Below are positions 1-64,000 of a stretch of 64,000 bases of DNA, one piece after another (positions within the stretch are counted from its first letter, which is position 1; the number at the start of each line of letters is the position of its first letter). Below the pieces are notes generated by a model. That model did not search any database. It was not told where the DNA came from and was given only the letters and a program-made list of their open reading frames with translations. The DNA is from Eledone cirrhosa (taxonomy: Eukaryota). The translations under genes were made by a program, and so were the position numbers. The stretch is from assembly GCA_964016885.1 (NCBI GenBank), contig OZ024740.1, positions 212,040,001-212,104,000 of the forward strand. The letters run 5' to 3'.

Positions 1-71
1 GCTCCTAAGTGTTAATAGAACAGTGAGTGTATGTGCGCGCGCGTGATTTTGTCGGCGTTCTTAAATTAGAG

Positions 72-148
<77 letters not shown>

Positions 149-269
149 TGTGGCACTGATTGTAAGTTAGAGACATATATGTGTGTGTATCACTTTCCCT
201 CCTTTTACATGCACATACATTCACACAAACACACATACACATTGTGTGATGGACGGGTGGACAGAAGTC

Positions 270-733
270 CCTCAAATTTATATACATGTGAATGGAGTTC
301 TACTGAAGCAGTTAGAGAAGTTCAAGTATCTCGGAGCCGTGTTCGTGAGTGATGGAAGGCAGGAGGCTGAATTAAGTGTAACAATTGCAAAAGCTGGTGC
401 AGTAATGCGGCAGCTTCAGCATTCAGCAATCAGAAGAAGAGGGTAGGTGTAAAAGCCAAATTCGCTGTCTTCCTGGTATTCCTGATAGTTGAGAGATCAC
501 CACTCCGATATTATGAGTATGTGGTTAGAATGTCTCAGTAGAGAATCGCTGGACACATTTTACAGGCAAAATCAACCGGCAAGAGACCCAGAGATAGACC
601 CCGAGCAAGATAGTTGGATAACTTCCATGAGCTTGGCTGGTCACGCTTTGGGATCCAGCTGGATTAGCTGGAGATGTTTGAGAAGGACTCTTCTCCACGA
701 CCCTCTCAGAAATAAGTGGGCGAAGAAGAAGAT
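270..733 (+). mobile_element. RTE-like LINE 3' relic
   Basis: HVNGVLLKQLEKFKYLG...IAKA, a post-RT LINE motif; ends in (GAA)n. Related pieces at ~35200-35370 (+) and 49655-50140 (-). Confidence 0.7.
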
Positions 734-1011
734 ATTATCAATTTACTTTTCAATTTACATATATATATTTGCGTATAATACCAATATGCACACTACGTAT
801 GCCAGTAGAAAACCACACGCGGGCGGTTGTTCTGCTAGTAATGTCTAATGTTGAACTATTTCATTTAAATGGTAGCGTTGTTTTGAATCTGTTCTTTTTA
901 CAAACGTACCTATCATGTAAACATTATTACGGGGTCGATAAAATAAAGTACCAGTAATGCTCTGGTTAATTGCTGGCCTTGTGCCAAACGTAGAAACAAT
1001 TATTAATTTCA

Positions 1012-1210
1012 AGGGCGGTGGATTGGCAGCATCGGTAGAGGGTCGGACGAAATGCTTTGCAGCATAGTGTTACAGCCCGTTACGGTCTGAGTTCAAATCC
1101 CGCCGAGGTTAACTTTGCCTTTTATCCTTACAGGGTCGATAAAATAAAGTACCAGTAATGCACTGGGATAATTGCTGGCCTTGTGCCAAAAGTAGAAACA
1201 ATTATTAATT
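1012..1210 (+). mobile_element. tRNA-derived SINE
   Basis: A-box-like TGGCAGCATCGG, B-box GAGTTCAAATCC, body GTCGATAAAATAAAGTACCAGT repeated many times in the window. Confidence 0.8.
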
Positions 1211-1516
1211 TCAACAAAAACATTTTGGCTAAAAGCAGCAATAATAACAAATATGTTTGCTTCTATGCAGTTGCTTGACCTGTTGGAAATAGCAGCCAAA
1301 TTTATTTTGGTCACATCTTGAATAGGGAAAGGACTCTTTGGGTTTAATGCCAAGATGTGACCTAAAGAACTTCTTTTCATTTTAGTATACTATATTTCTT
1401 TTCGGAACTGAAAGAGGGCGTGTTCCGAAAAGAAATATATATTTGTATTGAGAGATCCAAGTTTCAGTTTAACATTTTATTCGTAATCACACCTAACACG
1501 TGTTTCGTGAATCTAT

Positions 1517-1651
<135 letters not shown>

Positions 1652-2388
1652 TTTCACTGTTTTTGGTACATCTGAGGATTTCAATTTACGTTCTTTCTTC
1701 AGTTTTAACTCCCCCTCTTCAATATTTTAATATCTCGCAGTTCTAAATTTAGGACTTTTATCGAATTTATTGTTTTAAACGTTTACAAACACATTTCCTC
1801 GTTTTTGGTACATCTCAAAATTCCTTTTTCAGTTTCAAATTCCTCTCTTCAATGTTTTAGTGCCTCACTGTTCTATTTTTGCAGTTTTTACTCTCTTATT
1901 GAATTTCCTGTTTTAAATGTTTACACACAACATTCATCTTAATATCTTGCATACATTTCGCCACAAATACAGAATCTATTTCTCTGTTTTAGCTCGCTCC
2001 CAACCTCCTATTCCCGTACGGTCCATGCATCCCTTTTATATGCCCATCCAATGGTAGATTTAACATTGATGGTCGGTTTCGTAACATCCTATCAGCCTTT
2101 GTCATCCCGTTCCCTACCCCTCCATCATCGAATTCGACCAAAAGCAGCCCTATTCATCCATTTATTCACCCCACCACTCCTGTAACACCTAGCTTGCCTC
2201 CAACGTCACCTTTCCCCCAACCGAGCCCCAAAGCCAGAGTTAATGCTGTTCGCCTGATTCCTCCCTCTACCTCTATAGTTACCTTACCCCCACCAACTTC
2301 TCCTCCCCGTCTGAATCCCAATTCTAATGCCGAAAGTTTCTCAAACCAGACGTGAAACCAATGTCACTTCAGCTCCGACTTATATTGG

Positions 2389-3700
2389 ATGTCAGAACCT
2401 AACTCCGACGTTCAGATCCCTGTTGACGATTTTTCCGCTGCCCTCCAGGGCGAGTTTAAGTTGAAACTCATCAACAGAATCCCAAAGGGAGCTCGGACCA
2501 GTTTCGTCCATACTCTCTCCAAGCTGCTGAAGAATGTTTGCTTATCCAACAACATTTCGGATTGGCAGAAACTATTCTTGTTTAGTCAGGACGAGCTCCA
2601 GATCTCCATTGCACCCCAAGTGGGAACCGATGTCTGTTGGGATTTGAAATATCGTTGTGGAAGGTCCCTCGACCCCACAGGCCTCCACGGTTTGTCCTGT
2701 GGCCTGAATACTGGTTGCTTCGTCTGTCACACCGAGATAAACATGATCATTAAGCGGGCTCTAGCTCGAGTAAATACCCCCTCAGAATTGGAGCCAGCTG
2801 GATTATTCAGAAGTCATGGGGAGAGACCAGACGGCCTTACCCTTAGTCCCTGGATAACAGGCAAATGTCTCATCTGGAACGCCACAATCTGTGACTCTTT
2901 TGCTCCCTCTCACATCATGGATGTTGTGTTAAATGTGAGGGTCACTGCTTCGATTGCCACCAAACAGAATAAAATCAGAAAACACCGAGAACTATCAAAT
3001 AATTATTTTTCCAGCCTGTGGCGTTCGAGATGTTTGGCGGAGCTGGACCGCTGACAGCAAAGTTCTTGTCATCGTTGGCGGCTCACCTTATGGAGATGTC
3101 AGGTGATGCCCTTAAGGGTGTCTGGTTGTTTCAGCGCCTGAGCCTCGCCATCACCCGTGTTGGCTTACCTAAAAAAATTCCGTTGTCGCATTGGTAGTGA
3201 ATTAATGGCCGGTTTTGATTTTGTTTCCCTTTCTTTCTGTCGCATTGATCGTGTATTTTGGTTCGGTGTATTTGTAAGGTTTATATCACAACTGGAGCCA
3301 GCAGGCCTCAACAATGGAGCAAACGCTCTGACGGAATTACCCCCTTCCCATTCAAAGGAGGTAAATCCCTCATCTGAGCTGACACATGCTGTGACACGTT
3401 CTCCATCTCCAACTTAGTCGCTTCAACCATAGACTGAGGCCCGTAATGTAGAGGACAGGAAGGCAACTAAATACCGGGGCTTGTCCGGCCTCTTCCTCTT
3501 CGTACCGGTCGCCGTCGAGACCTCAGGCGTCCTCGGATACCATACTGCCCTTCTCCTGCGTAAAATATGATTGTCAGCAGCCCGTCTGAGGAAGGTACCC
3601 TGCGAGGTGAGGTGGTTGTTGCAGCGGGTGTCGCTGGCCATTGTCTGCGGTAATGCCCTTGCAGTTTTGTCCGCAGAGTGCAGCCCGAACACCACCCTTC
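2389..3700 (+). mobile_element. CRE-like non-LTR retrotransposon relics (restriction-like endonuclease domain), two fragments
   Basis: CGRSLDPTGLHGLSC knuckle, EPAGL..RPDGLTLSPW..GKCLIWNATICDSFAPSH (PD-(D/E)xK RLE); second degraded copy ~3290-3700. Confidence 0.75.
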
Positions 3701-3996
3701 CCAGGCATTGTGCCTATCACCCTCTCCCCTTCCCCTCACTTTCTTCTGTAACCTCATAGTCCTTGCTTTTTGTAACCTCGTAGTCCTTTTCTAACCTCAT
3801 AGTCCTTTTCCTCTCATTTATGGTATTTATAGCCCTTTCTCCTACTTTCCTATCCAGTCAGATCTGCCCTTCTTTACGCCTCCTTTTGGCTCTTCGTTGC
3901 TTGGTTTCGTTTTTATCCTTTTTTTTTTTTACTATTTCTTTCATATTTCTATCAATATTTGCAATGCTATTTATACAACTGTGAATAAAATTATCC

Positions 3997-4095
<99 letters not shown>

Positions 4096-4590
4096 TGACG
4101 TGAAATAAGAAAATTATAAAAATCTACTTACTAAAATTTCACTCTAACTAATTAGTTTCTGAAAGGGAATAAACATGGTTTCCGATTGGAACAACATGGA
4201 GAAATATCCTTTCGTCATCAGGGAGATCTGTTCTCAGCTAAGTTCCCAGGCAAAGCGTGGACACAGGGAACTTATACAAAAATAATTCAGTGGATGTCAC
4301 TGTGGATGAATGCGCCACCGACTAAGTAGGCAGTGATTTTTTCAATATCCTGGAATCTAGTCCTCGCTTGCTTTTTTTCCATCCACTGAATTATTTTTGT
4401 ATAAGTTCCCTGTGTCCACGCTTTGCCTGGGAACTTAGCTGAGAACAGATCTCCCTGATGACGAAAGGATATTTCTCCATGTTGTTCCAATCGGAAACCA
4501 TGTTTATTCCCTTTCAGAAACTAATTAGTTGGAGTGAAATTTTAGTAAGTCAGTAAATTTTTATAATTTTCTTATTTTACGTCTTTCATA
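4096..4590. repeat. Inverted repeat of a Penelope pLTR-like unit carrying a hammerhead ribozyme
   Basis: 4096-4287 is the reverse complement of ~4387-4590. Confidence 0.85.
4451..4534 (+). ncRNA. Type I hammerhead ribozyme
   Basis: CTCC-CTGATGA-cGAAAGG...CCTTTCa-GAAA-CTAATTAG-TT-GGAG; palindromic stem III. Confidence 0.75.
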
Positions 4591-4740
4591 TAATTGTTCT
4601 GCATCCCCTTGCATTGAACCACAAAGTTACTAAGACAAAACCTATATATTTGCTAGCATAGGTATACATCTGTATATATATATTGGTAGATATACTAATT
4701 CTTTATATATATATATATATAAGTATGTATACGTGCATAC

Positions 4741-4846
4741 CAATTAGTTTTAATGGTTTCATTATTTCTTGTCCTAGATGATTGCCAACAACTTCTATCC
4801 ATACACCCATTTTCTTGTATGATGCCTTTACAAAAGTTACTAAATT
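4741..4846 (-). CDS. Candidate host exon (weak)
   Basis: Minus strand: tttcaatttgctccag| open frame |gtatgc; phase-compatible with candidate exon 10560-10644. Confidence 0.25.
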
Positions 4847-6064
4847 CTGGAGCAAATTGAAAAAAGGAAACTGTAGGTACACAACATTTTGGGGTCAATT
4901 TTAAAATGCTGTAGTTTTACAGTCAATAGATAAAAAAAATCTGTCCTGTGCAATCAGTACTTGGCAAAACTGAAAGTAGTAGCTCACAGGTAACCCCTTG
5001 AAGCACATACCGAATAATAATGCTAATCTGATCTATGGATGAAATATCCATTCATCTTCTTTGTTATATTTAAGCCAGTTTCTTGAGACTGAGTCATTCA
5101 TAATTTTCCTCTCATACAAACGCGCATCAAACAGTAGGCTGACATGGATGTTCAGTAAAAAACAGTTTCCAGATTTGATCATGATGGACGTTCGAAGATT
5201 CCAGTAGCTGATCTTTCATTTTCTTGTAAAAGTTCATTTACAGAATGTGCATTAGAAACTAAGTCATTTATGTCTCAAGTAATATCCGATCCTCCGTCAC
5301 TAGTTAAAGCTATGTACTCCGATGTTGCAACTACAGGCAGTACAGATACCGGAACGATGAAGACAGAAATAGTACTGGACCTGGGTTGATTAGAAAAGGA
5401 TGCACGTGTATGTCTCTACATCCAAAGTAACTCCTCCCTGTTCTTACAACTCACATGTCACTGCATGATCCCCATGGGTATTGTTTCTTGTTTCTTGATT
5501 ATTTGTTGCAGAACTGGACATTGATGTGGATAGTGGTTGCGGTATTATAAAATCTGTAATAGACCGCTTGGCTGACTCCTGCCTTTCTGCTTCATGTCAC
5601 TCTTTACGTTTCAGTGATTTATGCTTTTTATTATCCATGTTGGTAGGGGTAATATATATATATATATTGTTATACTTTGGGAGGGTCATGTTGCCAATAA
5701 GAAACACACGCACCAGTTGCTTTCACTTCAATTTATTATAATAAATTTATAATAAATTTATAAATTTATAAGTTTCTGGTTGGTTGGTTGGTTCCACAAC
5801 CAGATAGTTGTTTATATATTGTCATAGTTCTTTCGTCACACACTCTGTGACCTCTACAGTGACTGGGGATTCCTTTCTTTGTTTCTGTGCCTCTCCTTTG
5901 TTCTGTCCTACGCCAATTTGTTTCTGTGTGTGTGTTGTGTGCTCAGTCTGCGCATGCGCCACATCCGGGTGTCTGTGTGTGTTTATGTTCATTTATTTAT
6001 TTGTTTATTTACATGTTACTGGTTGGTTGTTTGTTCTATGTGTGTGTGTGTTTTCATTTTGTCC

Positions 6065-6334
6065 TTAATTGTAAGTTGTGATGTTGCTGTTCCACTCATA
6101 TTTTCTATTTAATTTTGGTTGTAATTCTTTTATGTTTATTGCCTCTGTAATTTGTCGAAACATTGCGTCTTTTTTGTGTGTAGATTCTATTTTTATTTCT
6201 ATGTTCTCTAATTTACCCTTGTGTTCTATTTTAGCATGTTGGTAGAGTACAGATGATTCTTTACTATCTTGAAGGTCTCGCCAGTGTTCATTTATCCGTT
6301 CCCCTACACTACGAGCTGTCTCACCTATGCACAC
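6065..6334 (-). mobile_element. Penelope-like element fragment, GIY-YIG endonuclease
   Basis: IGETARSVGERINEH...SVLYQH...ITEAINIKELQPKLN. Confidence 0.8.
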
Positions 6335-6595
6335 TATATTTTAGTCTCTACATCGTCCTTCGGTACATCTTATGCTATACACTACATTTCTAGTTTTACA
6401 GTTAATATGAGAGCTTATTTTACAGGTTATACATTGCTTTTTGATTTACTTTTCATGTTTGCAGACACATTATACTACTATATAAATTCATTAAAAAATT
6501 TAAGATCGCAGACAATTCACTTTTTTACTTTGAATCAGATTTTTATCCGTATGATTCACGAAGTTTGACTTGTATATTTATAGTATATATGTGTT

Positions 6596-7782
6596 ATGCG
6601 CGCGCGTGATTTTGTCGGCGTTCTTAAATTAGAGACATGTGTGTGTGTGTATGTGTGTGTGTGGCACTGATTGTAAGTTAGAGACATATATGTGTGTGTA
6701 TCACTTTCCCTCCTTTTACATGCACATACATTCACACAAACACACATACACATTGTGTGATGGACGGGTGGACAGAAGTCCCTCAAATTTATATACATGT
6801 GAATGGAGTTCTACTGAAGCAGTTAGAGAAGTTCAAGTATCTCGGGGCTGTGTTCATAAGTGATGGAAGGCAGGAGGCTGAATTAAGTGTAACAATTGCA
6901 AAAGCTGGTGCAGTAATGCGGCAGCTTCAGCATTCAGCAATCAGAAGAAGAGGGTAGGTGTAAAAGCCAAATTCGCTGTCTTCCTGGTATTCCTGATAGT
7001 TGAGAGATCACCACTCCGATATTTGCGTATAATACCAATATGCACACTACGTATGCCAGTAGAAAACCACACGCGGGCGGTTGTTCTGCTAGTAATGTCT
7101 AATGTTGAACTATTTCATTTAAATGGTAGCGTTGTTTGAATCTGTTCTTTTTACAAACGTACCTATCATGTAAACATTATTACAGGGTCGATAAAATAAA
7201 GTACCAGTAATGCTCTGGTTAATTGCTGGCCTTGTGCCAAACGTAGAAACAATTATTAATTTCAAGGGCGGTGGATTGGCAGCATCGGTAGAGGGTCGGA
7301 CGAAATGCTTTGCAGCATAGTGTTACAGCCCGTTACGGTCTGAGTTCAAATCCCGCCGAGGTTAACTTTGCCTTTTATCCTTACAGGGTCGATAAAATAA
7401 AGTACCAGTAATGCACTGGGATAATTGCTGGCCTTGTGCCAAAAGTAGAAACAATTATTAATTTCAACAAAAACATTTTGGCTAAAAGCAGCAATAATAA
7501 CAAATATGTTTGCTTCTATGCAGTTGCTTGACCTGTTGGAAATAGCAGCCAAATTTATTTTGGTCACATCTTGAATAGGGAAAGGACTCTTTGGGTTTAA
7601 TGCCAAGATGTGACCTAAAGAAATTCTTTTCATTTTAGCACACTATATTTCTTTTCGGAACTGAAAGGGGGCGTGTTCCGAAAAGAAATATATATTTGTA
7701 TTGAGAGATCCAAGTTTCAGTTTAACATTTTATTCGTAATCACACCTAACACGTGTTTCGTGAATCTATTATATATATATAT
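6596..7782. repeat. Local duplicated block, copy 2
   Basis: Matches 32-1525 with an internal deletion at an ATATT microhomology. Confidence 0.9.
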
Positions 7783-8099
7783 AGCTCTGGTTTATCCAAA
7801 CTATTGAGCCCTTTGCCACGAATTTCGAAGATTGTGTTTCGTTATTTCGTGAGCCGAAATTCCGATTCTCGATAATTTATTTGTATTTATCTCCAGTCTT
7901 TAGCTATTGACCAGTTAATTTTATTGATTTTTTAGTTGATCTTATTGACTGATAAATAGCTCATGTTAATTTTAACCCGTCTGTTGAGAACTCTAATTCG
8001 ATATGTGATATTTTGTATTTTTACAAATATATACACTGCCGAATTCATTCGAATAATTTAAGGAAAGTGAAGAATAAGAGCTTATGGAGGATAAGTATC

Positions 8100-8912
8100 T
8101 GAAAGTGAGTTAAGTTTATATGAGCTGGAAAGCAAGTGTGATTTCATGTGTGGGCAACTGGTGAAAATTTCTGTTTTTGTATTTAGGCAGGTTTTTGGTG
8201 ATTTAAGGTTTTGTAAAATCCAATATTTTTCACTTATGCAGAGTGTACAGCTTCTTGTTCCTCTTGCATATTATTTAGATTGGTTCAAAATTGACCAATC
8301 CAATTTATATTGGATACCTTGGTCTTTCAAATCCCATATTCTGCTAGCCAGAGCTGTTTTGAATCTTTTTTCTGGATGTCGGAAAGATGCGACATGTGAG
8401 TAATAACGCGTTTTGAATTTGTTTTGTGTCATACCCACATATCGTTCGCTGGTAGCTGGTTGGTTGTTGCTGATGGTTGTCACTTTAGCCGCATATACAA
8501 TAGCTTTGGTGTTCCATTTACCTTGTAATGGGCATTCACTTTTGACTCTACAGGAGCAATTTTGATGTTCTCTGGGTGATTTCTTATTGATGATATAAGA
8601 TTTAATAGGGGGACCGCAGGAGTAGCTAATTTTGACACAGTTTCTATTGAATTTATAATAGTATCTATGTGTTCTAGGGAAATGTTTATCTAAGAGCTCT
8701 AGGAATTTTTTGCCTACATTAGTTTTAACGGCTAGAGAGTAGGGGGGGGGGGTGAATCAGATTATTTTTCTTTTCCTATTATTATGTTTAAAAGAGTTAG
8801 TATTGTTGGGTATGTACTTAATCGGTTCGCTAAATCCGGTATTTTGAAGGGCTTTATTATAGTAGGGGGATGCCTTATTGAAAATAGCTTCTGAGGAAGA
8901 GAGGGTGGAGAT
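8100..8912 (-). mobile_element. Penelope-like (Neptune-type) 3' fragment, GIY-YIG
   Basis: ISTLSSSEAIFNKASPYYNKAL...; YVGMTQNKFKTRYYSHVASFR...TALASRIWDLK. Confidence 0.85.
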
Positions 8913-8953
<41 letters not shown>

Positions 8954-9333
8954 CCTTTATCACCTTGACCGACCAGTCTGTCGGGCGCCCATCGGCGCCG
9001 CTGGTCACAGCACGTGCTATTTTAGCCATACGATGACGCCATCCCACTGGCTGGGTGGGAAGGCCGATATATATATATATATATATATAAATCAGGAAAG
9101 AAGATTGACATGGTTTGCTATACAAAAAAAGGTTTTTAATCTCATTGCTGACAATTGTTTCTCTGAACTGGTAGGTCTAGAGATCGCTATCCGCTTGTTT
9201 TCACGTTACTCGATCGCCAATACAAAATTATAACCAGTCAGTTCTGTTATTATTGTTCTAACTGAATGCCATTACTACTTCATATAGTAGCCTGTATATT
9301 CCTTTCATGCCTGTATATCCTCTTCATTCTCGC

Positions 9334-9443
9334 TTGCTCCGAAGAACTGACTGGTTATAATTTTGTATTGGCGATCGAGTAACGTGAAAACAAGCGGATA
9401 GCGATCTCTAGACCTACCAGTTCAGAGAAACAATTGTCAGCAA
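9334..9443 (+). ncRNA. Hammerhead-like motif with variant core (CCGAAGA); partial inverted copy ~9086-9248
   Basis: TTGCT-CCGAAGA-ACTG...ACCAGTT..-GAAA-CAATTG-TC-AGCAA. Confidence 0.55.
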
Positions 9444-9668
9444 TGAGATTAAAAACCTTTTTTTGTATAGCAAACCATGTCAATCTTCTTTCCTGATTTA
9501 TTATTACTCCAAGTGTTTACAACATAGGAATTACAGCATACTCGCAACATCACTATGAAAACGTCTTGTTGAGTCAAACCAAGCCAAGCGTTGATATCAT
9601 CCACTACCCGGAATACCATAACTGGACTACACCTAAGTGGACTGCATATAACTATTATTTGTTATCCC

Positions 9669-9709
<41 letters not shown>

Positions 9710-10559
9710 CATACATATTAAGAAGGACAATATTCCCAAATAATGCATCAATACTTTTATTCCCATAGTTCAATTTTCTTTTACTAAAATATATTAAGAA
9801 GAAATTTAAGAAATTCTTACATAGGCTCCTATAAGTTTAAACTTAATCTTTTCTACAAATTCCTGGCCTGTAAATAATATAAAAATAATTATTGAAATAC
9901 AATACATAATATTGATATATTTAAATATTAAATATTTAAATAAAAATGAGATCTACATTAAAATTACATTTTTCACATCAGTTTCTCTCTAATGGGTTTG
10001 TCTTTGTAAAGTACTATTGAGTAGAACTGGCATGAATAATGGTGTTTGGAATTATTTCTGGGCAAGAATGTCAAAGTAAATTGTAGAAGATTCCATCCTG
10101 ATATAATTACTGGTAAAAAACGTTGATATGTCATATTCAGTTAAACTTAACTGAAAACCATATATAAATAACTAATTCTAACTTTAACTTGATAAACTCT
10201 AAACAAAAATAATATCAAAACATTAGTTTCAGTACAAATAATAACAGAAACATATCTATGGCTTAATGGACATTTTATATATTTCTACTTTGATTCCTAC
10301 TTTGGACTATTGCTTTCTTCATGTTCACTCTAAACCAGAACATTTGGTTTATTTGAAACATTAATAAGATTCTTTAATCTCTTTATGAACTCAATACTAA
10401 ATTTATATAAAACACAGCTGACTTATCTCACATCAACAATAATACTTTATTAAAACATATGAATTAAACAAAAACATCTAATAATGTGGAAAATGCAATT
10501 TTAAAATAAAAGAAATGTAAAATTATGATGAAAATTATAAGAAATGAAATATAACTTAC

Positions 10560-10644
10560 GTTGAAATTCCAATATTATAATTGCAACAAATAATATTGTT
10601 ACAAATATAACAAAACTCCTACGCAGCTTCTGAAGTGATACCAT
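10560..10644 (-). CDS. Candidate host first coding exon encoding a type II signal-anchor (MVSLQKLRRSFVIFVTILFVAIIILEFQ)
   Basis: Upstream acceptor ttttcag (10758), ATG at 10644, basic residues then a hydrophobic stretch, strong donor |gtaagt at 10559. Confidence 0.4.
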
Positions 10645-11089
10645 TTTATCCAATGAAGAAAACTTTAGCTGAGAATAGTCATCAGTTCTTTATTAAACCA
10701 TATTATATCATTAAGAGAAAATTACATTGAAGATAACATAGTCCTTGACAACTTCCGCTGAAAATATACATTTAAAAGGAAGGTGAGATTAAGCACTTTC
10801 TTTATACTTATATATATACATACATATATTCTCAGCGCTTCAAAAGCCAAAAATTCAGCTTCGTACATAATATATATTCTAGGAAAAAAACCAAATCATT
10901 AACATACAGAGCGGTAGCTGGCCCAGCAACAATTAGAAATTTGTGTTGGAGCTCTGAAATAGCGATACGTACATTCATATGAATATACGTATTGTATATT
11001 TAATAATATACTGTATGTTTATTTAAAATATTTTGAAGGCTTTTCGCTATGAATTTATGGTAGACATCACTACAACAAATTTTTAATTG

Positions 11090-12060
11090 TTGCCTCCCGT
11101 ACTTTAAAGTTGTTATCGGCTTTTCGCAACACTCCACCTCAGTGAACGAGAGCCGCAACAAAACGTCGAGGTAAGCACTAACGTCCATTCTGCTATCCGG
11201 CCCGCCGCTGTCCGCGAAGAGCCGAGCGAAGTGATGCTGAAAAGCCGAACACATTTTCCCGGGATCGAGTAACATGCACCCGCTGTGGACCTCCCTGTCT
11301 ATGAAGCCTATCTAAGTCGATTACACAAATCACAAATTTGTGGTCCGTGTAGTTGACTATCTTGAATTGTGGGCAACCTATGCTAGAACTATCTACTTCT
11401 TTACAAAACACCCTATCTACGTACGATCTGGATGACCCATGAGGTTTATTCATGTCCACATTGGCACATTCGGGAAATCCAGTCGGTACCTCTCAGAAAG
11501 TTGGAAACGTCTGAACAGGTTTGCGAGGTTTAAAGAGCCACTAGCCTGAAAGCATCGCCTTTGCTTCTGTTCACGTCCAGCACCACCGGCTTACCTTCTG
11601 GGTCCAGGCCTTTCCGAAACAACAGTGCTACTCCGCCTCCCGATCCCGGCCGGCTTGAAGATGCGTACACATCGTAACCGTCGAAGACTGGTGCGAAGGC
11701 TTGTGCCTCGGAAATTCTTGCTGATGGCCACCACATCTATGTTTATTGACCTGAGGTCATTGAGCAGGTGGCCCTGCTTCCATGATGATACCAGGCTACG
11801 TGCATTTACACTGCCTATTCTGAGTAAGGCAATGTTGAAAAAGAGTGGGAAAATGGGGAAAGACCACTTCCCACAGTTCTTGTGGAGGAAGGACGGTTCT
11901 TCCGTCGTTCTGACTGGTTGTGGCCCTCTCCTGAATGATGTCTTTGTACATCCCCCTGGAAAGCGTTTGCTGGAAATCTTCGATGTCATTGAGGAATTTT
12001 TCTTTTAGGGTTGTATGGGTTTTCTGTGAGATAAGTGTTATTTATATGTCTGTAGGTGAA
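11090..12060 (-). mobile_element. Degraded Tx1-like element (ORF1 end + APE endonuclease fragments)
   Basis: LRIGSVNARSL, GGGVALLFRK, SYVDRVF, YTDHKFV, AFQHHFARLF; related to 60846-64000. Confidence 0.8.
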
Positions 12061-12104
12061 CAATACTAATAATAATATGGACTAGGTGTCAAATTTTCAT
12101 ATAT

Positions 12105-12161
12105 ATATAGAGAGAGATAGATCGATAGATCAATCGATCGATAGATAGATAGATAGATAGA
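12105..12161. repeat. (GATA)n microsatellite at the 3' end of element A
   Basis: atagatagatag run abutting TTTCTTTATT. Confidence 0.9.
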
Positions 12162-15100
12162 TTTCTTTATTAGCCACAAGGGCGTAACAAGAAAAGGGGA
12201 CAATACAAAGACATGCCGGGGATTTTACATACAGTCGTGTAAAAAATATAAAAACAAACAATTTCATCAATCGAAATCCCCAATAGGGGGTAAGCGCCAA
12301 AAATGGCTTGTTTAATACCCCGTCGATCGAACAACCCTCAACTCCAGGAGCGTGTTGTGCAAGTGCTCCTTTCTTCCTTTTGCTCTCTTCCTCAACCTAC
12401 AGGCTTATAAACAGAGAAGGCCCAATCACTCGGGCCATTTTCGCTTCATTCACCCACCTTTCAGTAAATTTACTGGGGTGCAGTGCCTCTCTCTCCACCC
12501 TGATTCTCCTTCTAAAGTGATACTTAAAGAAGGGAATCAATTGTTGTCCGCAGAGAAAGGCATCTGTCCTCAGTCCTCTCAACCTCGTCTACCATATAAC
12601 TTCTTTCACCATAGCCACCGTACAGAGGAAAGCCGCCTCTCTTTCGTTTTTGAAAGAGGCTGGCGGTTTGATCCTTACTATGGACTCGGCAGTCAACTGG
12701 ATTTGTCCCATACGCGACAGCAGTTGTTCTGCATAGTTCCACAGGTCGCTTACGCCCGGGCAGTGTACAATTGCGTGCAGAACTGTTTCAATGTCCTGCG
12801 CACATCTTGGACACGTCCTCTTGGAAGGATGACTGCCAGGGCGTCCGTGCCTGTAGATCTTGTCACGAACCGGTAGAGCTCCTCGGTAGCACTGCCAGGC
12901 CAGGGACCTCTGGAAGTTGTCCATAGGTCCCGGGCGGAAAGTCCTACCAAACAGACTGGTGAGCTCATCTTCTTCGACGCCCAGAGTCTCTCCGAGCACG
13001 TCGTCGCCCTTGTAACGTACAATCCCTCTATAGAATGTCGAAGTGGAGTCTCCACTGATTGCTGCGCCCGCTTGCCAGAGGACTGTGAGCGCCTGAGCCC
13101 ATTCAATGTGCCAGGCGCCCATCGTTTTCGGTCTTTTCTTCACCCAGGACTGCAGCTCCGTTAGCGAGACGAGCTGTGGGAAAGCCTGTCTCACAAACGG
13201 TGCCCACACCGGTTGGGGGTCGGTGAGGAATACCTGGAGATGCCGCAGCCTCAGCGCATGTTTGCGCATCATCAGCCACGGCATTCCCAGCCCTCTGTTG
13301 GAAGGGTGCTGACAGCAGACGGATCTCCTCACCAGCGGAGCCTGCTTCTTCCACAGAAATTAGAAGAGCATGCGTTCCATCTTGGCGAGGTGTTCACGGG
13401 GACACGGCACGACAGTCAAGCGGTAGTAGATGACGGACGCTATGAAAGTTTTCGCCACCTCCGATCGACATTTCAAGGACAGTTTGCACTCTGCCCACTT
13501 CTGAGTGAGTGCAAACACCTTGGCCGTGACCTCGTTCCAGTTTTTCTCCAACTGGAGGTCTGGACCGAACCAGAGCCCGAGCAATTTCACCGGTCCGTCC
13601 GTCTAGCGTCCAACGACGCTGTCGGATGTAATCGGTTTGCCTCTCCACGTACCGAGTTGCAAACCGACAGACATGTCTGGGTTTAATTTTGCTCCCGTCA
13701 GCGTTTCGTATTCTTTCAGTAAGTTGCCGATCACCCCGATTTCTGAGGTGCTCGACACCATTACCGTTACGTCGTCGGCATAAGCCGACGCCGCTTTGCG
13801 CAGTCCCGGTTCTAGGGGGATGCCCTGCAACAGCTCCAATTTCCGCAGTAGTGGCTCTAGAGTCAATACATACAGAATGGAGGAGAGAGGGCATCCCTGT
13901 CGAATGGAATGCGTGATTGCGAACGGCTCCGATAGGTAGCCATTCACCTTGACCCTCGAGCAGATGCTGGTGTGCATCGCCTCGATCCATCCTCTGAACA
14001 TGGGACCGAAACTGGCCGCCTTGAGAACCGCTTCCAAGTATCGATGGTCGACCCTATCGAATGCCTTAGACTGATCCAAGTTGATCAGAGCCCCACCGAA
14101 GCCGGGTTTACTACCCACCCTCTCTATGATGTATCGCATGAAGTGGAGGTTGTCGTGTATGGATCTGGTCGGGATTGCACACGTTTGCGCTTTCCCTACC
14201 AGTTTCTCGACGACAAGCGCCAGCCTCGTCACTAGCACCTTGGCCAAAATTTTTAACTCTGTGTTGAGCCTGTGTTTAACTCTTATGGGCCTGAAGTTGT
14301 TAATTTCGTCCACCTTGTTCTCGTCTTTCCTGATCAGCGTTACTACGCCCTTGCCTGCAGAACTGGGAATTCTCCCGTTCTGCTGCCAATTGCAGTAGAC
14401 GGCTTCGAGAACGCCAGAGAACAAGTCTGGCATGCCTATGTAAAATTCGTAGGGTAGACCATCTAGACCGGGTGACTTGCGTTTCCCGCAGCGGCCCAGA
14501 GCGTCCCGTACCTAAGTGTCCGTGATCGGTCTTTCGCAGAACTCGGCTTCCGTGTTCGAGAGACGCGGCAGGCCGTCGAGGTATGAACTAAAGTCCATTG
14601 CCCCGTTCGGCTCACCGTCGTTCTGCTCAAACAGTCGCGCAAAGTGCCGCTGAAAGGCCGCGCACATTTGCTTGGGGTCAAGATGCACGCGTCCGTTTTT
14701 GTCTTTCAAAGACCGAATCGTGGTCTTGTTGCCACTTTTTGCCTCCGCCACTCGGGCCCAGCTGACAGCTTTCGCTCCTTCGTTTCCTAGAGCACGTGTT
14801 TTGCTTCTGACCACGCAGCCTTCGTGTTTCGCATCGAAGAACTGGTCCAGTGCCGTTCTCGACGCTAACACTCTAGCCGCGTTGCCACTTCTAAGTGCCT
14901 CATCTACCTTGGCTACTAGTTCTCTTTCTATTCTGTTTCCTCTCCTCCTCCTTTTAAACAGTACGGAAACACTTCCGTAGTGTTTTCCTCGCTGGAGAAA
15001 ATCGACATTTGCTAGAATTTCCTTGAAAGAATCTTCTATATCTGCTTGATTAACAAATGTCGGCTTTCTTGACGAATTTAACACAGTCCTAAAAGTGACT

Positions 15101-15760
15101 GATCGGCGGTTTGTGTTTTCCTTTATTTCAAGGGGTGAGTTAATTCTAAACCCACCTCTTTCTTCGAAAGTTACACATTTTCTCCCTTGCTGGAGCATAT
15201 CTCTTGCGTTGGAGATATCAAGATTTATAAGATCTTGTTTCTTGTTCACTGTGTCAGCGAAAGACATTTTCTTTTTTTGTGTGGTGTTGCTGTTGATGAT
15301 GTTGTTATCTTTATTGGAAATCTCAGTTCCTTGTCGAGGTGAAACTTTATGTGTAGATGTATCTGTAGAGTTGTTGATGTCTTTTTCATGTGTATGTATG
15401 TCAATGGGTTTTTTTGCTGTGTTTTCCTGTGTGTTATTGTTATTTTCTTCCGCGGTAGAAATTGTAAAATTTTCAAATGTTAATATATTTTTTTCTTTTG
15501 TGACAGTTGTATCTATGGCGACGTCCATAGTAGCAGAAGCAGATGTGTTGCTCAAGTTATTTACTTTGTAAAATCTGATATTTTAAAACAAATTTTTAAA
15601 ATAAAATGTTCGCCCCTACAGGGGCGAAAAATGGAATTACCACCCTGCTGACAATTCAGCTTGGGGGTTAATCTACAAAGTGTTGTGTTTTTTCAAACAA
15701 TTAGATCGTTTTTTTGCATAGAAATTAACAAAAAAGCTTACCGGCGATGTTCCACACGTC
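12162..15760 (-). mobile_element. Tx1-like LINE A; both ends present, internal deletion fusing ORF1 N-half to post-endonuclease ORF2
   Basis: RT motifs LDQSKAFDRV, RQGCPLS, YADD; C-terminal CPRC..ETVLH..HC; in-frame fusion near 14945; several stops and frameshifts. Confidence 0.9.
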
Positions 15761-15772
15761 AGACAGAAAGAG

Positions 15773-17256
15773 AGAGGCAGACCGATGCCTTCCGATGGCG
15801 TCGTCGGACGCTGGACGGAAGGACCGGTAAAGCTGCTCGGGGTCTGGTTTGGTCCGGACCTCCAGGTGGAGAAGAACTGGAACGAAGTGACGGCCAAGGT
15901 ATTTTCACTCACCCAGAAGTGGGCCGAGTGCAAACTATCCTTGAAAGGTCGAGCGGAGGTGGCGAACACTTTTATAGCGTCCGCCATCTACTACCGCTTG
16001 ACCGTCGTGCCTTGTCCAGCCAAAACGCTCGCCAAAATGGAGCGCGCCCTCTTACGATTCCTTTGGAAGAGGCGGGCTACTTTGGTAAGAAGATCCATCT
16101 GCTGCCAACACCCTTCTAACGGAGGGCTGGGGATGCCGTGGTTGACGATGCGCAAACACGCGCTCAGACTGCGGCATCTCTACGTATTCCTCACCGGACA
16201 ACCGGTGTGGGCCCCGTTCGTGAGGCGAGCCTTCCCACGAATCGTCTCGCTGACCGAGCTGCAGTCCTGGGTCAAGCAGAGACCGAGGAAAATGGGCGAC
16301 TGGCACATCGAATGTGCTCAGGCGCTCACAGCCCTCTGGCAGGCGGACCCGGCGATCAGTGGAGACTCCACTTCGTCATTCTATAGAGGGTTGGTCCGCA
16401 GAAAGTGCGACGACGCGCTCGGTGAAACTCTAGGCGTCGAGGAAGATGAACTGGCCAGTCTGTTCGGTAGGACCTTCCGCCCGGGACCGATGGACAACTT
16501 CCAAAAGTCCCTGGCCTGGCAGTGCTACCGAGGAGCTCTACCAGTTCGAGACAAGCTCTACAGACATGGGCGCCCGGGCAGGGACCCTACAAAAAAGATC
16601 TGTCCGAGGTGCGTGCGAGACAAAGAAACCGTTGCGCACGCATTCATACACTGCCCGGGCGTCACTGACCTGTGGGACTATGTAGAACGACTATTGTCGC
16701 CGGTGGGACCAATCCAGTTGACCACCGAGTCCATTGTCATGATCAAACCGCCACCCTCCTTCAAAAACGAAGGAGAGGCGGTTTTCCTTTGTGTGATAGC
16801 TATGGCGAAAGAGGTTGTATGGTGGACAAGGTTGAAAGGGCTGAGGTCAGACACCTTTCTCTCCGGCCAACAACTGATTCTTTTTTTCAAATACCACTTT
16901 GGAAGAAGAATCAGGATGGAGAGAGAGGTGCTGTACCCCAGCAAGTTTTATGAAAGGTGGGTGAAAGTGGCGAGAATGGCCCGAGTGAATGGGCCTTCTC
17001 TCTATATCAGCCTGTAGGTTGAGGAAAAGGAGGAGGAGAGGAAAGGAGTACAAGCTCTTCGTACTCCTGGAGATGAGGGTTGCACATTTTTTTTTCGGGG
17101 GTATGTGTTACCCATATAAACTGTCTCCCTCTATTGGGGAAAATCGACTAACTTTTAAATTCCATCTGTGATAACATTTTACACGTTTTTATTGTATGTA
17201 ACCTTCCCCCTTTGTATTTGTCCCCTTCTTTTGTGCCCCTGTGGCTAATAAAGAAA
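15773..17256 (+). mobile_element. Tx1-like LINE B, 5'-truncated (ORF2 C-terminal 410 aa + 3'UTR)
   Basis: ORF 15785..17017 paralogous to A, D and E; ends AATAAAGAAA then (TCTA)n. Confidence 0.9.
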
Positions 17257-17275
17257 TATATCTATCTATCTATCA

Positions 17276-17610
17276 GACGTGTGTAACTTCGCGGAGAAGT
17301 TTCCGTTAATTTATGTAAGAAAAAAACGTGAGTTTTTAGTTAAATTTTATATCATTGTGTAACTTGACCACCCGTCTGAACTTTCAGGTGGTGGGTCAAC
17401 TCATTTTCGCCCCTATAGGGGCGGAATATCCATTTAAAAAATTTTTCTCCATCGAATCTTGGAAAAAATATTGTAAAATTTTGATTACGTTATGAACGCT
17501 GCGTGCAACGATAATGGTGGTGGAGAGGCGGTAAGACTACAAAGCTCGCAGTCAACAACTTCTTCTTCACTAGATACTATAGAGATGGAAAGACAGAATG
17601 AAAATGTAAA
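17276..17610 (+). mobile_element. 5' end (C') of a family-C Tx1 element, inverted relative to C
   Basis: Reverse complement of ~19553-19884 with several substitutions; ORF1 start MNAACNDNGGGEAVR. Confidence 0.9.
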
Positions 17611-19884
17611 AATGGCTACCACATCCAAACTGTGCGACCTGAGGTCGTTTAAGAGTTTGCCCTGTTTCCAGGGCATCCCCAGGCCGCGTACGTTCACACA
17701 TCCAATTCTTATATTGGCCATGTTGGTGCTGAAAAGTTAAAAGAGGAAAAGAGATCACTCACCCTTCGCCTCCTGGGGACCAGGCCGCACGATTTCCATG
17801 GGGGTGTTGGAGGGGTTGTCTGGATGGGTGGTGGTTTCCGGCGGGGTGGGGACGCAGATGTTTGGTGGGGTGGGGTCTGGTGGAATGGGGGTGTCTGGGG
17901 TGGGGAGACATTTGAGAAGGACGCGGTTGAGTGGTTTCACGCAGGAATTCCCCACATCCTTCTCAAATGTTTCTTTTAGGGACCTATAAGTTTGTATAGG
18001 GACCCTAATCAGTTTTAGGTTCAGTTTTTTGCTATTTTTTATAGAGTGGGCGAAAGTTTTCCCTTCGGTGAAAACCGAAGGGTCGTTCGTGATGGTCTCC
18101 ATTAGTGTTTTGTTTTCAGTGTTTATGTAAGTGTAAGTGTAATTTTCTTGTGTTGTGTTTGTTTTTATCTGTAGTTCTTGTGTGTGCTTTCGTTTTGTTG
18201 TAGGTATTTTGTTTTCAGGAGGTGGGGGTTTGGTTTGTGATATTTTTGTTGTTTGTGTTGGTGGTTGTATGTTTGTGGTAGTGTTTGCTGGGTTTTTGCT
18301 TTTGTGATGTCTTTTCTTTCTTTTCGAGCGATGGGGTTCTCCCTCGTCTTCACTGGGTGATGGCGAGATAGCCTCATCTGTTGTATCGTCTGTGTGATTG
18401 GGGAGGGGTATGTCTTGGGGAGCTGTTGTGTCTGTATGTGATTTTGCAGTGGTTTTAGGTGGAGTGGGGTTGGGTGGGACTGTGTTTGTTGTGGTTATTT
18501 TTGTGTGTTGGTGTTGTTGTTGTGGTGGTGTTGGTGGTTGTGTTGTTTTGATGGGTGTCGGCAGAAGAGCCTTTTTTTGGTTCATTAGTTTAGGACAGGA
18601 AGCCCTCAGGTGACCCCTGCTAAAGCAATGGTAACATGAAGGCCGCCTACCCTCAACCGAAAGGTTTATGTAGGTAAGTCCGTCCAGGAGTACACGCTGT
18701 GGGATCATAGCTATTCGCTCTGGGCTCATTTGCACCAGAACTTCAATGCTAGTCCCATTGAATACATCTCTGGGGGACTTTCCTACTGACAGTATTCTGT
18801 CTTCATCAAAATTGATGAAGCCGCACAGTATCCACCATATGTTCACCTTTGGTGTGACACTTGTGATTCTGATCTTTTGTGTCCTTTTTCCCATGTATGT
18901 AGGGAAAAAGGTGTACAGGTTGGATACAATTGGCGACACAGAGTAATTTTGGGCCGTCAATTGATCCTTCATCAGTACCGAAATACTCCCAAAAAGTTTG
19001 CTTCTTTGAATGAATGCAATATCATTCATTGAATCTTTGAAAACCAGTTCAATATCTTTCTGGGACAATTGGACTGGTTTTCGGGTAGAATTGGAAACTG
19101 TCCTAAAAACTATCGTTTTGAGAGCAGTTTCCTTGCGAATTTCTACCGGAGAATTGATGCTGAAAGCACCATTTTTTTCGAAGGTGACATATCTCTTAGC
19201 GTCCTTTAAAAGGTGTTCAGCATTTGTTATGTCGAGATATATCAATTGTTCTTTCTTTTGAACTTTCTCCGCAAAGGAGATTTTTGGTTTCTTTGTGGAA
19301 TCCGTATTGGTGGTGTTGTCATTATTGTTGTTATTCTTGTTGTTATTCTTGTTGTCACCGATGTTGGTATCATCCGTATTTTCCTTGGTGTTGTTGTTGT
19401 CTTTGATGCTGGTGTTATTGGCGTTGTCTTTATTTTTTTCTTTGTTGTTGTTATCATTGTTGCTTTTATCATCATTATTGGTTTTGCTGTTATTTTTGTT
19501 GTCATTGAGCTGTTTGGTGTCATTTGTGTTGTTTGGATGTGAATTCGTTTTTTTATTTTCATTTTGTCTTTCCATCTCTATAGTATCTAGTGAAGAAGAC
19601 GTTGTTGACTGCGAGCTTTGTAGTCTTACCGCCTCTCCACCACCATTATCGTTGGACGCAGCGTTCATAACGTAATCAAAATTTTACAATATTTTTTCGA
19701 AGATTCGATGGAGAAAAATTTTTTAAATGGATATTCCGCCCCTGAAGGGGCGAAAATGAGTTGACCCACCACCTGAAGGTCCAGACGGGTGGTCAAGTTA
19801 CACAATGATATAAAATTGAACTAAAAACTCACGTTTTTTCCTTACATAAATTAACGGAAACTTCTCCGCGAAGTGACACACGAC
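17611..19884 (-). mobile_element. Tx1-like LINE C, 3'-truncated ~37 codons into ORF2
   Basis: 5'UTR, intact ORF1, ORF2 start MANIRIGCVNVRGL at 17721. Confidence 0.9.
17755..19668 (-). CDS. ORF1 (Gag-like nucleic-acid-binding protein) of element C, 637 aa, intact
   Basis: Zinc knuckle CYHCFSRGHLRASC (CX2CX4HX4C), Asn-rich N-terminus, Pro/Thr-rich C-half. Confidence 0.85.
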   Translation of the reverse strand: MNAASNDNGGGEAVRLQSSQSTTSSSLDTIEMERQNENKKTNSHPNNTNDTKQLNDNKNNSKTNNDDKSNNDNNNKEKNKDNANNTSIKDNNNTKENTDDTNIGDNKNNNKNNNNNDNTTNTDSTKKPKISFAEKVQKKEQLIYLDITNAEHLLKDAKRYVTFEKNGAFSINSPVEIRKETALKTIVFRTVSNSTRKPVQLSQKDIELVFKDSMNDIAFIQRSKLFGSISVLMKDQLTAQNYSVSPIVSNLYTFFPTYMGKRTQKIRITSVTPKVNIWWILCGFINFDEDRILSVGKSPRDVFNGTSIEVLVQMSPERIAMIPQRVLLDGLTYINLSVEGRRPSCYHCFSRGHLRASCPKLMNQKKALLPTPIKTTQPPTPPQQQHQHTKITTTNTVPPNPTPPKTTAKSHTDTTAPQDIPLPNHTDDTTDEAISPSPSEDEGEPHRSKRKKRHHKSKNPANTTTNIQPPTQTTKISQTKPPPPENKIPTTKRKHTQELQIKTNTTQENYTYTYINTENKTLMETITNDPSVFTEGKTFAHSIKNSKKLNLKLIRVPIQTYRSLKETFEKDVGNSCVKPLNRVLLKCLPTPDTPIPPDPTPPNICVPTPPETTTHPDNPSNTPMEIVRPGPQEAKGE

Positions 19885-20126
19885 TGATAGATAGATAGAT
19901 AGATAGATAGATTTCTTTATTTACCATAAAGGCATAAAAAGAAGGGACAAATACAAAGGGGGAGTTTACGTGCAATCGAGTAAAAAGGATATAAAATGAA
20001 AATAATCGAAAATAACCTCAAAAGGGAGGGGACGTGATGGGGGTTGCACACACCCCCGAAAAAGTGTGCAATCCTTTGCCCGGGGAGTACATGGAGAAGG
20101 TGCTCCCCTCTCCTTCACTTTTTTAC

Positions 20127-23100
20127 CTACAGGATGGTATACAGAGAAGGCCCATTTACACGAGCCATTCTCGCCACTATCACCCACCTTTCAGAAAACT
20201 GCCTGTGGCCAAGCACCTCTCTCTCCATTCTTATCCTTCTTCCGAAGTGATATCGGAAGAAGTAGACCAGACTATGGCCAGAGAGGAAGTTGCCTGACCT
20301 CAGACCTTTCAATCGTGTCCAGCAAACAACCTCTTTCAACATGGCTATTACGCACAGAAAAACCCCCTTTGCTTCCTTTGTGAAGAGGGGAGGCGGTTTG
20401 ATTGTCATCACGGACTCGGCGGTCAATTGAATCGGCGCCACCCGCGACAGCAGTCGTTCGGCGTAGCCCCACAGATCAGCCACGCCCGGACATTGCACCA
20501 ATGCGTGCGCAACGGTTTCTTCGTGACGCACGCATCTAGGGAAAATCTTTTTTGAGGGATCCCTGCCCGGGCGCCCGTGTCTGTAGAGCCTCTCTCGAAC
20601 GGGTAGAGCCCCCCGGTAGCACTGCCAGGCTAGTGACTTCTGGAAGTTGTCCATTGGTCCCGGGCCGAAAGTCCTACCGAACAGTCTGGCCAGTTCGTCC
20701 TCTTCCATGTCCAGCGACTCTCCAAGGGTGTCATCGCCCCTGCTAGCCAACAGCCCTCTATAGAATGATGAGGTGGATTCTCCACCGATGGCCTGGCCCC
20801 CTTGCCAGAGAGCCCTGAGCGCCTGAGCACACTCAGTGTGCCAGTCTCCCAGTTTTCCGGATCTTTGCTTGACCCAGGACTGCAGCTCGGTGAGCGAGAC
20901 GAGTCTCGGAAAGGCTCGTTTCACGAACGGAGCCCACACCGGTTGACCAGTGAGGAATACCTGTAGGTGCCGTAGCCTTAATGCGTGCCTACGCATCATC
21001 AACCACGGCATCCCCAGCCCTCCTTTCGAAGGTTGTTGGCAGCAGATGGATCTTCTCACCATAGGAGGGCGCTTCTTCCAAAGAAATTGGAAGAGCATGC
21101 GTTCCATGGTGGTGAGTGTTTCCTTAGGGCAAGGCACGACAGTCAGGCGGTAGTAAGTGACGGACGCTATGTAAATGTTCGCCACCTCCGCCCGGCCTTT
21201 TAGGGACAGCCTACACTTGGCCCATTTCTGGGTTAGTGCAAACACCTTGTTCGTAACCTCGTCCCAGTTCTTTTCCACCTGGAGGTCCGGTCCAAACCAG
21301 ACCGCAAGCAACTTTACCGGGCCCTCCGTCCAGTGTCCGACGACACCGTCGGGAGGCATCGGTCTGCCTCTCCACGTTCTGAGTTGCAACCCGATGGATT
21401 TTTCCTGGTTCAGTTTCGCTCCTGACAACCTTTCGTAATCCTCCAGTAAGGTACCGATCGCCTCGATTTCCGAGTCGGTCGATACCATTACTGTTACGTC
21501 ATCGGCGTAGGCCGACACCGCTTTGCTCAATCCTGGTTCCAGGGGGATACCCTGCAACAACTCTAACTTCCTCAGTAAAGGCTCGAGAGTCAATACGTAC
21601 AGAAGGGAGGAGAGAGGGCACCCCTGTCGAATGGATCGTGTGATTTCGAACGGCTTCGAAAGGTAGCCGTTCACCTTGATCCTAGAACAGATGTGGTTGC
21701 TATGTAAGGCAGTGATCCAGCCTCTGAAAACAGGACCGAACCCAGCCGCCGCTAGCACCGCATCCAGGTAACCATGGTCGACCCTATCGAAGGCCTTAGA
21801 CTGATCCAAGTTGATCAGGGCCCCACCGAAGCCGGGTTTGTTGCCAACCCTCTCTATGATGTATCGCATGAGGTGGAGGTTATCGTGAATGGACCTGGAT
21901 GGGATAGCACATGTCTGCGCATCTCCCACCAGGCCACCCACGACAAGCGCCAACCTCTTTGCTAACACCTTGGCCAAAATCTTTAACTCTGTGTTTAGCA
22001 GGGTTATGGGCCGAAAATTATTTATACTATCCCCTTGTTCTCGTCCTTCCTCACCAGCGAGACTACGCCCTTGGCTACAGAACAAGGAATTCTCCCGTTC
22101 TGCTGCCAATTGCAGTAGACCGCTTCGAGGAGTTCGGAGAAGAAGACCGGCATTGCTAAATAAAATTCGTAAGGTATACCATCGAGACCTGGAGATTTGC
22201 GTCTGCTGCATTGGCTCAGCGCATCTCCGATCTCATCAGCCGAGATTGGTCCCTCGCAGGACTCTGCCTCTTCGCTCGAGAGACGCGGCAGGCCGTCGAG
22301 GTATGGACCGAAATCCACGTCCCCGCCCGGACCCTCGCATCCCCCGAATAATCGGGCAAAGTGCCTTTGAAAGGCCTCGCACATCTGCTTAGGCTCCCGG
22401 ATCACCCGTCCATCCTCGTCTTGCAACGACCGGATGGTTGATCGATTTCCACTCTTAGCTTCTGTCACGCGGGCCCAGCCAACGGCTTTGGCCCCCTCAT
22501 TACCTAGAGCACGTATTTTACTTCGAATGACGCAGCCTTCGTGCTTTGCATCGAAAAACTGGTTCAAGGCCGTCCTCGATGCCAGCACTCTGGCCACATC
22601 TTCGCTCTTGATTGCCTCTTCTAATTTACCTGTTAATTCTTTCTCGTTTCTATTCCTATCGGCAGCTAACATCTTGCTATAACTTATTGATTCTGTTCTA
22701 ATCTCTCTTTTGAGAGATGCCCACCATCGGTTGTTGACGATTGCACCCGTCAACCTCTCCTTAACTAATCTGCTAATCCGGTTTCTGTAAGTCTCTTTTG
22801 CCGGTAAAGACAAATTAAGTTTCCAGTAACCGGGACCCTGTTTATGTGTTTTCTCGAGGTTGACTATGCAGGTCACTAATTTGTGATCCGTATAGCCAAC
22901 CGTGTGCATTTCTGGACAGCTTAATATGTCCCTATCCTTACTTCTAACTAAGAATCTATCTAAGTACGATCTAGATTGACCACTGTGGTTTCTCCAAGTC
23001 CAGGTAGGCACAGTTGGAAAATCTAGTCGATATCTATCGACCAAGTTAAAACGGTCGAGTAACCCCTTGAGGCTGTTACACCCCCCTCTATTAGGACATG

Positions 23101-23562
23101 CTCCTGCATAGTCCCAACGTGCATCTAGGATGTCATTCCAATCCCCCGCTAGAAGCAGGGAACGCGACGTTCCCAGAAAAGTCTCCAAACGCTGGAAGAA
23201 GTCGGGCCGTTCAGCTCCGAAAGGGGAGTAGACGGCGACCAGTCTCAAGGCCGCACCTTCACTACTGCCAACGTCTAGCACCAACAAACGACCCTCCGGG
23301 TCCGAGTGCACAACCTGTACGGCAAGACCCAGGTGTTTTTGCAGCAGTACGACAACCCCACCCCACCTCCAGGTTGACAGAGAGATGCATGCACCTCAAA
23401 GTCATCGAAGGTAGGGGCCAGCTGCCGCACGACGCTGATCCGAGTTTCACAGATAACCATTACATTTATACCACATGACCTGAGGTCATTTAGAAGCTTT
23501 GCTTGCTTCCAAGTTGAGCCCAGGCCACGTGCATTCAAACATCCTACTCTTAACACATCCAT
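20127..23562 (-). pseudogene. ORF2 of D (APE endonuclease + reverse transcriptase), frameshifted near 23300 and 22030
   Basis: VGCLNARGL, ICETR, AGDWN, SYLDRFL, TDH; QGCPLS, YADD. Confidence 0.85.
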
Positions 23563-23596
23563 GTGGGCGGCAGAGCCAAAGGAGAGTGTAGAGACC

Positions 23597-25509
23597 TTAC
23601 CTTTCTGCTTCCCGGGGTTCGGGTCGCACGACTTCCATGGGGTCGGGGGTGTTGGGTGAAGGGGTGTCTTGTGGTGGTGTGGGGTCGTCAGTGTGTGGTG
23701 GGGTTGGGGTGTTTGGAGTTGTGTTGGGGAGGGGAAGGGGAGGGGGAAAGCTTTTTAGTAGGACGCGGTTTATGGGTTTGACAGAGGGTGGTCCTACGTC
23801 CTCCTTAAAATCCTTTTTTAGTTTTTGGTAGAGGTTCATTGGGATCATTATTAATTTTAAATGTGGGTAGTTTTCTGAAGAAACAAAGTTTACACCTTCG
23901 GTTTGTACCGAAGGATTATTGTTTATGAGTTCATTTAATTTATTATTGTTTCTGTTGATGTAAGTATAGTGTAATGTCTTTTTTTCGGATGGTGTGAGTG
24001 TTTCGAAGAGGGGAGGGGCAGGTTTGGTTTTGTTTGTTGCTGGATGGGTGTTTTGTGTTTTGTTGGATTGTGTTGACATTTGGGTGGGGGTTGTTTGGCC
24101 TTGTGTGTTTTGCACATGTTTTCTTTTTTTCCTTTTAATCTGTCTGAAGGACTCCGTTTCTTCCTCCGAATTCGTTGGGTTATCTTCAGTGTTGGAGGGA
24201 AGAGGTATGTTTGCTGGTAATGTTTCCGTGTTGGTTTTCTTTGTGGGGGAGATGGATGTCACTATGTTAGACTGTGTTGTGTGTTGTGGCTGCGGTGGTT
24301 GTGTTGTTTTATTGAGTGAGGGGTTGGGTGGGCCTGTATTTTGTTTTGGGGTAATGTGTTGTGACTGTTTGTGTTGTGGTGGTGGTGTAGTTTAACTGAG
24401 GGACGGGTTGGGTGGGACTGAGTTTTGTTGTTTGTTTATCTGTTGTGGTGGTGGTGGTGGAGCTGGTGTTGGTAGCAGGGTTTTCTTTTTGTTGAGTTGG
24501 GGACAAGCGGCCTTCAGGTGCCCTCTGCCTGCACAGATATGACAGGACGGCCTTCTCTCCTCCACGCTAATGTTTATATACCCGTGGCCCTCTAATAGGA
24601 TTCTGTCGGGTATTTGGGCGATACGTTCAGGCTTCATTTGCACTACCAGCTCTATACCTGTTCCACTGAACGCATTGCCTGTGGTTTTCCCAATGGAAAT
24701 CACGTTGTCATTCACTGGATCGATGAAGCCAGCTATGAGCCAGCAGTAGTCCACATCTGGCATCATTGCATCCAGCCATATGCGTTGAGTTCTTTTACCC
24801 ATATAAGATGGATAAAAGGTAAAATTTTTCGAACGAATCGGTGACAAAGCACATTTTTTGCCGCCGATTCGTTCTTCATAATAATTGCTAGGCGTCCATA
24901 CAGTCTGTCTTTTCTTATTAAAGTGGTTTCATTAAGTACTTCTGTGAGTACTGTTTTGATATCTGTTTGAGTTGGCTGTTCAGGTTTTTTAGAAGTGTTG
25001 TTGATGGTGCGGAACACGACCGTTCGACTTTCAATGTCTTTGGTGAGTTCTTGAGGCATTTTTACCGATAAAATACCATTATCTCCTTCACTTATGTATT
25101 GTTTGGCGTCTGTGATTCTTTGTGCCACATCTGAAATATTTTCAGGTATATATGTCAAAGATTTCTTTGTTGTTTGTGCAAATGAAATCTTGTTGGTGTT
25201 GACTTTGTCGTCTGCTTTGCTTTCTGTTATGATGTTGTTTTCAAATGTTATTTTTGTGTTTGTTGTGTCTTTGTTTGTGGTATTAATATTGTCATGCAAT
25301 TCTTCAAATTTTTTTTTTCGTTGTTGGAATCCATGTCCAGATTTGTGTTTTCGTCATTTTTCTCCGCAGATTCGTCTGTTTTTATTTTATTTTTTCCTTC
25401 CTTCTCTATGACGTTAGTTGGGAAGGAAGGGGGGGGGGACTAAAGCGTGCGAGCTTACAACTCTTACCGCTGTCCCCCCACCACTATTTTCGTTCGCTTC
25501 GTTTAACAT
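23597..25509 (-). pseudogene. ORF1 of D, frameshifted
   Basis: N-terminus homologous to C ORF1; CHICAGRGHLKAAC; C-terminus PMEVVRPEPREAER*. Confidence 0.8.
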
Positions 25510-26037
25510 TTCTGTCAGACGATTGAAATTTTTTTTGCCACAAAATTTTTAAAAACAGGTTTTTCACCCCTAGGAGGGGTAAAGATGAGCTGACCAACCG
25601 CCTGACAGTTAAGACGGGGGGGGGGGGGTCAAGCTACACATAAGTATCAAAATTAAATTTGAACTTACAAAATTTCCGCAATAAATTTGAACAAAACTTC
25701 TGCGCGAAGTGAATTACTTCTACGCTGTAGAACAGACGACAGCTAGATTATATAGATAGATAGATAGATAGATATGTTTCTTTTATTTGCCACCAGGGCA
25801 TCAAAAGTGGGACAAGTACAATGGGGGGAGTTTATAAAACAAGGCGTCCTCAATAAGGAGGAGGCAATAACAAAATATAAAAATAAAATAAAATATAACA
25901 GAATAAAATTTATAACAAAATCCTCAATAGAGAGGAGGCACCTTGGGGGGTCGCACACACCCCCGAAAAAGAGTGTGCAACCCTTTTCCTCAGGAGCACA
26001 GAGAAGGGGTGCTCCCTTGGTCTTTCATCTTCCTCAC

Positions 26038-29000
26038 CTATAGTCTGATGTAGAGTGAAGGCCCATTCACACGGGCCATTCTCGCCACTTTCACCCATCT
26101 TTCATAAAAACGGCTGGGGTGCAGCACCTCTCTCTCCATCCTGATCCTTCTTCCGAAATGATATCGGAAGAAACGAACCAGTTGTTGGCCAGAGAGAAAG
26201 GTGTCTGACCTCAGTCCTTTCAGACGCGTCCATCATACAACCTCTTTCGCCATGGCTATTACGCACAGAAACACCGCCTCTTCTTCGTTTTTGAAGAGGG
26301 GAGACGGCTTGATCGTTACAATAGACTCGGTGGTCAACCGGATAGGTCCCACCCTTGACAGCAGTTGTTCGACATAGCCCCACAGATCGGCAATGCCCGA
26401 GCAGTGTACCAATGCGTGTGCAACGGTTTCCTCGTCGCACACGCATCTGGGACAGATCTTTTTCGAGGGGTCCCTACCCGGGCGCCCGTGTCTGTAGAGG
26501 CTTTCTCGAATGGGCAGAGCCCTTCTGTAGCATTGCCAGGCCAGGGACCTCTGGAAGTTATCCATGGGTCCCGGACTGAATGTCTTACCGAACAGGTTGG
26601 CCAGTTCGTCTTCCTCCATGCCTAGGGCTTCTCCGAGGGCGTCGTCGCACCTGCTAACCACCAGCCCTCTATAGAATGACGAGGTGGATTCTCCACTGAC
26701 AGCCGGGTCCGCCTGCCAGAGAGCCGTGAGAGCCTGGGCACACTCGGTGTGCCAGGCGCCCAGTTTTCTCGGTCTTTGTTTGACCCAGGATTGCAGCTCG
26801 GTGAGTGAGACGAGTCTGGGAAAGGCTCGCCTCACAAACGGGGCCCACACCGGTTGACCGGAGAGGAATACCTGAAGGTGCTGTGGCCTTAATGCGTGTT
26901 TACGTATCATTAGCCACGGCATCCCCAGCCCTCCTTTCGAAGGGTGTTGACAGCAGATGGATCTCCTCACCATAGGAGCCCGCTTCTTCCAAAGGAATTG
27001 GAAGAGTGCGCGCTCCATTTTGGCTAGCGTTTCCCTTGGGCAAGGCACAACGGTCAGGAAGTAGTAGATGACGGACACTATATAAGTGTTCACCACCTCC
27101 GCCCGACCTTTCAGGGACAGTTTGCACTCGGCCCACTTCTGGGTCAGTGCAAACACCCTGTTCGTTACCTCACCCCAGTTCTTCTCCACCTGGAGGGCTG
27201 GTCCGAACCAGACCCCGAGCAACTTCACCGGGCCCTCCGTCCAGCGCCCGACGACACCATCGGAGGGCATCGATCTGCCCCTCCACGTGCCGAGTTGCAG
27301 ACCGATCGACTTGTCCCGGTTCAGCTTAGCCCCTGTAAACCTTTCGTACTCCTCCAGTAAGGTGCCGATCGCCCCGATTTCCGAGGCCGTCGACACCATT
27401 ACTGTTACGTCATCGGCGTAGGCTGACACCGCTTTCCGCAATCCCGATTCCAACGGGATGCCCTGCAACAACTCCAACTTCTGCAGCAGTGGCTCTAGAG
27501 TCATTACATACAGAAGGGAGGAGAGAGGGCACCCCTGTCGGATGGACCGCGCGATTTCGAACGGCTCCGAGAGGTAGCCGTTCACCTTGACCCTAGAGCA
27601 GATGCGGCTGCTGTGCATGGCAGGGATCCAGCCCCTGAAAACGGGTCCGAAGCCTGCCGCCGCTAGCACCGCATCCAGGTAACCATGGTCGACCCTATCG
27701 AATGCCTTAGATTGATCCAAGTTGATCAGGGCCCCACCAAAGCCGGGTTCGTTCCCAACCCTCTCTATGATGTATCGCATGAGGTGGAGGTTGTCGTGGA
27801 TGGACCTGGACGGGATAGCACATGTATGTCTGCGTATCTCTCACCAGGTTACCCACGACAAGCGCCAACCTCTTTGCTAGCACCTTGGCCAAAATCTGTA
27901 ACTCTGTATTTAGGCAGAGTTATGGGCCTGAAATTATTTATATCGTCCCCCTTGTTCTCATCCTTCCTCACTAGCGTGACTACGCCCTTGGTCACAGCAC
28001 AGGGAATTCTCCCGTTCTGTTGCCAGTTGCAGTAGACCGCCTCGAGGAGATCGGGGAACAAGTCCGGCATAGCTAGATATAGTTCGTATGGAAGACCATC
28101 GAGAACCGGGGATTTGCGTTTGCCGCATTGGCTCAGCACGTCATCTATCTCAGCGGCTGAAATCGGCTCCTCGCAGGACTTCGCCTCCCTGTCCGAGAGA
28201 CGCGGCAGCCCGTCGAGGTATGGACCGAAGTCCACATCCCCAACCGGCTTCCCGCCCCTTCCGAACAATCCGGCAAAGTGCTTTTGAAAAGCCTCGCACA
28301 TCTGCTTAGGTTCAAGGATCACCCGTCCTTCCTGGTCTCGCAAAGACCGGATAGTGGATCTGCTCCCTCTTTTTGGCTTCTGTCACGCGGGCCCAGCTAA
28401 CAACTTTGGTCCCCTCGTTTCCCAGAGCACGTATTTTGCTTCGGACGATGCAGCCTTCGTGTTTCGCGTCGAAGAACTGGCCCAGGGCCGTTCTCGAGGC
28501 TAGCACTCTGGCCACGTCGCCGCTTCTAATTGCCTCTTCTACACTATCTACCAACTCCCTTTCCTTCCTATTTCTATTTGAGGCTAACTCCTTACTAAAT
28601 TCTATAGAGACTACTCTAATCTCTCTTTTGAGAGATCCCCACCACCTGCTGTTGACGATGGCGCCCGTCAACCGCTCCTTAACTAAAGTGCTAATCCGGT
28701 CCCTGTAAGCCTTACTTGCCGGTAAGGACAAGTTGAGCTTCCCGTAACCGGGTCCTTGTCTATGAGTTCTGTCAAGGTTGACCATGCAGGTCACTAACTT
28801 GTGGTCTGAATAGCCAACCATGCGCATTTTTGGACAACTTAAAAAGTCATTATCCTTAATTCTAAATAAGAACCTATCTAGGTACGACCTAGATGATCCG
28901 CTACGATTTGCCCAAGTCCAGGTTGACGCAGTCGGAAAATCTAGTCGATATCTATCGGCCAGGTCAAATCGACCGATTAACCCTTTGAGGCTATTACACC

Positions 29001-29481
29001 CCTCTCTATCGGGACAGGCCCCTACGTAGTCCCAGCGTGCATCTAGGATACCATTCCAGTCCCCCACTAATAGCAAGGAGCGGGACGTCCCTAGAAAAGT
29101 CTCCAGACGATGGAAGAAGTCCGGCCGCATTGACCCGAAAGGGCCGTAGGCGGCTACCAACCTAAACGCTCCGCCTTTACCACTGCCAAGGTCCAGAACC
29201 ACTAGTCGACCCTCCGGGTCCAAATGTACCATCTGTGTTGCGAGACCCAGATGTTTTTGCAGCAGAACGACAACCCCACCCCCACCTCCGGGCTGACAGA
29301 GAGATGCGTGCATCTCAAAGTCATCAAAGGTGGGGGCCAGCTGTCGCACGTTGCTGATCCGGGCCTCGCAAATAACCATCACATCTATACGTTGTGACCT
29401 GAGGTCATTTAGAAGCATTGCTTGCTTCCAAGTTGAGCCCAGGCCACGCGCATTTAAACAGCCTACTCTTAGCATGGCCAT
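26038..29481 (-). pseudogene. ORF2 of E (APE + RT), frameshifted with an internal stop
   Basis: ORF pieces 28312..29505, 27849..28343, 26233..27780; ends GPSLYIRL*. Confidence 0.85.
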
Positions 29482-29505
29482 GTTGGTGGTGAAGAGAAAA
29501 GGCAC

Positions 29506-31101
29506 TTACCCCTCTGCGTCCCGGGTATCGGGCTGCACAATTTCCATTAGGGTGGGGTATGGGTTGTTGGGTGGGGTGGTGATTTGTGGAGGTGTAGGGG
29601 CATCAGTGTGTTGTGTGGTTGGGGAGTTTGGAGTTGTGAGGGTGTTTGGGGAGGGGTGGGGTAGTTTTCTAGGAGGACGCGGTTAATGGGCCCGACGCAG
29701 GGGGGGACCCACGTCCTCTTTAAAGTTGTTTTTTAAAGTTTTATAGTTGTCCTGTGGGGCCTTAATCATTTTGAGGTGGGGGAAATCCCCTGCCTGGGTG
29801 AAGTTAGGCCCTTGGGTTTTTATTAGATTGTTGTTGTACACAATGTTTAACAGTTTTTTGTTTCTTGTGTTTATGTATGTGTATGCATGTTTTTGTTTTT
29901 GTGTGGTGTTTTTTGTTTGCTGTTGTTGTGAGCTCTTTTGTGTTGGTGTCAGTGTTATGTTTTGGGGAGGGGTTGTTTTCATTTGTGTGTCTGAGGTGTG
30001 TTTTCTTTTTTTTTCTTTTGATTGTGTGGAAGTGCTCCTCTCGTCTGACGAAGAAACTAGGGTCATCTTCCGCGTTGGAAGGGAGGGGTATATTTTCGGG
30101 TTGTGTTTGCGGTGCGGGTGTTTTGGAAATTATTATTTTTTTTTTAGTGGGGGGGGATGGGTTGGACATTGTTTTGTTTTGGTTTGAGCTGTGGTGGTTG
30201 TTTTTGTAGTGGTAGTTGTGGTGATTGTGTTGGTTTTGCAGTTGTTGGTGGTGTAGGCAGGATTGGGGTTTTCTTATTAAGTTGGGGACAGACAGCCCTC
30301 AGGTGACCTCTGGTTCCGCAGAGGTAACACGAGGGCCGCCTACCCTCAACGGTAATGTTGATGAAAGTTTGATCATCCAGTATGACGCGTTCAGGGATCT
30401 GGGCGATCCTTTCGGGCCTCATTTGAACTACAAGTTCGAGGGTCGTTCCACTGAACGCGTCACCCGATGCCTTTCCCATGGACACCAGCGTGTCATCATC
30501 CAGGTCCAGGAAACCTGTCAAAACCCACCATATGTCCATAATCGGCAGGATGGTGTGGATTTTTATTTTTTGTCTTCTTCTACCCATGTACGTAGGGTAG
30601 AAGGTGTATGCGGTGGATGCGATTGGTTTGATGGACAGTTTCACTGCTGTGTCCCTGTCCTTCATGAGAATGGATAGACTCCCGTAGAGTCTATCCTTCT
30701 GAATGAAGGTGATGTCCTTCATGACGTCTTTTAAAACCAGCTCTATCTCACTCTGTGATGGTTGAGCTGGATTTTTGCTTTTATTCGAGATTGTCCTAAA
30801 CATGACAGTGTTTAGGAGTCTCTGGCTTTTTAGTTCGGGGGGGGGGGGGATGGACCGTGAATGAACCATTTTCCCCGTACACTATATATTTTTTGGCATC
30901 TGCCAGTAGCTCCTTCGCTTTGGTTATATCTACTGGCAGATAGTCGAGGGTTTTCCTTGCCGTCTCGGCGATGGAGAAATTTTTGTTTGTTTGTGTTGCT
31001 GTTGTAGTTGGTGTTGCTGTTGTAGTGACAGTGGCAGGGGGAAGCTGTAAGCTTATCTTCCCCTTTCCTCCTTCGAATTTTGGTGAAGATGCTTCAGCCA
31101 T
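29506..31101 (-). pseudogene. ORF1 of E, frameshifted (one shift in a G-run at ~30840)
   Basis: CYLCGTRGHLRAVC knuckle; C-terminus LMEIVQPDTRDAEG*. Confidence 0.8.
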
Positions 31102-31903
31102 TTTTATCAAAATAGGATTTTTCGAAATTTTTCGAAAGATTAAATTTTTACAACACTATTTCGCCTAAAGGCGTAGAATATTTTGAGAGACTGACCAGAT
31201 CAAAGTTTGACCTGGCAGTCTCTCTACAAAATGGTACAAAAATGAAAGTTTACAGTTCACAATTTAAAGATAAATTTAAACGAAACTTACCGAGCGAGCT
31301 CAGCACATGTGTCTATCCCAGAGAAAGAAGATAGATAGATAGATAGATAAAAGAAAAACAGAGATGATGCGTGTGTTTGTAGCTGTCGGTCGAATATATA
31401 TTACATGTAAACCAATAAGGCTTTTAAAAAAATATTACTCAATTGAGTAATATTTTTTTAAAAGCCTTTTGATGTTCTATTGAGAGAATCGATTTTACTC
31501 AATATATCGAATAATGTACACCATTTTACCAGGGGGAAAAATACTGGTCCCCCCACACACACATTCTCTCACACACACACACACATATATACACACACAC
31601 ACATACACACGCGTACATTAACATACAAAGAGACTTATACACACACACACACACACACACACACTTCTCCGTATAAGACAAAAGCTGAAAAATATCTTTT
31701 GACATGCTAAAATACCCCCCCACTCCTTACAGACACATTCCTACTGACCATCCCGCTACCACGAATTACTCTGCTACACACACACACACACACACACACA
31801 CACTTATCTTAATAGCCATTTGAACTGTCAACAGGTTGCTGTCCGCACACACATCCCTGCTAACCATTATCACAACATCGAACACTACTACTACACACAC
31901 ACA

Positions 31904-31944
<41 letters not shown>

Positions 31945-32269
31945 TTGTTGTGAAAGAGTCATTTCTCAGTCTTGGCGCAAAATCAATTTTTTACATTCAC
32001 ATGACCTCTACCGACCAATCAAAATTGTTTTGACCACAAGAATTTTTGCAACACCAAGTAGCGCTGGAGCCACTTTTTTAACATAAAAACAGGTAGAATT
32101 CCCAAAACTAATCAGATCAGAGCTAACAACACGGACGCTCTATCTCAAAATTATTTTTGAAAAGCATTTAGAAATGCGTAACCGGTAAAAACTTAAAACC
32201 ACAACTGAATACTCACCAATATAATTACTAATACTCTTTTATTCCTAATTAAACTATTTTTCAACTGTG

Positions 32270-32512
32270 AACAGTCTGTCGGGCGCCAATCGGCGCCGCT
32301 GGTCACAGCACGTCGTGCTGTTTTATCCATAAGATAACGCAATCCCACTGGCTGGGCGGGCTGGCTGGTACTCATTTCTACAGCTGAGTAAACTGGAGCA
32401 ACCTGAAATAAAGTGTCTTTCTCAATGAAACAACACATCACCCGGTCCGAGAATTGAACTCACAACCTTTCGATTGCAAGCCCAATGCTCTAACCACTAC
32501 GCCATGCGCCTT
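32270..32512 (-). mobile_element. tRNA-derived SINE, second family, CORE-like centre; tail also at ~8955-9065
   Basis: TGGCGTAGTGG A-box, GAGTTCAATTC B-box, ttgagaaagacacttt CORE-like segment. Confidence 0.7.
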
Positions 32513-32522
32513 CACACACACG

Positions 32523-32643
<121 letters not shown>

Positions 32644-32741
32644 ACACATATATATATATATATATAAAGTATTGAAGTTTCCGTTGAAAATTGAAAAAGT
32701 CATAGGAGTGAAGAGTGCTCTATAATAAACAATACAATATA

Positions 32742-32817
32742 ATTACCTCGCTACCAGAGGTTTCCCAAATAAGACGAATACAAGAAATGTCCTCATTCGT
32801 TCGTCAGACAAGGCAAT
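32742..32817 (-). ncRNA. Hammerhead ribozyme, same family as 53968-54043
   Basis: Minus strand: ttgccttgt-CTGACGA-acgaatgag...GAAA-CCTCTGG-TA-gcgaggtaa. Confidence 0.65.
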
Positions 32818-33399
32818 TTAAAACATAATGAAATATTTGAAAAATCTCCTCAAGAAAGGCAAAAGTTTAACGGGCAAAAAAATATATGAATAAAAGTAAT
32901 GCAAGAGATATAAAAAAATTAAATAAGGAAATATAGTAAGGGTATGTGTATAAATGTGTGTATATACACCTACAAATGTACGTATGTGTGTATGTACAAA
33001 TGCATGTGTATAGTGAAAAAATGTGTGCGTAAGTACATACATAGGAGCAAGCATATCAGTGTATGTGTGACCACAAATACGTATATAATATATGTTGAAA
33101 AAAGAAATTGTAAGATAATAGAGTTAGCGTACATACAGACTCAGGGACTAAGGATTGAAATATATACACATACAAGTATGAAAACACGCGTATAAACACA
33201 CACACACGCACAACCACATACATGCATGTGATATATACAGGGAAGGGAGTTTATCAGACAAAGCAGCGTCAGTCTGAAGGTCGATACATATATAAAAAAA
33301 TATAAAATATGAAAATGAAAAAATGAAAAAATATATGAGAATAAAAAAATTTTAATCAAAGAGAAAGTAAGTGGGAGGTGTTATTTATATATATAAAAC

Positions 33400-34430
33400 T
33401 GTGGTTGTCTGTCAAGCATGAAGGTATTAACATCTATAATTCGAGAGTTTTTGTATGCAGATGACTGCGATCTTTTTGCACATTCACATTATGAACTCTT
33501 TTTCTGAAGCTTGCAGCGCTTTTGGCCTTACAATAAGCTTGGAAAAGACTGCACCTGGGTAAGATTACACTACACCAAGTGTGTACAGAAAGAGGTTAAA
33601 AGTTGCTGGCAAGTTTGTTTACCTTGGTAGTACGTTGAACAATTCATGCATACTTGACAATGAGATATCCTTAAGAATCAAGAAAGTCAGTCATGCTTTT
33701 GGATGGCTGAATGAATGTTTATAGTCCAGACGAGGTATCACCATTGAAACCAAGGTAAAAGTGTATCTGACTTGTGTCGTCTCCTCTTTGTTTTATGCTT
33801 GTGAAACATGGGTCACATACAGAAAGCGCCACAAGGAACTAGAGAGGTTTCACCAACAATCTCTTTGTAAGATACTTGGGGTGCAGTCGAAAATGCTTGT
33901 CAGGAGCAGGTGCATGAGTATATAAAGCATGATCTTCCAGCATCGGTTGAGGTGGTGCGGTCATGTGGCCCGGATATCTGATGATTGTATTCCAAAGCGA
34001 CTTCCCTACGGCGAACTGTGCGAAGGAAGGCAACCACCACACAAACCAAAAATGTGGTACCGGGACTGAGTCAGGAGCACCTTGGCTTGCGTCGGAATTT
34101 CATCTGATGAATGGGAGAAAATGTCTGAGGAGCATGTGAAGTAGAGACGTTTGATCACGCCAGGAAGTGAATACTTTGAAACTCGTTGAAGAGAACACCT
34201 AACACTGAAAAGGAAGGTGAGGAAACAGGGACTGTTCTGAACTCCCTGATGTTGAGCAGCATCTGGTTTGCCAGCACTGTGGTTGAGTCTGCCTGAGCAA
34301 AACTGGTTTGATTAACATGAACAAAGTCATATCAGTAGACCTCATGTTGATTATGATCTGAAAAGGTGTAAGGAGTGTGGTAAGGAATGTGCAAGCATGG
34401 GAGGTCTTAAAAGACATATGAGAACATACA
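33400..34430 (+). mobile_element. RTE/BovB-like LINE relic
   Basis: IREFLYADDCDL, KFVYLGS, LFYACETW, C-terminal C2H2-like fingers; many lesions. Confidence 0.75.
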
Positions 34431-34679
34431 GTCAGAAGCAAGCAGTGGAGTCTACAGTTCAAATCTTGTTGAGGATAGCTTTGTCCTTCATCCTTACGGG
34501 GTTGATAAAATAAAGTGCTGGGATCCTCTCCCACAAAATTGTTGACCTTGTGTCTAAACCAGAAACTATTATTCACAATTGAATAAATAACATTACAAAT
34601 AGTTTATAATTCTTACAGAATGAAAATATAAACACAGATAATAAATACAATTAATTATTTCTAGGAACTGCACACATTT

Positions 34680-34850
34680 AATTGTTTCTACTTTTGGCAC
34701 AAGACCAGCAATTACAGTGCATTACTGGTGCTTTATTTTATCGACACCGTAAGGATGAAAGGCAAAGTTAATCTCGGCGGGATCTGAAATCAGAACGCAA
34801 AGGGCCATAACTCTATGCTGAAAAGCATGGTTTATGAGGTTCATCCGATA
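34680..34850 (-). mobile_element. tRNA-derived SINE relic
   Basis: Reverse complement of the 1012-1210 family. Confidence 0.65.
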
Positions 34851-35659
34851 CTGCTAGGAACCTTACAAATAGAACGCTTAAAATATATGGTCAAAGCGAG
34901 AGAAAAGGAAGAAACAATCAAATTAAAAACAACCATCAATACAAAACGGAAATTTTATGTGACCACCATGTCTAGTCACGTGACTGACACCAACCAATAA
35001 AATTGCATTTTAAACAAATAACAATATGAGTCACTTTGTATAAAACAGAAAGTTTCGAACTCTGCAATAGAAACACAAACCCTCCATCTCAATTTTACTT
35101 TTGATAATCATAAGAACTGTGAAACTGGTAAAGTAAATAAATATTCATAAAAGACCCCAGTTGCATTTTCAAATTCTATTCCAAAGAATTTGAAAATACA
35201 GAGAGTCACTCCAGGTAGAGCCGCTACTTCTCTGAATTGAGAGATCACAGCTACGATACTATCAGCATATGGTTAGAATGCCTCAGGAAGGAGAGAATTG
35301 CTGGACAAATTTTACAGGCAAAACCAGCCAGCAGAAGACTCAGAGGTAGACCCCGAGCAAGAAGAAGAAGATATAATGATATACACATAATGAAAAAGAA
35401 AATAGTCCAATGTTGATAAGTGTATATAATAAAAAACAAAACAAAACAAGAAGAGAGGATAAGAAAAGAAAGGACAAGGATTATCAAGTAATGAAAGAAA
35501 GGAGGAAAGGAAAATGGTGATAGCAGGGTTTTACACGGTATAATTCTAACATATAAAGTATGTCCCGTTAGGGCATTCATTATCCCGGTAAGTGGCGACT
35601 GAGATTACAAGACACAACCCAGACCAGGAATCGAATCCGCAACATTATTTTCGTAAGTT

Positions 35660-35855
35660 TTAGGGCGGTGAATTGGCAGTATTGGTAGAGGGTCGGACGC
35701 CATGCTTTGACGCATAGAGTTACGGCCCTTGCCATTATGAGTTCAAATCCCGCCGAGGTTAACTTTGCCTTTCATCCTTACGGGGTTGATAAAATAAAGT
35801 ACCAGTAATCTACTGGGTATGTGCTGGCCTTGTGCCAATAATAGAAACAATTATT
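35660..35855 (+). mobile_element. tRNA-derived SINE
   Basis: Same family as 1012-1210. Confidence 0.8.
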
Positions 35856-36322
35856 TTCGTAAGTCCAACACCCTTACCACTAGGCCACATGCCTGGGTAG
35901 TAACGTTATCCATCACACACACACACACACATACACACACACACACATACACACTCACACACACATACACACACACACTGACACACACAAGTAATCGATA
36001 TTAAAAGATTAGGTCTCTTATTAAAAACATTTAGCTGAACAATGAAAGTTTGTTGTTTTTTTTTATCAATCTTTTATTTAACCAAGTTTTTTTTATGTAT
36101 ATTCCGATAAAAACGAAATACTCTCGAGTCCCCCAAAATAGGGAGTGGAATGAGAATGAAATGAGAGGATGGAATATGCGGAGGGAAGGGGGGAATAAGC
36201 GGGTTTGGAAAATCGGTAATTTTTTTAGGTTGTCTCCCTTGATGTAAATATAACAACAAAAACAGTTAGTCGTTTAGTTTACACGTTGAGACCCCAACTC
36301 ATCCTATTTATTTTATAACATA

Positions 36323-37221
36323 CTAGCAGTAAAGCCCGGCGTTGCTCGGGGTCGCTCAGTAGCTGTGTTAAAGTTACAATGTTAAGTTTCTTTCTTGGCT
36401 TAAAAACTGTAGTGTCTACTGTTCAGACTTGCATGTGGTGTTTTTGATTAATATTCCCTCAACCAACAATATGCCTTATGAAGTTAAGAAAACAACGATA
36501 ACCCGAATGTTATAACAAAAGAGGATGCTGGGGATAGAAACTGCACTGGTTATTTATTAACAAAGATCGAAAATGTAAACACTGCAACGCAGAGAAAAAC
36601 ATTAGCGTAACCAAATTATCAGTTATGTCTGTCTGCCCGCCTATATCACCTCTCTGCACGACTGTCTGTCTGCACGCCTATATCACCTCTCTGCACGACT
36701 GTCTGTCTGCACGCCTATATCACCTCTCTGCACGACTGTCTGTCTGCACGACTGTCTGTCTGCACGCCTAACGAAATTTACAGATACATATATTTTAAAT
36801 AAACTTATATAATTTTTGCTTTTTTTTACGAAATATTTGCTTGTTTTACGTAGTCTTTAAATAGACTTGTTTTCAAGTAAAAATATTGTTTTAAAATGCT
36901 TTTAAATGGAAATGAAGCAAAACGGAAGCTTAGTGTTCGAACTGTCATTTTAAACGCTGAGAATGCCAGCGTAATTTTTTACGTAAAACGCTCAATGTAA
37001 ACAGAACAAAGGGAAATAACTGATAACTTACGCTCAAAAATCGATACATTATATTCGATTTCGTCACATAGGGTGGGTCAATTTTAAATTTTTTTTTTTC
37101 CGATGTCTTCGCTCAATGTACAAGTCTAGCAATTTCGGTGCAATTCCGTGAGAGATTCTAAGAGGAGATGTGTGCCAAAAATCGATAGACAGACAGACAA
37201 CCACAGCTTTATATATATAGA
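36323..37221 (-). mobile_element. Non-autonomous Helitron
   Basis: A|TCTATATATATAAAG 5' end, GTCT repeats, subterminal hairpin CCCGAGCAACGCCGGG, CTAG|T 3' end, no TSD; internal ~36-bp tandem repeats 36627-36770. Confidence 0.85.
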
Positions 37222-37581
37222 TGTGATTTCTAGTAATGTACTTTTGGGATCATGTATAATATTATTTAATGTCTAAAGAAAATTGTCTCAGGACTGCTAC
37301 CACTTGAAATAAAATTTCGCGGCGACAGAGTAGCAAAATTTAATAACCAGGGGGAGGGGGGGGGGTATGACAAATTAACAAGTTGGTGGGTGGTGGGGTT
37401 GATTATTCGAGCGCTGAGAGTAACTCAAATGACTGGCATTGCAAGGACTTCAAAGCTGGATATTATGACCGCAATTGATTTCTTTAGTAAGTCTATATTT
37501 GTTGTTATAGTAACAGCAACATAAACAGCAGTAAGTAAATAGATTTTTAGTTTTAGTCCCCAATGTAAAAAAAAGTGTGTG

Positions 37582-37659
<78 letters not shown>

Positions 37660-38245
37660 CTTATATACAAATGTATGTATAAATGTATCTATCTAAGTAT
37701 GTATATGTATATATTTTTTCTCTCTCTATATATATATATACGCAAGGGCCTTGCTTCAGGGATGTTCAAACGTCCATGTTTTATTTTTTGTTTATTTGAA
37801 ATAATAGATTCTTTTTAAGCTTATTTTTTTAATATCTGAACTTCATTTGAATATATAAAATTTAATAAGCGTAAAATGTTATGTATGTATGTCTATATGT
37901 ATATATGCATGTATGTATGTGTGTATGTTTATTTAATTCCTTTATACTCGTCTCTTCAGATGATGATGATGATGAACTATCTTTAGCAAATAATTTATTT
38001 AATGGAATTCTTTCATGGAAACATTTCATTGTCTACATACATACATACATACATACATACATACATACATACATGGTGGCTGCCAACTCGTTTTCGAGTA
38101 CGGCCACTACTTTATATCCATGTAGGAGAACCCTTACCGATGCGCTGAACGAGTGTGACTTTTTAGTCCAGCCAGCGACTTGAAAACTCTGGTACAAACA
38201 CTACATACATACATACATACATACATACATACATACATACATACA

Positions 38246-38278
<33 letters not shown>

Positions 38279-38351
38279 GTATATATATATACATACATAT
38301 ATGTATATATATATACATACATATATGTATATATATATATATACATATATG

Positions 38352-38396
<45 letters not shown>

Positions 38397-38682
38397 AAAT
38401 AACGAAACGAAATTAAATTTCGTTTCGTTTGTAACTCACTTTTGTATGACTGACGCTTAAACAATTAAGTTAAAAATGTACATCCACATATGTATACTGA
38501 AATACTAGTATGCATATGAATACACACACGTGTACATATGTAGATGTACCGAGTTTTCACTGGTCACTTTACTGTGAGTGTCCAGCTATTCTGTATGTAA
38601 ACACACAGACAAACCGGTTTTTAGAGTCATACCGGTTTTTGAGGAAACACCTTTCCTCTATTCTCCAGAAAGCCAGACAAGG

Positions 38683-38727
38683 AATATTGGACTAGTTTCG
38701 ATGTTGTTACATCTCATCAGCAATATT
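38683..38727 (-). ncRNA. Minimal type I hammerhead ribozyme
   Basis: Reverse complement of 39578-39622. Confidence 0.85.
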
Positions 38728-39577
38728 TACCTATCTTCCGGCCTCTCTAGAGAATCGTGAAAGCACATATCGTTATATGCTTTTTCTATGAAAATTAGTA
38801 GTGGGCAGACCAATTTGCATAGAGCGTGAGTACGTACCGGTTCAACGGAGACGATAAAAACAAATAACGAAACGAAATTAAATTTCGTTTCGTTTGTAAC
38901 TCACTTTTGTATGACTGACGCTTAAACAATTAAGTTAAAAAAGTGTACATCCACATATGTATACTGAAATACTAGTATGCATATGAATACACACACGTGT
39001 ACATATGTAGATGTACCGAGTTTTCACTGGTCACTTTACTGTGAGTGTCCAGCTATTCTGTATGTAAACACACAGACAAACCGGTTTTTAGAGTCATACT
39101 GGTTTTTGAGGAAACACCTTTCCTCTATTCTCCAGAAAGCCAGACAAGGAATATTCCTTGTCTGGCTTTCTGGAGAATAGAGGAAAGGTGTTTCCTCAAA
39201 AACCAGTATGACTCTAAAAACCGGTTTGTCTGTGTGTTTACATACAGAATAGCTGGACACTCACAGTAAAGTGACCAGTGAAAACTCGGTACATCTACAT
39301 ATGTACACGTGTGTGTATTCATATGCATACTAGTATTTCAGTATACATATGTGGATGTACACTTTTTTAACTTAATTGTTTAAGCGTCAGTCATACAAAA
39401 GTGAGTTACAAACGAAACGAAATTTAATTTCGTTTCGTTATTTGTTTTTATCGTCTCCGTTGAACCGGTACGTACTCACGCTCTATGCAAATTGGTCTGC
39501 CCACTACTAATTTTCATAGAAAAAGCATATAACGATATGTGCTTTCACGATTCTCTAGAGAGGCCGGAAGATAGGTA

Positions 39578-39622
39578 AATATTGCTGATGAGATGTAACA
39601 ACATCGAAACTAGTCCAATATT
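39578..39622 (+). ncRNA. Minimal type I hammerhead ribozyme
   Basis: AATATTG-CTGATGA-GATG-taacaa-CATC-GAAA-CTAG-TC^-CAATATT; predicted cleavage after 39615. Confidence 0.9.
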
Positions 39623-39839
39623 CCTTGTCTGGCTTTCTGGAGAATAGAGGAAAGGTGTTTCCTCAAAAACCAGTATGACTCTAAAAACCGGTTTGTCTGT
39701 GTGTTTACATACAGAATAGCTGGACACTCACAGTAAAGTGACCAGTGAAAACTTGGTACATCTACATATGTACACGTGTGTGTATTCATATGCATACTAG
39801 TATTTCAGTATACATATGTGGATGTACATTTTTAACTTA

Positions 39840-39886
<47 letters not shown>

Positions 39887-40236
39887 TTAACATTTAATTG
39901 TTTCTACTTTTGGCACAAATCCAGCAATTATCACAGTGCATTACTGGTACTTTATACTTAACATTTAATATTCTATTTCACTCTAATACCATTATAAATT
40001 TTATAAATTTATACCATTATAAATTTATATATGTATGTGTATATATATATGTGTATATATATATATATATTGTTATATTTGGGGAGGGTCATATTTGCGT
40101 AATATTGCCAGAATTAATAACAGAACACACTCACTGTTTGGTTGGTTTTCGCTTCTCGCTGTCTTTTATATATATATATCTGCGATCTAACTTACTCGGT
40201 CCTCAATGTTGCCATTGACTGACCGGCGGTCAAAAA

Positions 40237-40850
40237 TAATACAGATACAATATAGACACAAACACATATATATAGTTTACATAATTTACATAAATCTTTC
40301 GTTGCACATCTGCAACATCGTCAGTGGTGTTATATTCATTGTTCCTCCTGTTGTGTTGTATGTCTACGCCATTTTTTTGTTCAGTCTGTCTATATATTTA
40401 TTTATTTATTTGCTTGTTTGTTTATCTTATTTTATTTTGTCTTCTTTGCGCATGCGTTTGCGTGTGTGTATAGTGTTATGTGTGATGTGTGACTAGTGTG
40501 TATAGTGTTGTGTCTGCTGGGTGACTAGTGTATGTTTATGTGCTTGTGTATGTATTTATTTATCTTATTTTATTTAATTTTATTTACTTATTTATACTTC
40601 TCTTAGGTCAGTGTTGTTTGTTTGGGTGTTGTTGTTGTTCCACTCATTCTTTCTGTTTAGCTTTGGTCTTCTAATTTCTATTTCACTGGCCTCTCTGATT
40701 TGCCTATCTGCTGGGTCATTCCTATGTTTAGATATTATTCAATGAATATAACACCACTGACGATGTTGCAGATGTGCAACGAAAGATTTATGTAAATTAT
40801 GTAAACTATATATATGTGTTTGTGTCTATATTGTATCTGTATTATTTTTG
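40237..40850. mobile_element. Penelope 3' relic with inverted pLTR copies and a hammerhead core at 40757
   Basis: ~40237-40340 inverted at ~40740-40850; CTGACGA-tGTTGCA gatg TGCAAC-GAAA; GIY-YIG C-terminal relic on minus strand ~40640-40740. Confidence 0.65.
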
Positions 40851-41433
40851 ATGCACGTCCATGCCAGCAAATACACAGGTTATGTCATAGTACCTAGGTG
40901 GTTCAATGCAGGAGGATGCAGAACAATAATATAAAAGACGTAAATTAAGAAAATATTTAAAAAAAAATTTTTTTAATTTTTTTTACTTACTTACTTAAAT
41001 TTTCACTCCAACTAATTAGTTTCTGCAATGGGATAAAGACAGTTACGTATCCTCCTGCATTGAACCACCTAGGTACTATGACATAACCTGTGTATTTGCT
41101 GGCATGGACGTGCATCTGTGCGCTTATGCTAGTTGATATATTAAATTATCTATATTTATCTCCAAATCACTGATTTGTCGAGCAAACCTGCCAAAACCAC
41201 TTCTAAATTTTTTTGGGTGTTAGTAGGCGTCAGTCATCTTACCATCCCATTCCTTCTAACTAGCCTCTGTGTCACGTGATTGATTCTTTAGAATCGGCCA
41301 TTTGACTAGAAGCAGTGAGAATTTCAGTACATGGAATCCAGTCCTCGCTAGCTGTTCTATCTACCGAATTATTATTATTTTTATATGAGCCGCCAGTGTC
41401 CGCGCATTGCCTGGAGACTCAGCTGAGAATAGA

Positions 41434-41513
41434 CTCCCTGATGACGCAATGAATTCTCGACAGTTGGATTACGTAACTGTCTTTATCCCATTGCAGAAAC
41501 TAATTAGTTGGAG
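41434..41513 (+). ncRNA. Hammerhead ribozyme related to 4451-4534, in rearranged pLTR repeats 40850-41700
   Basis: CTCC-CTGATGA-cGCAATG...CATTGCa-GAAA-CTAATTAG-TT-GGAG. Confidence 0.75.
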
Positions 41514-41709
41514 TGAAAATTTAAGTAAGTAAGTAAAAAATTTGTTAAAAATTTAAAAAAAAATATTTTCTTAATTTACGTCTTTTATATTATTGTTCTG
41601 CATCCTCCTGCATTGAACCACCTAGGTACTATGACATAACCTGTATATTTGCTGGCATGGACGTGCATCTGTGCGCTTATGCTAGTTGATATATTAAATT
41701 ATCTATCTA

Positions 41710-41769
<60 letters not shown>

Positions 41770-41805
41770 GATGAAATAAAGATGGTTATAAGAGTTCCAT
41801 ATATT

Positions 41806-41867
41806 TTATTATACGTATTTCGAATACAAAATCATCCTGGGACAGATGTTGTGTTCTCTTCAGATAA
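41806..41867 (-). ncRNA. Hammerhead ribozyme
   Basis: Minus strand: TTAT-CTGAAGA-GAAcACAA...TTGTATTC-GAAA-TACGTA-TA-ATAA. Confidence 0.65.
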
Positions 41868-41959
41868 AAAATAAGGTACAATGATATGAGGCATAATAGC
41901 ACTTGTTTATAGGAAAGTGCTAAGTCTACATATTTCATTGTTCTAGAATATTACTCACC

Positions 41960-42064
<105 letters not shown>

Positions 42065-42306
42065 CAGAAGGGATATTCAATTTGTTGGTAATGTTTATAT
42101 AACTAATTCAGAGCACTCTACAGGTTTTCTGGAGTATAATATACAATGATATTAAATAAATGGAAACTATATTTATCAAACCATATTTATTCCATTATAT
42201 ATATTTCAAGGGTCCCAAAATTTTGGTACGCTATCATCAGATAAAATACGAAGTGTGTTTTATAAATTTTGACTTAACCAAAGAGAATATACCTTAACGG
42301 TTCAAG

Positions 42307-42358
42307 TTATCTGATGATAGCGTACCAAAATTTTGGTACCCTTGAAATATATATAATA
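42307..42358 (+). ncRNA. Hammerhead ribozyme with inverted copy at ~42143-42244
   Basis: TTAT-CTGATGA-..GTACCAAAA TTTTGGTAC..-GAAA-TATATA-TAAT. Confidence 0.65.
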
Positions 42359-42522
42359 GAATAAATATGGTTTTATAAATATAGTTTCCATTTATTTAAT
42401 ATCATTGTATATATATATATATATAATTAAAATACAAATATTAATAAAATAGATGTTCCTTTGATCAATTAAATTTTATTATAAATATTTCTTTGATGTA
42501 CTCATTGAATCTTCTTTAACTC

Positions 42523-42638
<116 letters not shown>

Positions 42639-42742
42639 TGTTTTCCGTTGTGTTGTAATATAAATATTACACACAGTAGATTATCAGCTCACGTAGAGTT
42701 TGCTCGACGGTTCCAGTTGTAGTTCCAAAAGTAATCCGGAGA

Positions 42743-44478
42743 AAAATAGAAAGATTTGAATGGATACAGTTTAGTTGAAAGGAATTTATTGACACGTGTT
42801 TCTATAACAGTTACATAACCTAAAACAGCTGCTATCTACAAACTTTTAGTTATGCAGGCATTCAATATTTCAATGTTATTATTTACTGTCATTTCATCAG
42901 AATAATATTACTGAGGACCTATTTAGTTTTTATAGAGAATATTAGGAGGGAGGGGTGAAGTTGTTAGAAGAATAGTTGAAGGAGTGGTTTTTCGATAGCA
43001 GTGAGAATTCTAGGTGGCAGTGAGTAATTAGATTCCCATCTGTTGTTTTGACATTTTTTATAGAATATATTATTGGTCATTTTTCTAAATTTATAGAAGG
43101 ATTAGAGATAGTAAAGATATGCGTGGTTGGTTTTGTGTTTGCACTTAATTAACATTCAGACTTAAATTTTTCTTTCAAGTGTACGTATCCTTTCACCCAC
43201 GCATTCACACACAAATATATTTGCACACCTCTACAAAATACATATACTCACAATTCACATATTCATACTTACATATATATACACATGCATACACATATAT
43301 ATACACACATGTATTCATGTACATACTTACGCGCTCGTGTGTATACATTTTCATACTCAACTTATCTTTATATACACACGTATAGACACACACAAGCGAT
43401 GCAAAGAGTACTTATGGTATAACCCCGAATACAATAGTTCCATTAGTACAAATTTACCAGTACTCTTCTTTAAAATAATTAAAAGACATTTTCCCACATC
43501 ACACAAATACCACAAAATCCTAAACCCTACCACTATAAGACTGTCATACTCTACAGCGTTAAACCTTGAACAACACATAAAAAAGATCAATACTAGAAGG
43601 TTAAACGAAAACACTAAGAACTTAAGTACAAAGAACACAAAAAAACAGTAGACAATACACTACAGAACATAAATAAACCACACCTAAGTTCGTCCGCAAT
43701 ACTACTCCAGAGAAAACCCAACGTACACAACTGTAACTGCACCTATCCTGACAACTGCCCCCTCGGCAATAACTGCCTGGAAAAAAATATTATTTATAAG
43801 TGTACCATTAAATCCGGAGGCAACGAGTGGTATTACGTGGGATCAACGGCAACATCGTTTAAATCTCGATTGTATAGGCATTCTTACTCAATAAAACACC
43901 AGAGCCAAAGAAATGTAACAACTTTAGCAGAAAAAGCTTGGACGCTCAGGGATAGCGATCAAAAGTTTACCCTAAAATGGGAGAAATTAGCTAAAACCCA
44001 AAGCTTTTCCAGGAGCCAAAATTTCTGCAAATTGTGTAATCTTGAGATTTATTACATAATCACACACAAGAAGAAACTGCTGAATAACAGAATTGAACGA
44101 ACATTATTCTGCCGTCACAGAACTAAAACCCTTTTTTCCCACTACAAGCCGAATATTACATAAAAGAGGGACATCCCCCAACTATATAAACCTTAATCTA
44201 GTTAGAAAAATATAAAAACAATCTCTTCTCAACATATATTAATAACCTTAAATTACCACACTAATAATGGAAAGATATGCTGATGAGAATAGGTGCAAAT
44301 ATGCGATAATGAATGTGTCTAAAAACGTCCATAAGTATGTATATATATGTGAAAATGTATATAAATAAGTAAATATATATATATGTTTGATGTGTATAGT
44401 TAGATGTAAGTGTATTCATGTATTAAAGTGCTTATATATATGTATATATGTGTGTGTATGTATGTGTATGTATGTATA

Positions 44479-44565
<87 letters not shown>

Positions 44566-45291
44566 GTGTATATGTATGTATATGTGTGTATATAGATGTG
44601 TATGTATGTGTATGTGTGTACACATGGACTAGAGTAAGTATGTATATATGTGTGTGTCTATACGTGTGTATATAAAGATAAGTTGAGTATGAAAATGTAT
44701 ACACACGAGCGCGTAAGTATGTACATGAATACATGTGTGTATATATATGTGTATGCATGTGTATATATATGTAAGTATGAATATGTGAATTGTGAGTATA
44801 TGTATTTTGTAGAGGTGTGCAAATATATTTGTGTGTGAATGCGTGGGTGAAAGGATACGTACACTTGAAAGAAAAATTTAAGTCTGAATGTTAATTAAGT
44901 GCAAACACAAAACCAACCACGCATATCTTTACTATCTCTAATCCTTCTATAAATTTAGAAAAATAACCAATAATATATTCTATAAAAAATGTCAAAACAA
45001 CAGATGGGAATCTAATTACTCACTGCCACCAAGAATTCTCACTGCTATCGAAAAACCACTCCTTCAACTATTCTTCTAACAACTTCACCCCTCCCTCCTA
45101 ATATTCTCTATAAAAACTAAATAGGTCCTTAGTAATATTATTCTGATGAAATGACAGTAAATAATAACATTGAAATATTGAATGTCTGCATAACTAAAAG
45201 TTTGTAGATAGCAGCTGTTTTAGGTTATGTAACTGTTATAGAAACACGTGTCAATAAATTCCTTTCAACTAAACTGTATCCATTCAAATCT

Positions 45292-45293
<2 letters not shown>
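42743..45293 (+). mobile_element. 5'-truncated Penelope element with inverted pLTR; GIY-YIG at ~43410-44163
   Basis: WYNPEY, NCNC..CPLGNNCL, YVGSTATSFKSRLYRH, CKLCNLE; ~650-bp arms 42743-43393 / 44650-45293; hammerhead-like core at 45143. Confidence 0.85.
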
Positions 45294-45341
<48 letters not shown>

Positions 45342-45471
45342 GTGTATGCGTGTGTGTGTATATATGTATTTATGTGTGTGGTTATCTGCGTGTGTTCATT
45401 TGTATTCTTGCATGCTTGAATATGTTTATATTTACACTGGACACATACATGCATGTATCTATATGTAGTAT

Positions 45472-47182
45472 TGCCCTCTCTCCTCCCTTCTGTACGTATT
45501 GACTCTCGAGCCTTTACTGAGGAAGTTGGAGTTGTTGCAGGGTATCCCCCTGGAACCAGGATTGAGCAAAGCTGTGTCGGCCTACGCCGATGACGTAACA
45601 GTAATGGTATCGACCGACTCGGAGATCGAGGCGATCGGTACCTTACTGGAGGATTACGAAAGGTTGTCAGGAGCGAAACTGAATCGGGAAAAATCCATCG
45701 GGTTGCAACTCGGAACGTGGAGAGGCAAACCGATGCCTCCCGACGGTGTCGTCGGACACTGGACGGAGGGCCCGGTAAAGTTGCTTGGGGTCTGGTTTGG
45801 ACCGGACCTCCAGGTGGAAAAGAACTGGGACGAGGTTACGAACAAGGTGTTTGCACTAACCCAGAAATGGGCCAAGTGTAGGCTGTCCCTAAAAGGCCGG
45901 GCGGAGGTGGCGAACATTTACATAGCGTCCGTCACTTACTACCGCCTGACTGTCGTGCCTTGCCCTAAGGAAACACTCACCACCATGGAACGCATGCTCT
46001 TCCAATTTCTTTGGAAGAAACGCCCTCCTATGGTGAGAAGATCCATCTGCTGCCAACAACCTTCGAAAGGAGGGCTGGGGATGCCGTGGTTGATGATGCG
46101 TAGGCACGCATTAAGGCTACGGCACCTACAGGTATTCCTCACTGGTCAACCGGTGTGGGCTCCGTTCGTGAAACGAGCCTTTCCGAGACTCGTCTCGCTC
46201 ACCGAGCTGCAGTCCTTGGTCAAGCAAAGATCCGGAAAACTGGGAGACTGGCACACTGAGTGTGCCCAGGCGCTCAGGGCTCTCTGGCAAGCGAGCCCGG
46301 CCATCGGTGGAGAATCCACCTCATCATTTTATAGAGGGCTGGTGGCTAGCAGGGGCGAAGACACCCTTGGAGAGTCGCTGGACATGGAAGAGGACGAACT
46401 GGCCAGCCTGTTCGGTAGGACTTTCGGCCCGGGACCAATGGACAACTTCCAGAAGTCACTAGCCTGGCAGTGCTACCGGGGGGCTCTACCCGTTCGAGAG
46501 AGGCTCTACAGACACGGGCGCCCGGGCAGGGATCCCTCGAAAAAGATTTGCCCTAGATGCGTGCGTCACGAAGAAACCGTTGCGCACGCATTGGTGCAAT
46601 GTCCGGGCGTGGCTGATCTGTGGGGCTACGCCAAACGACTGCTGTCGCGGGTGGCGCCGATTCGATTGACCGCCGAGTCCGTGGTGACAATCAAGCCGCC
46701 TCCCCTCTTCACAAAGGAAGCAAAGGCGGTTTTTCTGTGCGTAATAGCCATGTTGAAAGAGGTTGTTTGGTGGACACGATTGAAAGGTCTGAGGTCAGGC
46801 AACTTCCTCTCTGGCCATAGTCTGGTCTACTTCTTCCGATATCACTTCGGAAGAAGGATAAGAATGGAGAGAGAGGTGCTTGGCCACAGGCAGTTTTATG
46901 AAAGGTGGGTGATAGTGGCGAGAATGGCTCGTGTAAATGGGCTTTCTCTGTATACCATCCTGTAGGTAAAGAAGTGAAGGAGAGGGGAGCACCTTCTCCA
47001 TGTGCTCCCCGGGCAAAGGATTGCACACTTTTTCGGGGGTGTGTGCAACCCCCATCACGTCCCCTCCCTTTTGAGGTTGTTTTCGATTATTTTCATTTTA
47101 TACCCTTTTTACTCGGTGTTATGTAAACTCCCCCTTTGTATTTGTCCCTTCTTTTTATGCCTTTATGGTAAATAAAGAAATA
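45472..47182 (+). mobile_element. 5'-truncated family-D Tx1 copy with 15-bp target-site duplication
   Basis: ORF 45499..46965 nearly identical to D ORF2; TSD TATATGTAGTATTGC at 45460-45474 and 47183-47197. Confidence 0.93.
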
Positions 47183-47428
47183 TATATGTAGTATTGCGTA
47201 TGTGATTGTATTTATGTATAAGTCTATCATTATGTGTGTGACGTCTTCCTCTCATTTTGTCCAACCGCTTATCTATATTTTTATTTTATTTTATATTTTT
47301 TCCCTTGTACTTGTGTATGTATATTTCTGCAGACTAGCTAGTGAGTTAATACACTTCTGTCTATGCCATATATATATCTGTGTATGTGTGCATGTGTGTA
47401 TGTATACGTGTGTGTGTGAAGTGAATGC

Positions 47429-47497
<69 letters not shown>

Positions 47498-47668
47498 CCT
47501 GTGTATATGTATGCGTAGGTATATATATATATATATATATATATATCTGTGTATGTATGTATATATGTTTATAATTATATGTGTGTGTGTGTGTGTTTGC
47601 GAATGTATGTATTTGCAGACTAGTGTGTTTATACACTTATGTCTATGCCATGTATATATATGTGTATA

Positions 47669-47714
<46 letters not shown>

Positions 47715-47826
47715 TATAAAATGAAGTATTTCCGTAGGAAAAGTAAAGGAAAAGTAAGTGCTCTATGTAGGCTACAGAGCTTTTTAGTTATGTAACAAAC
47801 AACATAAGATAATTATTTCATATTAT

Positions 47827-47886
47827 TCTTTCTGATGAATGAAGACAGCCATGGATATCTGTCTTCAAGAAACCACTGGTAAATGA
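47827..47886 (+). ncRNA. Hammerhead ribozyme within a short inverted repeat
   Basis: CTGATGA-aTGAAGACAG...CTGTCTTCAa-GAAA-CCACTGG-TA. Confidence 0.7.
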
Positions 47887-47929
47887 ATTAATTATCTTAT
47901 GTTGTTTATTACATAACTATATATCTATC

Positions 47930-47975
<46 letters not shown>

Positions 47976-48124
47976 CCTATGTATATGTCTGTATGTATGT
48001 CTGTATATGTATTTATGTGTGAGTGTGCCTATGTATATGTCTGTATGTATGTCTGTATATGTATTTATGTGTGTGTGTGTTGTGCCTATGTATATGTCTC
48101 TATGTATGTCTGTATATGTATTTA

Positions 48125-48155
<31 letters not shown>

Positions 48156-48394
48156 GTATGTCTGTGTACATGTATGTTTGCATATATATGTATATATACA
48201 TATATATATATTTTCCTTTTATCTGAATGTGTGTATATGTATGTACACATGTCTTTTTCTATATTGCTATATATTTTTATATATTATTTTTCTTACCCTT
48301 CTTTTCTTATGTATATTTCCCGTTATTTTTCCAGCCTCACTTCCAATTTTTAACAGATTTTAAATCTCATTTCATATCTTTTATCTATAACATC

Positions 48395-48461
48395 TCTGTC
48401 TGACGACCGATCCAGACGTATTTTATTATTGTCTGGGATCCAGAAACCTTTGGTAATGCAG
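48395..48461 (+). ncRNA. Hammerhead ribozyme (degenerate stem I)
   Basis: CTGACGA-..GATCCAGAC...GTCTGGGATC..-GAAA-CCTTTGG-TA. Confidence 0.55.
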
Positions 48462-48595
48462 TAGTTATATTTTGTGTTGTTCACTTTCTAATTACATAGC
48501 TCTGTTCTATACATAGAGCACTCTTTTTTCCTTTGCATTTCCTTCGGAATTACCTAACACACACACACACACGCACACACACACACTTATATAAT

Positions 48596-49236
<641 letters not shown>

Positions 49237-49654
49237 TTATTAAAATAACAGATTAAAGTTTAAGCAAAGAATCGCTGCTTTCACCCTTAACGGGATCTTC
49301 TGAAACTAACAAAGTCAATATATACATACATATATATATATATATAAATATATAAGTGTGTGTGTGCGTGTGTGCGGTTGCAAATTATTTGTATTTATAT
49401 TGTTGAATTCATTTAGACTTAACGTTTACTATGTATGGTTCGGTAGCTCCCCGAGGAGTCATATGGGGGCCTTATTGACATACGGTGTTACAAGGGCATT
49501 TTAAGAACTGAGGGTCCCCATCTCTCGCCAAGTTTGAACAGATTTTTCTCAGGTAAAGAAAAAGCGTGAGAGAAAGAAAGAGTTTTTATCGACCTTGAAT
49601 GAATGAAAGGCAAAGTGGAACTTAGAGTGGAGAGAGCCGAAACGAATGCCACAA

Positions 49655-50140
49655 AGCACTCTATCCGACGTATTAACTACTCTGCCAATTCCTCGCTTCA
49701 AAATTTACTATGGAATTCTTCTTCTTCTTCCTTGCCCACTTATTGCTGGGAGGGTCGTGAGGGCAAAGTCCTCAAACACTCTGTCCAGCGAGTCCTGTCA
49801 GAAGCAACCATCTCCAACTGATCCAGCTGGATCCTCAAGCGTGACCAACGAAGCTTATCGATTTTATCCAACCATCTTGCTTGGGGTCTACCCCAGGGTC
49901 CCCTGTCGGTTGGTTTTGCCAGTAAAATATGTCCAGCGATTATTTCCTGAGACATTCTAACCACATACCCATAGTATCAGAGCTGTGATCTCTCAACTCA
50001 GAGAAGCAGTGGCTCTATCTGGAGTGACTCTCTGATCTCTGAGCTACGCACTTTATCGAGTAGCGTTACTCCAAAGACGCTTCGGAGGAACCCCATTTCG
50101 GCCGCTTGTATTCGCGATCGTATTCTTCCAGTTATTACCC
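49655..50140 (-). mobile_element. RTE-like LINE 3' relic
   Basis: ILLAKPTDRGPWGRPQARWLD...DRTRW; (GAA)n tail. Confidence 0.7.
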
Positions 50141-50439
50141 ATGATATAAAATACATTAAAAATAATTGTGGGTGTTTATTGATTTATTATTTTTGTGTGA
50201 GAGACATAATATACTTTGATTTCCAGTTAGCTGGCGGTGGATTGGCAGAATCAGTAGAGCGCCAGACAATATGCTTCGTATATATTTACGTCAAAGTTGA
50301 AAGCCCACCGATCAACTTTGCATTTCATTCTTCTGGGATCAATAAAATAAAGGTCCAGGATCGATTTACTACTTTCTACACCCCACAAATTGCTGGCCTT
50401 GTACCTAAATTATTATCATCATCATCATCGTCATCATCA

Positions 50440-51615
50440 TCATCATCGCCATCATTGTTTACCGTCTATCTTCCACGCTAGCATGGGTTAGACGAGAATT
50501 GTCCCACTTGAGGCAAGGTTGGTCGGATGACCGTGTCTCGCTCATATAGGATTATCTGGCAGGTTTTCTACAGCTGGATGCCCTTCCTAACACCAACCAC
50601 ATTTACAGTGTGGACTGGGAGCTTTTTACTGTGTTACCTACACGGCCACATTACAGCGTGGACTGAGTGTTTTTTTTTTTTGTCGTGATACCTACATGAC
50701 CTCATTAGTTTGGACTACATATTGTGGTACCAACATAACTTTATAGAGAAAGGGTGGTGTTGGTGGGAGTGGGAGGATGGAGTAGGGGTAGTGGGTTGGG
50801 GTGTATATTTTGTTAAGAGCTGCCTACTGATTGTAGGTTGACTTTGTACGTAGGGAAGGCAGGCCTTCTGTATTACTGCGTGGCGCCAAAGATCTCGGTC
50901 CAGTGACATTGTCTTAGAGAGGTGCAAGTGTGTAAGGTCGGAATTTATCAAATCGTCCCAGGTTTTTCTAGGTTTACCTACTCCGTAACTACCATCAATT
51001 TTGATCGTCCTGCACTTTTTTAAACAGCTGTCCTCTTTCATGCGCAACACATGACCATACCAACGTAGTCTTCTCTCAAGTAAACAGCATCTGATCCCTC
51101 TTATTCCTAATTTCTCACTTAGTTCATTTATGTTTACCCGTTCGCAAATATTACTATTACACATCCAACAAAGCATGCATGCTTCGTTCCTCTCCAGTCT
51201 GCGCAGGTCCTCTGCACACAATGCCCATGTATCACTGCCATGTAACATTGCTATTCGTATACACGCATCATACAATCTGCCTTTCATTTTTAGAGAGAAA
51301 CCTTTTGTGGCCAACAGCCCGTTTGTAGCGGTCTGGCTACTGTACTTTCAGAGCACCCTCCACAACTGCTGATTTTGTCACCCAGGTAACGGAAAGTGTC
51401 CACTATTTCTATAGAACCATCTGGGCAATAGAAGGAGCTAGTATCCTGTGGGCTCCTGTCGGCCACATATAAAATCTACGTTCTTAGAGAGCTTACCTGT
51501 GATCTCACTACATCTTTTATGTACCCACCCATAGTTTGCATTTGGGACATAGAATGGAATTTCTACCTACTCCTCTCCTACATACTGAGCATGGCCATTT
51601 CCCAGAGGGCACCTG
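50440..51615 (-). mobile_element. RTE-like LINE 3' relic
   Basis: GRLYDACIRIAMLHGSDTW...RRLRWYGHVLR...GKPRKTW; (GAT)n tail. Confidence 0.75.
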
Positions 51616-51617
51616 TA

Positions 51618-51783
<166 letters not shown>

Positions 51784-51799
51784 CACACACAAACATAAC

Positions 51800-52388
51800 A
51801 GAGGAGTTTAAGACTGGCTGCCCATGGGAACATAGTATCTAGAATAAGGACGGGCTGGAAGATGTTTAGGGAGCTGCTTTCTCTGTTGACAAAGAATGGT
51901 TTCTCCCTACGTACAAAAGTCCGGTTATATAATGCCTGTGTGAGATGCGCGATGCTGCATGGTAGTGAGACATGGGCAGCAACTGCAGAGGATATGCGGT
52001 CGGCTGGAGAGATATGAAGCAAGCATGCTCCGTTGGATGTGTAATGTCAATGTGCGTGAACAACCAAGCATAGATAAGTTGAGAGAGAAACTGTGTATAA
52101 GAGGGATAAGTTGTAGTGTCCGGGAGAGAAGACTGCGATGGTATGGACATGTGATGCACATGGAGGATGACCGCTGGGTAAAACAGTGCCAAGAAATCCC
52201 AGTAGAAGGAAGACCACGAAAAACATGGGCGGAGGTGATGAGGGCAGACCTCAGATCGCTGAAGCTCACGGAGGAGATGACGAAGGACCGTTACAAATGG
52301 AGGGACATGCTGTGCTGAATAGGACCCATCCCACCCTTGCAAGCAGGGAAAAGTGAACGTAAAATGATGATAAGGATAATGATGATAT
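51800..52388 (+). mobile_element. RTE-like LINE 3' relic (related piece at 54490-54715, minus)
   Basis: RRLRWYGHVMHM...GRPRKTW; (GAT)n tail. Confidence 0.75.
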
Positions 52389-52465
52389 ATATATATAGTG
52401 GTGGAACACTGGAAGGTAATATCCATAGTGGTAGAGCACTTAGTACAAGGGACGAGTTAGGTAGA

Positions 52466-53953
52466 AGTGGTTACACAACAGTTAGTTCACCATACCGAGA
52501 ACAATTATTTCACCTTAGCGGATCTTCAGCTCGGAATGGGCATGGTATAGGAACAGGAAGGACAACCGTACGAACGCGCATGCGCAGAAACCCGGTCACT
52601 TCACACAGGCAATACTAGACTGCGTGCGAGAGGTGTAAGGGAGAACACTGCGAAAGTCCGAAAAGTTTTTAGGTTGAAAATAAAATTACAAAGAATCAGT
52701 CCGGAGCCTTGTAGTTATGCAATAGGTATTTGGCGACGTGTGAACAACGTGTGAAAAATTCACTTCTCGTGTTTAGGCAATCACTATTGCGTAATCTCTT
52801 TAGAATAGTTATTCGTTCGTCAATACATAAGCCACACGTCGTATTTCCCCTTGCGTATGGCTTGGACTTAGTAATGGCTTTCCATTGAATGGAGTAGTCT
52901 ATACTTGAGTCCTTGAGGGACCATACGTGGCTCGCGAGTTTCGTGGATGAACGTCTGTCTTGGTATCTGAAGGTAGACTGGTGGTTCAGGAAACGTTCCT
53001 TGAATCGGCCCTCCGCCATGCCCACATAGGATTTGACCTGTGGTTCGTTTGGTCGGTTGGAAGTGACCACAGCTTCATAGATTACAGCTGGTGTGTTGCA
53101 TTGCTGTTGAAGGGGGAAAGCTTCAGGCTTACGGCAAGAGCACCCTGGTGGGGTGTTGCTCCTAGGGCTGCTGGTGATGTGGGCCTTCATGTTCTTAGCG
53201 CAGGAGTATCCTAGTTTAACTTTGTGTCGGTTAAAGATGGAGCGGTATTTATGACCTATGGGGAAGTGTCTATCTAAGAGGGCTAGAATTTTTTTCCTAC
53301 ATTGGTTTTAAGGTTGAGTGAGAAGGGAGGAGAGAACCAGATAGTTTGTCTATTGTTGCGCTTACTTTTCTTAATGGTGTTGTTGCTAGTGGGAGAGTAA
53401 GTGATAGGTTGTGAGAAGCCGCTGTTAGCCAACGCCGTGTTATAGTGGGGTGCCGCCCTGTCAAAGATAGCCTTATTAGAGGAGAGGTTTGAGATTCTAG
53501 TACTGATATTCTTAACGAACTTTCTAAAAACAGTGGGAGGGTACATGTGGGGTTAGAAGTAAAGTCTACCTTGTGATCTTTCAGGGTGAGGAACACCTCC
53601 CGCTTAGCTAGAGATTGAACCACCAGTCTACCTTCAGATACCAAGACAGACGTTCATCCACGAAACTCGCGAGCCACGTATGGTCCCTCAAGGACTCAAG
53701 TATAGACTATTCCATTCAATGGAAAGCCATCACTAAGTCCAAGCCATACGCAAGGGGAAATTCGCAGTTATCTCCCTTACACCTCTCGCACGCAGTCTAG
53801 TATTGCCTGTGTGAAGTGACCGGGTTTCTGCGCATGCGCGTTCGTACGGTTGTCCTTCCTGTTCCTATAACCATGCCCATTCCGAGCTGAAGATCCGCTA
53901 AGGTGAAACAATTGTTCTCGGTATGGTGAACTAACTGTTGTGTAACCACTTCT
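52466..53953 (-). mobile_element. Penelope (Neptune-type) 3' fragment with inverted pLTR and inverted internal segment
   Basis: VIYEAVV...YVGMAEGRFKERF, CGLCIDER; ~53770-53953 inverts ~52466-52640; ~53597-53760 inverts ~52845-52990. Confidence 0.85.
53882..53921 (+). ncRNA. Minimal hammerhead ribozyme in Penelope pLTR; inverted copy ~52495-52534
   Basis: CCGAG-CTGAAGA-tCC gctaa GGt-GAAA-CAATTG-TT-CTCGG. Confidence 0.75.
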
Positions 53954-53967
53954 ATATATATATATAA

Positions 53968-54043
53968 TTGCCTCGTCTGACGAACGAATGAAGTCGTTTA
54001 TTTCGTATTCGCCTCATTCGGGAAACCTCTGGTAATGAGGTAA
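53968..54043 (+). ncRNA. Hammerhead ribozyme
   Basis: TTGCCTCGT-CTGACGA-aCGAATGA...TCATTCGg-GAAA-CCTCTGG-TA-ATGAGGTAA. Confidence 0.75.
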
Positions 54044-54130
54044 TTATATTGTATTAAATTTTGCTCTGATACTTACATAGAGCACTCTTCATTTCTATGA
54101 CCTTTTCTGTTTCCAACGGAAATTTCAATA

Positions 54131-54189
<59 letters not shown>

Positions 54190-55127
54190 AATGAAAAAAC
54201 GGAGTTAAAGACTCACGTTAATCCCTGTAATTTAATGAGCTCAAGGTATAAGTACCGAGCTCTTCATAATATAATATATATAGAGAACACACAAAAGAGT
54301 ATGTTTTGAATTACAAGGGATAGAGAACCACTAGAGTGAAATACATAAAGTCTACGAAATGTGTTGAAAATACATAATAATTAGAGAGATAAATTAAAAT
54401 GCACAAACCTACCTTTATAACTATAAAACACCTGGACAGGTTTCGCCATAAACAGTGCCAGAACGATTACATCCCAATATATACAATATATATATATATC
54501 ATCATCATTTAGCGCCTGCTTTTCTTTGCTTGCAAGGGTGGAACGGGTCCTTTTCAGCAGCACAGCATCTCTCCATTCACCACGGTCCTTTGTCATGTGA
54601 GCTTCAGCGATCTGGGGTCAGCTCTCACTACCTCTGCTCATGATTTTCGTGGTCTTCCTCTACTGCGTCTTCCTTCCACTCGGATTTCTTGACACTTCTT
54701 TACTCAGAGCTCATCATCTGGTGGAGTCCAATCCTCTCCAGGTCTGAATACAGCAGATTTCTTTCAAAGAATGATAAAGAGAGTGAGAGAATGGAAGTGA
54801 GAAAGAAATACAGAGGAAGGATCGACTCCAGTACTTGACTGGTACTTTTTTATCGACTCGAATGGATGAAAGGTAAAGTTGGTCTCGGTGGGATTTGAAC
54901 GCAGAGAGCCGAAACGAATACTGCAAACGACTGCAAATTCGCCGCCTTCAGTAATGCACCATTGTAGATAAAAACTCCCTTTCCTGTTTAGGAGAAAATG
55001 AAAAAAAAAAAAAAATCATCGTTTTTATTTATTTATTTATTTATCTACGAACATAAAATATGACATTTCTAAAATCACAACTATTGTTGACTGTTGTTGA
55101 ATTATGGGAAGACTACTTGTAGAAATT

Positions 55128-55505
55128 ACTGCCTCCGTCTCTCTCACTCTCCCCATCTCTCTCTTTCACTCACTGCCTCCGTCTCTCTCACTCTCCCCAT
55201 CTCTCTCTTTCACTCACTTTCTCCGCCTCTCTCACTCTCCCCATCTCTCCTTTTCACTCACTGCCTCCGTCTCTCTCACTCTCCCCATTTCTCTCTTTCA
55301 CTCACTGCCTCCGTCTCTCTCGCTCTCCCCATCTCTCCCTTTCACTCACTGCCTCCGTCTCTCTCACTCTCCCCACCTCTCTCTTTCACTCACTGCCTCC
55401 GTCTCTCTCGCTCTCCCTTTCACTCACTGCCTCTGTCTTTCTCACTCTCCCCACCTCTCTCTTTCACTTACTGCCTCCGTCTCTCTCACTCTCCCCATCT
55501 CTCAC
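55128..55505. repeat. 44-bp CT-rich minisatellite, ~9 units
   Basis: cactgcctccgtctctctcactctccccatctctctctttcact repeated. Confidence 0.9.
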
Positions 55506-55509
55506 TATT

Positions 55510-56220
55510 ATAAGGAAATGGGCGCCCACGAGCTGGCCGCCCGGTGGACAGAATAGAGATGGTTTTTCCCTTGAGGATGGTGAGGGAGACGTGTTGGAAC
55601 AGCCACTCCAGCTTGCGAGGCTCACACCTGCGGGTAGCCAACTCCATGCCGATAGTGGTGAGTAAGGAGGTGGTCCTAGGCTAACCGGAAGTCTCCACTG
55701 TTACGGGCTCGACCACAAACCTGTCGGAGAGCGACCGATATTTGGAGAAGACACATATAAACTATGAACCTATGTCTTAACTACTCAGGTAATATGACTA
55801 TTTCATTGGTATATATTTCGTTGACTAAAGCCGACAAGAATAATTAACTCAGTGGTTGCCAACATTTGTGTAAATTAAAAATAATTTAGGCATGCTTAAA
55901 AACCCATTAGAAGGAGCTCCTGTTGTGGTATAATTCAGTGTGAGGGTCTTCTTTTTTTCTTCCTTATTATTCTAACGTCTTTATTTAATAATGTATATTG
56001 GCACTCGATTACTTCATTGGTATATTTTTTCCATCCTGTGGAGTTCGTGACGTTTGGTGGAGCTGGACCTCTGATAGCGAAATTCTTGTCACCATTAGTG
56101 GCTCACCTTACCGAGGTATCAGGTGATGCCTGTGTGAGTGCTTGGTTGTGTCAGTGCCTTAGTCTCTCCACCACCCGCGGTAATACAGCAAGCGGGTTAC
56201 CTTGCCTCAAAAATTTCCGT
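55510..56220. mobile_element. CRE-like RLE relics (55510-55745 minus; 56030-56220 plus)
   Basis: KYRSLSDRFVVEPVTVETSG; FHPVEFVTFGGAGP...WLCQCLSL..RGN, similar to 3010-3180. Confidence 0.6.
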
Positions 56221-56719
56221 TGTCCTTTGTGGTGGGCGGCTGATTGCCAACTTGGTGGTTGTTTTTGTTTGTTGGTAATTTTTTCTCCTCGAAAGTACCA
56301 GTAATGCACTGAGTAATTGCTGGCCTTGTGCTTAAAGTAGAAACAATTATATATGTCACGTTCCTAGCTATATTCTGTAAGAATTATAAACATTTTGTCA
56401 TCTTTTGTAGTATTCATTATATTTCGTTTATTTATGCTTCTTCACAGAATGATATATGTGCTTACATGAAAAACAACGTCTTCAAAAAAAAAAAATACCA
56501 GTTACTACTCACGTTGGTAGACGAAAACAAGGGTGCCGAACAATAACACATGCTACATCAATTGTAAGTATTAAAGCTTGGTTCTCTCCTCAAAGGGAAA
56601 TAACCTTTTTTGAAACTGGTTATTTCCCTTGCAACAAAATTATTTTCCTTACTTATTTCCCTTCATCTTTGAAAACTGAGATTAACACACGCGATTCTCA
56701 TTTCTTGGGTGTCTTTCCA

Positions 56720-57280
56720 GAGATGTAGGTAAGCAAGGTATTTAAAGTATGGTAGATGCCTGATGGAGGGTATTCGTTTGATTGCTCGTCTCTGAACAGT
56801 TCCCACGAGATCAATATTCTGAGCAAAATGGGTTCCAGACTGGTGGTGCAAATTCTAAGTGTGGACATACCATAGCTTTAAAAAGATAGATGGAGAGCAG
56901 CTGACAAAGATCTTACTGAGTGATGCTAAGACACCCTCGGCTTTTTTAACAATTTTAGATATGTACTTTATGCAACGCAAATCGCTGCTGACAATAATTC
57001 CCAGGTCACGTTCACAAGAAGACTTCTTGATATTAGTGTTATGGAGGGAGTATATGAACGCTCGGTTTTCCTCTCAAAATGCATGGTGGTACACTTGTCC
57101 ACAGCCAGCTTGAGTTGCCAGTCCATAATCCATTGCTGCATTATGTCCAGTTCTGATTGCAGGAAAGATCTATAGTGTTCAAGATCTGTCCTTTTTATCT
57201 CAAGGTACAGCTTGATGTCATCTGCATATTTCAGCACTGTGACATTCTTCAAGTTGGAATGTATGTCATTGATATATGGA
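56720..57280 (-). mobile_element. CR1-like LINE RT relic
   Basis: YINDI...LKYADDIKLY...WQLKLAVDKC; VQRRAIKRIP. Confidence 0.75.
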
Positions 57281-58639
57281 ACAGACAAATGTTTGACTAA
57301 ATATTAAATCATTTATTATTTTCATGTAATCTTATCCTAGGAATATATTTGAATATTTTAGAATAAAGTATTTTTTCTTGTATCTTATGAATTAGACATG
57401 AGCTATAATGCGGTAAAATTAATGGAAATTCAACTTAATCGTCCCCTAGCCCTTATTAATTTTCCAGATTTTTTCCACCACCACCTGCTTTTATTCCACC
57501 GCAACCCCACTTATTACATTTTTCTAATCTATCTCTGGTGAAGTGGTTGCATTTCCTGTGACAATTTTCTTTAGACATTAAAAGACATTATACACGACAA
57601 AAGATTACACTACTAGAAATCCCATATGTTATAAAATAAGTAGGATGGGTTTGGGGTCTCAATATGTAACCTAAACGACTAATTCTGGTTTAAAAAAAAA
57701 AAATTAACTGAAACAACCTAGAAAAATTACTGACTTCTTCCCCTCATATTTGGAACTTGACAGTAGTTGAATGGAAATTTATCATCTGGGTCATCAAGCA
57801 TGCTTCTTGTTGGCAATATTATTTTATCCTCCACCACCATTCAATAGGAAAATCCCCTGGGCTCTTTTCTCTTTGCACATCATGGCCCCATTCAGTGTTT
57901 AGTGCTTGGAAAATGCAGCTGTAGGTGAACCTGTATATGTAGTGCAATGGGGTTTAATAGTGAAACATGGCTATTGAATGTAGAAGCTATGTAAAGGCAT
58001 TGGTCTATCCATTGCTAATACTATCTACTAGTCGCAACTCCTGACAGAAAAAGTAATGTTAAATAAAATGTCTTGTTCGAGGACATAATGCATCGTTCAG
58101 TGCTGCAACTGAACTTGCAATCTCATGATTGTGAATCCAGTTCTCTAACCACCAAGCCATATGTTTTCACAATGACAAGCACAGTACATCCTGTCAAGAT
58201 TATTACAACATTTACAAATCTTTAAGACCATCTTTCAGATTGCTTGATGTGTATATACTCTGAGATCCTAATTAGAGTTGAAAACCAATTAAGAACATTC
58301 ATCATGTATCAATTTAGAGGGAAGTATGTCTGTGTACACAATGTGTATATTTATATAAACGCATTTATATAAGGACCGGATGGAATAAGTTTAAGGAGCT
58401 GCTTCTTCTATTGACCAATCCAGTATGTGTTTTTGTCTAGACATCGTGTGGCTTTTTTGTTGTGTCTTTGTGTTTTATCCTTCACTGCCAAGGGGTAATT
58501 TTGTTGATGATACCACCTCCAGGACGATTATCAACCAAGATTAGTGAGCTTGTCCTGCCCATCAGACACAGCTACTCCCCACAAGGTGCCAGGGATTGTA
58601 TAATAATTATTATTATGGCAGACCCCTTTTATGTCTTGT

Positions 58640-59327
58640 GGCCATAGCAAAAGTGGAAGAACCATCAGCAGGGCCTCTCTGAGATGTGCACAGGACGATG
58701 AAACCATCCTGCATGCAATTGGCCAATATCCAAGCATTGCTGACTTGTGGGTTTATGTCAAACACCTGCTGGCACGTGTAGAACAAATTCGGTTATCAAT
58801 CAAGTCGATTGTAAAGATCGTCCTGCCGCCTTCTTTTAGACAAGAAGGGCAGGGCATTTTTATGTCTTGTGGCCATGGCAAAAGAAGTTGTATGGTGGAC
58901 ACATTTGAAAGGTTTGAAGACAAGTACTTTCATCTTTGATTAACTTTTTCAGATTCCACTTGAGGAAGAAAATAAGGGTAGCGAGAGAAGTGCTGCTTTC
59001 AAAGCAATTTGTTGAAAGTTGTGTGAGAGAAGCGAGCATGGCTCGAGTGAATGGGTCCGCTCTGAGTGTAAGCCTGTAGATTGGAGGAGTACAACTGGGA
59101 CAGGGCACTTGCCCTAAAGATCAAAGCATGCAAGGTTTTATGGGGCTTTTTCACGAATGACCCTCGAACGTCTCCTCTCTATTGAGGAAACTTATGTTTT
59201 AATTTTTTTTTTAACGTTGTTAAAATTTGTTTACATGCAAAACCCACACACGAACACACACATATACACACACACTCTGTTTTCGTTCATAATGTTTTTC
59301 TTAACCCTTTGTTGTTAATAAAGAAAT
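58640..59327 (+). mobile_element. Old Tx1-like 3' end relic
   Basis: RCAQDDETILHA...MARVNGSALSVSL*; AATAAAGAAA end. Confidence 0.75.
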
Positions 59328-59349
59328 CATTATCATTATTATTATTATG

Positions 59350-59740
59350 GCTGTATCGGTAGAGGGTCGGATGCCATGCTTTGCAGCATAGAGTTATGGC
59401 TCTTTATGATCTGAGCTCAAATCCCGCCGAGGTTAACTTTGTCTTTCATCCTTATGGGGTCGATAAAATAAAGTACCAGTCACGCACTGGGGTCGATTTA
59501 ATCGACTTCCCCCTCCCCCCAAATTACTGGCCTTGTGCCTATATAAGAAACCATTATTATTATTATGGCTGTATCGGTAGAAGGTTGGACGCCATGCTTT
59601 TCAGCATAGTTACGTCCCTTTACGGTCTGAGTTCAAATCCAGTCGAGGTTAACTTTGCCTTTCATCTTACAGGGTCAATAAAATAAAGTACCAGTAATGT
59701 ACTGGGTAATTGCTAGCCTTGTGCCAAAATTAGAAACAAT
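59350..59740 (+). mobile_element. Two tandem tRNA-derived SINEs
   Basis: B-box-like G(T/C)TCAAATCC + ATAAAATAAAGTACCAGT, twice. Confidence 0.75.
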
Positions 59741-60755
59741 TATTATTATTATTGTTTAAGTCTCAGTCATTGATGTTATTTAACTGGAAAGTTTGTTGAA
59801 ATGAACATCAAGCCTCAGATATTCAGGACGTATCGGAGGGTTCTTGCTGTTCCCAGCAAACATGCCTTTTGAAGTGTTCCAAAAAACGGGGCTGGACTAA
59901 TCTTCTTTAACCATCCTTGGAAACTCCTTGAGATAGTACCTAGTGCACCTATGACAATCGGGACAACCTTGATTTCATGGCAGTTCCAAATCCTTTTTAA
60001 CTCCCACTTTAAATTCTGGTATCAGTTAATTTTCTCCCTCTCCTTTTCTTGCACTCTCGTGTCAAATGGGCAGGCTATATCTACAATCCCACTAGTTATT
60101 GTTTAGCCATTAGTCGCCACTCAGTATTCATTTATTACCACATTCCTATAGGTATTAGTACTAATACTATCACTACTATTACCACTACAACTACTACTAC
60201 TACCACTACTATTACTATTATCATCACTAGATAATTGTCTCCTCAGGCACAATCTTTTTTCCTTGTCAAAAACCACCAGGTCAGGCCTGTTGTGTTCTAA
60301 TTTCTTGTCCGTCTGTATCCTAAAATCTCATAGCACTTCACTGGATCGTTTTCTATCACCAACTCTGGCTTATTCTCATACCACTTCTCAGAATGTGGTA
60401 AATTGTTTAGTTTGCATAGGTGTCAGTGGATCACCCTGCCTATCATATCATGTCTCCAGCCTTTATAGTGAGTCTGTGCTAGGTGTTTACACTTGGATAC
60501 AATGTGAGCCACAGTCTTCTCTCTTCACAGATTCTACACAGTGAGCTAGCCTCCTCCTTGTCAATATGGTGTTTTACCCACTTCGTTCTGAGGGCTTGTT
60601 CTTGCGCAGCCATTAGCATTCCTTCTGTAGCTTTTTTAAGGTCTCCTCTTTTTAAGCAGTTCCATGTCTGTGGATCTCTGAATTCCGTTTTCTTAAAGAA
60701 GGTGCTATGAAGGGATTTTTCATGAAGGTTGCTCTTTCTCCTTGTTGTTATTTCC

Positions 60756-60826
<71 letters not shown>
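59740..60826 (-). mobile_element. R4/Dong-like RLE non-LTR 3' relic flanked by (TAA)n
   Basis: EGMLMAAQEQALRT, NRPDLVV, KWELKRIW..IKVVPIVIGALGTI..LQKACLLGTARTLR; (TAA)n at both ends. Confidence 0.75.
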
Positions 60827-60845
60827 GTTGTGCTGAATCTCTCGA

Positions 60846-63800
60846 GACGTGTGTAACTATGATGGAGTAAGTCAGTTGAATTTTATGAACTTATCGAAAC
60901 TTTTATATAGTAATTTTTACATTGTTGTGTAGTTAAAGAACCCCTCTTTCAAAGGAAGTGGTTTCTTAACTGTATCTCTCGCCCTTAAGGGCTGAATTTG
61001 TATTTATTTATAATCGTACCCCTCAATTTTTTGTTAAAAAAAAACATGGTGGACAAAAAGAATTGTTTACAGGGAGGAACAGCAGGTTGTTCGGAGGGTA
61101 GAACAGCCGATTCCGTCCAATCACAAGGCAAAGGCAAGAACAACAGAAACAGCAGCAGCCACAGTGGAAATCGCGTGGTTGAATGCGGCCGTCTTCGCTG
61201 ACGTCGAGGATTCAACAACTATCCTTGATGTCATGCAAATAAGACAGGCGAATTGGGGATGGAGCTAATCATCCAAGCAAACCATGAGAACATCGAGGCC
61301 ATCCTCGATGTAATAGACCTGGATGACGGCAGCCATCTACCTGTGACTGTCGAAGGTAGGCGCCCAAGGTGTCATAGATGCGGTGACAAGATGCACCTTA
61401 AGGTCTTCTGCCCCAAACTCACCAAAATGGGCACGCACTCCCTCCTTCTCCCTACACCATGCCCCGCAACTGAAATGGACAAGCTTTCAGGTTAGTGGCC
61501 GTCTATGCCCCAACAGGACTAGCATAGGTTGTCCACAATTCAATATAGTCGACTACACGGACCACAAATTCGTGATCTGTGTGGTTGACTTAGATAGGCT
61601 TCATAGACAGGGACCCGGCTACTGGAAGCTAAACGTGTTGTTAACTGCGCGCAAAGCTTACAGAGACCGGATTAGCAAATTAGTTAAGCGGTGCGTTGAC
61701 GGGGGCCATCGTCAACAACAAATGATGGTTTGCCCTGAAAAGAGTGATTAGACTAGAGTCCATTAGGTTTAGTAAGGCGTTAGTAATAGAGAAAAATACA
61801 ACAGCCGGAGAATTAGTTGGCAAATTAGATGAGGCGCTTAGTAAAGGCATCGCGACCGACGTGCTTGCGGCGAATTTGGCTCTCAACCAATTTTTCAACG
61901 CAAAGCACGAAGGCTGCGTTGTGAAGGCTAGGGTGCATGCTCTTAGACACGAGGGGACGAAAGCCGTTCAATGGGCCTGGGTGGTGGAAGCGTGTCGTGG
62001 CAACAAAATCACGATCCGGTCTTTGGCGGACCACGATGGGCGCATGCTACTCGGTCCCGGGCAGATGTGTGTGGCTTTTCAGTGACACTTTGTGGTTCGG
62101 GGGCAGCGGCGGGCCGGATCGCGGGATGGACTTTAATGCCTACCTCGACAGACTGCTGTGGCTCTTGGCCACTGAGGCGGAGTGTTGCGAAAAGCCGATA
62201 ACAGCTGCTGAAGTACGGGAGGAAATGACTGAGTGCACAATGGGTAAATCACCTGGTTTGGAGGGTCTGCTCTACGAACTTTACGTACAGATGTCAGACT
62301 TGTTCGGAGACCTCTTGGCGGACATCTACTGCAACTGGCAACAGAACGGGAGAATTCCCAGCTCTGTGAGCCGAGGAGCGGTGGCACTGCTGAGAAAAGA
62401 TCCGAACAAGGGGGATAACATAGATAATTTCAGGCCCATAACTCTGCTAAACACAGAGTTCAAGATTTTGGCTAAGGTGCTAGCAAAGAGGTTGGCGTTT
62501 GTCGTCGGTGGTCTGGTGGGAGAGGCGCAGACATGCGGCATTCCAGACAGATCCATCCTCATGCGATACATTGTGGAGAGGGTAGCTAGGGAACCTGGCC
62601 CTGGTGGGTCCTTGATCAATTTAGATCAGTCTAAAGCTTTTGATAGGGTTGACCATCACTATCTGGTGGCAGTCCTGAGGGCGGCTGGCTTTGGGCCTGT
62701 CTTCAGAAGCTGGATTGATGCCTTGCACAGCGACATCTGCTCTGTGGTGAGAGTGAATGGTCACCTTTTGGAACCATTTAACATCATGTGCTCTGTCCGC
62801 CAAGGATGTCTTCTCTCATCCCTGTTGTACGTTTTGACTCTCGAGCCATTACTGCACAAACTGGAGACGTTGAGGAGGCGAACTGGGATGCGTAAGAACC
62901 ATGTCAGCATATGCAGTTGACGTGACTGTAGTGGTGTTGAATGCCAAACACATCGAGGCGATCGGCACCTTACTAAGAGAATACGAGGCGGTGACAGGAA
63001 CAATGATCAACCAGGAAAAGTCAGTGGGTCTGCAGCTCAGCACCTGGAGAGGCAGGTCCATGCTGTCCAACAGCATCGTCGGGCGCTGGACAGACAGACC
63101 AATTAAATTGCTAGAGGTCTGGTTCAGTCTGGACCTCCAGACGGACAAAATCTGGGACGAGGTGACGAGCAGGGTGGCCTCTCTCACCCAGAAATGGGCT
63201 GAGAGGAACCTATCCCTGAAAGGTCGAGTGGAGGTGGCGAATGCGTACATCGCGTCATTCATCTACTACCGCCTGACCATCGTGCCTTGTCCTAAGCCTC
63301 GCCTGACTGTGTTGAAGCGTTTGCTCTTTCACTTTTTGTGGAAGGGACGTGCTCTGATGATCAGACATGCGCTCAGGCACGGCATCTCCACCTCTTCCTC
63401 GACGGTGATCAGGTGTGTCGCCCTTTGCTAGACGCGTGTTTCTCCAGCCCATCTCCTTGGCGGAGTTGAAGTCCTGGGTCAAGCGAAGACTGAGAGGAAG
63501 CGTTTGGTGACTGGAATGTCTTCAGGCACTTACAGCCCTCAACCAGCCGAGCAATACGATCGGTGGAAACTCCACCTTGGTGTTCTATAGAGGGTTAGTG
63601 GCGGGAAAGAGCGATGACGTCCTTGGGGAGGCTCTGGGTGTCGACGATGAAAACCAATTAGCCAATCTCTTCGGGAGAACTTTCGGGCTGGGGCCCATCG
63701 ACAACTTCCAGAAATCCCTGGCCTGGCAGTGCTACTGAGGAGCCTTGCCAGTTCGGGATAAAGTCTACAGGCATGGAAGTGCCCTCAGCTGGGCCTATTC

Positions 63801-64000
63801 GAGATGCGTGCAGGGCGATGAAACTGTCCTGCACGCTTGTGGCCAGTGTCCAAGCATTACTGACTCGTGAGTTTATGTCAAACACCTGCTGTCACGTGTA
63901 GAATGGATCTGGCTATCAGCTGAGTCCATCATGAGGATTTGCCCAGACGCCTTCCTTTAACCTGGTGGTCATGGTAAAAGAGATCGTATGGTGGACACGT
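60846..64000 (+). mobile_element. Degraded Tx1-like element with internal deletions, running off the window
   Basis: 5' GACGTGTGTAACT, UTR hairpins, CHRCGDKMHLKVFC knuckle, RT LDQSKAFDRV/VRQGC; many stops. Confidence 0.85.

Follow-up and report, generated by a model that had tools for sequence, protein, structure and literature searches.

The LINE retrotransposons in a 64,000-nucleotide stretch of the Eledone cirrhosa genome (hereafter the window) carry a strong splice donor at the end of ORF1, and its rank, conservation and recurrence make it a well-supported candidate for a selected motif. A Copia-like splice, in which this donor would be joined to the AG of the TAG stop codon of ORF2 to give an ORF1-only subgenomic mRNA from a LINE, is plausible, the chances for and against it being about evenly balanced.

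By their features, the elements are two-ORF APE-RT LINEs of the L1/Tx1 type (Table 1); their tree was built from window elements and relatives. An N-terminal APE-type endonuclease (PF03372) was identified in ORF2 of D (5e-06) and E (6e-08), the reverse transcriptase domain (PF00078) in A, D, E, F and G, and the C-terminal zinc-binding region (PF13966) in A, B, D, E and F, four of the five latter matches being under the curated cut-off. The ORF1 pieces had no match in Pfam, and a CCHC knuckle (CxxCxxxGHxxxxC) was read directly in C, D and E. The elements are arranged as tandem arrays separated by (TATC)n, a repetitive target that lies 3' of A, B, D and E (four of six 3' ends) and 5' of C, C', D and E; the 3' ends outside it adjoin a TA-rich run (F) and (ATC/ATT)n (H). 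Tx1-clade/L1-group non-LTR retrotransposons with microsatellite targets, such as Kibi and Koshi, have been described (PMC4494074), and L1-Tx1 families are reported from Octopus vulgaris, for which 80 are counted (PMC13282606). Kibi/Koshi-type Tx1 elements (PMC4494074) share with ours the two ORFs, an ORF2 with APE, RT and zf-RVT, the CCHC motif of ORF1, microsatellite insertion and a 3' AATAAA; ours differ in targeting (TATC)n and in forming tandem arrays.

The closest named relatives are octopod proteins. ORF1 of C had no match at E<=0.001 in a set of 5.8 billion proteins; an unindexed search returned 109 matches, five of them with the C-terminal domain, and a profile from these five recovered no further homologues. 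Among five full-length ORF1 homologues (protein only), one ends in W-stop and two end in GK-stop or GKS-stop, the endings that a phase-1 GTAAGT would give, which is a point in favour of the splice model. Rfam gave no matches in the window or in loci L001, L004 and L008, and no snRNA, tRNA or rRNA target was seen.

Table 1. Features of the LINEs in the window (a slash marks the putative splice junction)
Feature	Positions	Strand	Description
Relic	11780..11960	minus	ORF1/ORF2 junction of G/H-like group; TGGGAAGT at 11873-11866, upstream of decayed ORF2 start
Element A	12162..15762	minus	both ends kept; internal deletion
A ORF2 end	12374..12421	minus	cctgTAG/GT TGA, TAG ends 12397; AAG 7 nt upstream
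Element B	15775..17257	plus	final 1.25 kb of ORF2 without stops, 3' UTR, AATAAA, then (TATC)n
B ORF2 end	16993..17040	plus	pyrimidine run, rival CAG (ends 17010), cctgTAG/GT TGA (TAG ends 17017), purine-rich run
C'	17276..17610	plus	5' end of second C-family copy; 96% identity to C
Element C	17612..19886	minus	leader, unbroken ORF1, pyrimidine-rich spacer, first ~110 nt of ORF2, then broken off
C ORF1	ATG 19668, stop 17757-17755	minus	CCHC knuckle CYHCFSRGHLRASC
C ORF2 start	ATG 17721	minus	
C ORF1-end donor	17755..17766	minus	AAGG/GTGAGT, phase 1, overlaps TGA; reads GCG AAG G/GT GAG TGA, first intron base 17762
Element D	19912..25712	minus	full length with frameshifts; donor AAG/GTAAGG at 23600, phase 2; TAG/G TAA, TAG ends 20127
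Element E	25775..31312	minus	full length with frameshifts; donor GGG/GTAAGT at 29509, phase 2; TAG/G TGA, TAG ends 26038
F	45472..47180	plus	D-family copy, 5'-truncated, 98% identity; TAG/G TAA at 46965
H	58607..59326	plus	degraded 3' end, more distant family; TAG/ATTGG at 59079

A first-pass annotation of this DNA had described a phase-1 donor overlapping the ORF1 stop of C, phase-2 donors in D and E followed after TAG by G-TAA and G-TGA, and the string cctgTAG/GTTGAG at the ORF2 ends of A and B, all of which we confirmed. When scored with an approximate generic matrix, the ORF1-end donor is the top-scoring GT in each of the three elements that keep the site (first of 78 in C, of 290 in D and of 279 in E). 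Of the 5832 stop triplets in the window, 32, counting the three real sites, have a donor score of at least 9.5 no more than 6 nt away, or about 0.5% per stop. The GTRAG is kept despite an ORF1 DNA identity of about 51-56% and a one-base shift relative to the reading frame. Of two groups of distant relatives, a strong ORF1-end donor recurs in one: group Y (37% ORF2 identity) has TAA G/GTAAGT at 23 of 23 ORF1 ends seen (overlapping loci), with the donor outside the stop codon and, in locus L008, the best of 419 GT sites, whereas group X has no ORF1-end donor, and its ORF2 ends with TAA.

The other end of the putative intron is less convincing. All six ORF2 ends in the window do carry TAG, as had been claimed, but this is weak evidence, since 9 of 36 conserved K/E/Q codons of ORF2 also keep their third-position G in A, B, D and E without splice constraint; F, belonging to the D family, is not independent, and the junction of H fails. 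TAG/G is present at five of the six ends with phase-matched stops; as an acceptor it ranks only 24th of 256 sites in A, 12th of 96 in B, 23rd of 362 in D, 89th of 350 in E and sixth of 107 in F, and an AG 7 nt upstream outranks it in A, B and E. Joined to the donor of C, this upstream AG would add 52 amino acids with B (CAG) and 29 with A. In A, B, D, E and F, pyrimidine content over the 20 nt before TAG falls in the top 2-7% and purine content over the 20 nt after it in the top 0.2-1.6%; a weak acceptor accompanied by an enhancer has such an arrangement. On inspection, no branch point was clearly conserved. At the protein level, 7 of the 26 homologues whose C-terminus can be recognised, some of them only about 38% identical, keep the position of the ORF2 end and the residues coded by pyrimidines, so that the position of TAG requires no splicing. 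Group Y does not preserve the TAG (one of 15 loci has TCG), and 7 of 15 Y-like proteins continue past it. With its mediocre scores, the miss in H and its lack of conservation in distant relatives, the TAG acceptor is the weak link of the splice model.

The reading-frame arithmetic fits the model better. In virtual splices, phase-matched joins stopped at the junction codon in 8 of 8 cases and cross-phase joins in 0 of 7, the latter running on for 27-50 amino acids; the background for a stop directly after AG/G is 17 of 442 in phase 1 and 13 of 442 in phase 2. The spliced junctions align without a gap. With H, every donor left the junction without a stop (11, 34 and 34 added amino acids), a miss in both phases tried.

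The annotation had gone further and extended the model to families A, B and C, pairing C, by inference, with an A/B-type 3' end. The donor is robust, yet the extension was overstated. The phase change maps to one branch of the tree, and the covariation is, as far as that tree goes, one evolutionary event rather than three families. The internal deletion of A, which fused the N-terminal part of ORF1 to ORF2 past the endonuclease, removed its donor region, so that A adds no phase pair and was dropped as one; on inspection, neither A nor G has its internal deletion at a GT-AG site. B fares better. The ORF1 quartet groups A with C against D with E (27:10:8 sites) and the ORF2 quartet, congruently, A with B against D with E (56:22:12 sites); B takes the position in the ORF2 tree that C takes in the ORF1 tree, with the same rank order of distances. 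A single deletion-inversion-deletion would turn B into the 3' end of C; C' lies in tandem 3' of B, and C' and C are joined tail to tail. The tree congruence together with this possible rearrangement lends the pairing real support, and B probably represents, in inverted orientation, the 3' end of C or its family. On the other hand, the leader sequence favours a grouping of C and D (14 vs 5 vs 5 sites), which makes recombination possible. The donor-like TGGGAAGT of the relic is present where it had been described; it is uninformative and was dropped as phase evidence, because the ORF1 frame of the relic cannot be fixed and no phase can be assigned.

Under the splice model, one transcript of these L1/Tx1-type LINEs would yield two RNAs. 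The unspliced RNA would carry both ORFs and serve as the retrotransposition template, so that genomic copies would keep the intron. In some transcripts, the spliceosome would join the ORF1-stop donor to the AG of the ORF2 TAG and remove the whole of ORF2 (about 3.47 kb; a putative intron of 3474 nt in D and 3472 nt in E), the product being an ORF1-only mRNA with the 3' UTR and AATAAA of the element itself. The bases immediately past the acceptor would rebuild the ORF1 stop (E-A-K-G-stop, E-A-E-R-stop and D-A-E-G-stop), and either RNA would thus give an ORF1p that is unchanged or shorter by one residue. The combination of a strong donor and a weak acceptor could lead to partial splicing, with ORF1p in excess over ORF2p. 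The phase-1 form (C/B and A) may have been converted into the phase-2 form on the D/E branch by gain of one G before the donor and loss of one T after the acceptor.

The alternative that survives best, though we regard it as rather unlikely, is that the ORF1-end donor is functional and TAG is not its partner, the TAG/GTRAG of D and E being a second donor and the C/B match a coincidence on one branch. The donor might then bind U1 and not be spliced, for example to keep premature polyadenylation in check; or it might be spliced to the AG 7 nt upstream, to an acceptor in the 3' UTR or to one in the leader of the array's next element. Past ORF2, 15 of 15 Y loci and 2 of 2 X loci do retain a GTAAGT, with donor scores of 7.5-12.9 and acceptor-like sites about 180-400 nt further on; the TAG/GTGAGG of E is the second-best donor of 279; and the best acceptors of A, C and E and the second best of D lie in the leader. 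As GTRA always holds a stop at +2, the G-TAA and G-TGA of D and E would follow automatically, at no cost, if the post-ORF2 motif were a second donor as in the distant relatives. However, A and B read GTTGAG, with a donor score of 0.1, which is the ancestral state on the rooted tree; a post-ORF2 donor leaves the match of GT TGA to the phase of C unexplained, and inspection of the 3' UTRs of A, B, D and E showed no common acceptor.

It is improbable that neither site is functional and that the pattern combines inherited ancestral stop-codon contexts with chance indels in an indel-prone purine run. The window elements are all homologous, hence the motifs are shared by descent; inspection shows a variable distance from TAG to the hairpin, between 20 and 27 nt; 9 of the 36 control codons keep their third-position G; and the pattern was found post hoc. 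Against this stand the first rank of the donor in C, D and E and its presence in the 37%-identical group Y, there outside the stop codon, as well as the low background rate per stop. Least probable of all is that the 3' motif is an RNA structure for template recognition and not an acceptor, with incidental downstream stops and with CC-TGTA-GG closing a small C-UNNA-G loop like that of the leader hairpin while the pyrimidine and purine runs pair with each other: MFE folds place TAG in or beside a hairpin loop at six of six ends and the leader hairpin of A has an identical CC-TGTA-GG core, but none of the z-scores (-1.42 to +0.77) is significant, so that a conserved hairpin over TAG was rejected, the consensus fold reaches -2.26 kcal/mol with a double change in 1 of 11 pairs, and the ORF1-end donor is left unexplained.

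No report of a LINE ORF2 bounded by splice signals was found in the literature searched. The nearest likeness to the proposed splice is the spliced subgenomic GAG mRNA of Ty1/Copia elements in Drosophila and Arabidopsis (PMC7197481, citing Yoshioka 1990, Chang 2013 and Oberlin 2017), where, according to the consulted part of that source, the spliced RNA encodes the structural protein alone and the unspliced RNA provides enzymes and genome, as is proposed here. Copia, however, is an LTR element with one GAG-POL ORF and RNA data, whereas ours are non-LTR elements with separate ORFs and with both putative splice sites on stop codons. The Copia-type strong donor at the end of the structural ORF is matched in C, D, E and group Y and is absent from group X. 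Human L1 is likewise a LINE with functional donors and acceptors, some of them in the 5' UTR; its spliced RNAs and SpIREs carry 5' UTR or 5' UTR/ORF1 deletions that harm retrotransposition and are termed dead ends (PMC5860796), unlike the clean removal of ORF2 with a preserved ORF1 stop proposed here. A retrotransposed spliced RNA would equal an ORF1-only element with the parental 3' end, similar to HAL1 (half-L1), the ORF1-only L1 derivatives for which the consulted part of the source gives no splicing origin (PMC5753468). Here, none of the three ORF1 ends of the window and none of the 23 in the group Y loci is joined to a 3' UTR as in such an ORF1-only copy; the loci were fetched via ORF2 and are thus biased against finding one. 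DIRS-1, with engineered marker introns (PMC7192593), and TART, with introns confined to antisense RNA (PMC1636488), were rejected as precedents, and the consulted part of PMC9115989 mentions neither Tx1 nor splicing.

LINEs are thought to translate a single bicistronic RNA into ORF1p and much smaller amounts of ORF2p. Tentatively, and with slightly less than even confidence, we propose that a Tx1-like LINE lineage may keep its endonuclease/RT gene as a regulated spliceosomal intron whose ends lie on two stop codons, and that the compensating indels 3.5 kb apart would represent a one-base intron slide fixed on one branch. Retained introns in the leader and at the ORF ends may be the main means by which the window families and group Y set ORF1p:ORF2p, in convergence with the Copia strategy. 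A conserved top-rank ORF1-end donor in two distant groups demands explanation even should the acceptor prove wrong. If the proposal is true, selection to splice out ORF2 would be a second means of setting the ORF1p:ORF2p ratio, a control point for host splicing factors and a route to ORF1-only (HAL1-like) elements, and the phase change would be a small natural example of intron sliding.

The window is repeat-rich eukaryotic DNA, in which self-BLAST, ORF lists and Pfam revealed related two-ORF LINEs whose ORF2 carries endonuclease, RT and zf-RVT domains and whose ORF1 carries a CCHC knuckle (see table). By self-BLAST, elements G and H and the relic, a decayed ORF1/ORF2 junction near 11800, form one more distant group. 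The closest named ORF2 relatives, at 60% in Argonauta hians and 44% in Octopus sinensis, suggest an octopod host. The elements class as L1/Tx1-type LINEs. Perfect or near-perfect inverted repeats also occur at 38458-39847, 42746-43394/44649-45297, 9087-9245/9343-9501 and 40230-40341/40740-40851, among them a palindrome with 695-nt arms and zero spacer, 649-nt arms flanking an ORF that is presumably GIY-YIG-like, and shorter pairs; they may be either Penelope-like ends or assembly artefacts. A duplication of ~1.2 kb (98-99% identical) occupies 34-1530 and 6597-7783.

LINE elements and putative leader introns in the window
Feature	Position	Strand	Description
E	31312-25775	minus	head-to-tail array with D and C, (TATC)n between
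D	25712-19912	minus	same array
C	19886-17612	minus	same array
B	15775-17257	plus	3' UTR and last 1.25 kb of ORF2
C'	after B	plus	5' end of second C copy, 96% identical
A	15762-12162	minus	both ends present; deletion took ORF1 3' half, donor and endonuclease
F			copy of D's 3' end, 98%
G	60845-64000	plus	two internal deletions (ORF1; endonuclease); lacks donor region; runs past window end
Leader intron, A	15741/15616	minus	putative
Leader intron, C	19845 or 19832/19742	minus	putative
Leader intron, D	25668/25570	minus	putative
Leader intron, E	31290/31165	minus	putative
Leader intron, G	about 60867-60990	plus	putative

All motif coordinates in the first-pass annotation were correct. Under an approximate, generic splice matrix, which underlies all donor and acceptor scores here, no GT site outscores the ORF1-stop donor in C (1/78), D (1/290) or E (1/279). 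With the real sites counted in, donors of this quality are found near 32 of the window's 5832 stop triplets and near 7 of the 811 on the elements' sense strands. When the three donors were virtually spliced to six ORF2 ends and the 18 joins translated, all eight phase-matched joins stopped directly after the junction codon, all seven cross-phase joins extended by 27-50 aa, and the three to the H end added 11-34 aa, against a background of 17/442 (phase 1) and 13/442 (phase 2) AG|G sites with a stop directly behind. The spliced junctions align without gaps (AAG G|GT TGA, GAG GG|G TGA and GAA AG|G TAA). With G as the root, ORF2 sequences give the tree (A,(B,(E,(D,F)))), in which the B node has support of 90/94; this makes the GTTGAG end ancestral and puts both one-base changes on the single branch to D and E. 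The covariation of donor phase with the stop downstream of ORF2 is a single event. Our leading, still tentative reading of these sequences is that, in a fraction of transcripts, the ORF1-stop donor would be joined to the TAG of ORF2, yielding an mRNA with ORF1 only, and that unspliced RNA would serve as the element genome.

The genome scan returned 19 loci in two tandemly arrayed groups, X and Y, all on eukaryote-like contigs of one MAG (CAXXMW01). In this bacterial MAG, at least nine contigs (CAXXMW010000002.1-17.1; L001-L019) hold tandem arrays of eukaryote-type LINEs whose ORFs are intact, and they are probably misbinned host DNA. In group Y (L003-L019, 36-37% identity), ORF1 ends in GAG TAA G|GTAAGT at all 23 sites seen, although overlapping loci mean fewer actual copies, and in L008 this donor ranks first among 419 GT sites. 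In group Y the donor follows the stop, which removes any need for a phase match, and none was seen. Of 15 loci, 14 have an ORF2 that closes with TAG|G (TCG in L019), with an acceptor score of just 2.6; a second donor, GTAAGT, lies 15 nt further on in 15/15, and 7/15 Y-like proteins continue past the TAG position to a stop that overlaps this donor. In group X (L001-L002, 40% identity), no ORF1-end donor was found, the ORF2 stop is TAA, and CAG|GTAAGT follows 41 nt later. These findings back the ORF1-end donor in one of the two groups and lend no support to a general acceptor role for the ORF2 stop. A further possibility they open is that TAG|GTRAG of D and E is a second donor, in line with the next most likely, if rather doubtful, explanation, that the ORF1-end donor acts with a different partner or without splicing. 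GTAAGT lies behind ORF2 in all 17 X and Y loci examined, with acceptor-like sites ~180-400 nt downstream, possibly marking a 3' UTR intron. In group X, as judged from L001 (next unit at about 8600), the second-best donor (5515) lies ~220 nt inside ORF2 and the best acceptor (2049) lies 162 nt ahead of the ORF2 stop; these sites could remove most of ORF2, a post hoc reading of one family. Among five full-length ORF1 homologues chosen by eye from 109 matches, and judged from protein sequence only, the C-termini of P0004 (GKS), P0005 (GK) and P0019 (W) are compatible with an overlapping donor, and those of P0003 and P0022 are incompatible.

The TAG acceptor ranks 24/256 among AGs in A, 12/96 in B, 23/362 in D, 89/350 in E and 6/107 in F, and an AG 7 nt upstream outranks it in A, B and E. 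Joining C's donor to B's upstream AG adds 52 aa; phase-2 donors joined to the upstream AG run into ORF2's own TAG, adding 1 aa. In favour of an acceptor, the 20 nt ahead of TAG rank within the top 2-7% for pyrimidine content at these five ends, and the 20 nt behind it within the top 0.2-1.6% for purine content (27% and 7% at the H end). The shared TAG is weak evidence, because 9/36 control K/E/Q codons likewise hold G in all four families and 7 of the 26 ORF2 homologues with a recognisable C-terminus (123 examined) terminate at the same residue. A hairpin (z -1.42 to +0.77) did not clearly explain the pyrimidine/purine layout. That the motifs have no function is unlikely, more so than either donor reading, and slightly less likely still is an RNA structure at the 3' motif. 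C's inter-ORF spacer terminates in a good acceptor, TTTTAACTTTTCAG|CACCAACATG (17729, minus; rank 3/113), only 34 nt past the donor and just ahead of the ORF2 ATG; its AG is missing from D and E.

The first-pass annotation had tentatively paired C with an A/B-type 3' end. In ORF1, informative sites favour A with C (27 vs 10 vs 8); in ORF2 they favour A with B (56 vs 22 vs 12; 5/5 windows of 250 columns). Pairwise identities fall in nearly the same order in both ORFs, and this agreement puts B in C's tree position. An array E-D-C-C'-...-A with one deletion-inversion-deletion fits the layout, and on that reading B would be the 3' end of C itself. By inspection, the 11-nt word CACATCCAAAC at the C/C' junction occurs both in C's 5' sequence and, on the reverse strand, at the start of C's ORF2, and the B/A junction lies inside an AG run adjoining A's 5' end. 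Against this pairing, leader sites favour a C-D grouping (14 vs 5 vs 5), and 3' UTR sites give no resolved grouping (13:9:7); C and B share no overlapping sequence, so the comparison is indirect. Overall, the original observation was confirmed in part and its interpretation partly supported.

The leaders possibly hold a 5' UTR intron, ~90-125 nt long, that is retained. Its acceptor would be a YAG|G in the loop region of a conserved hairpin, which scores highest of all acceptors in A, C and E and second highest in D; GTRAG donors lie upstream of it. Comparison with Markov-resampled leaders gave P values of 0.02-0.28 (acceptors) and 0.04-0.44 (donors), which makes the intron just suggestive. Comparable signals occur in some group Y subfamilies. 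The leaders of A, C, C', D, E and G carry two neighbouring stem-loops that keep their shape with differing sequences (A TTCGCCCC-TGTA-GGGGCGAA; E CGCC-TTTA-GGCG).

Among titles and abstract openings of the top 4-20 literature matches of each search, drawn largely from non-subscription papers, no LINE with ORF2 as an intron was described; evidence for novelty is limited. The proposed mechanism is unlike human L1 splicing (PMC5860796) and would resemble the spliced GAG RNA of Copia (PMC7197481).

Follow-up and report, generated by a model that had tools for sequence, protein, structure and literature searches.

Several known systems come close to the one described here. The Arabidopsis Ty1/copia element EVD, which makes a short GAG RNA, has a conserved U1 site that ends the structural gene and is better kept than the acceptor; splicing there creates a stop, and U1 also guards the full-length RNA (PMC5580714). 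Human L1 has functional splice sites, an ORF spacer and a 3'UTR polypurine motif, and the SpIREs derived from it use sites in the 5'UTR and ORF1 and occur as spliced copies in the genome (PMC5860796). In SART1 and L1, ORF2 is translated after ORF1 by termination-reinitiation, with RNA structure near the junction, in SART1 a local structure downstream of the overlapping stop-start (PMC5972666). Foldback of the RNA suppresses nonsense-mediated decay (NMD) in human cells, where an artificial 26-nt insert near the poly(A) signal of a reporter pairs just downstream of the stop codon (PMC2689704). Finally, HAL1 (half-L1) is an ORF1-only derivative (PMC5753468).

The 64,000-nt stretch of Eledone cirrhosa DNA analysed here (contig OZ024740.1, forward-strand positions 212,040,001 to 212,104,000; hereafter the window, in which all coordinates are given) carries LINEs that can be set beside these systems. 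As in EVD, a candidate U1 site closes the structural gene and is better preserved than the acceptor; in contrast to that LTR element, with its short intron and early poly(A) site demonstrated on RNA, the proposed intron here would be all of ORF2 in a LINE, and a long-range co-varying helix is predicted over the site, of which the available part of the EVD report makes no mention (PMC5580714). The ORF spacer and purine-rich 3'UTR recall human L1, whereas searches for families C, D and E found neither the spliced genomic copies known for SpIREs (PMC5860796) nor HAL1-like copies, which a spliced RNA would give (PMC5753468). The structure predicted near the ORF junction resembles that of SART1 except that the partner strand lies 3.4 kb off (PMC5972666), and the pairing of sequence near the poly(A) signal with that just after the stop resembles the engineered foldback, being here natural, 45-53 bp long and predicted (PMC2689704).

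The LINEs of the window and their relatives

Elements of this kind sit in tandem arrays. Two full-length, frameshifted copies lie on the minus strand, each flanked by (ATCT)n runs: element D (19913..25753) and the L1/Tx1-type element E (25774..31328). Their ORF2s are broken by frameshifts; that of E (26038..29481; endonuclease, RT and zf-RVT) runs from an AUG at 29481 to a TAG stop at 26040-26038, and that of D (20127..23562) from an AUG at 23562 to a TAG at 20129-20127. Poly(A) signals follow at 25782-25787 in E and, directly before the (ATCT)n tail, at 19916..19921 in D. Element C, also on the minus strand, retains an open ORF1 of 638 aa (19668-17755), and element B, on the plus strand, is the 3' part of a C-family copy. 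C, P and R are young intact families.

Assignment to the L1/Tx1 group rests on an ORF2 with the Pfam domains Exo_endo_phos, RVT_1 and zf-RVT, whose best solved relative is human L1 ORF2p (E 1e-51). A CCHC zinc knuckle is a feature of Tx1 ORF1s; a C-x2-C-x4-H-x4-C pattern is invariant in the ORF1s compared (5/5), but Pfam zf-CCHC matched only two of the five, and only at E 0.24-0.71. Tx1 elements have target preferences, often for microsatellites (PMC4494074); (ATCT)n runs were found near 17 of 20 D copies and between the window elements, and R, P and P2 have (ATT)n ends. No named Tx1 reference was among the ORF2 search matches, and the closer non-octopod relatives of ORF2 (36-43%) were absent from the metagenome scan. 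A word search returned no ORF1 homologs; a profile search found octopod ORF1s. The P0077 ORF1 ends in GK and an Argonauta ORF1 in GKS, endings that would be compatible with a phase-1 donor.

A donor motif and two complementary strands

We compared nine family representatives (A, C, D, E, G, P, P2, R and S) whose ORF1s are 27-49% identical. At the level of sequence, the comparison shows that a U1-type 5' splice site is kept on the ORF1 stop across these octopod L1/Tx1-type LINEs. The motif fits the consensus of U2-type introns, its positions -1, +1, +2, +5 and +6 are invariant in 9/9 and the neighbouring ones vary, so that conservation breaks off abruptly at -1 and +6, in contrast to the remainder of the predicted helix described below, which is free to vary. 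Scored with approximate splice tables against the approximately 270-316 GTs of each representative, it ranked first in seven of nine, tied first in one and third in one, so that the donor proposed in the initial annotation is well above chance. Among 22 distant L1-type elements (metagenome loci with both ORFs; the 58 of 80 lacking them were omitted) it was in the top three in just one. The donor has phase 2 in D, E and S and is shifted to phase 1 in C and R; in C it falls within the final ORF1 codons (17757..17765, minus strand).

In element E the motif occupies 29504..29512 (minus strand), the ORF1 stop TAA forming intron positions +2 to +4, and in D 23595..23603. The donors at 29509 and 23600 and the acceptors at 26038 and 20127 (3472 and 3474 nt apart, respectively) are present as initially annotated. 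The GTAAGG read for D is indeed that of the window copy, which carries a one-base insertion; the family hexamer is GTAGGT, with TAG as native stop in 9/9 other copies, and it occurs in 19 of the 20 D copies retrieved (GTAGGC in the remaining one), the unspliced family donor sequence having 250 exact genomic matches. Similarly, the ORF1 ending ...DAEG attributed to E did not hold for its family, which reads GAG|GTAAGT (...DAER) in 5/6 full-length copies with the junction read.

The spacer between ORF1 and ORF2 is complementary, in a family-specific manner, to the opening ~45 nt of the 3'UTR, a complementarity that is new here. Own-family pairing outdid that with shuffled UTRs: of 1000 shuffles, those that equalled it numbered 0 for G, P, A and C, 1 for P2, 26 for R, 28 for S, 31 for E and 115 for D. 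When the families were permuted, specificity reached 2 of 40,320 where each family was represented by several copies, 4 of 40,320 with one copy and 1 of 40,320 for the extended helix, P2 being merged with or dropped for P, whereas among 24 control windows the lowest value was 225 of 40,320 and all others were at least 1960. The test with several copies used the first 8 of 16 D pairs for shuffling and excluded the recombinant L214 as well as copies in which donor or stop could not be read. Taken alone, the coding stretch of the helix pairs weakly (9 to 408 of 1000 synonymous recodings), and the own UTR was the single best partner for only 3/8 spacers. Pairing was strongest in A, whose ORF2 stop and 3'UTR strand lie at 12355..12399 (minus strand), and was present in one of the 22 distant elements. 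D and E, the two families in which the design was originally noticed, have the weakest pairing.

The predicted helix is imperfect, comprises 45-53 bp and loops out ORF2, with ~3.4 kb between its strands; start and stop codons of ORF2 come to face each other in it, and both splice-like sites fall within it, the donor keeping a constant register. In E, the 5' strand (29459..29512, minus strand) would cover the donor, the pyrimidine spacer, the AUG and the first ORF2 codons, and the 3' strand (26005..26064) the final codons, the TAG and the purine-rich beginning of the 3'UTR (40 pairs, -40.8 kcal/mol); the corresponding strands of D are 23536..23602 and 20092..20159 (minus strand; 50 pairs, -51.3 kcal/mol), and in B the ORF2 TAG stop, with a 3'UTR strand that complements the spacer of C, lies at 17015..17062 (plus strand). 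When flanking sequence and all of the 3'UTR were allowed to compete, 23-36 bases of the spacer remained paired to the UTR start in 9/9 (dimer energies uncontrolled). Whole 3.8-kb folds, made for copies of A, C, D, E, P, R and S, displayed the helix in P, A and C and partially in the window copy of E; it was missing from five of nine (E L074, both D copies, R and S). Rfam gave no match in 11000-32000 at the gathering score, and a helix of 3.4-kb range would not be modelled there. At the level of sequence, the comparison shows that the spacer and the beginning of the 3'UTR have evolved together so as to stay complementary, and such predicted pairing across 3.4 kb over a conserved donor suggests a built-in RNA control device.

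A proposed clasp or a proposed intron

We consider the best explanation, held with moderate confidence, to be an RNA clasp that would keep the bicistronic RNA whole and translatable. U1 would occupy the donor during transcription; after the 3'UTR has emerged, the helix would mask donor and acceptor, and the default product would thus be the unspliced bicistronic RNA. With the helix formed, about 0.2 kb instead of about 3.7 kb would separate the ORF1 stop from the poly(A) signal, a natural foldback that should let ORF1 termination appear normal to NMD, and might assist ribosomes re-entering ORF2. Since it would form on complete RNAs only, it would flag them for retrotransposition as well. The intact P and P2 retain donor and helix although their ORF2 stop is TAA, with no AG there, which counts for the clasp, and the acceptor-like appearance of the ORF2 stop and the early stop after it would be largely by-products of the pairing. 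The nine ORF2s contain no AATAAA against about 6 expected, so that it is hard to see which downstream poly(A) sites U1 would suppress.

The live rival, possible although we regard it as doubtful, is an extension of the splicing originally proposed: in some transcripts the donor would be joined to the AG within the ORF2 stop codon, or to that 7 nt upstream, yielding an ORF1-only mRNA, with the helix as bridge or switch setting the ratio; splicing might take place in R, C, S, E and D and be off in A, G and P. The idea that ORF2 forms a single intron retains its strongly conserved donor, in line with the conserved 5' site and the stop-creating splicing of the Arabidopsis copia element (PMC5580714), and loses ground at the acceptor, which is mediocre and absent from P and P2. 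The AG of the ORF2 stop is not above chance, ranking 11/254 in D, 62/260 in E and 7-67 of about 250 across families bearing it, and no branch point was clear by eye. The second AG that the initial annotation had listed as a caveat does outscore the stop AG in C, E, S and A; through it A and G would terminate on ORF2's own stop, whereas in C it adds 34 codons.

Restoration of the ORF1 stop in phase stands as an observation in five of the seven TAG-ending families, where a stop follows within 3 codons (C 0 and R 1 with phase-1 donors; D 0, E 0 and S 3 with phase 2), and fails in A (27 codons) and G (35). On the tree it is not significant, 3 of 5 lineages matching where each has a chance of roughly one third (by our own arithmetic, p is about 0.2). 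In a purine-rich strand, one frame or another will nearly always run into a stop early. That purine-rich sequence is real, but as the complement of the inter-ORF spacer it is explained, together with the G after TAG, by base pairing, which replaces the suggested splicing enhancer. In favour of splicing, donor positions +2 to +4 are predicted to be partly or wholly unpaired in exactly R, C, S, E and D (noticed post hoc) and fully paired in A, G, P and P2, cover of all six intron-side bases being complete in these four families and partial in the other five.

No spliced retrocopies were found, although only ~250 nt of reverse transcription would record the junction. Genome-wide exact-pattern searches, which covered families C, D and E, found 0 spliced D copies against the 250 unspliced matches, 0 of 3 variant hits in C and 0 of 7 in E. 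In 176 sequences (overlapping loci picked by other searches), comprising 154 ends of ORF1 and 162 starts of the UTR, no pair was closer than 2500 nt; the seeding of ORF1-only copies is thus unsupported. Contigs of four runs of unknown kind aligned to 15700-31400 are uninformative either way: the D and E sites were absent among the 15 joints listed, with 143 further joints beyond these and a depth that cannot rank parts, and one X4 and one X5 contig crossed the D acceptor unspliced.

Two other uses of the junction were rejected. A mini-intron of 42-55 nt fusing ORF1 to ORF2 would be in frame in D, E, A and P (junctions read), but it is out of frame in C and R and very short. Stop readthrough would find the ORFs in the same frame in C, D and E but not in A or P, and meets a second stop in C.

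A combined view, which we think rather unlikely, is that the helix decides between a full-length, NMD-protected, retrotransposition-competent RNA and the loss of ORF2 as one intron. If so, the ORF1-only mRNA would lack the helix and hence not be copied back, and lineages would tune the ratio through the extent of 3'UTR cover over the donor. It is unlikely that the two features are separate, the donor serving U1-dependent transcription or outside acceptors (the next tandem element or host exons) and the helix only ORF2p recognition or translation. In favour of this, the donor persists where the acceptor is lost, the elements are arranged in tandem, octopus gene models include pieces of their proteins and, in 8/9, the 350 nt upstream of the donor include a poly(A) hexamer; against it, the donor holds a constant register inside the helix, in family C even 1.6 kb contain no such hexamer and hexamers are expected anyway in an A-rich ORF1. 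Very improbable is a mere mimic that does not bind U1, in which G, stop codon and GT are held by the stop and by pairing, as the phase-2 families (+2 to +4 being the stop codon, and -1, +1, +5 and +6 pairing with the UTR strand) might suggest, since the motif persists in C and R where those bases are not the stop and its conservation does not extend past -1 and +6 into the freely varying remainder of the helix.

Implications for LINE biology

We found no publication describing this design in titles and abstract openings, most subscription papers and Repbase reports lying outside that coverage. The proposed clasp touches on open questions of LINE biology: how one bicistronic RNA yields much ORF1p and little ORF2p, how such an RNA escapes decay despite kilobases past its first stop, and why only complete RNAs are copied. 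A single short element that has undergone compensatory changes naturally, in the intact families C, P and R, would make these questions testable by strand swaps between families. Moreover, a donor present in thousands of copies could also influence octopus transcripts.

Array composition and LINE families

The tandem LINE array occupies 12.1-31.3 kb of the window, with (ATCT)n between its L1/Tx1-type elements, in a host genome of 3.0 Gb. ORF2 carries endonuclease, RT and zf-RVT domains, human L1 ORF2p being its nearest relative among solved structures, and has a homolog in Argonauta hians (61% identity); pieces of ORF1 were found in Octopus sinensis and O. bimaculoides. These named homologs indicate an octopod host. 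The apparent target preference fits Tx1 membership. We gathered 96 genomic elements with both ORF2 ends, duplicates included, which fell into eight clusters: R, D, P (including subfamily P2), C, E, A, S and G, the clusters S and G consisting of one copy each. Intact ORFs occur in families C, P and R, C ORF1 is 27-49% identical to the ORF1 of D, R, P and A, and the ORF2 tree, ((R,(G,(P,P2))),(A,(C,(S,(D,E))))), is well supported on all six inner branches. An Octopus vulgaris repeat paper reports 13 recently active L1-Tx1 families, its text giving no match for 'splic' or 'ORF1' (PMC13282606).

At 15772-19880, element C (minus strand) breaks off ~100 nt into ORF2 and adjoins a copy of its own 5' end in inverted orientation, which is preceded by element B (plus strand), a C-family 3' part; this arrangement is a fold-back rearrangement. 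In element A (14512-15582) an internal deletion has brought the opening stretch of ORF1 into frame with mid-ORF2, giving a 356-aa open frame. The lineage has additional partial copies, from families D, G and older ones, at 45472-47185, 58650-59250, 61530-64000 and 11100-11900. Near-identical copies of the array on the opposite strand (G000:C1, 211.9, 212.4 and 212.95 Mb) stem either from a local duplication of the segment or from the assembly. Two minus-strand open frames (8271-8756 and 52696-53307), alike by eye and with no Pfam match, are probably another repeat. The host-like protein models P0030, P0158, P0129 and P0135 include portions of these LINE proteins, owing either to exonisation or to annotation error; one of the models, ARHGEF10-like and from O. 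bimaculoides, begins with an ORF2 piece.

The donor motif at the ORF1 stop

The initial annotation viewed ORF2 as a single intron, with a donor on the ORF1 stop, an acceptor on the ORF2 stop and the ORF1 stop restored by splicing; its letters and coordinates are correct in the window sequence. The splice-site scoring it proposed, done here with approximate tables, bore out the donor, which is the top-scoring GT of 271-316 in seven of nine representatives (R, D, P, C, E, A and G); in P2 it shares first place and in S it comes third. Donor positions -1, +1, +2, +5 and +6 are identical in all nine and +3 and +4 are purines throughout, agreement at most neighbouring positions being only 3-7/9. The D donor is indeed present in the window, but in a copy with a one-base insertion, the family having GTAGGT with a TAG stop. 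All three kinds of stop codon occur within the motif, and in C and R the donor has moved to phase 1, so that it is not accounted for by the stop codon. The donor is kept in eight R-related loci, and one of 22 distant L1-type elements from metagenomes has a top-3 donor at that site. As a conserved signal the donor is genuine. E (31286-31294) and A (L089) carry another donor-like motif near their 5' ends, at a distance of 30-45 nt; C and D lack it there.

Complementarity between spacer and 3'UTR

In the UTRs read, the first ~45 nt of the 3'UTR are the reverse complement of the own-family inter-ORF spacer, with computed duplex energies of -24 to -46 kcal/mol. Among 1000 shuffled UTRs, those equalling the own energy numbered 0 for G, P, A and C, 1 for P2, 26 for R, 28 for S, 31 for E and 115 for D; the spacer's best partner within the whole element is the UTR start in R, G, P, P2, A and C, not in S, E or D. 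Since every pyrimidine strand can pair with every purine strand, family specificity was tested by removing row and column effects and permuting families. Own-family pairing was matched by 2 of 40,320 permutations (4 when each family was represented by a single copy). Among 24 control windows the lowest count was 225 permutations, and nothing of note came from two further 5' pieces. The complementarity thus co-varies with family, which is unexpected for a freely decaying old inverted repeat and indicates either compensatory change or repeated copying of one strand from the other.

The predicted helix, which would loop out ORF2, reaches its first and last codons, totalling 45-53 pairs (1/40,320 permutations), the coding part alone being weak (373/40,320; 9-408 of 1000 recodings). 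It survives local-fold competition in 9/9 two-strand folds, run without a dimer control. Folds of 3.8 kb, unreliable as evidence either way, contain it in P, A and C, partially in window E, and lack it in five others. Such pairing occurs in one of the 22 distant elements, the metagenome LINE L125, where it lies beyond 200/200 shuffles. The helix would account for the G after the ORF2 stop, which faces the bases preceding the AUG, as well as for the spacer AGs of C, R and some A copies and for a portion of the pyrimidine tract. It would likewise explain the purine-rich stretch regarded as a splicing enhancer, a sequence that is real but is better read as the partner of the spacer. In the 3'UTRs of C, E and A the donor-pairing strand is shared with a local hairpin, whose 5' arm it forms, giving two competing folds. 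The recombinant L214 combines a P-family ORF1, an intact ORF2 clustering with R and an R 3' end, and is a natural strand swap.

Acceptor, spliced copies and possible roles

The acceptor side fared worse. The D region was located in 16 of 20 fetched copies, with TAG|G in all; the ORF2-stop AG scores weakly, ranking 7 (R), 11 (D), 21 (C), 27 (A), 49 (S), 62 (E) and 67 (G) among ~250, and ORF2 of P and P2 ends in TAA. Joining donor to TAG restores the stop after 0 codons in D, E and C, 1 in R and 3 in S, but only after 27 in A and 35 in G; by lineage, R, C and S/D/E match and A and G do not (3/5 at ~1 in 3 each, p ~0.2). An AG 7 nt upstream can rescue A and G, yet would add 34 codons in C, where that AG scores best, and rescues of this kind are post hoc. 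D, C, A, S and G carry a donor-like AAG|GTGGGT ~60 nt ahead of the ORF2 stop; it results from conserved E-R-W-V codons, showing that a splice-like motif can be kept by coding alone.

The proposed genome search for copies lacking exactly ORF2 found none for D, C or E: 250 exact D matches are unspliced, as are its variant matches (one donor side, two acceptor side), 3/3 variant matches for C and 7/7 for E (totals uncounted for both). Cis preference could mask a spliced RNA, yet spliced genomic copies of human L1 exist (PMC5860796). The contig P0077 measures 2209 nt, roughly the length that an ORF1-only RNA would have, and holds a complete 603-aa ORF1 ending ...QGK. The observation behind the initial annotation is partly confirmed and its interpretation partly supported. 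In modified form, ORF2 would be spliced out where the stop is restored and the donor least covered; the five families with a restored stop are indeed those with the least-covered donor, but this correspondence comprises only two sister contrasts, noticed afterwards, and we consider such splicing rather doubtful. A telescripting role is disfavoured, no AATAAA having been found in ORF2.

As for the donor and helix together, U1 could load on the donor during transcription, the 3'UTR then covering the site. The helix would shorten the distance from ORF1 stop to poly(A) signal from 3.6-3.7 kb to ~0.2 kb, resembling engineered foldbacks, which suppress NMD (PMC2689704), and would place the ORF2 AUG beside the ORF2 stop, a type of looping considered in connection with L1 reinitiation (PMC5972666). 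Among known systems, the short GAG RNA of copia comes closest (PMC5580714). The chances that this device has a function appear evenly balanced. Its existence around ORF2, as a lineage-specific donor plus predicted helix, emerges as the robust result of our comparisons, and the structure is likely to be under selection.

Follow-up and report, generated by a model that had tools for sequence, protein, structure and literature searches.

A spacerless head-to-head retrozyme palindrome in Eledone cirrhosa with its axis at the predicted hammerhead cleavage end

The window analyzed here, a 64-kb stretch of the Eledone cirrhosa genome (assembly GCA_964016885.1, contig OZ024740.1, positions 212,040,001 to 212,104,000), contains a spacerless head-to-head inverted repeat whose axis lies between positions 39152 and 39153 (Table 1). 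From the axis outwards the two arms pair perfectly over 519 bp, and they differ by two mismatches in 692 bp, the substitutions at 38633/39672 and 38551/39754. The left arm outruns the mirror image of the right end by ~68 nt that are still unit sequence; (TA)n is found at both ends, and a target-site duplication is unreadable inside it. The flanks are not mirrored and share microsatellite likeness only. This analysis confirms that the palindrome is real and correctly located; of the extent given in the initial annotation (38392..39844) the right end stands, but the palindrome proper starts at 38461, and positions 38393–38460 form the one-sided tail. Just inside the terminus of this tail is a 29-bp perfect hairpin (38401–38429), a candidate for protein binding by a Penelope-like element (PLE) or for a start signal.

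Table 1. Features of the palindromic insertion and of the neighboring insertions (window coordinates).
Feature	Positions	Strand	Remarks
Left target (TA)n	38355..38392	.	terminates a longer TACA/TA microsatellite
One-sided tail, ~68 nt	38393..38460	-	unit nt ~232–299; ends at the second recurrent 3' terminus
Left arm, 1.5 units, antisense on +	38461..39152	-	
Mirror hammerhead, type I	38683..38727	-	junction uncut; 38689 is the first nt after the cut
Axis AATATT, without spacer	39150..39155	.	nt 2–7 of the predicted cleaved RNA, helix I 3' strand
Single complete 467-bp unit	39150..39616	+	37% GC; longest ORF 61 codons; strongly folded
Right arm, 1.5 units	39153..39844	+	ends at the first recurrent 3' terminus
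Type I hammerhead	39578..39622	+	predicted cut after 39615
Right target (TA)21	39844..39885	.	
Inner ends of the seven neighbors	4296/4380, 9245/9343, 40341/40740, 41049/41470, 42244/42307, 43394/44649, 52988/53616		
PLE fragment	42636–45297		GIY-YIG-like ORF 43618–44160; 649-bp inverted arms 99% alike
Another non-coding family, head-to-head, two members 74% alike	4093–4680 and 40850–41706		cores at 4455 and 41438
Four further head-to-head PLE-like insertions	9087–9540, 40176–40850, 42062–42417, 52400–53954		

The arms are built from a 467-bp unit with a predicted folding energy of −157 kcal/mol (z −10; 0 of 100 shuffles folded as well). Both complete unit junctions carry a type I hammerhead with all core nucleotides: helix I of 7 bp, CUGAUGA at 39585, helix II of 5 bp, GAAA at 39606, a helix III of 1 bp with a palindromic CUAG loop, and the cleavage site GUC^, with 39616 as the first nucleotide past the predicted cut. 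When the window was scanned on both strands with a structure-aware search, this hammerhead, its mirror, and one weak unrelated match were returned; on the antisense strand of the unit the scan found no ribozyme. The match to the Rfam model Hammerhead_HH9 (38.9 bits, E 5.6e-8) does not reach the gathering score of 52, and at the gathering threshold Rfam gives no match across the window. Matches to miRNA and sRNA models at the axis, all with scores below threshold, were rejected as hairpin artefacts. Each arm contains one complete ribozyme, the upstream one being truncated at the axis, and this copy lacks the two consecutive units with complete ribozymes by which Li et al. define ‘active’ copies; this bears on the activity of the copy, not on its family membership.

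The ribozyme had been described as a canonical minimal hammerhead; it is a hammerhead, but of the dimer type with a 1-bp helix III. The min-HHR of PLEs, defined by the absence of helix III and an extra base between positions 9 and 10.1 (Cervera 2014; definitions in PMC4209133), is ruled out by the 1-bp helix III with its tetraloop and by the lack of the extra base. Type I hammerheads with a 1–2 bp helix III and a palindromic loop are described as poor cutters alone that function as dimers (PMC4209133, PMC7229834). Closure of helix III in the monomer is computed to cost ~6 kcal/mol, whereas two copies would pair at −6.2 kcal/mol; this fits a partly cut multimer in which one internal ribozyme stays uncut. 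Cleavage is a prediction here, and the computed cost of helix III and the in vitro cleavage reported for only one of nine dimers of frog retrozymes (bioRxiv 10.64898/2026.07.22.740005) count against a role for the cut.

The initial annotation had called the palindrome retrozyme-like, and this is supported; judged by its sequence, the unit is a metazoan non-LTR retrozyme, and it would work like a non-autonomous PLE. The features of a retrozyme are the type I hammerhead, the short (467 bp, 37% GC) non-coding tandem unit, and a dispersed multi-copy family; those of mobilization by a PLE are the inverted 5' structure, the one-sided tail, and the AT-rich target. The unit lacks an ORF with RT plus GIY-YIG, so it is not an autonomous PLE, and a tRNA-like head is absent (no tRNA genes in 36000–42000). 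It shares with the metazoan non-LTR retrozymes described so far (Cervera and de la Pena 2020, PMC7229834; Li et al. 2026, bioRxiv 10.64898/2026.07.22.740005) non-coding tandem units of a few hundred bp with low GC, a weak helix III with a palindromic tetraloop (like axolotl HHR_Amex1), strong folding, high copy number, and co-occurrence with PLEs. The unit is 467 bp long, whereas 150–450 bp are described (up to 972 in Li et al.); furthermore, the described retrozymes are plain tandems instead of a head-to-head palindrome, and the word ‘inverted’ does not occur in the main text of PMC7229834.

The family was followed in public sequencing runs. Words of the unit are present in 20 runs of 16 studies, seven of which contain at least half of the words; four of the 24 listed runs (X1, X2, X23, and X24) were aligned to one unit. 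In X1, the species of which may differ from that of the window, 934 of 16,285,364 contigs match the unit, with other flanks; 460 are alike at 99+%, 334 at 95–99%, and 140 at 90–95%. Among the six of 34 loose ends listed for this run, 12 contigs break off behind 39451 and continue as (TA)n, and four break off behind 39366 with a TA-rich continuation unlike the flank in the window. These loose ends match the two termini in the window, so both termini are features of the family. Summed contig depth in X1 between the cut and the tail end exceeds that between the tail end and the next cut 1.7-fold; depth is not copy number and dips at variant sites, but a step of this kind would be expected were many copies to extend from the cut to the terminus, a hint only. 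No loose end at 39616–39622 is found among the six of 34 listed, and no strand-changing joint is listed for X1, where contigs made from 31-letter words extend only ~15 letters past a perfect axis; we infer that axis-bearing copies collapse into one contig in such an assembly. In X2, a single low-depth contig of 495 nt closes on itself with a 465-nt unit, for which tandem DNA accounts as well as a circle does. In the Hi-C runs X23 and X24, none of the 12,836,656 reads in each matches the unit.

The arms also share variants. A 2-nt indel is mirrored, that is, the outer units are both short and the inner units both long, from which one multimeric template had been deduced. The mirroring holds, but the deletion is a frequent allele of the family (49% of summed depth and 15 contigs in X1); because it is a common polymorphism, the mirrored indel alone is weak evidence for a shared template. 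Position 39494 carries a minority letter in both arms (94% of the depth in X1 has another letter), and this shared allele together with the 519-bp identity indicates a single source sequence for both arms, although ‘one template’ may mean one locus rather than one molecule.

The window holds seven other head-to-head insertions. All seven have spacers (62–1254 bp), their ends face outwards as in the palindrome, and their outer termini are unequal, with tails of ~35–110 nt where both ends are readable. Two of them hold fragments of GIY-YIG-like ORFs; the protein-cluster Atlas gave GIY-YIG clusters at 0.95–0.96 for the fragments, as leads. Pfam gave no family for three such fragments, and a search with the neighboring GIY-YIG-like fragment found no homologue at 1e-10 among 54 candidates. 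The PLE fragment in Table 1 is bordered by (TA)n on either side, has a tail of 110 nt, and carries a hammerhead whose helix II is ~90 nt long (core at 45143, cut before 45253, mirror at 42900). The hammerheads of the other non-coding family have a long helix II, a palindromic helix III, and a UU cut site; the four further insertions have hammerhead-like cores, intact or decayed, and one-sided tails. At 40850 one insertion is nested in or abuts another. A comparison of the unit with nine PLE-like end stretches of the window gave no match above shuffles (the best was reached by two of 100 shuffles), and no autonomous partner PLE was found among these end stretches. The window also contains related L1/Tx1-type non-LTR elements clustered in tandem and inverted order (12300–30900, 45469–46965, and 61925–63431), with RVT_1 and weak zf-RVT. 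The L1/Tx1-type ORFs, the TA microsatellites, and a few mollusc labels among the Atlas leads suggest a molluscan host, perhaps a cephalopod.

In none of the five neighbors with a placeable cut (four placed by the scan, one by eye) does the insertion turn at the cut; in all five the inverted half stops 40–604 nt upstream of it. The cut therefore does not set the inversion points of PLEs in general, and the suggestion that the palindrome is a general clue to the inverted pLTRs of Penelope elements fails on these five and on the spacers of all seven neighbors. The spacers also imply that, as a rule, each half stops on its own; the lack of a spacer suggests instead that both halves reached a physical template end that they shared.

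The axis of the palindrome does lie at the cut. The AATATT at 39150–39155 is that of 39617–39622 minus 467, which confirms the assignment of the axis to nt 2–7 of the predicted cleaved RNA one unit upstream of 39617; nt 1 (C) of this RNA is missing at the axis. An AATATT self-duplex is predicted at −4.6 kcal/mol, and no hairpin is predicted for the 3' terminal 16 nt of the cDNA.

We consider it somewhat probable that a high-copy non-LTR retrozyme, mobilized in trans by a PLE, was inserted here recently, with two primings on cut linear multimers joined via AATATT. A tandem source locus would be transcribed, and incomplete cleavage of the transcript by the dimer-dependent hammerhead would leave linear RNAs that start at a cut 5' end, retain one internal ribozyme uncut, and comprise two units with slight differences. 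The PLE protein would nick both strands of (TA)n and prime reverse transcription twice, as known PLE biochemistry suggests, and the primings would fall at the two start sites of the family ~68 nt apart, both of which are recurrent termini. Because the RNA is short, both cDNAs would probably reach its physical 5' end rather than a random stop; the last base would be lost, and the cDNA 3' ends with the self-complementary AATATT would anneal or be end-joined and then filled in. Of the run-off and joining of cDNA that had been proposed earlier, the position of the axis at the cut end stands and annealing through the helix I strand is likely, but a fold-back with zero loop is unlikely, given that a fold-back needs a loop and no cDNA hairpin is predicted. 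The indel sets the inner units apart from the outer ones, which excludes a monomeric circle copied twice around as the template of this copy; its anatomy, a hint from one copy, points to a self-cut linear heterodimer as the template and not to a circle, in contrast to the rolling-circle copying of circRNA proposed for retrozymes (PMC7229834, Li et al. 2026).

Several observations on PLEs bear on this reading. The inverted 5' copy, the one-sided tail, and (TA)n targets are the signature of endonuclease-bearing PLEs (PMC8557442, PMC3846280), and the palindrome shares with these elements (Arkhipova 2013, PMC3846280; Craig 2021, PMC8557442; Frangieh 2024, PMC11167929) the head-to-head copy, a palindromic junction, the one-sided tail, the (TA)n target, and the absence of a readable duplication. 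It differs from them in that it has no ORF, its tail is ~68 nt instead of the 30–40 nt described, both halves end at the same base, and the junction falls on the predicted ribozyme cut. [quoted passage not shown] The same source reports that in vitro uncut RNA is the main template, that ribozyme mutants are inserted normally, and that no RNA-seq reads start or end at the PLE hammerhead cut; together these argue against a role for the cut. A more general proposal, that in this family cut linear multimers (possibly paired in a double hammerhead via the palindromic helix III) normally serve as the templates in vivo when a PLE primes from two ends and that cut-anchored palindromes recur, is tentative and on balance doubtful; as part of it, the cut may fix the turning point and helix I supply the sticky end.

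Two primings are also invoked for LINE-1, where twin priming at one target site produces a 5' inversion with microhomology at its joint. In that case the same RNA is primed a second time at an internal position, and the 3' end is not repeated in the inverted piece, whereas here both halves start at 3' start sites. Palindromic head-to-head junctions of PLEs are already in print, explained by self-priming on the antisense strand (PMC3846280). A full-text search of the literature, with supplements, Repbase, and some older PLE papers outside its scope, found neither an inversion point placed at a hammerhead cut nor a description of palindromic retrozyme insertions.

Double priming is not the only route to such a structure. 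A single cDNA, primed at the tail end and run off the cut 5' end, could have turned around and copied itself, by a template jump or by snap-back with 1–3 paired bases; either the endonuclease or a joint with the other target end would then have resolved it ~68 nt short. We regard this as unlikely, even though it gives the zero spacer and the identical arms directly, fits the 519-bp identity and the shared minority allele, and agrees with PMC8557442, where the tail is ascribed to endonuclease resolution; it likewise requires the cut end. No hairpin is predicted for the cDNA 3' end, a loop-free turn would be sterically poor, the halves of the seven spacer-bearing neighbors start at different points, unlike self-copies, and the shorter end is a recurrent terminus of the family.

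A role for the cut at all could be an illusion, that is, an ordinary PLE inversion might have been joined at one of many short palindromes. The unit contains 17 palindromes of at least 6 bp, so that the one at the cut would be used by chance in 1/17 (6%), and an axis within the first ten unit positions has a chance of 10/467 (2%). Palindromic junctions are common in PLEs (PMC3846280), none of the five neighbors turns at its cut, and this case was singled out from many repeats only after the fact. Eight of the 17 palindromes are, however, longer (8–10 bp) than AATATT and would have made better joints, yet the one used is that at the cut; the depth step at the cut in X1 is a further hint. An uninvolved cut is slightly less credible still than a cDNA turn-around. 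That the coincidence of axis and cut is more than chance is suggestive and not proof, because it is one copy noticed after the fact; it is plausible that this single turn records the use of a cut linear template in vivo.

Near-perfect spacerless palindromes are a known artefact of long-read sequencing and amplification, and the axis is known here from the assembled sequence alone. A library fold-back chimera or a mis-assembly is nevertheless very improbable. The initial annotation had already taken the differences between the arms as an argument against it, and the two private substitutions bear this out. Moreover, the flanks are not mirrored, the arms end at two different termini, each independently recurrent (a strong argument), the architecture is common to the seven neighbors, and an artefact would have no reason to turn at nt 2–7.

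Self-priming on an antisense transcript (after Arkhipova et al. 2013), the published hypothesis for head-to-head palindromic junctions in PLEs (PMC3846280), is equally remote for this copy; the antisense strand carries no ribozyme that would fix its 3' end at nt 2–7, and both outer ends resemble start sites on a sense template. A DNA-level fold-back at the two helix I strands is rejected because it would retain the ribozyme core as a spacer, and break-and-fusion is rejected by the unmirrored flanks.

The formation of the tandem and inverted structures of PLEs is described as ‘still undefined’ (PMC8557442), and a palindrome anchored at the cut bears on it. It also bears on the role of PLE hammerheads in transposition, which are not needed in vitro (PMC11167929) while circRNA has been proposed as the template (PMC7229834). 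A short, very abundant, and young family that leaves the cut end in DNA makes both questions testable by counts of junctions. Should the axis prove not to recur, the locus would be no more than an ordinary retrozyme insertion; should cut-anchored palindromes recur, as in the more general proposal above, they would be a genomic footprint of PLE/retrozyme hammerhead function and would directly support the view that the inverted repeats of PLEs arise by two-ended priming. Insertions of this kind would also introduce perfect hairpins of 700 bp (putative dsRNA and cruciforms).

Near-identical words of the unit occur in runs labeled with 17 organisms. Horizontal transfer was not adopted as an explanation: X2 offers one low-depth contig, the two raw runs of organism D are without matches, and four of 24 runs were aligned. 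Contamination or diet is as likely, and low-level host DNA is also possible. The X2 contig differs at 39518 and 39532, both A>G on the ribozyme strand and one of them in UAG, and the arm difference at 38633 is likewise A>G in the RNA sense; these are compatible with templates edited from A to I and equally with ordinary alleles. A 21-nt pattern of the family had no match in the metagenome, viral, and prokaryote collections. A generic hammerhead pattern identified 118 metagenome stretches; among 117 loci, which are unrelated elements, many with 300-nt flanks, none has an opposite-strand copy of the sequence after the cut. Seven metagenome contigs of 0.96–1.5 kb (L035, L043, L065, L067, L084, L090, and L106) carry the same dimer-type hammerhead at a spacing of 490–1370 nt, in some of them with hammerhead copies that differ by one or two letters; these contigs appear to be retrozyme-like or viroid-like circles.
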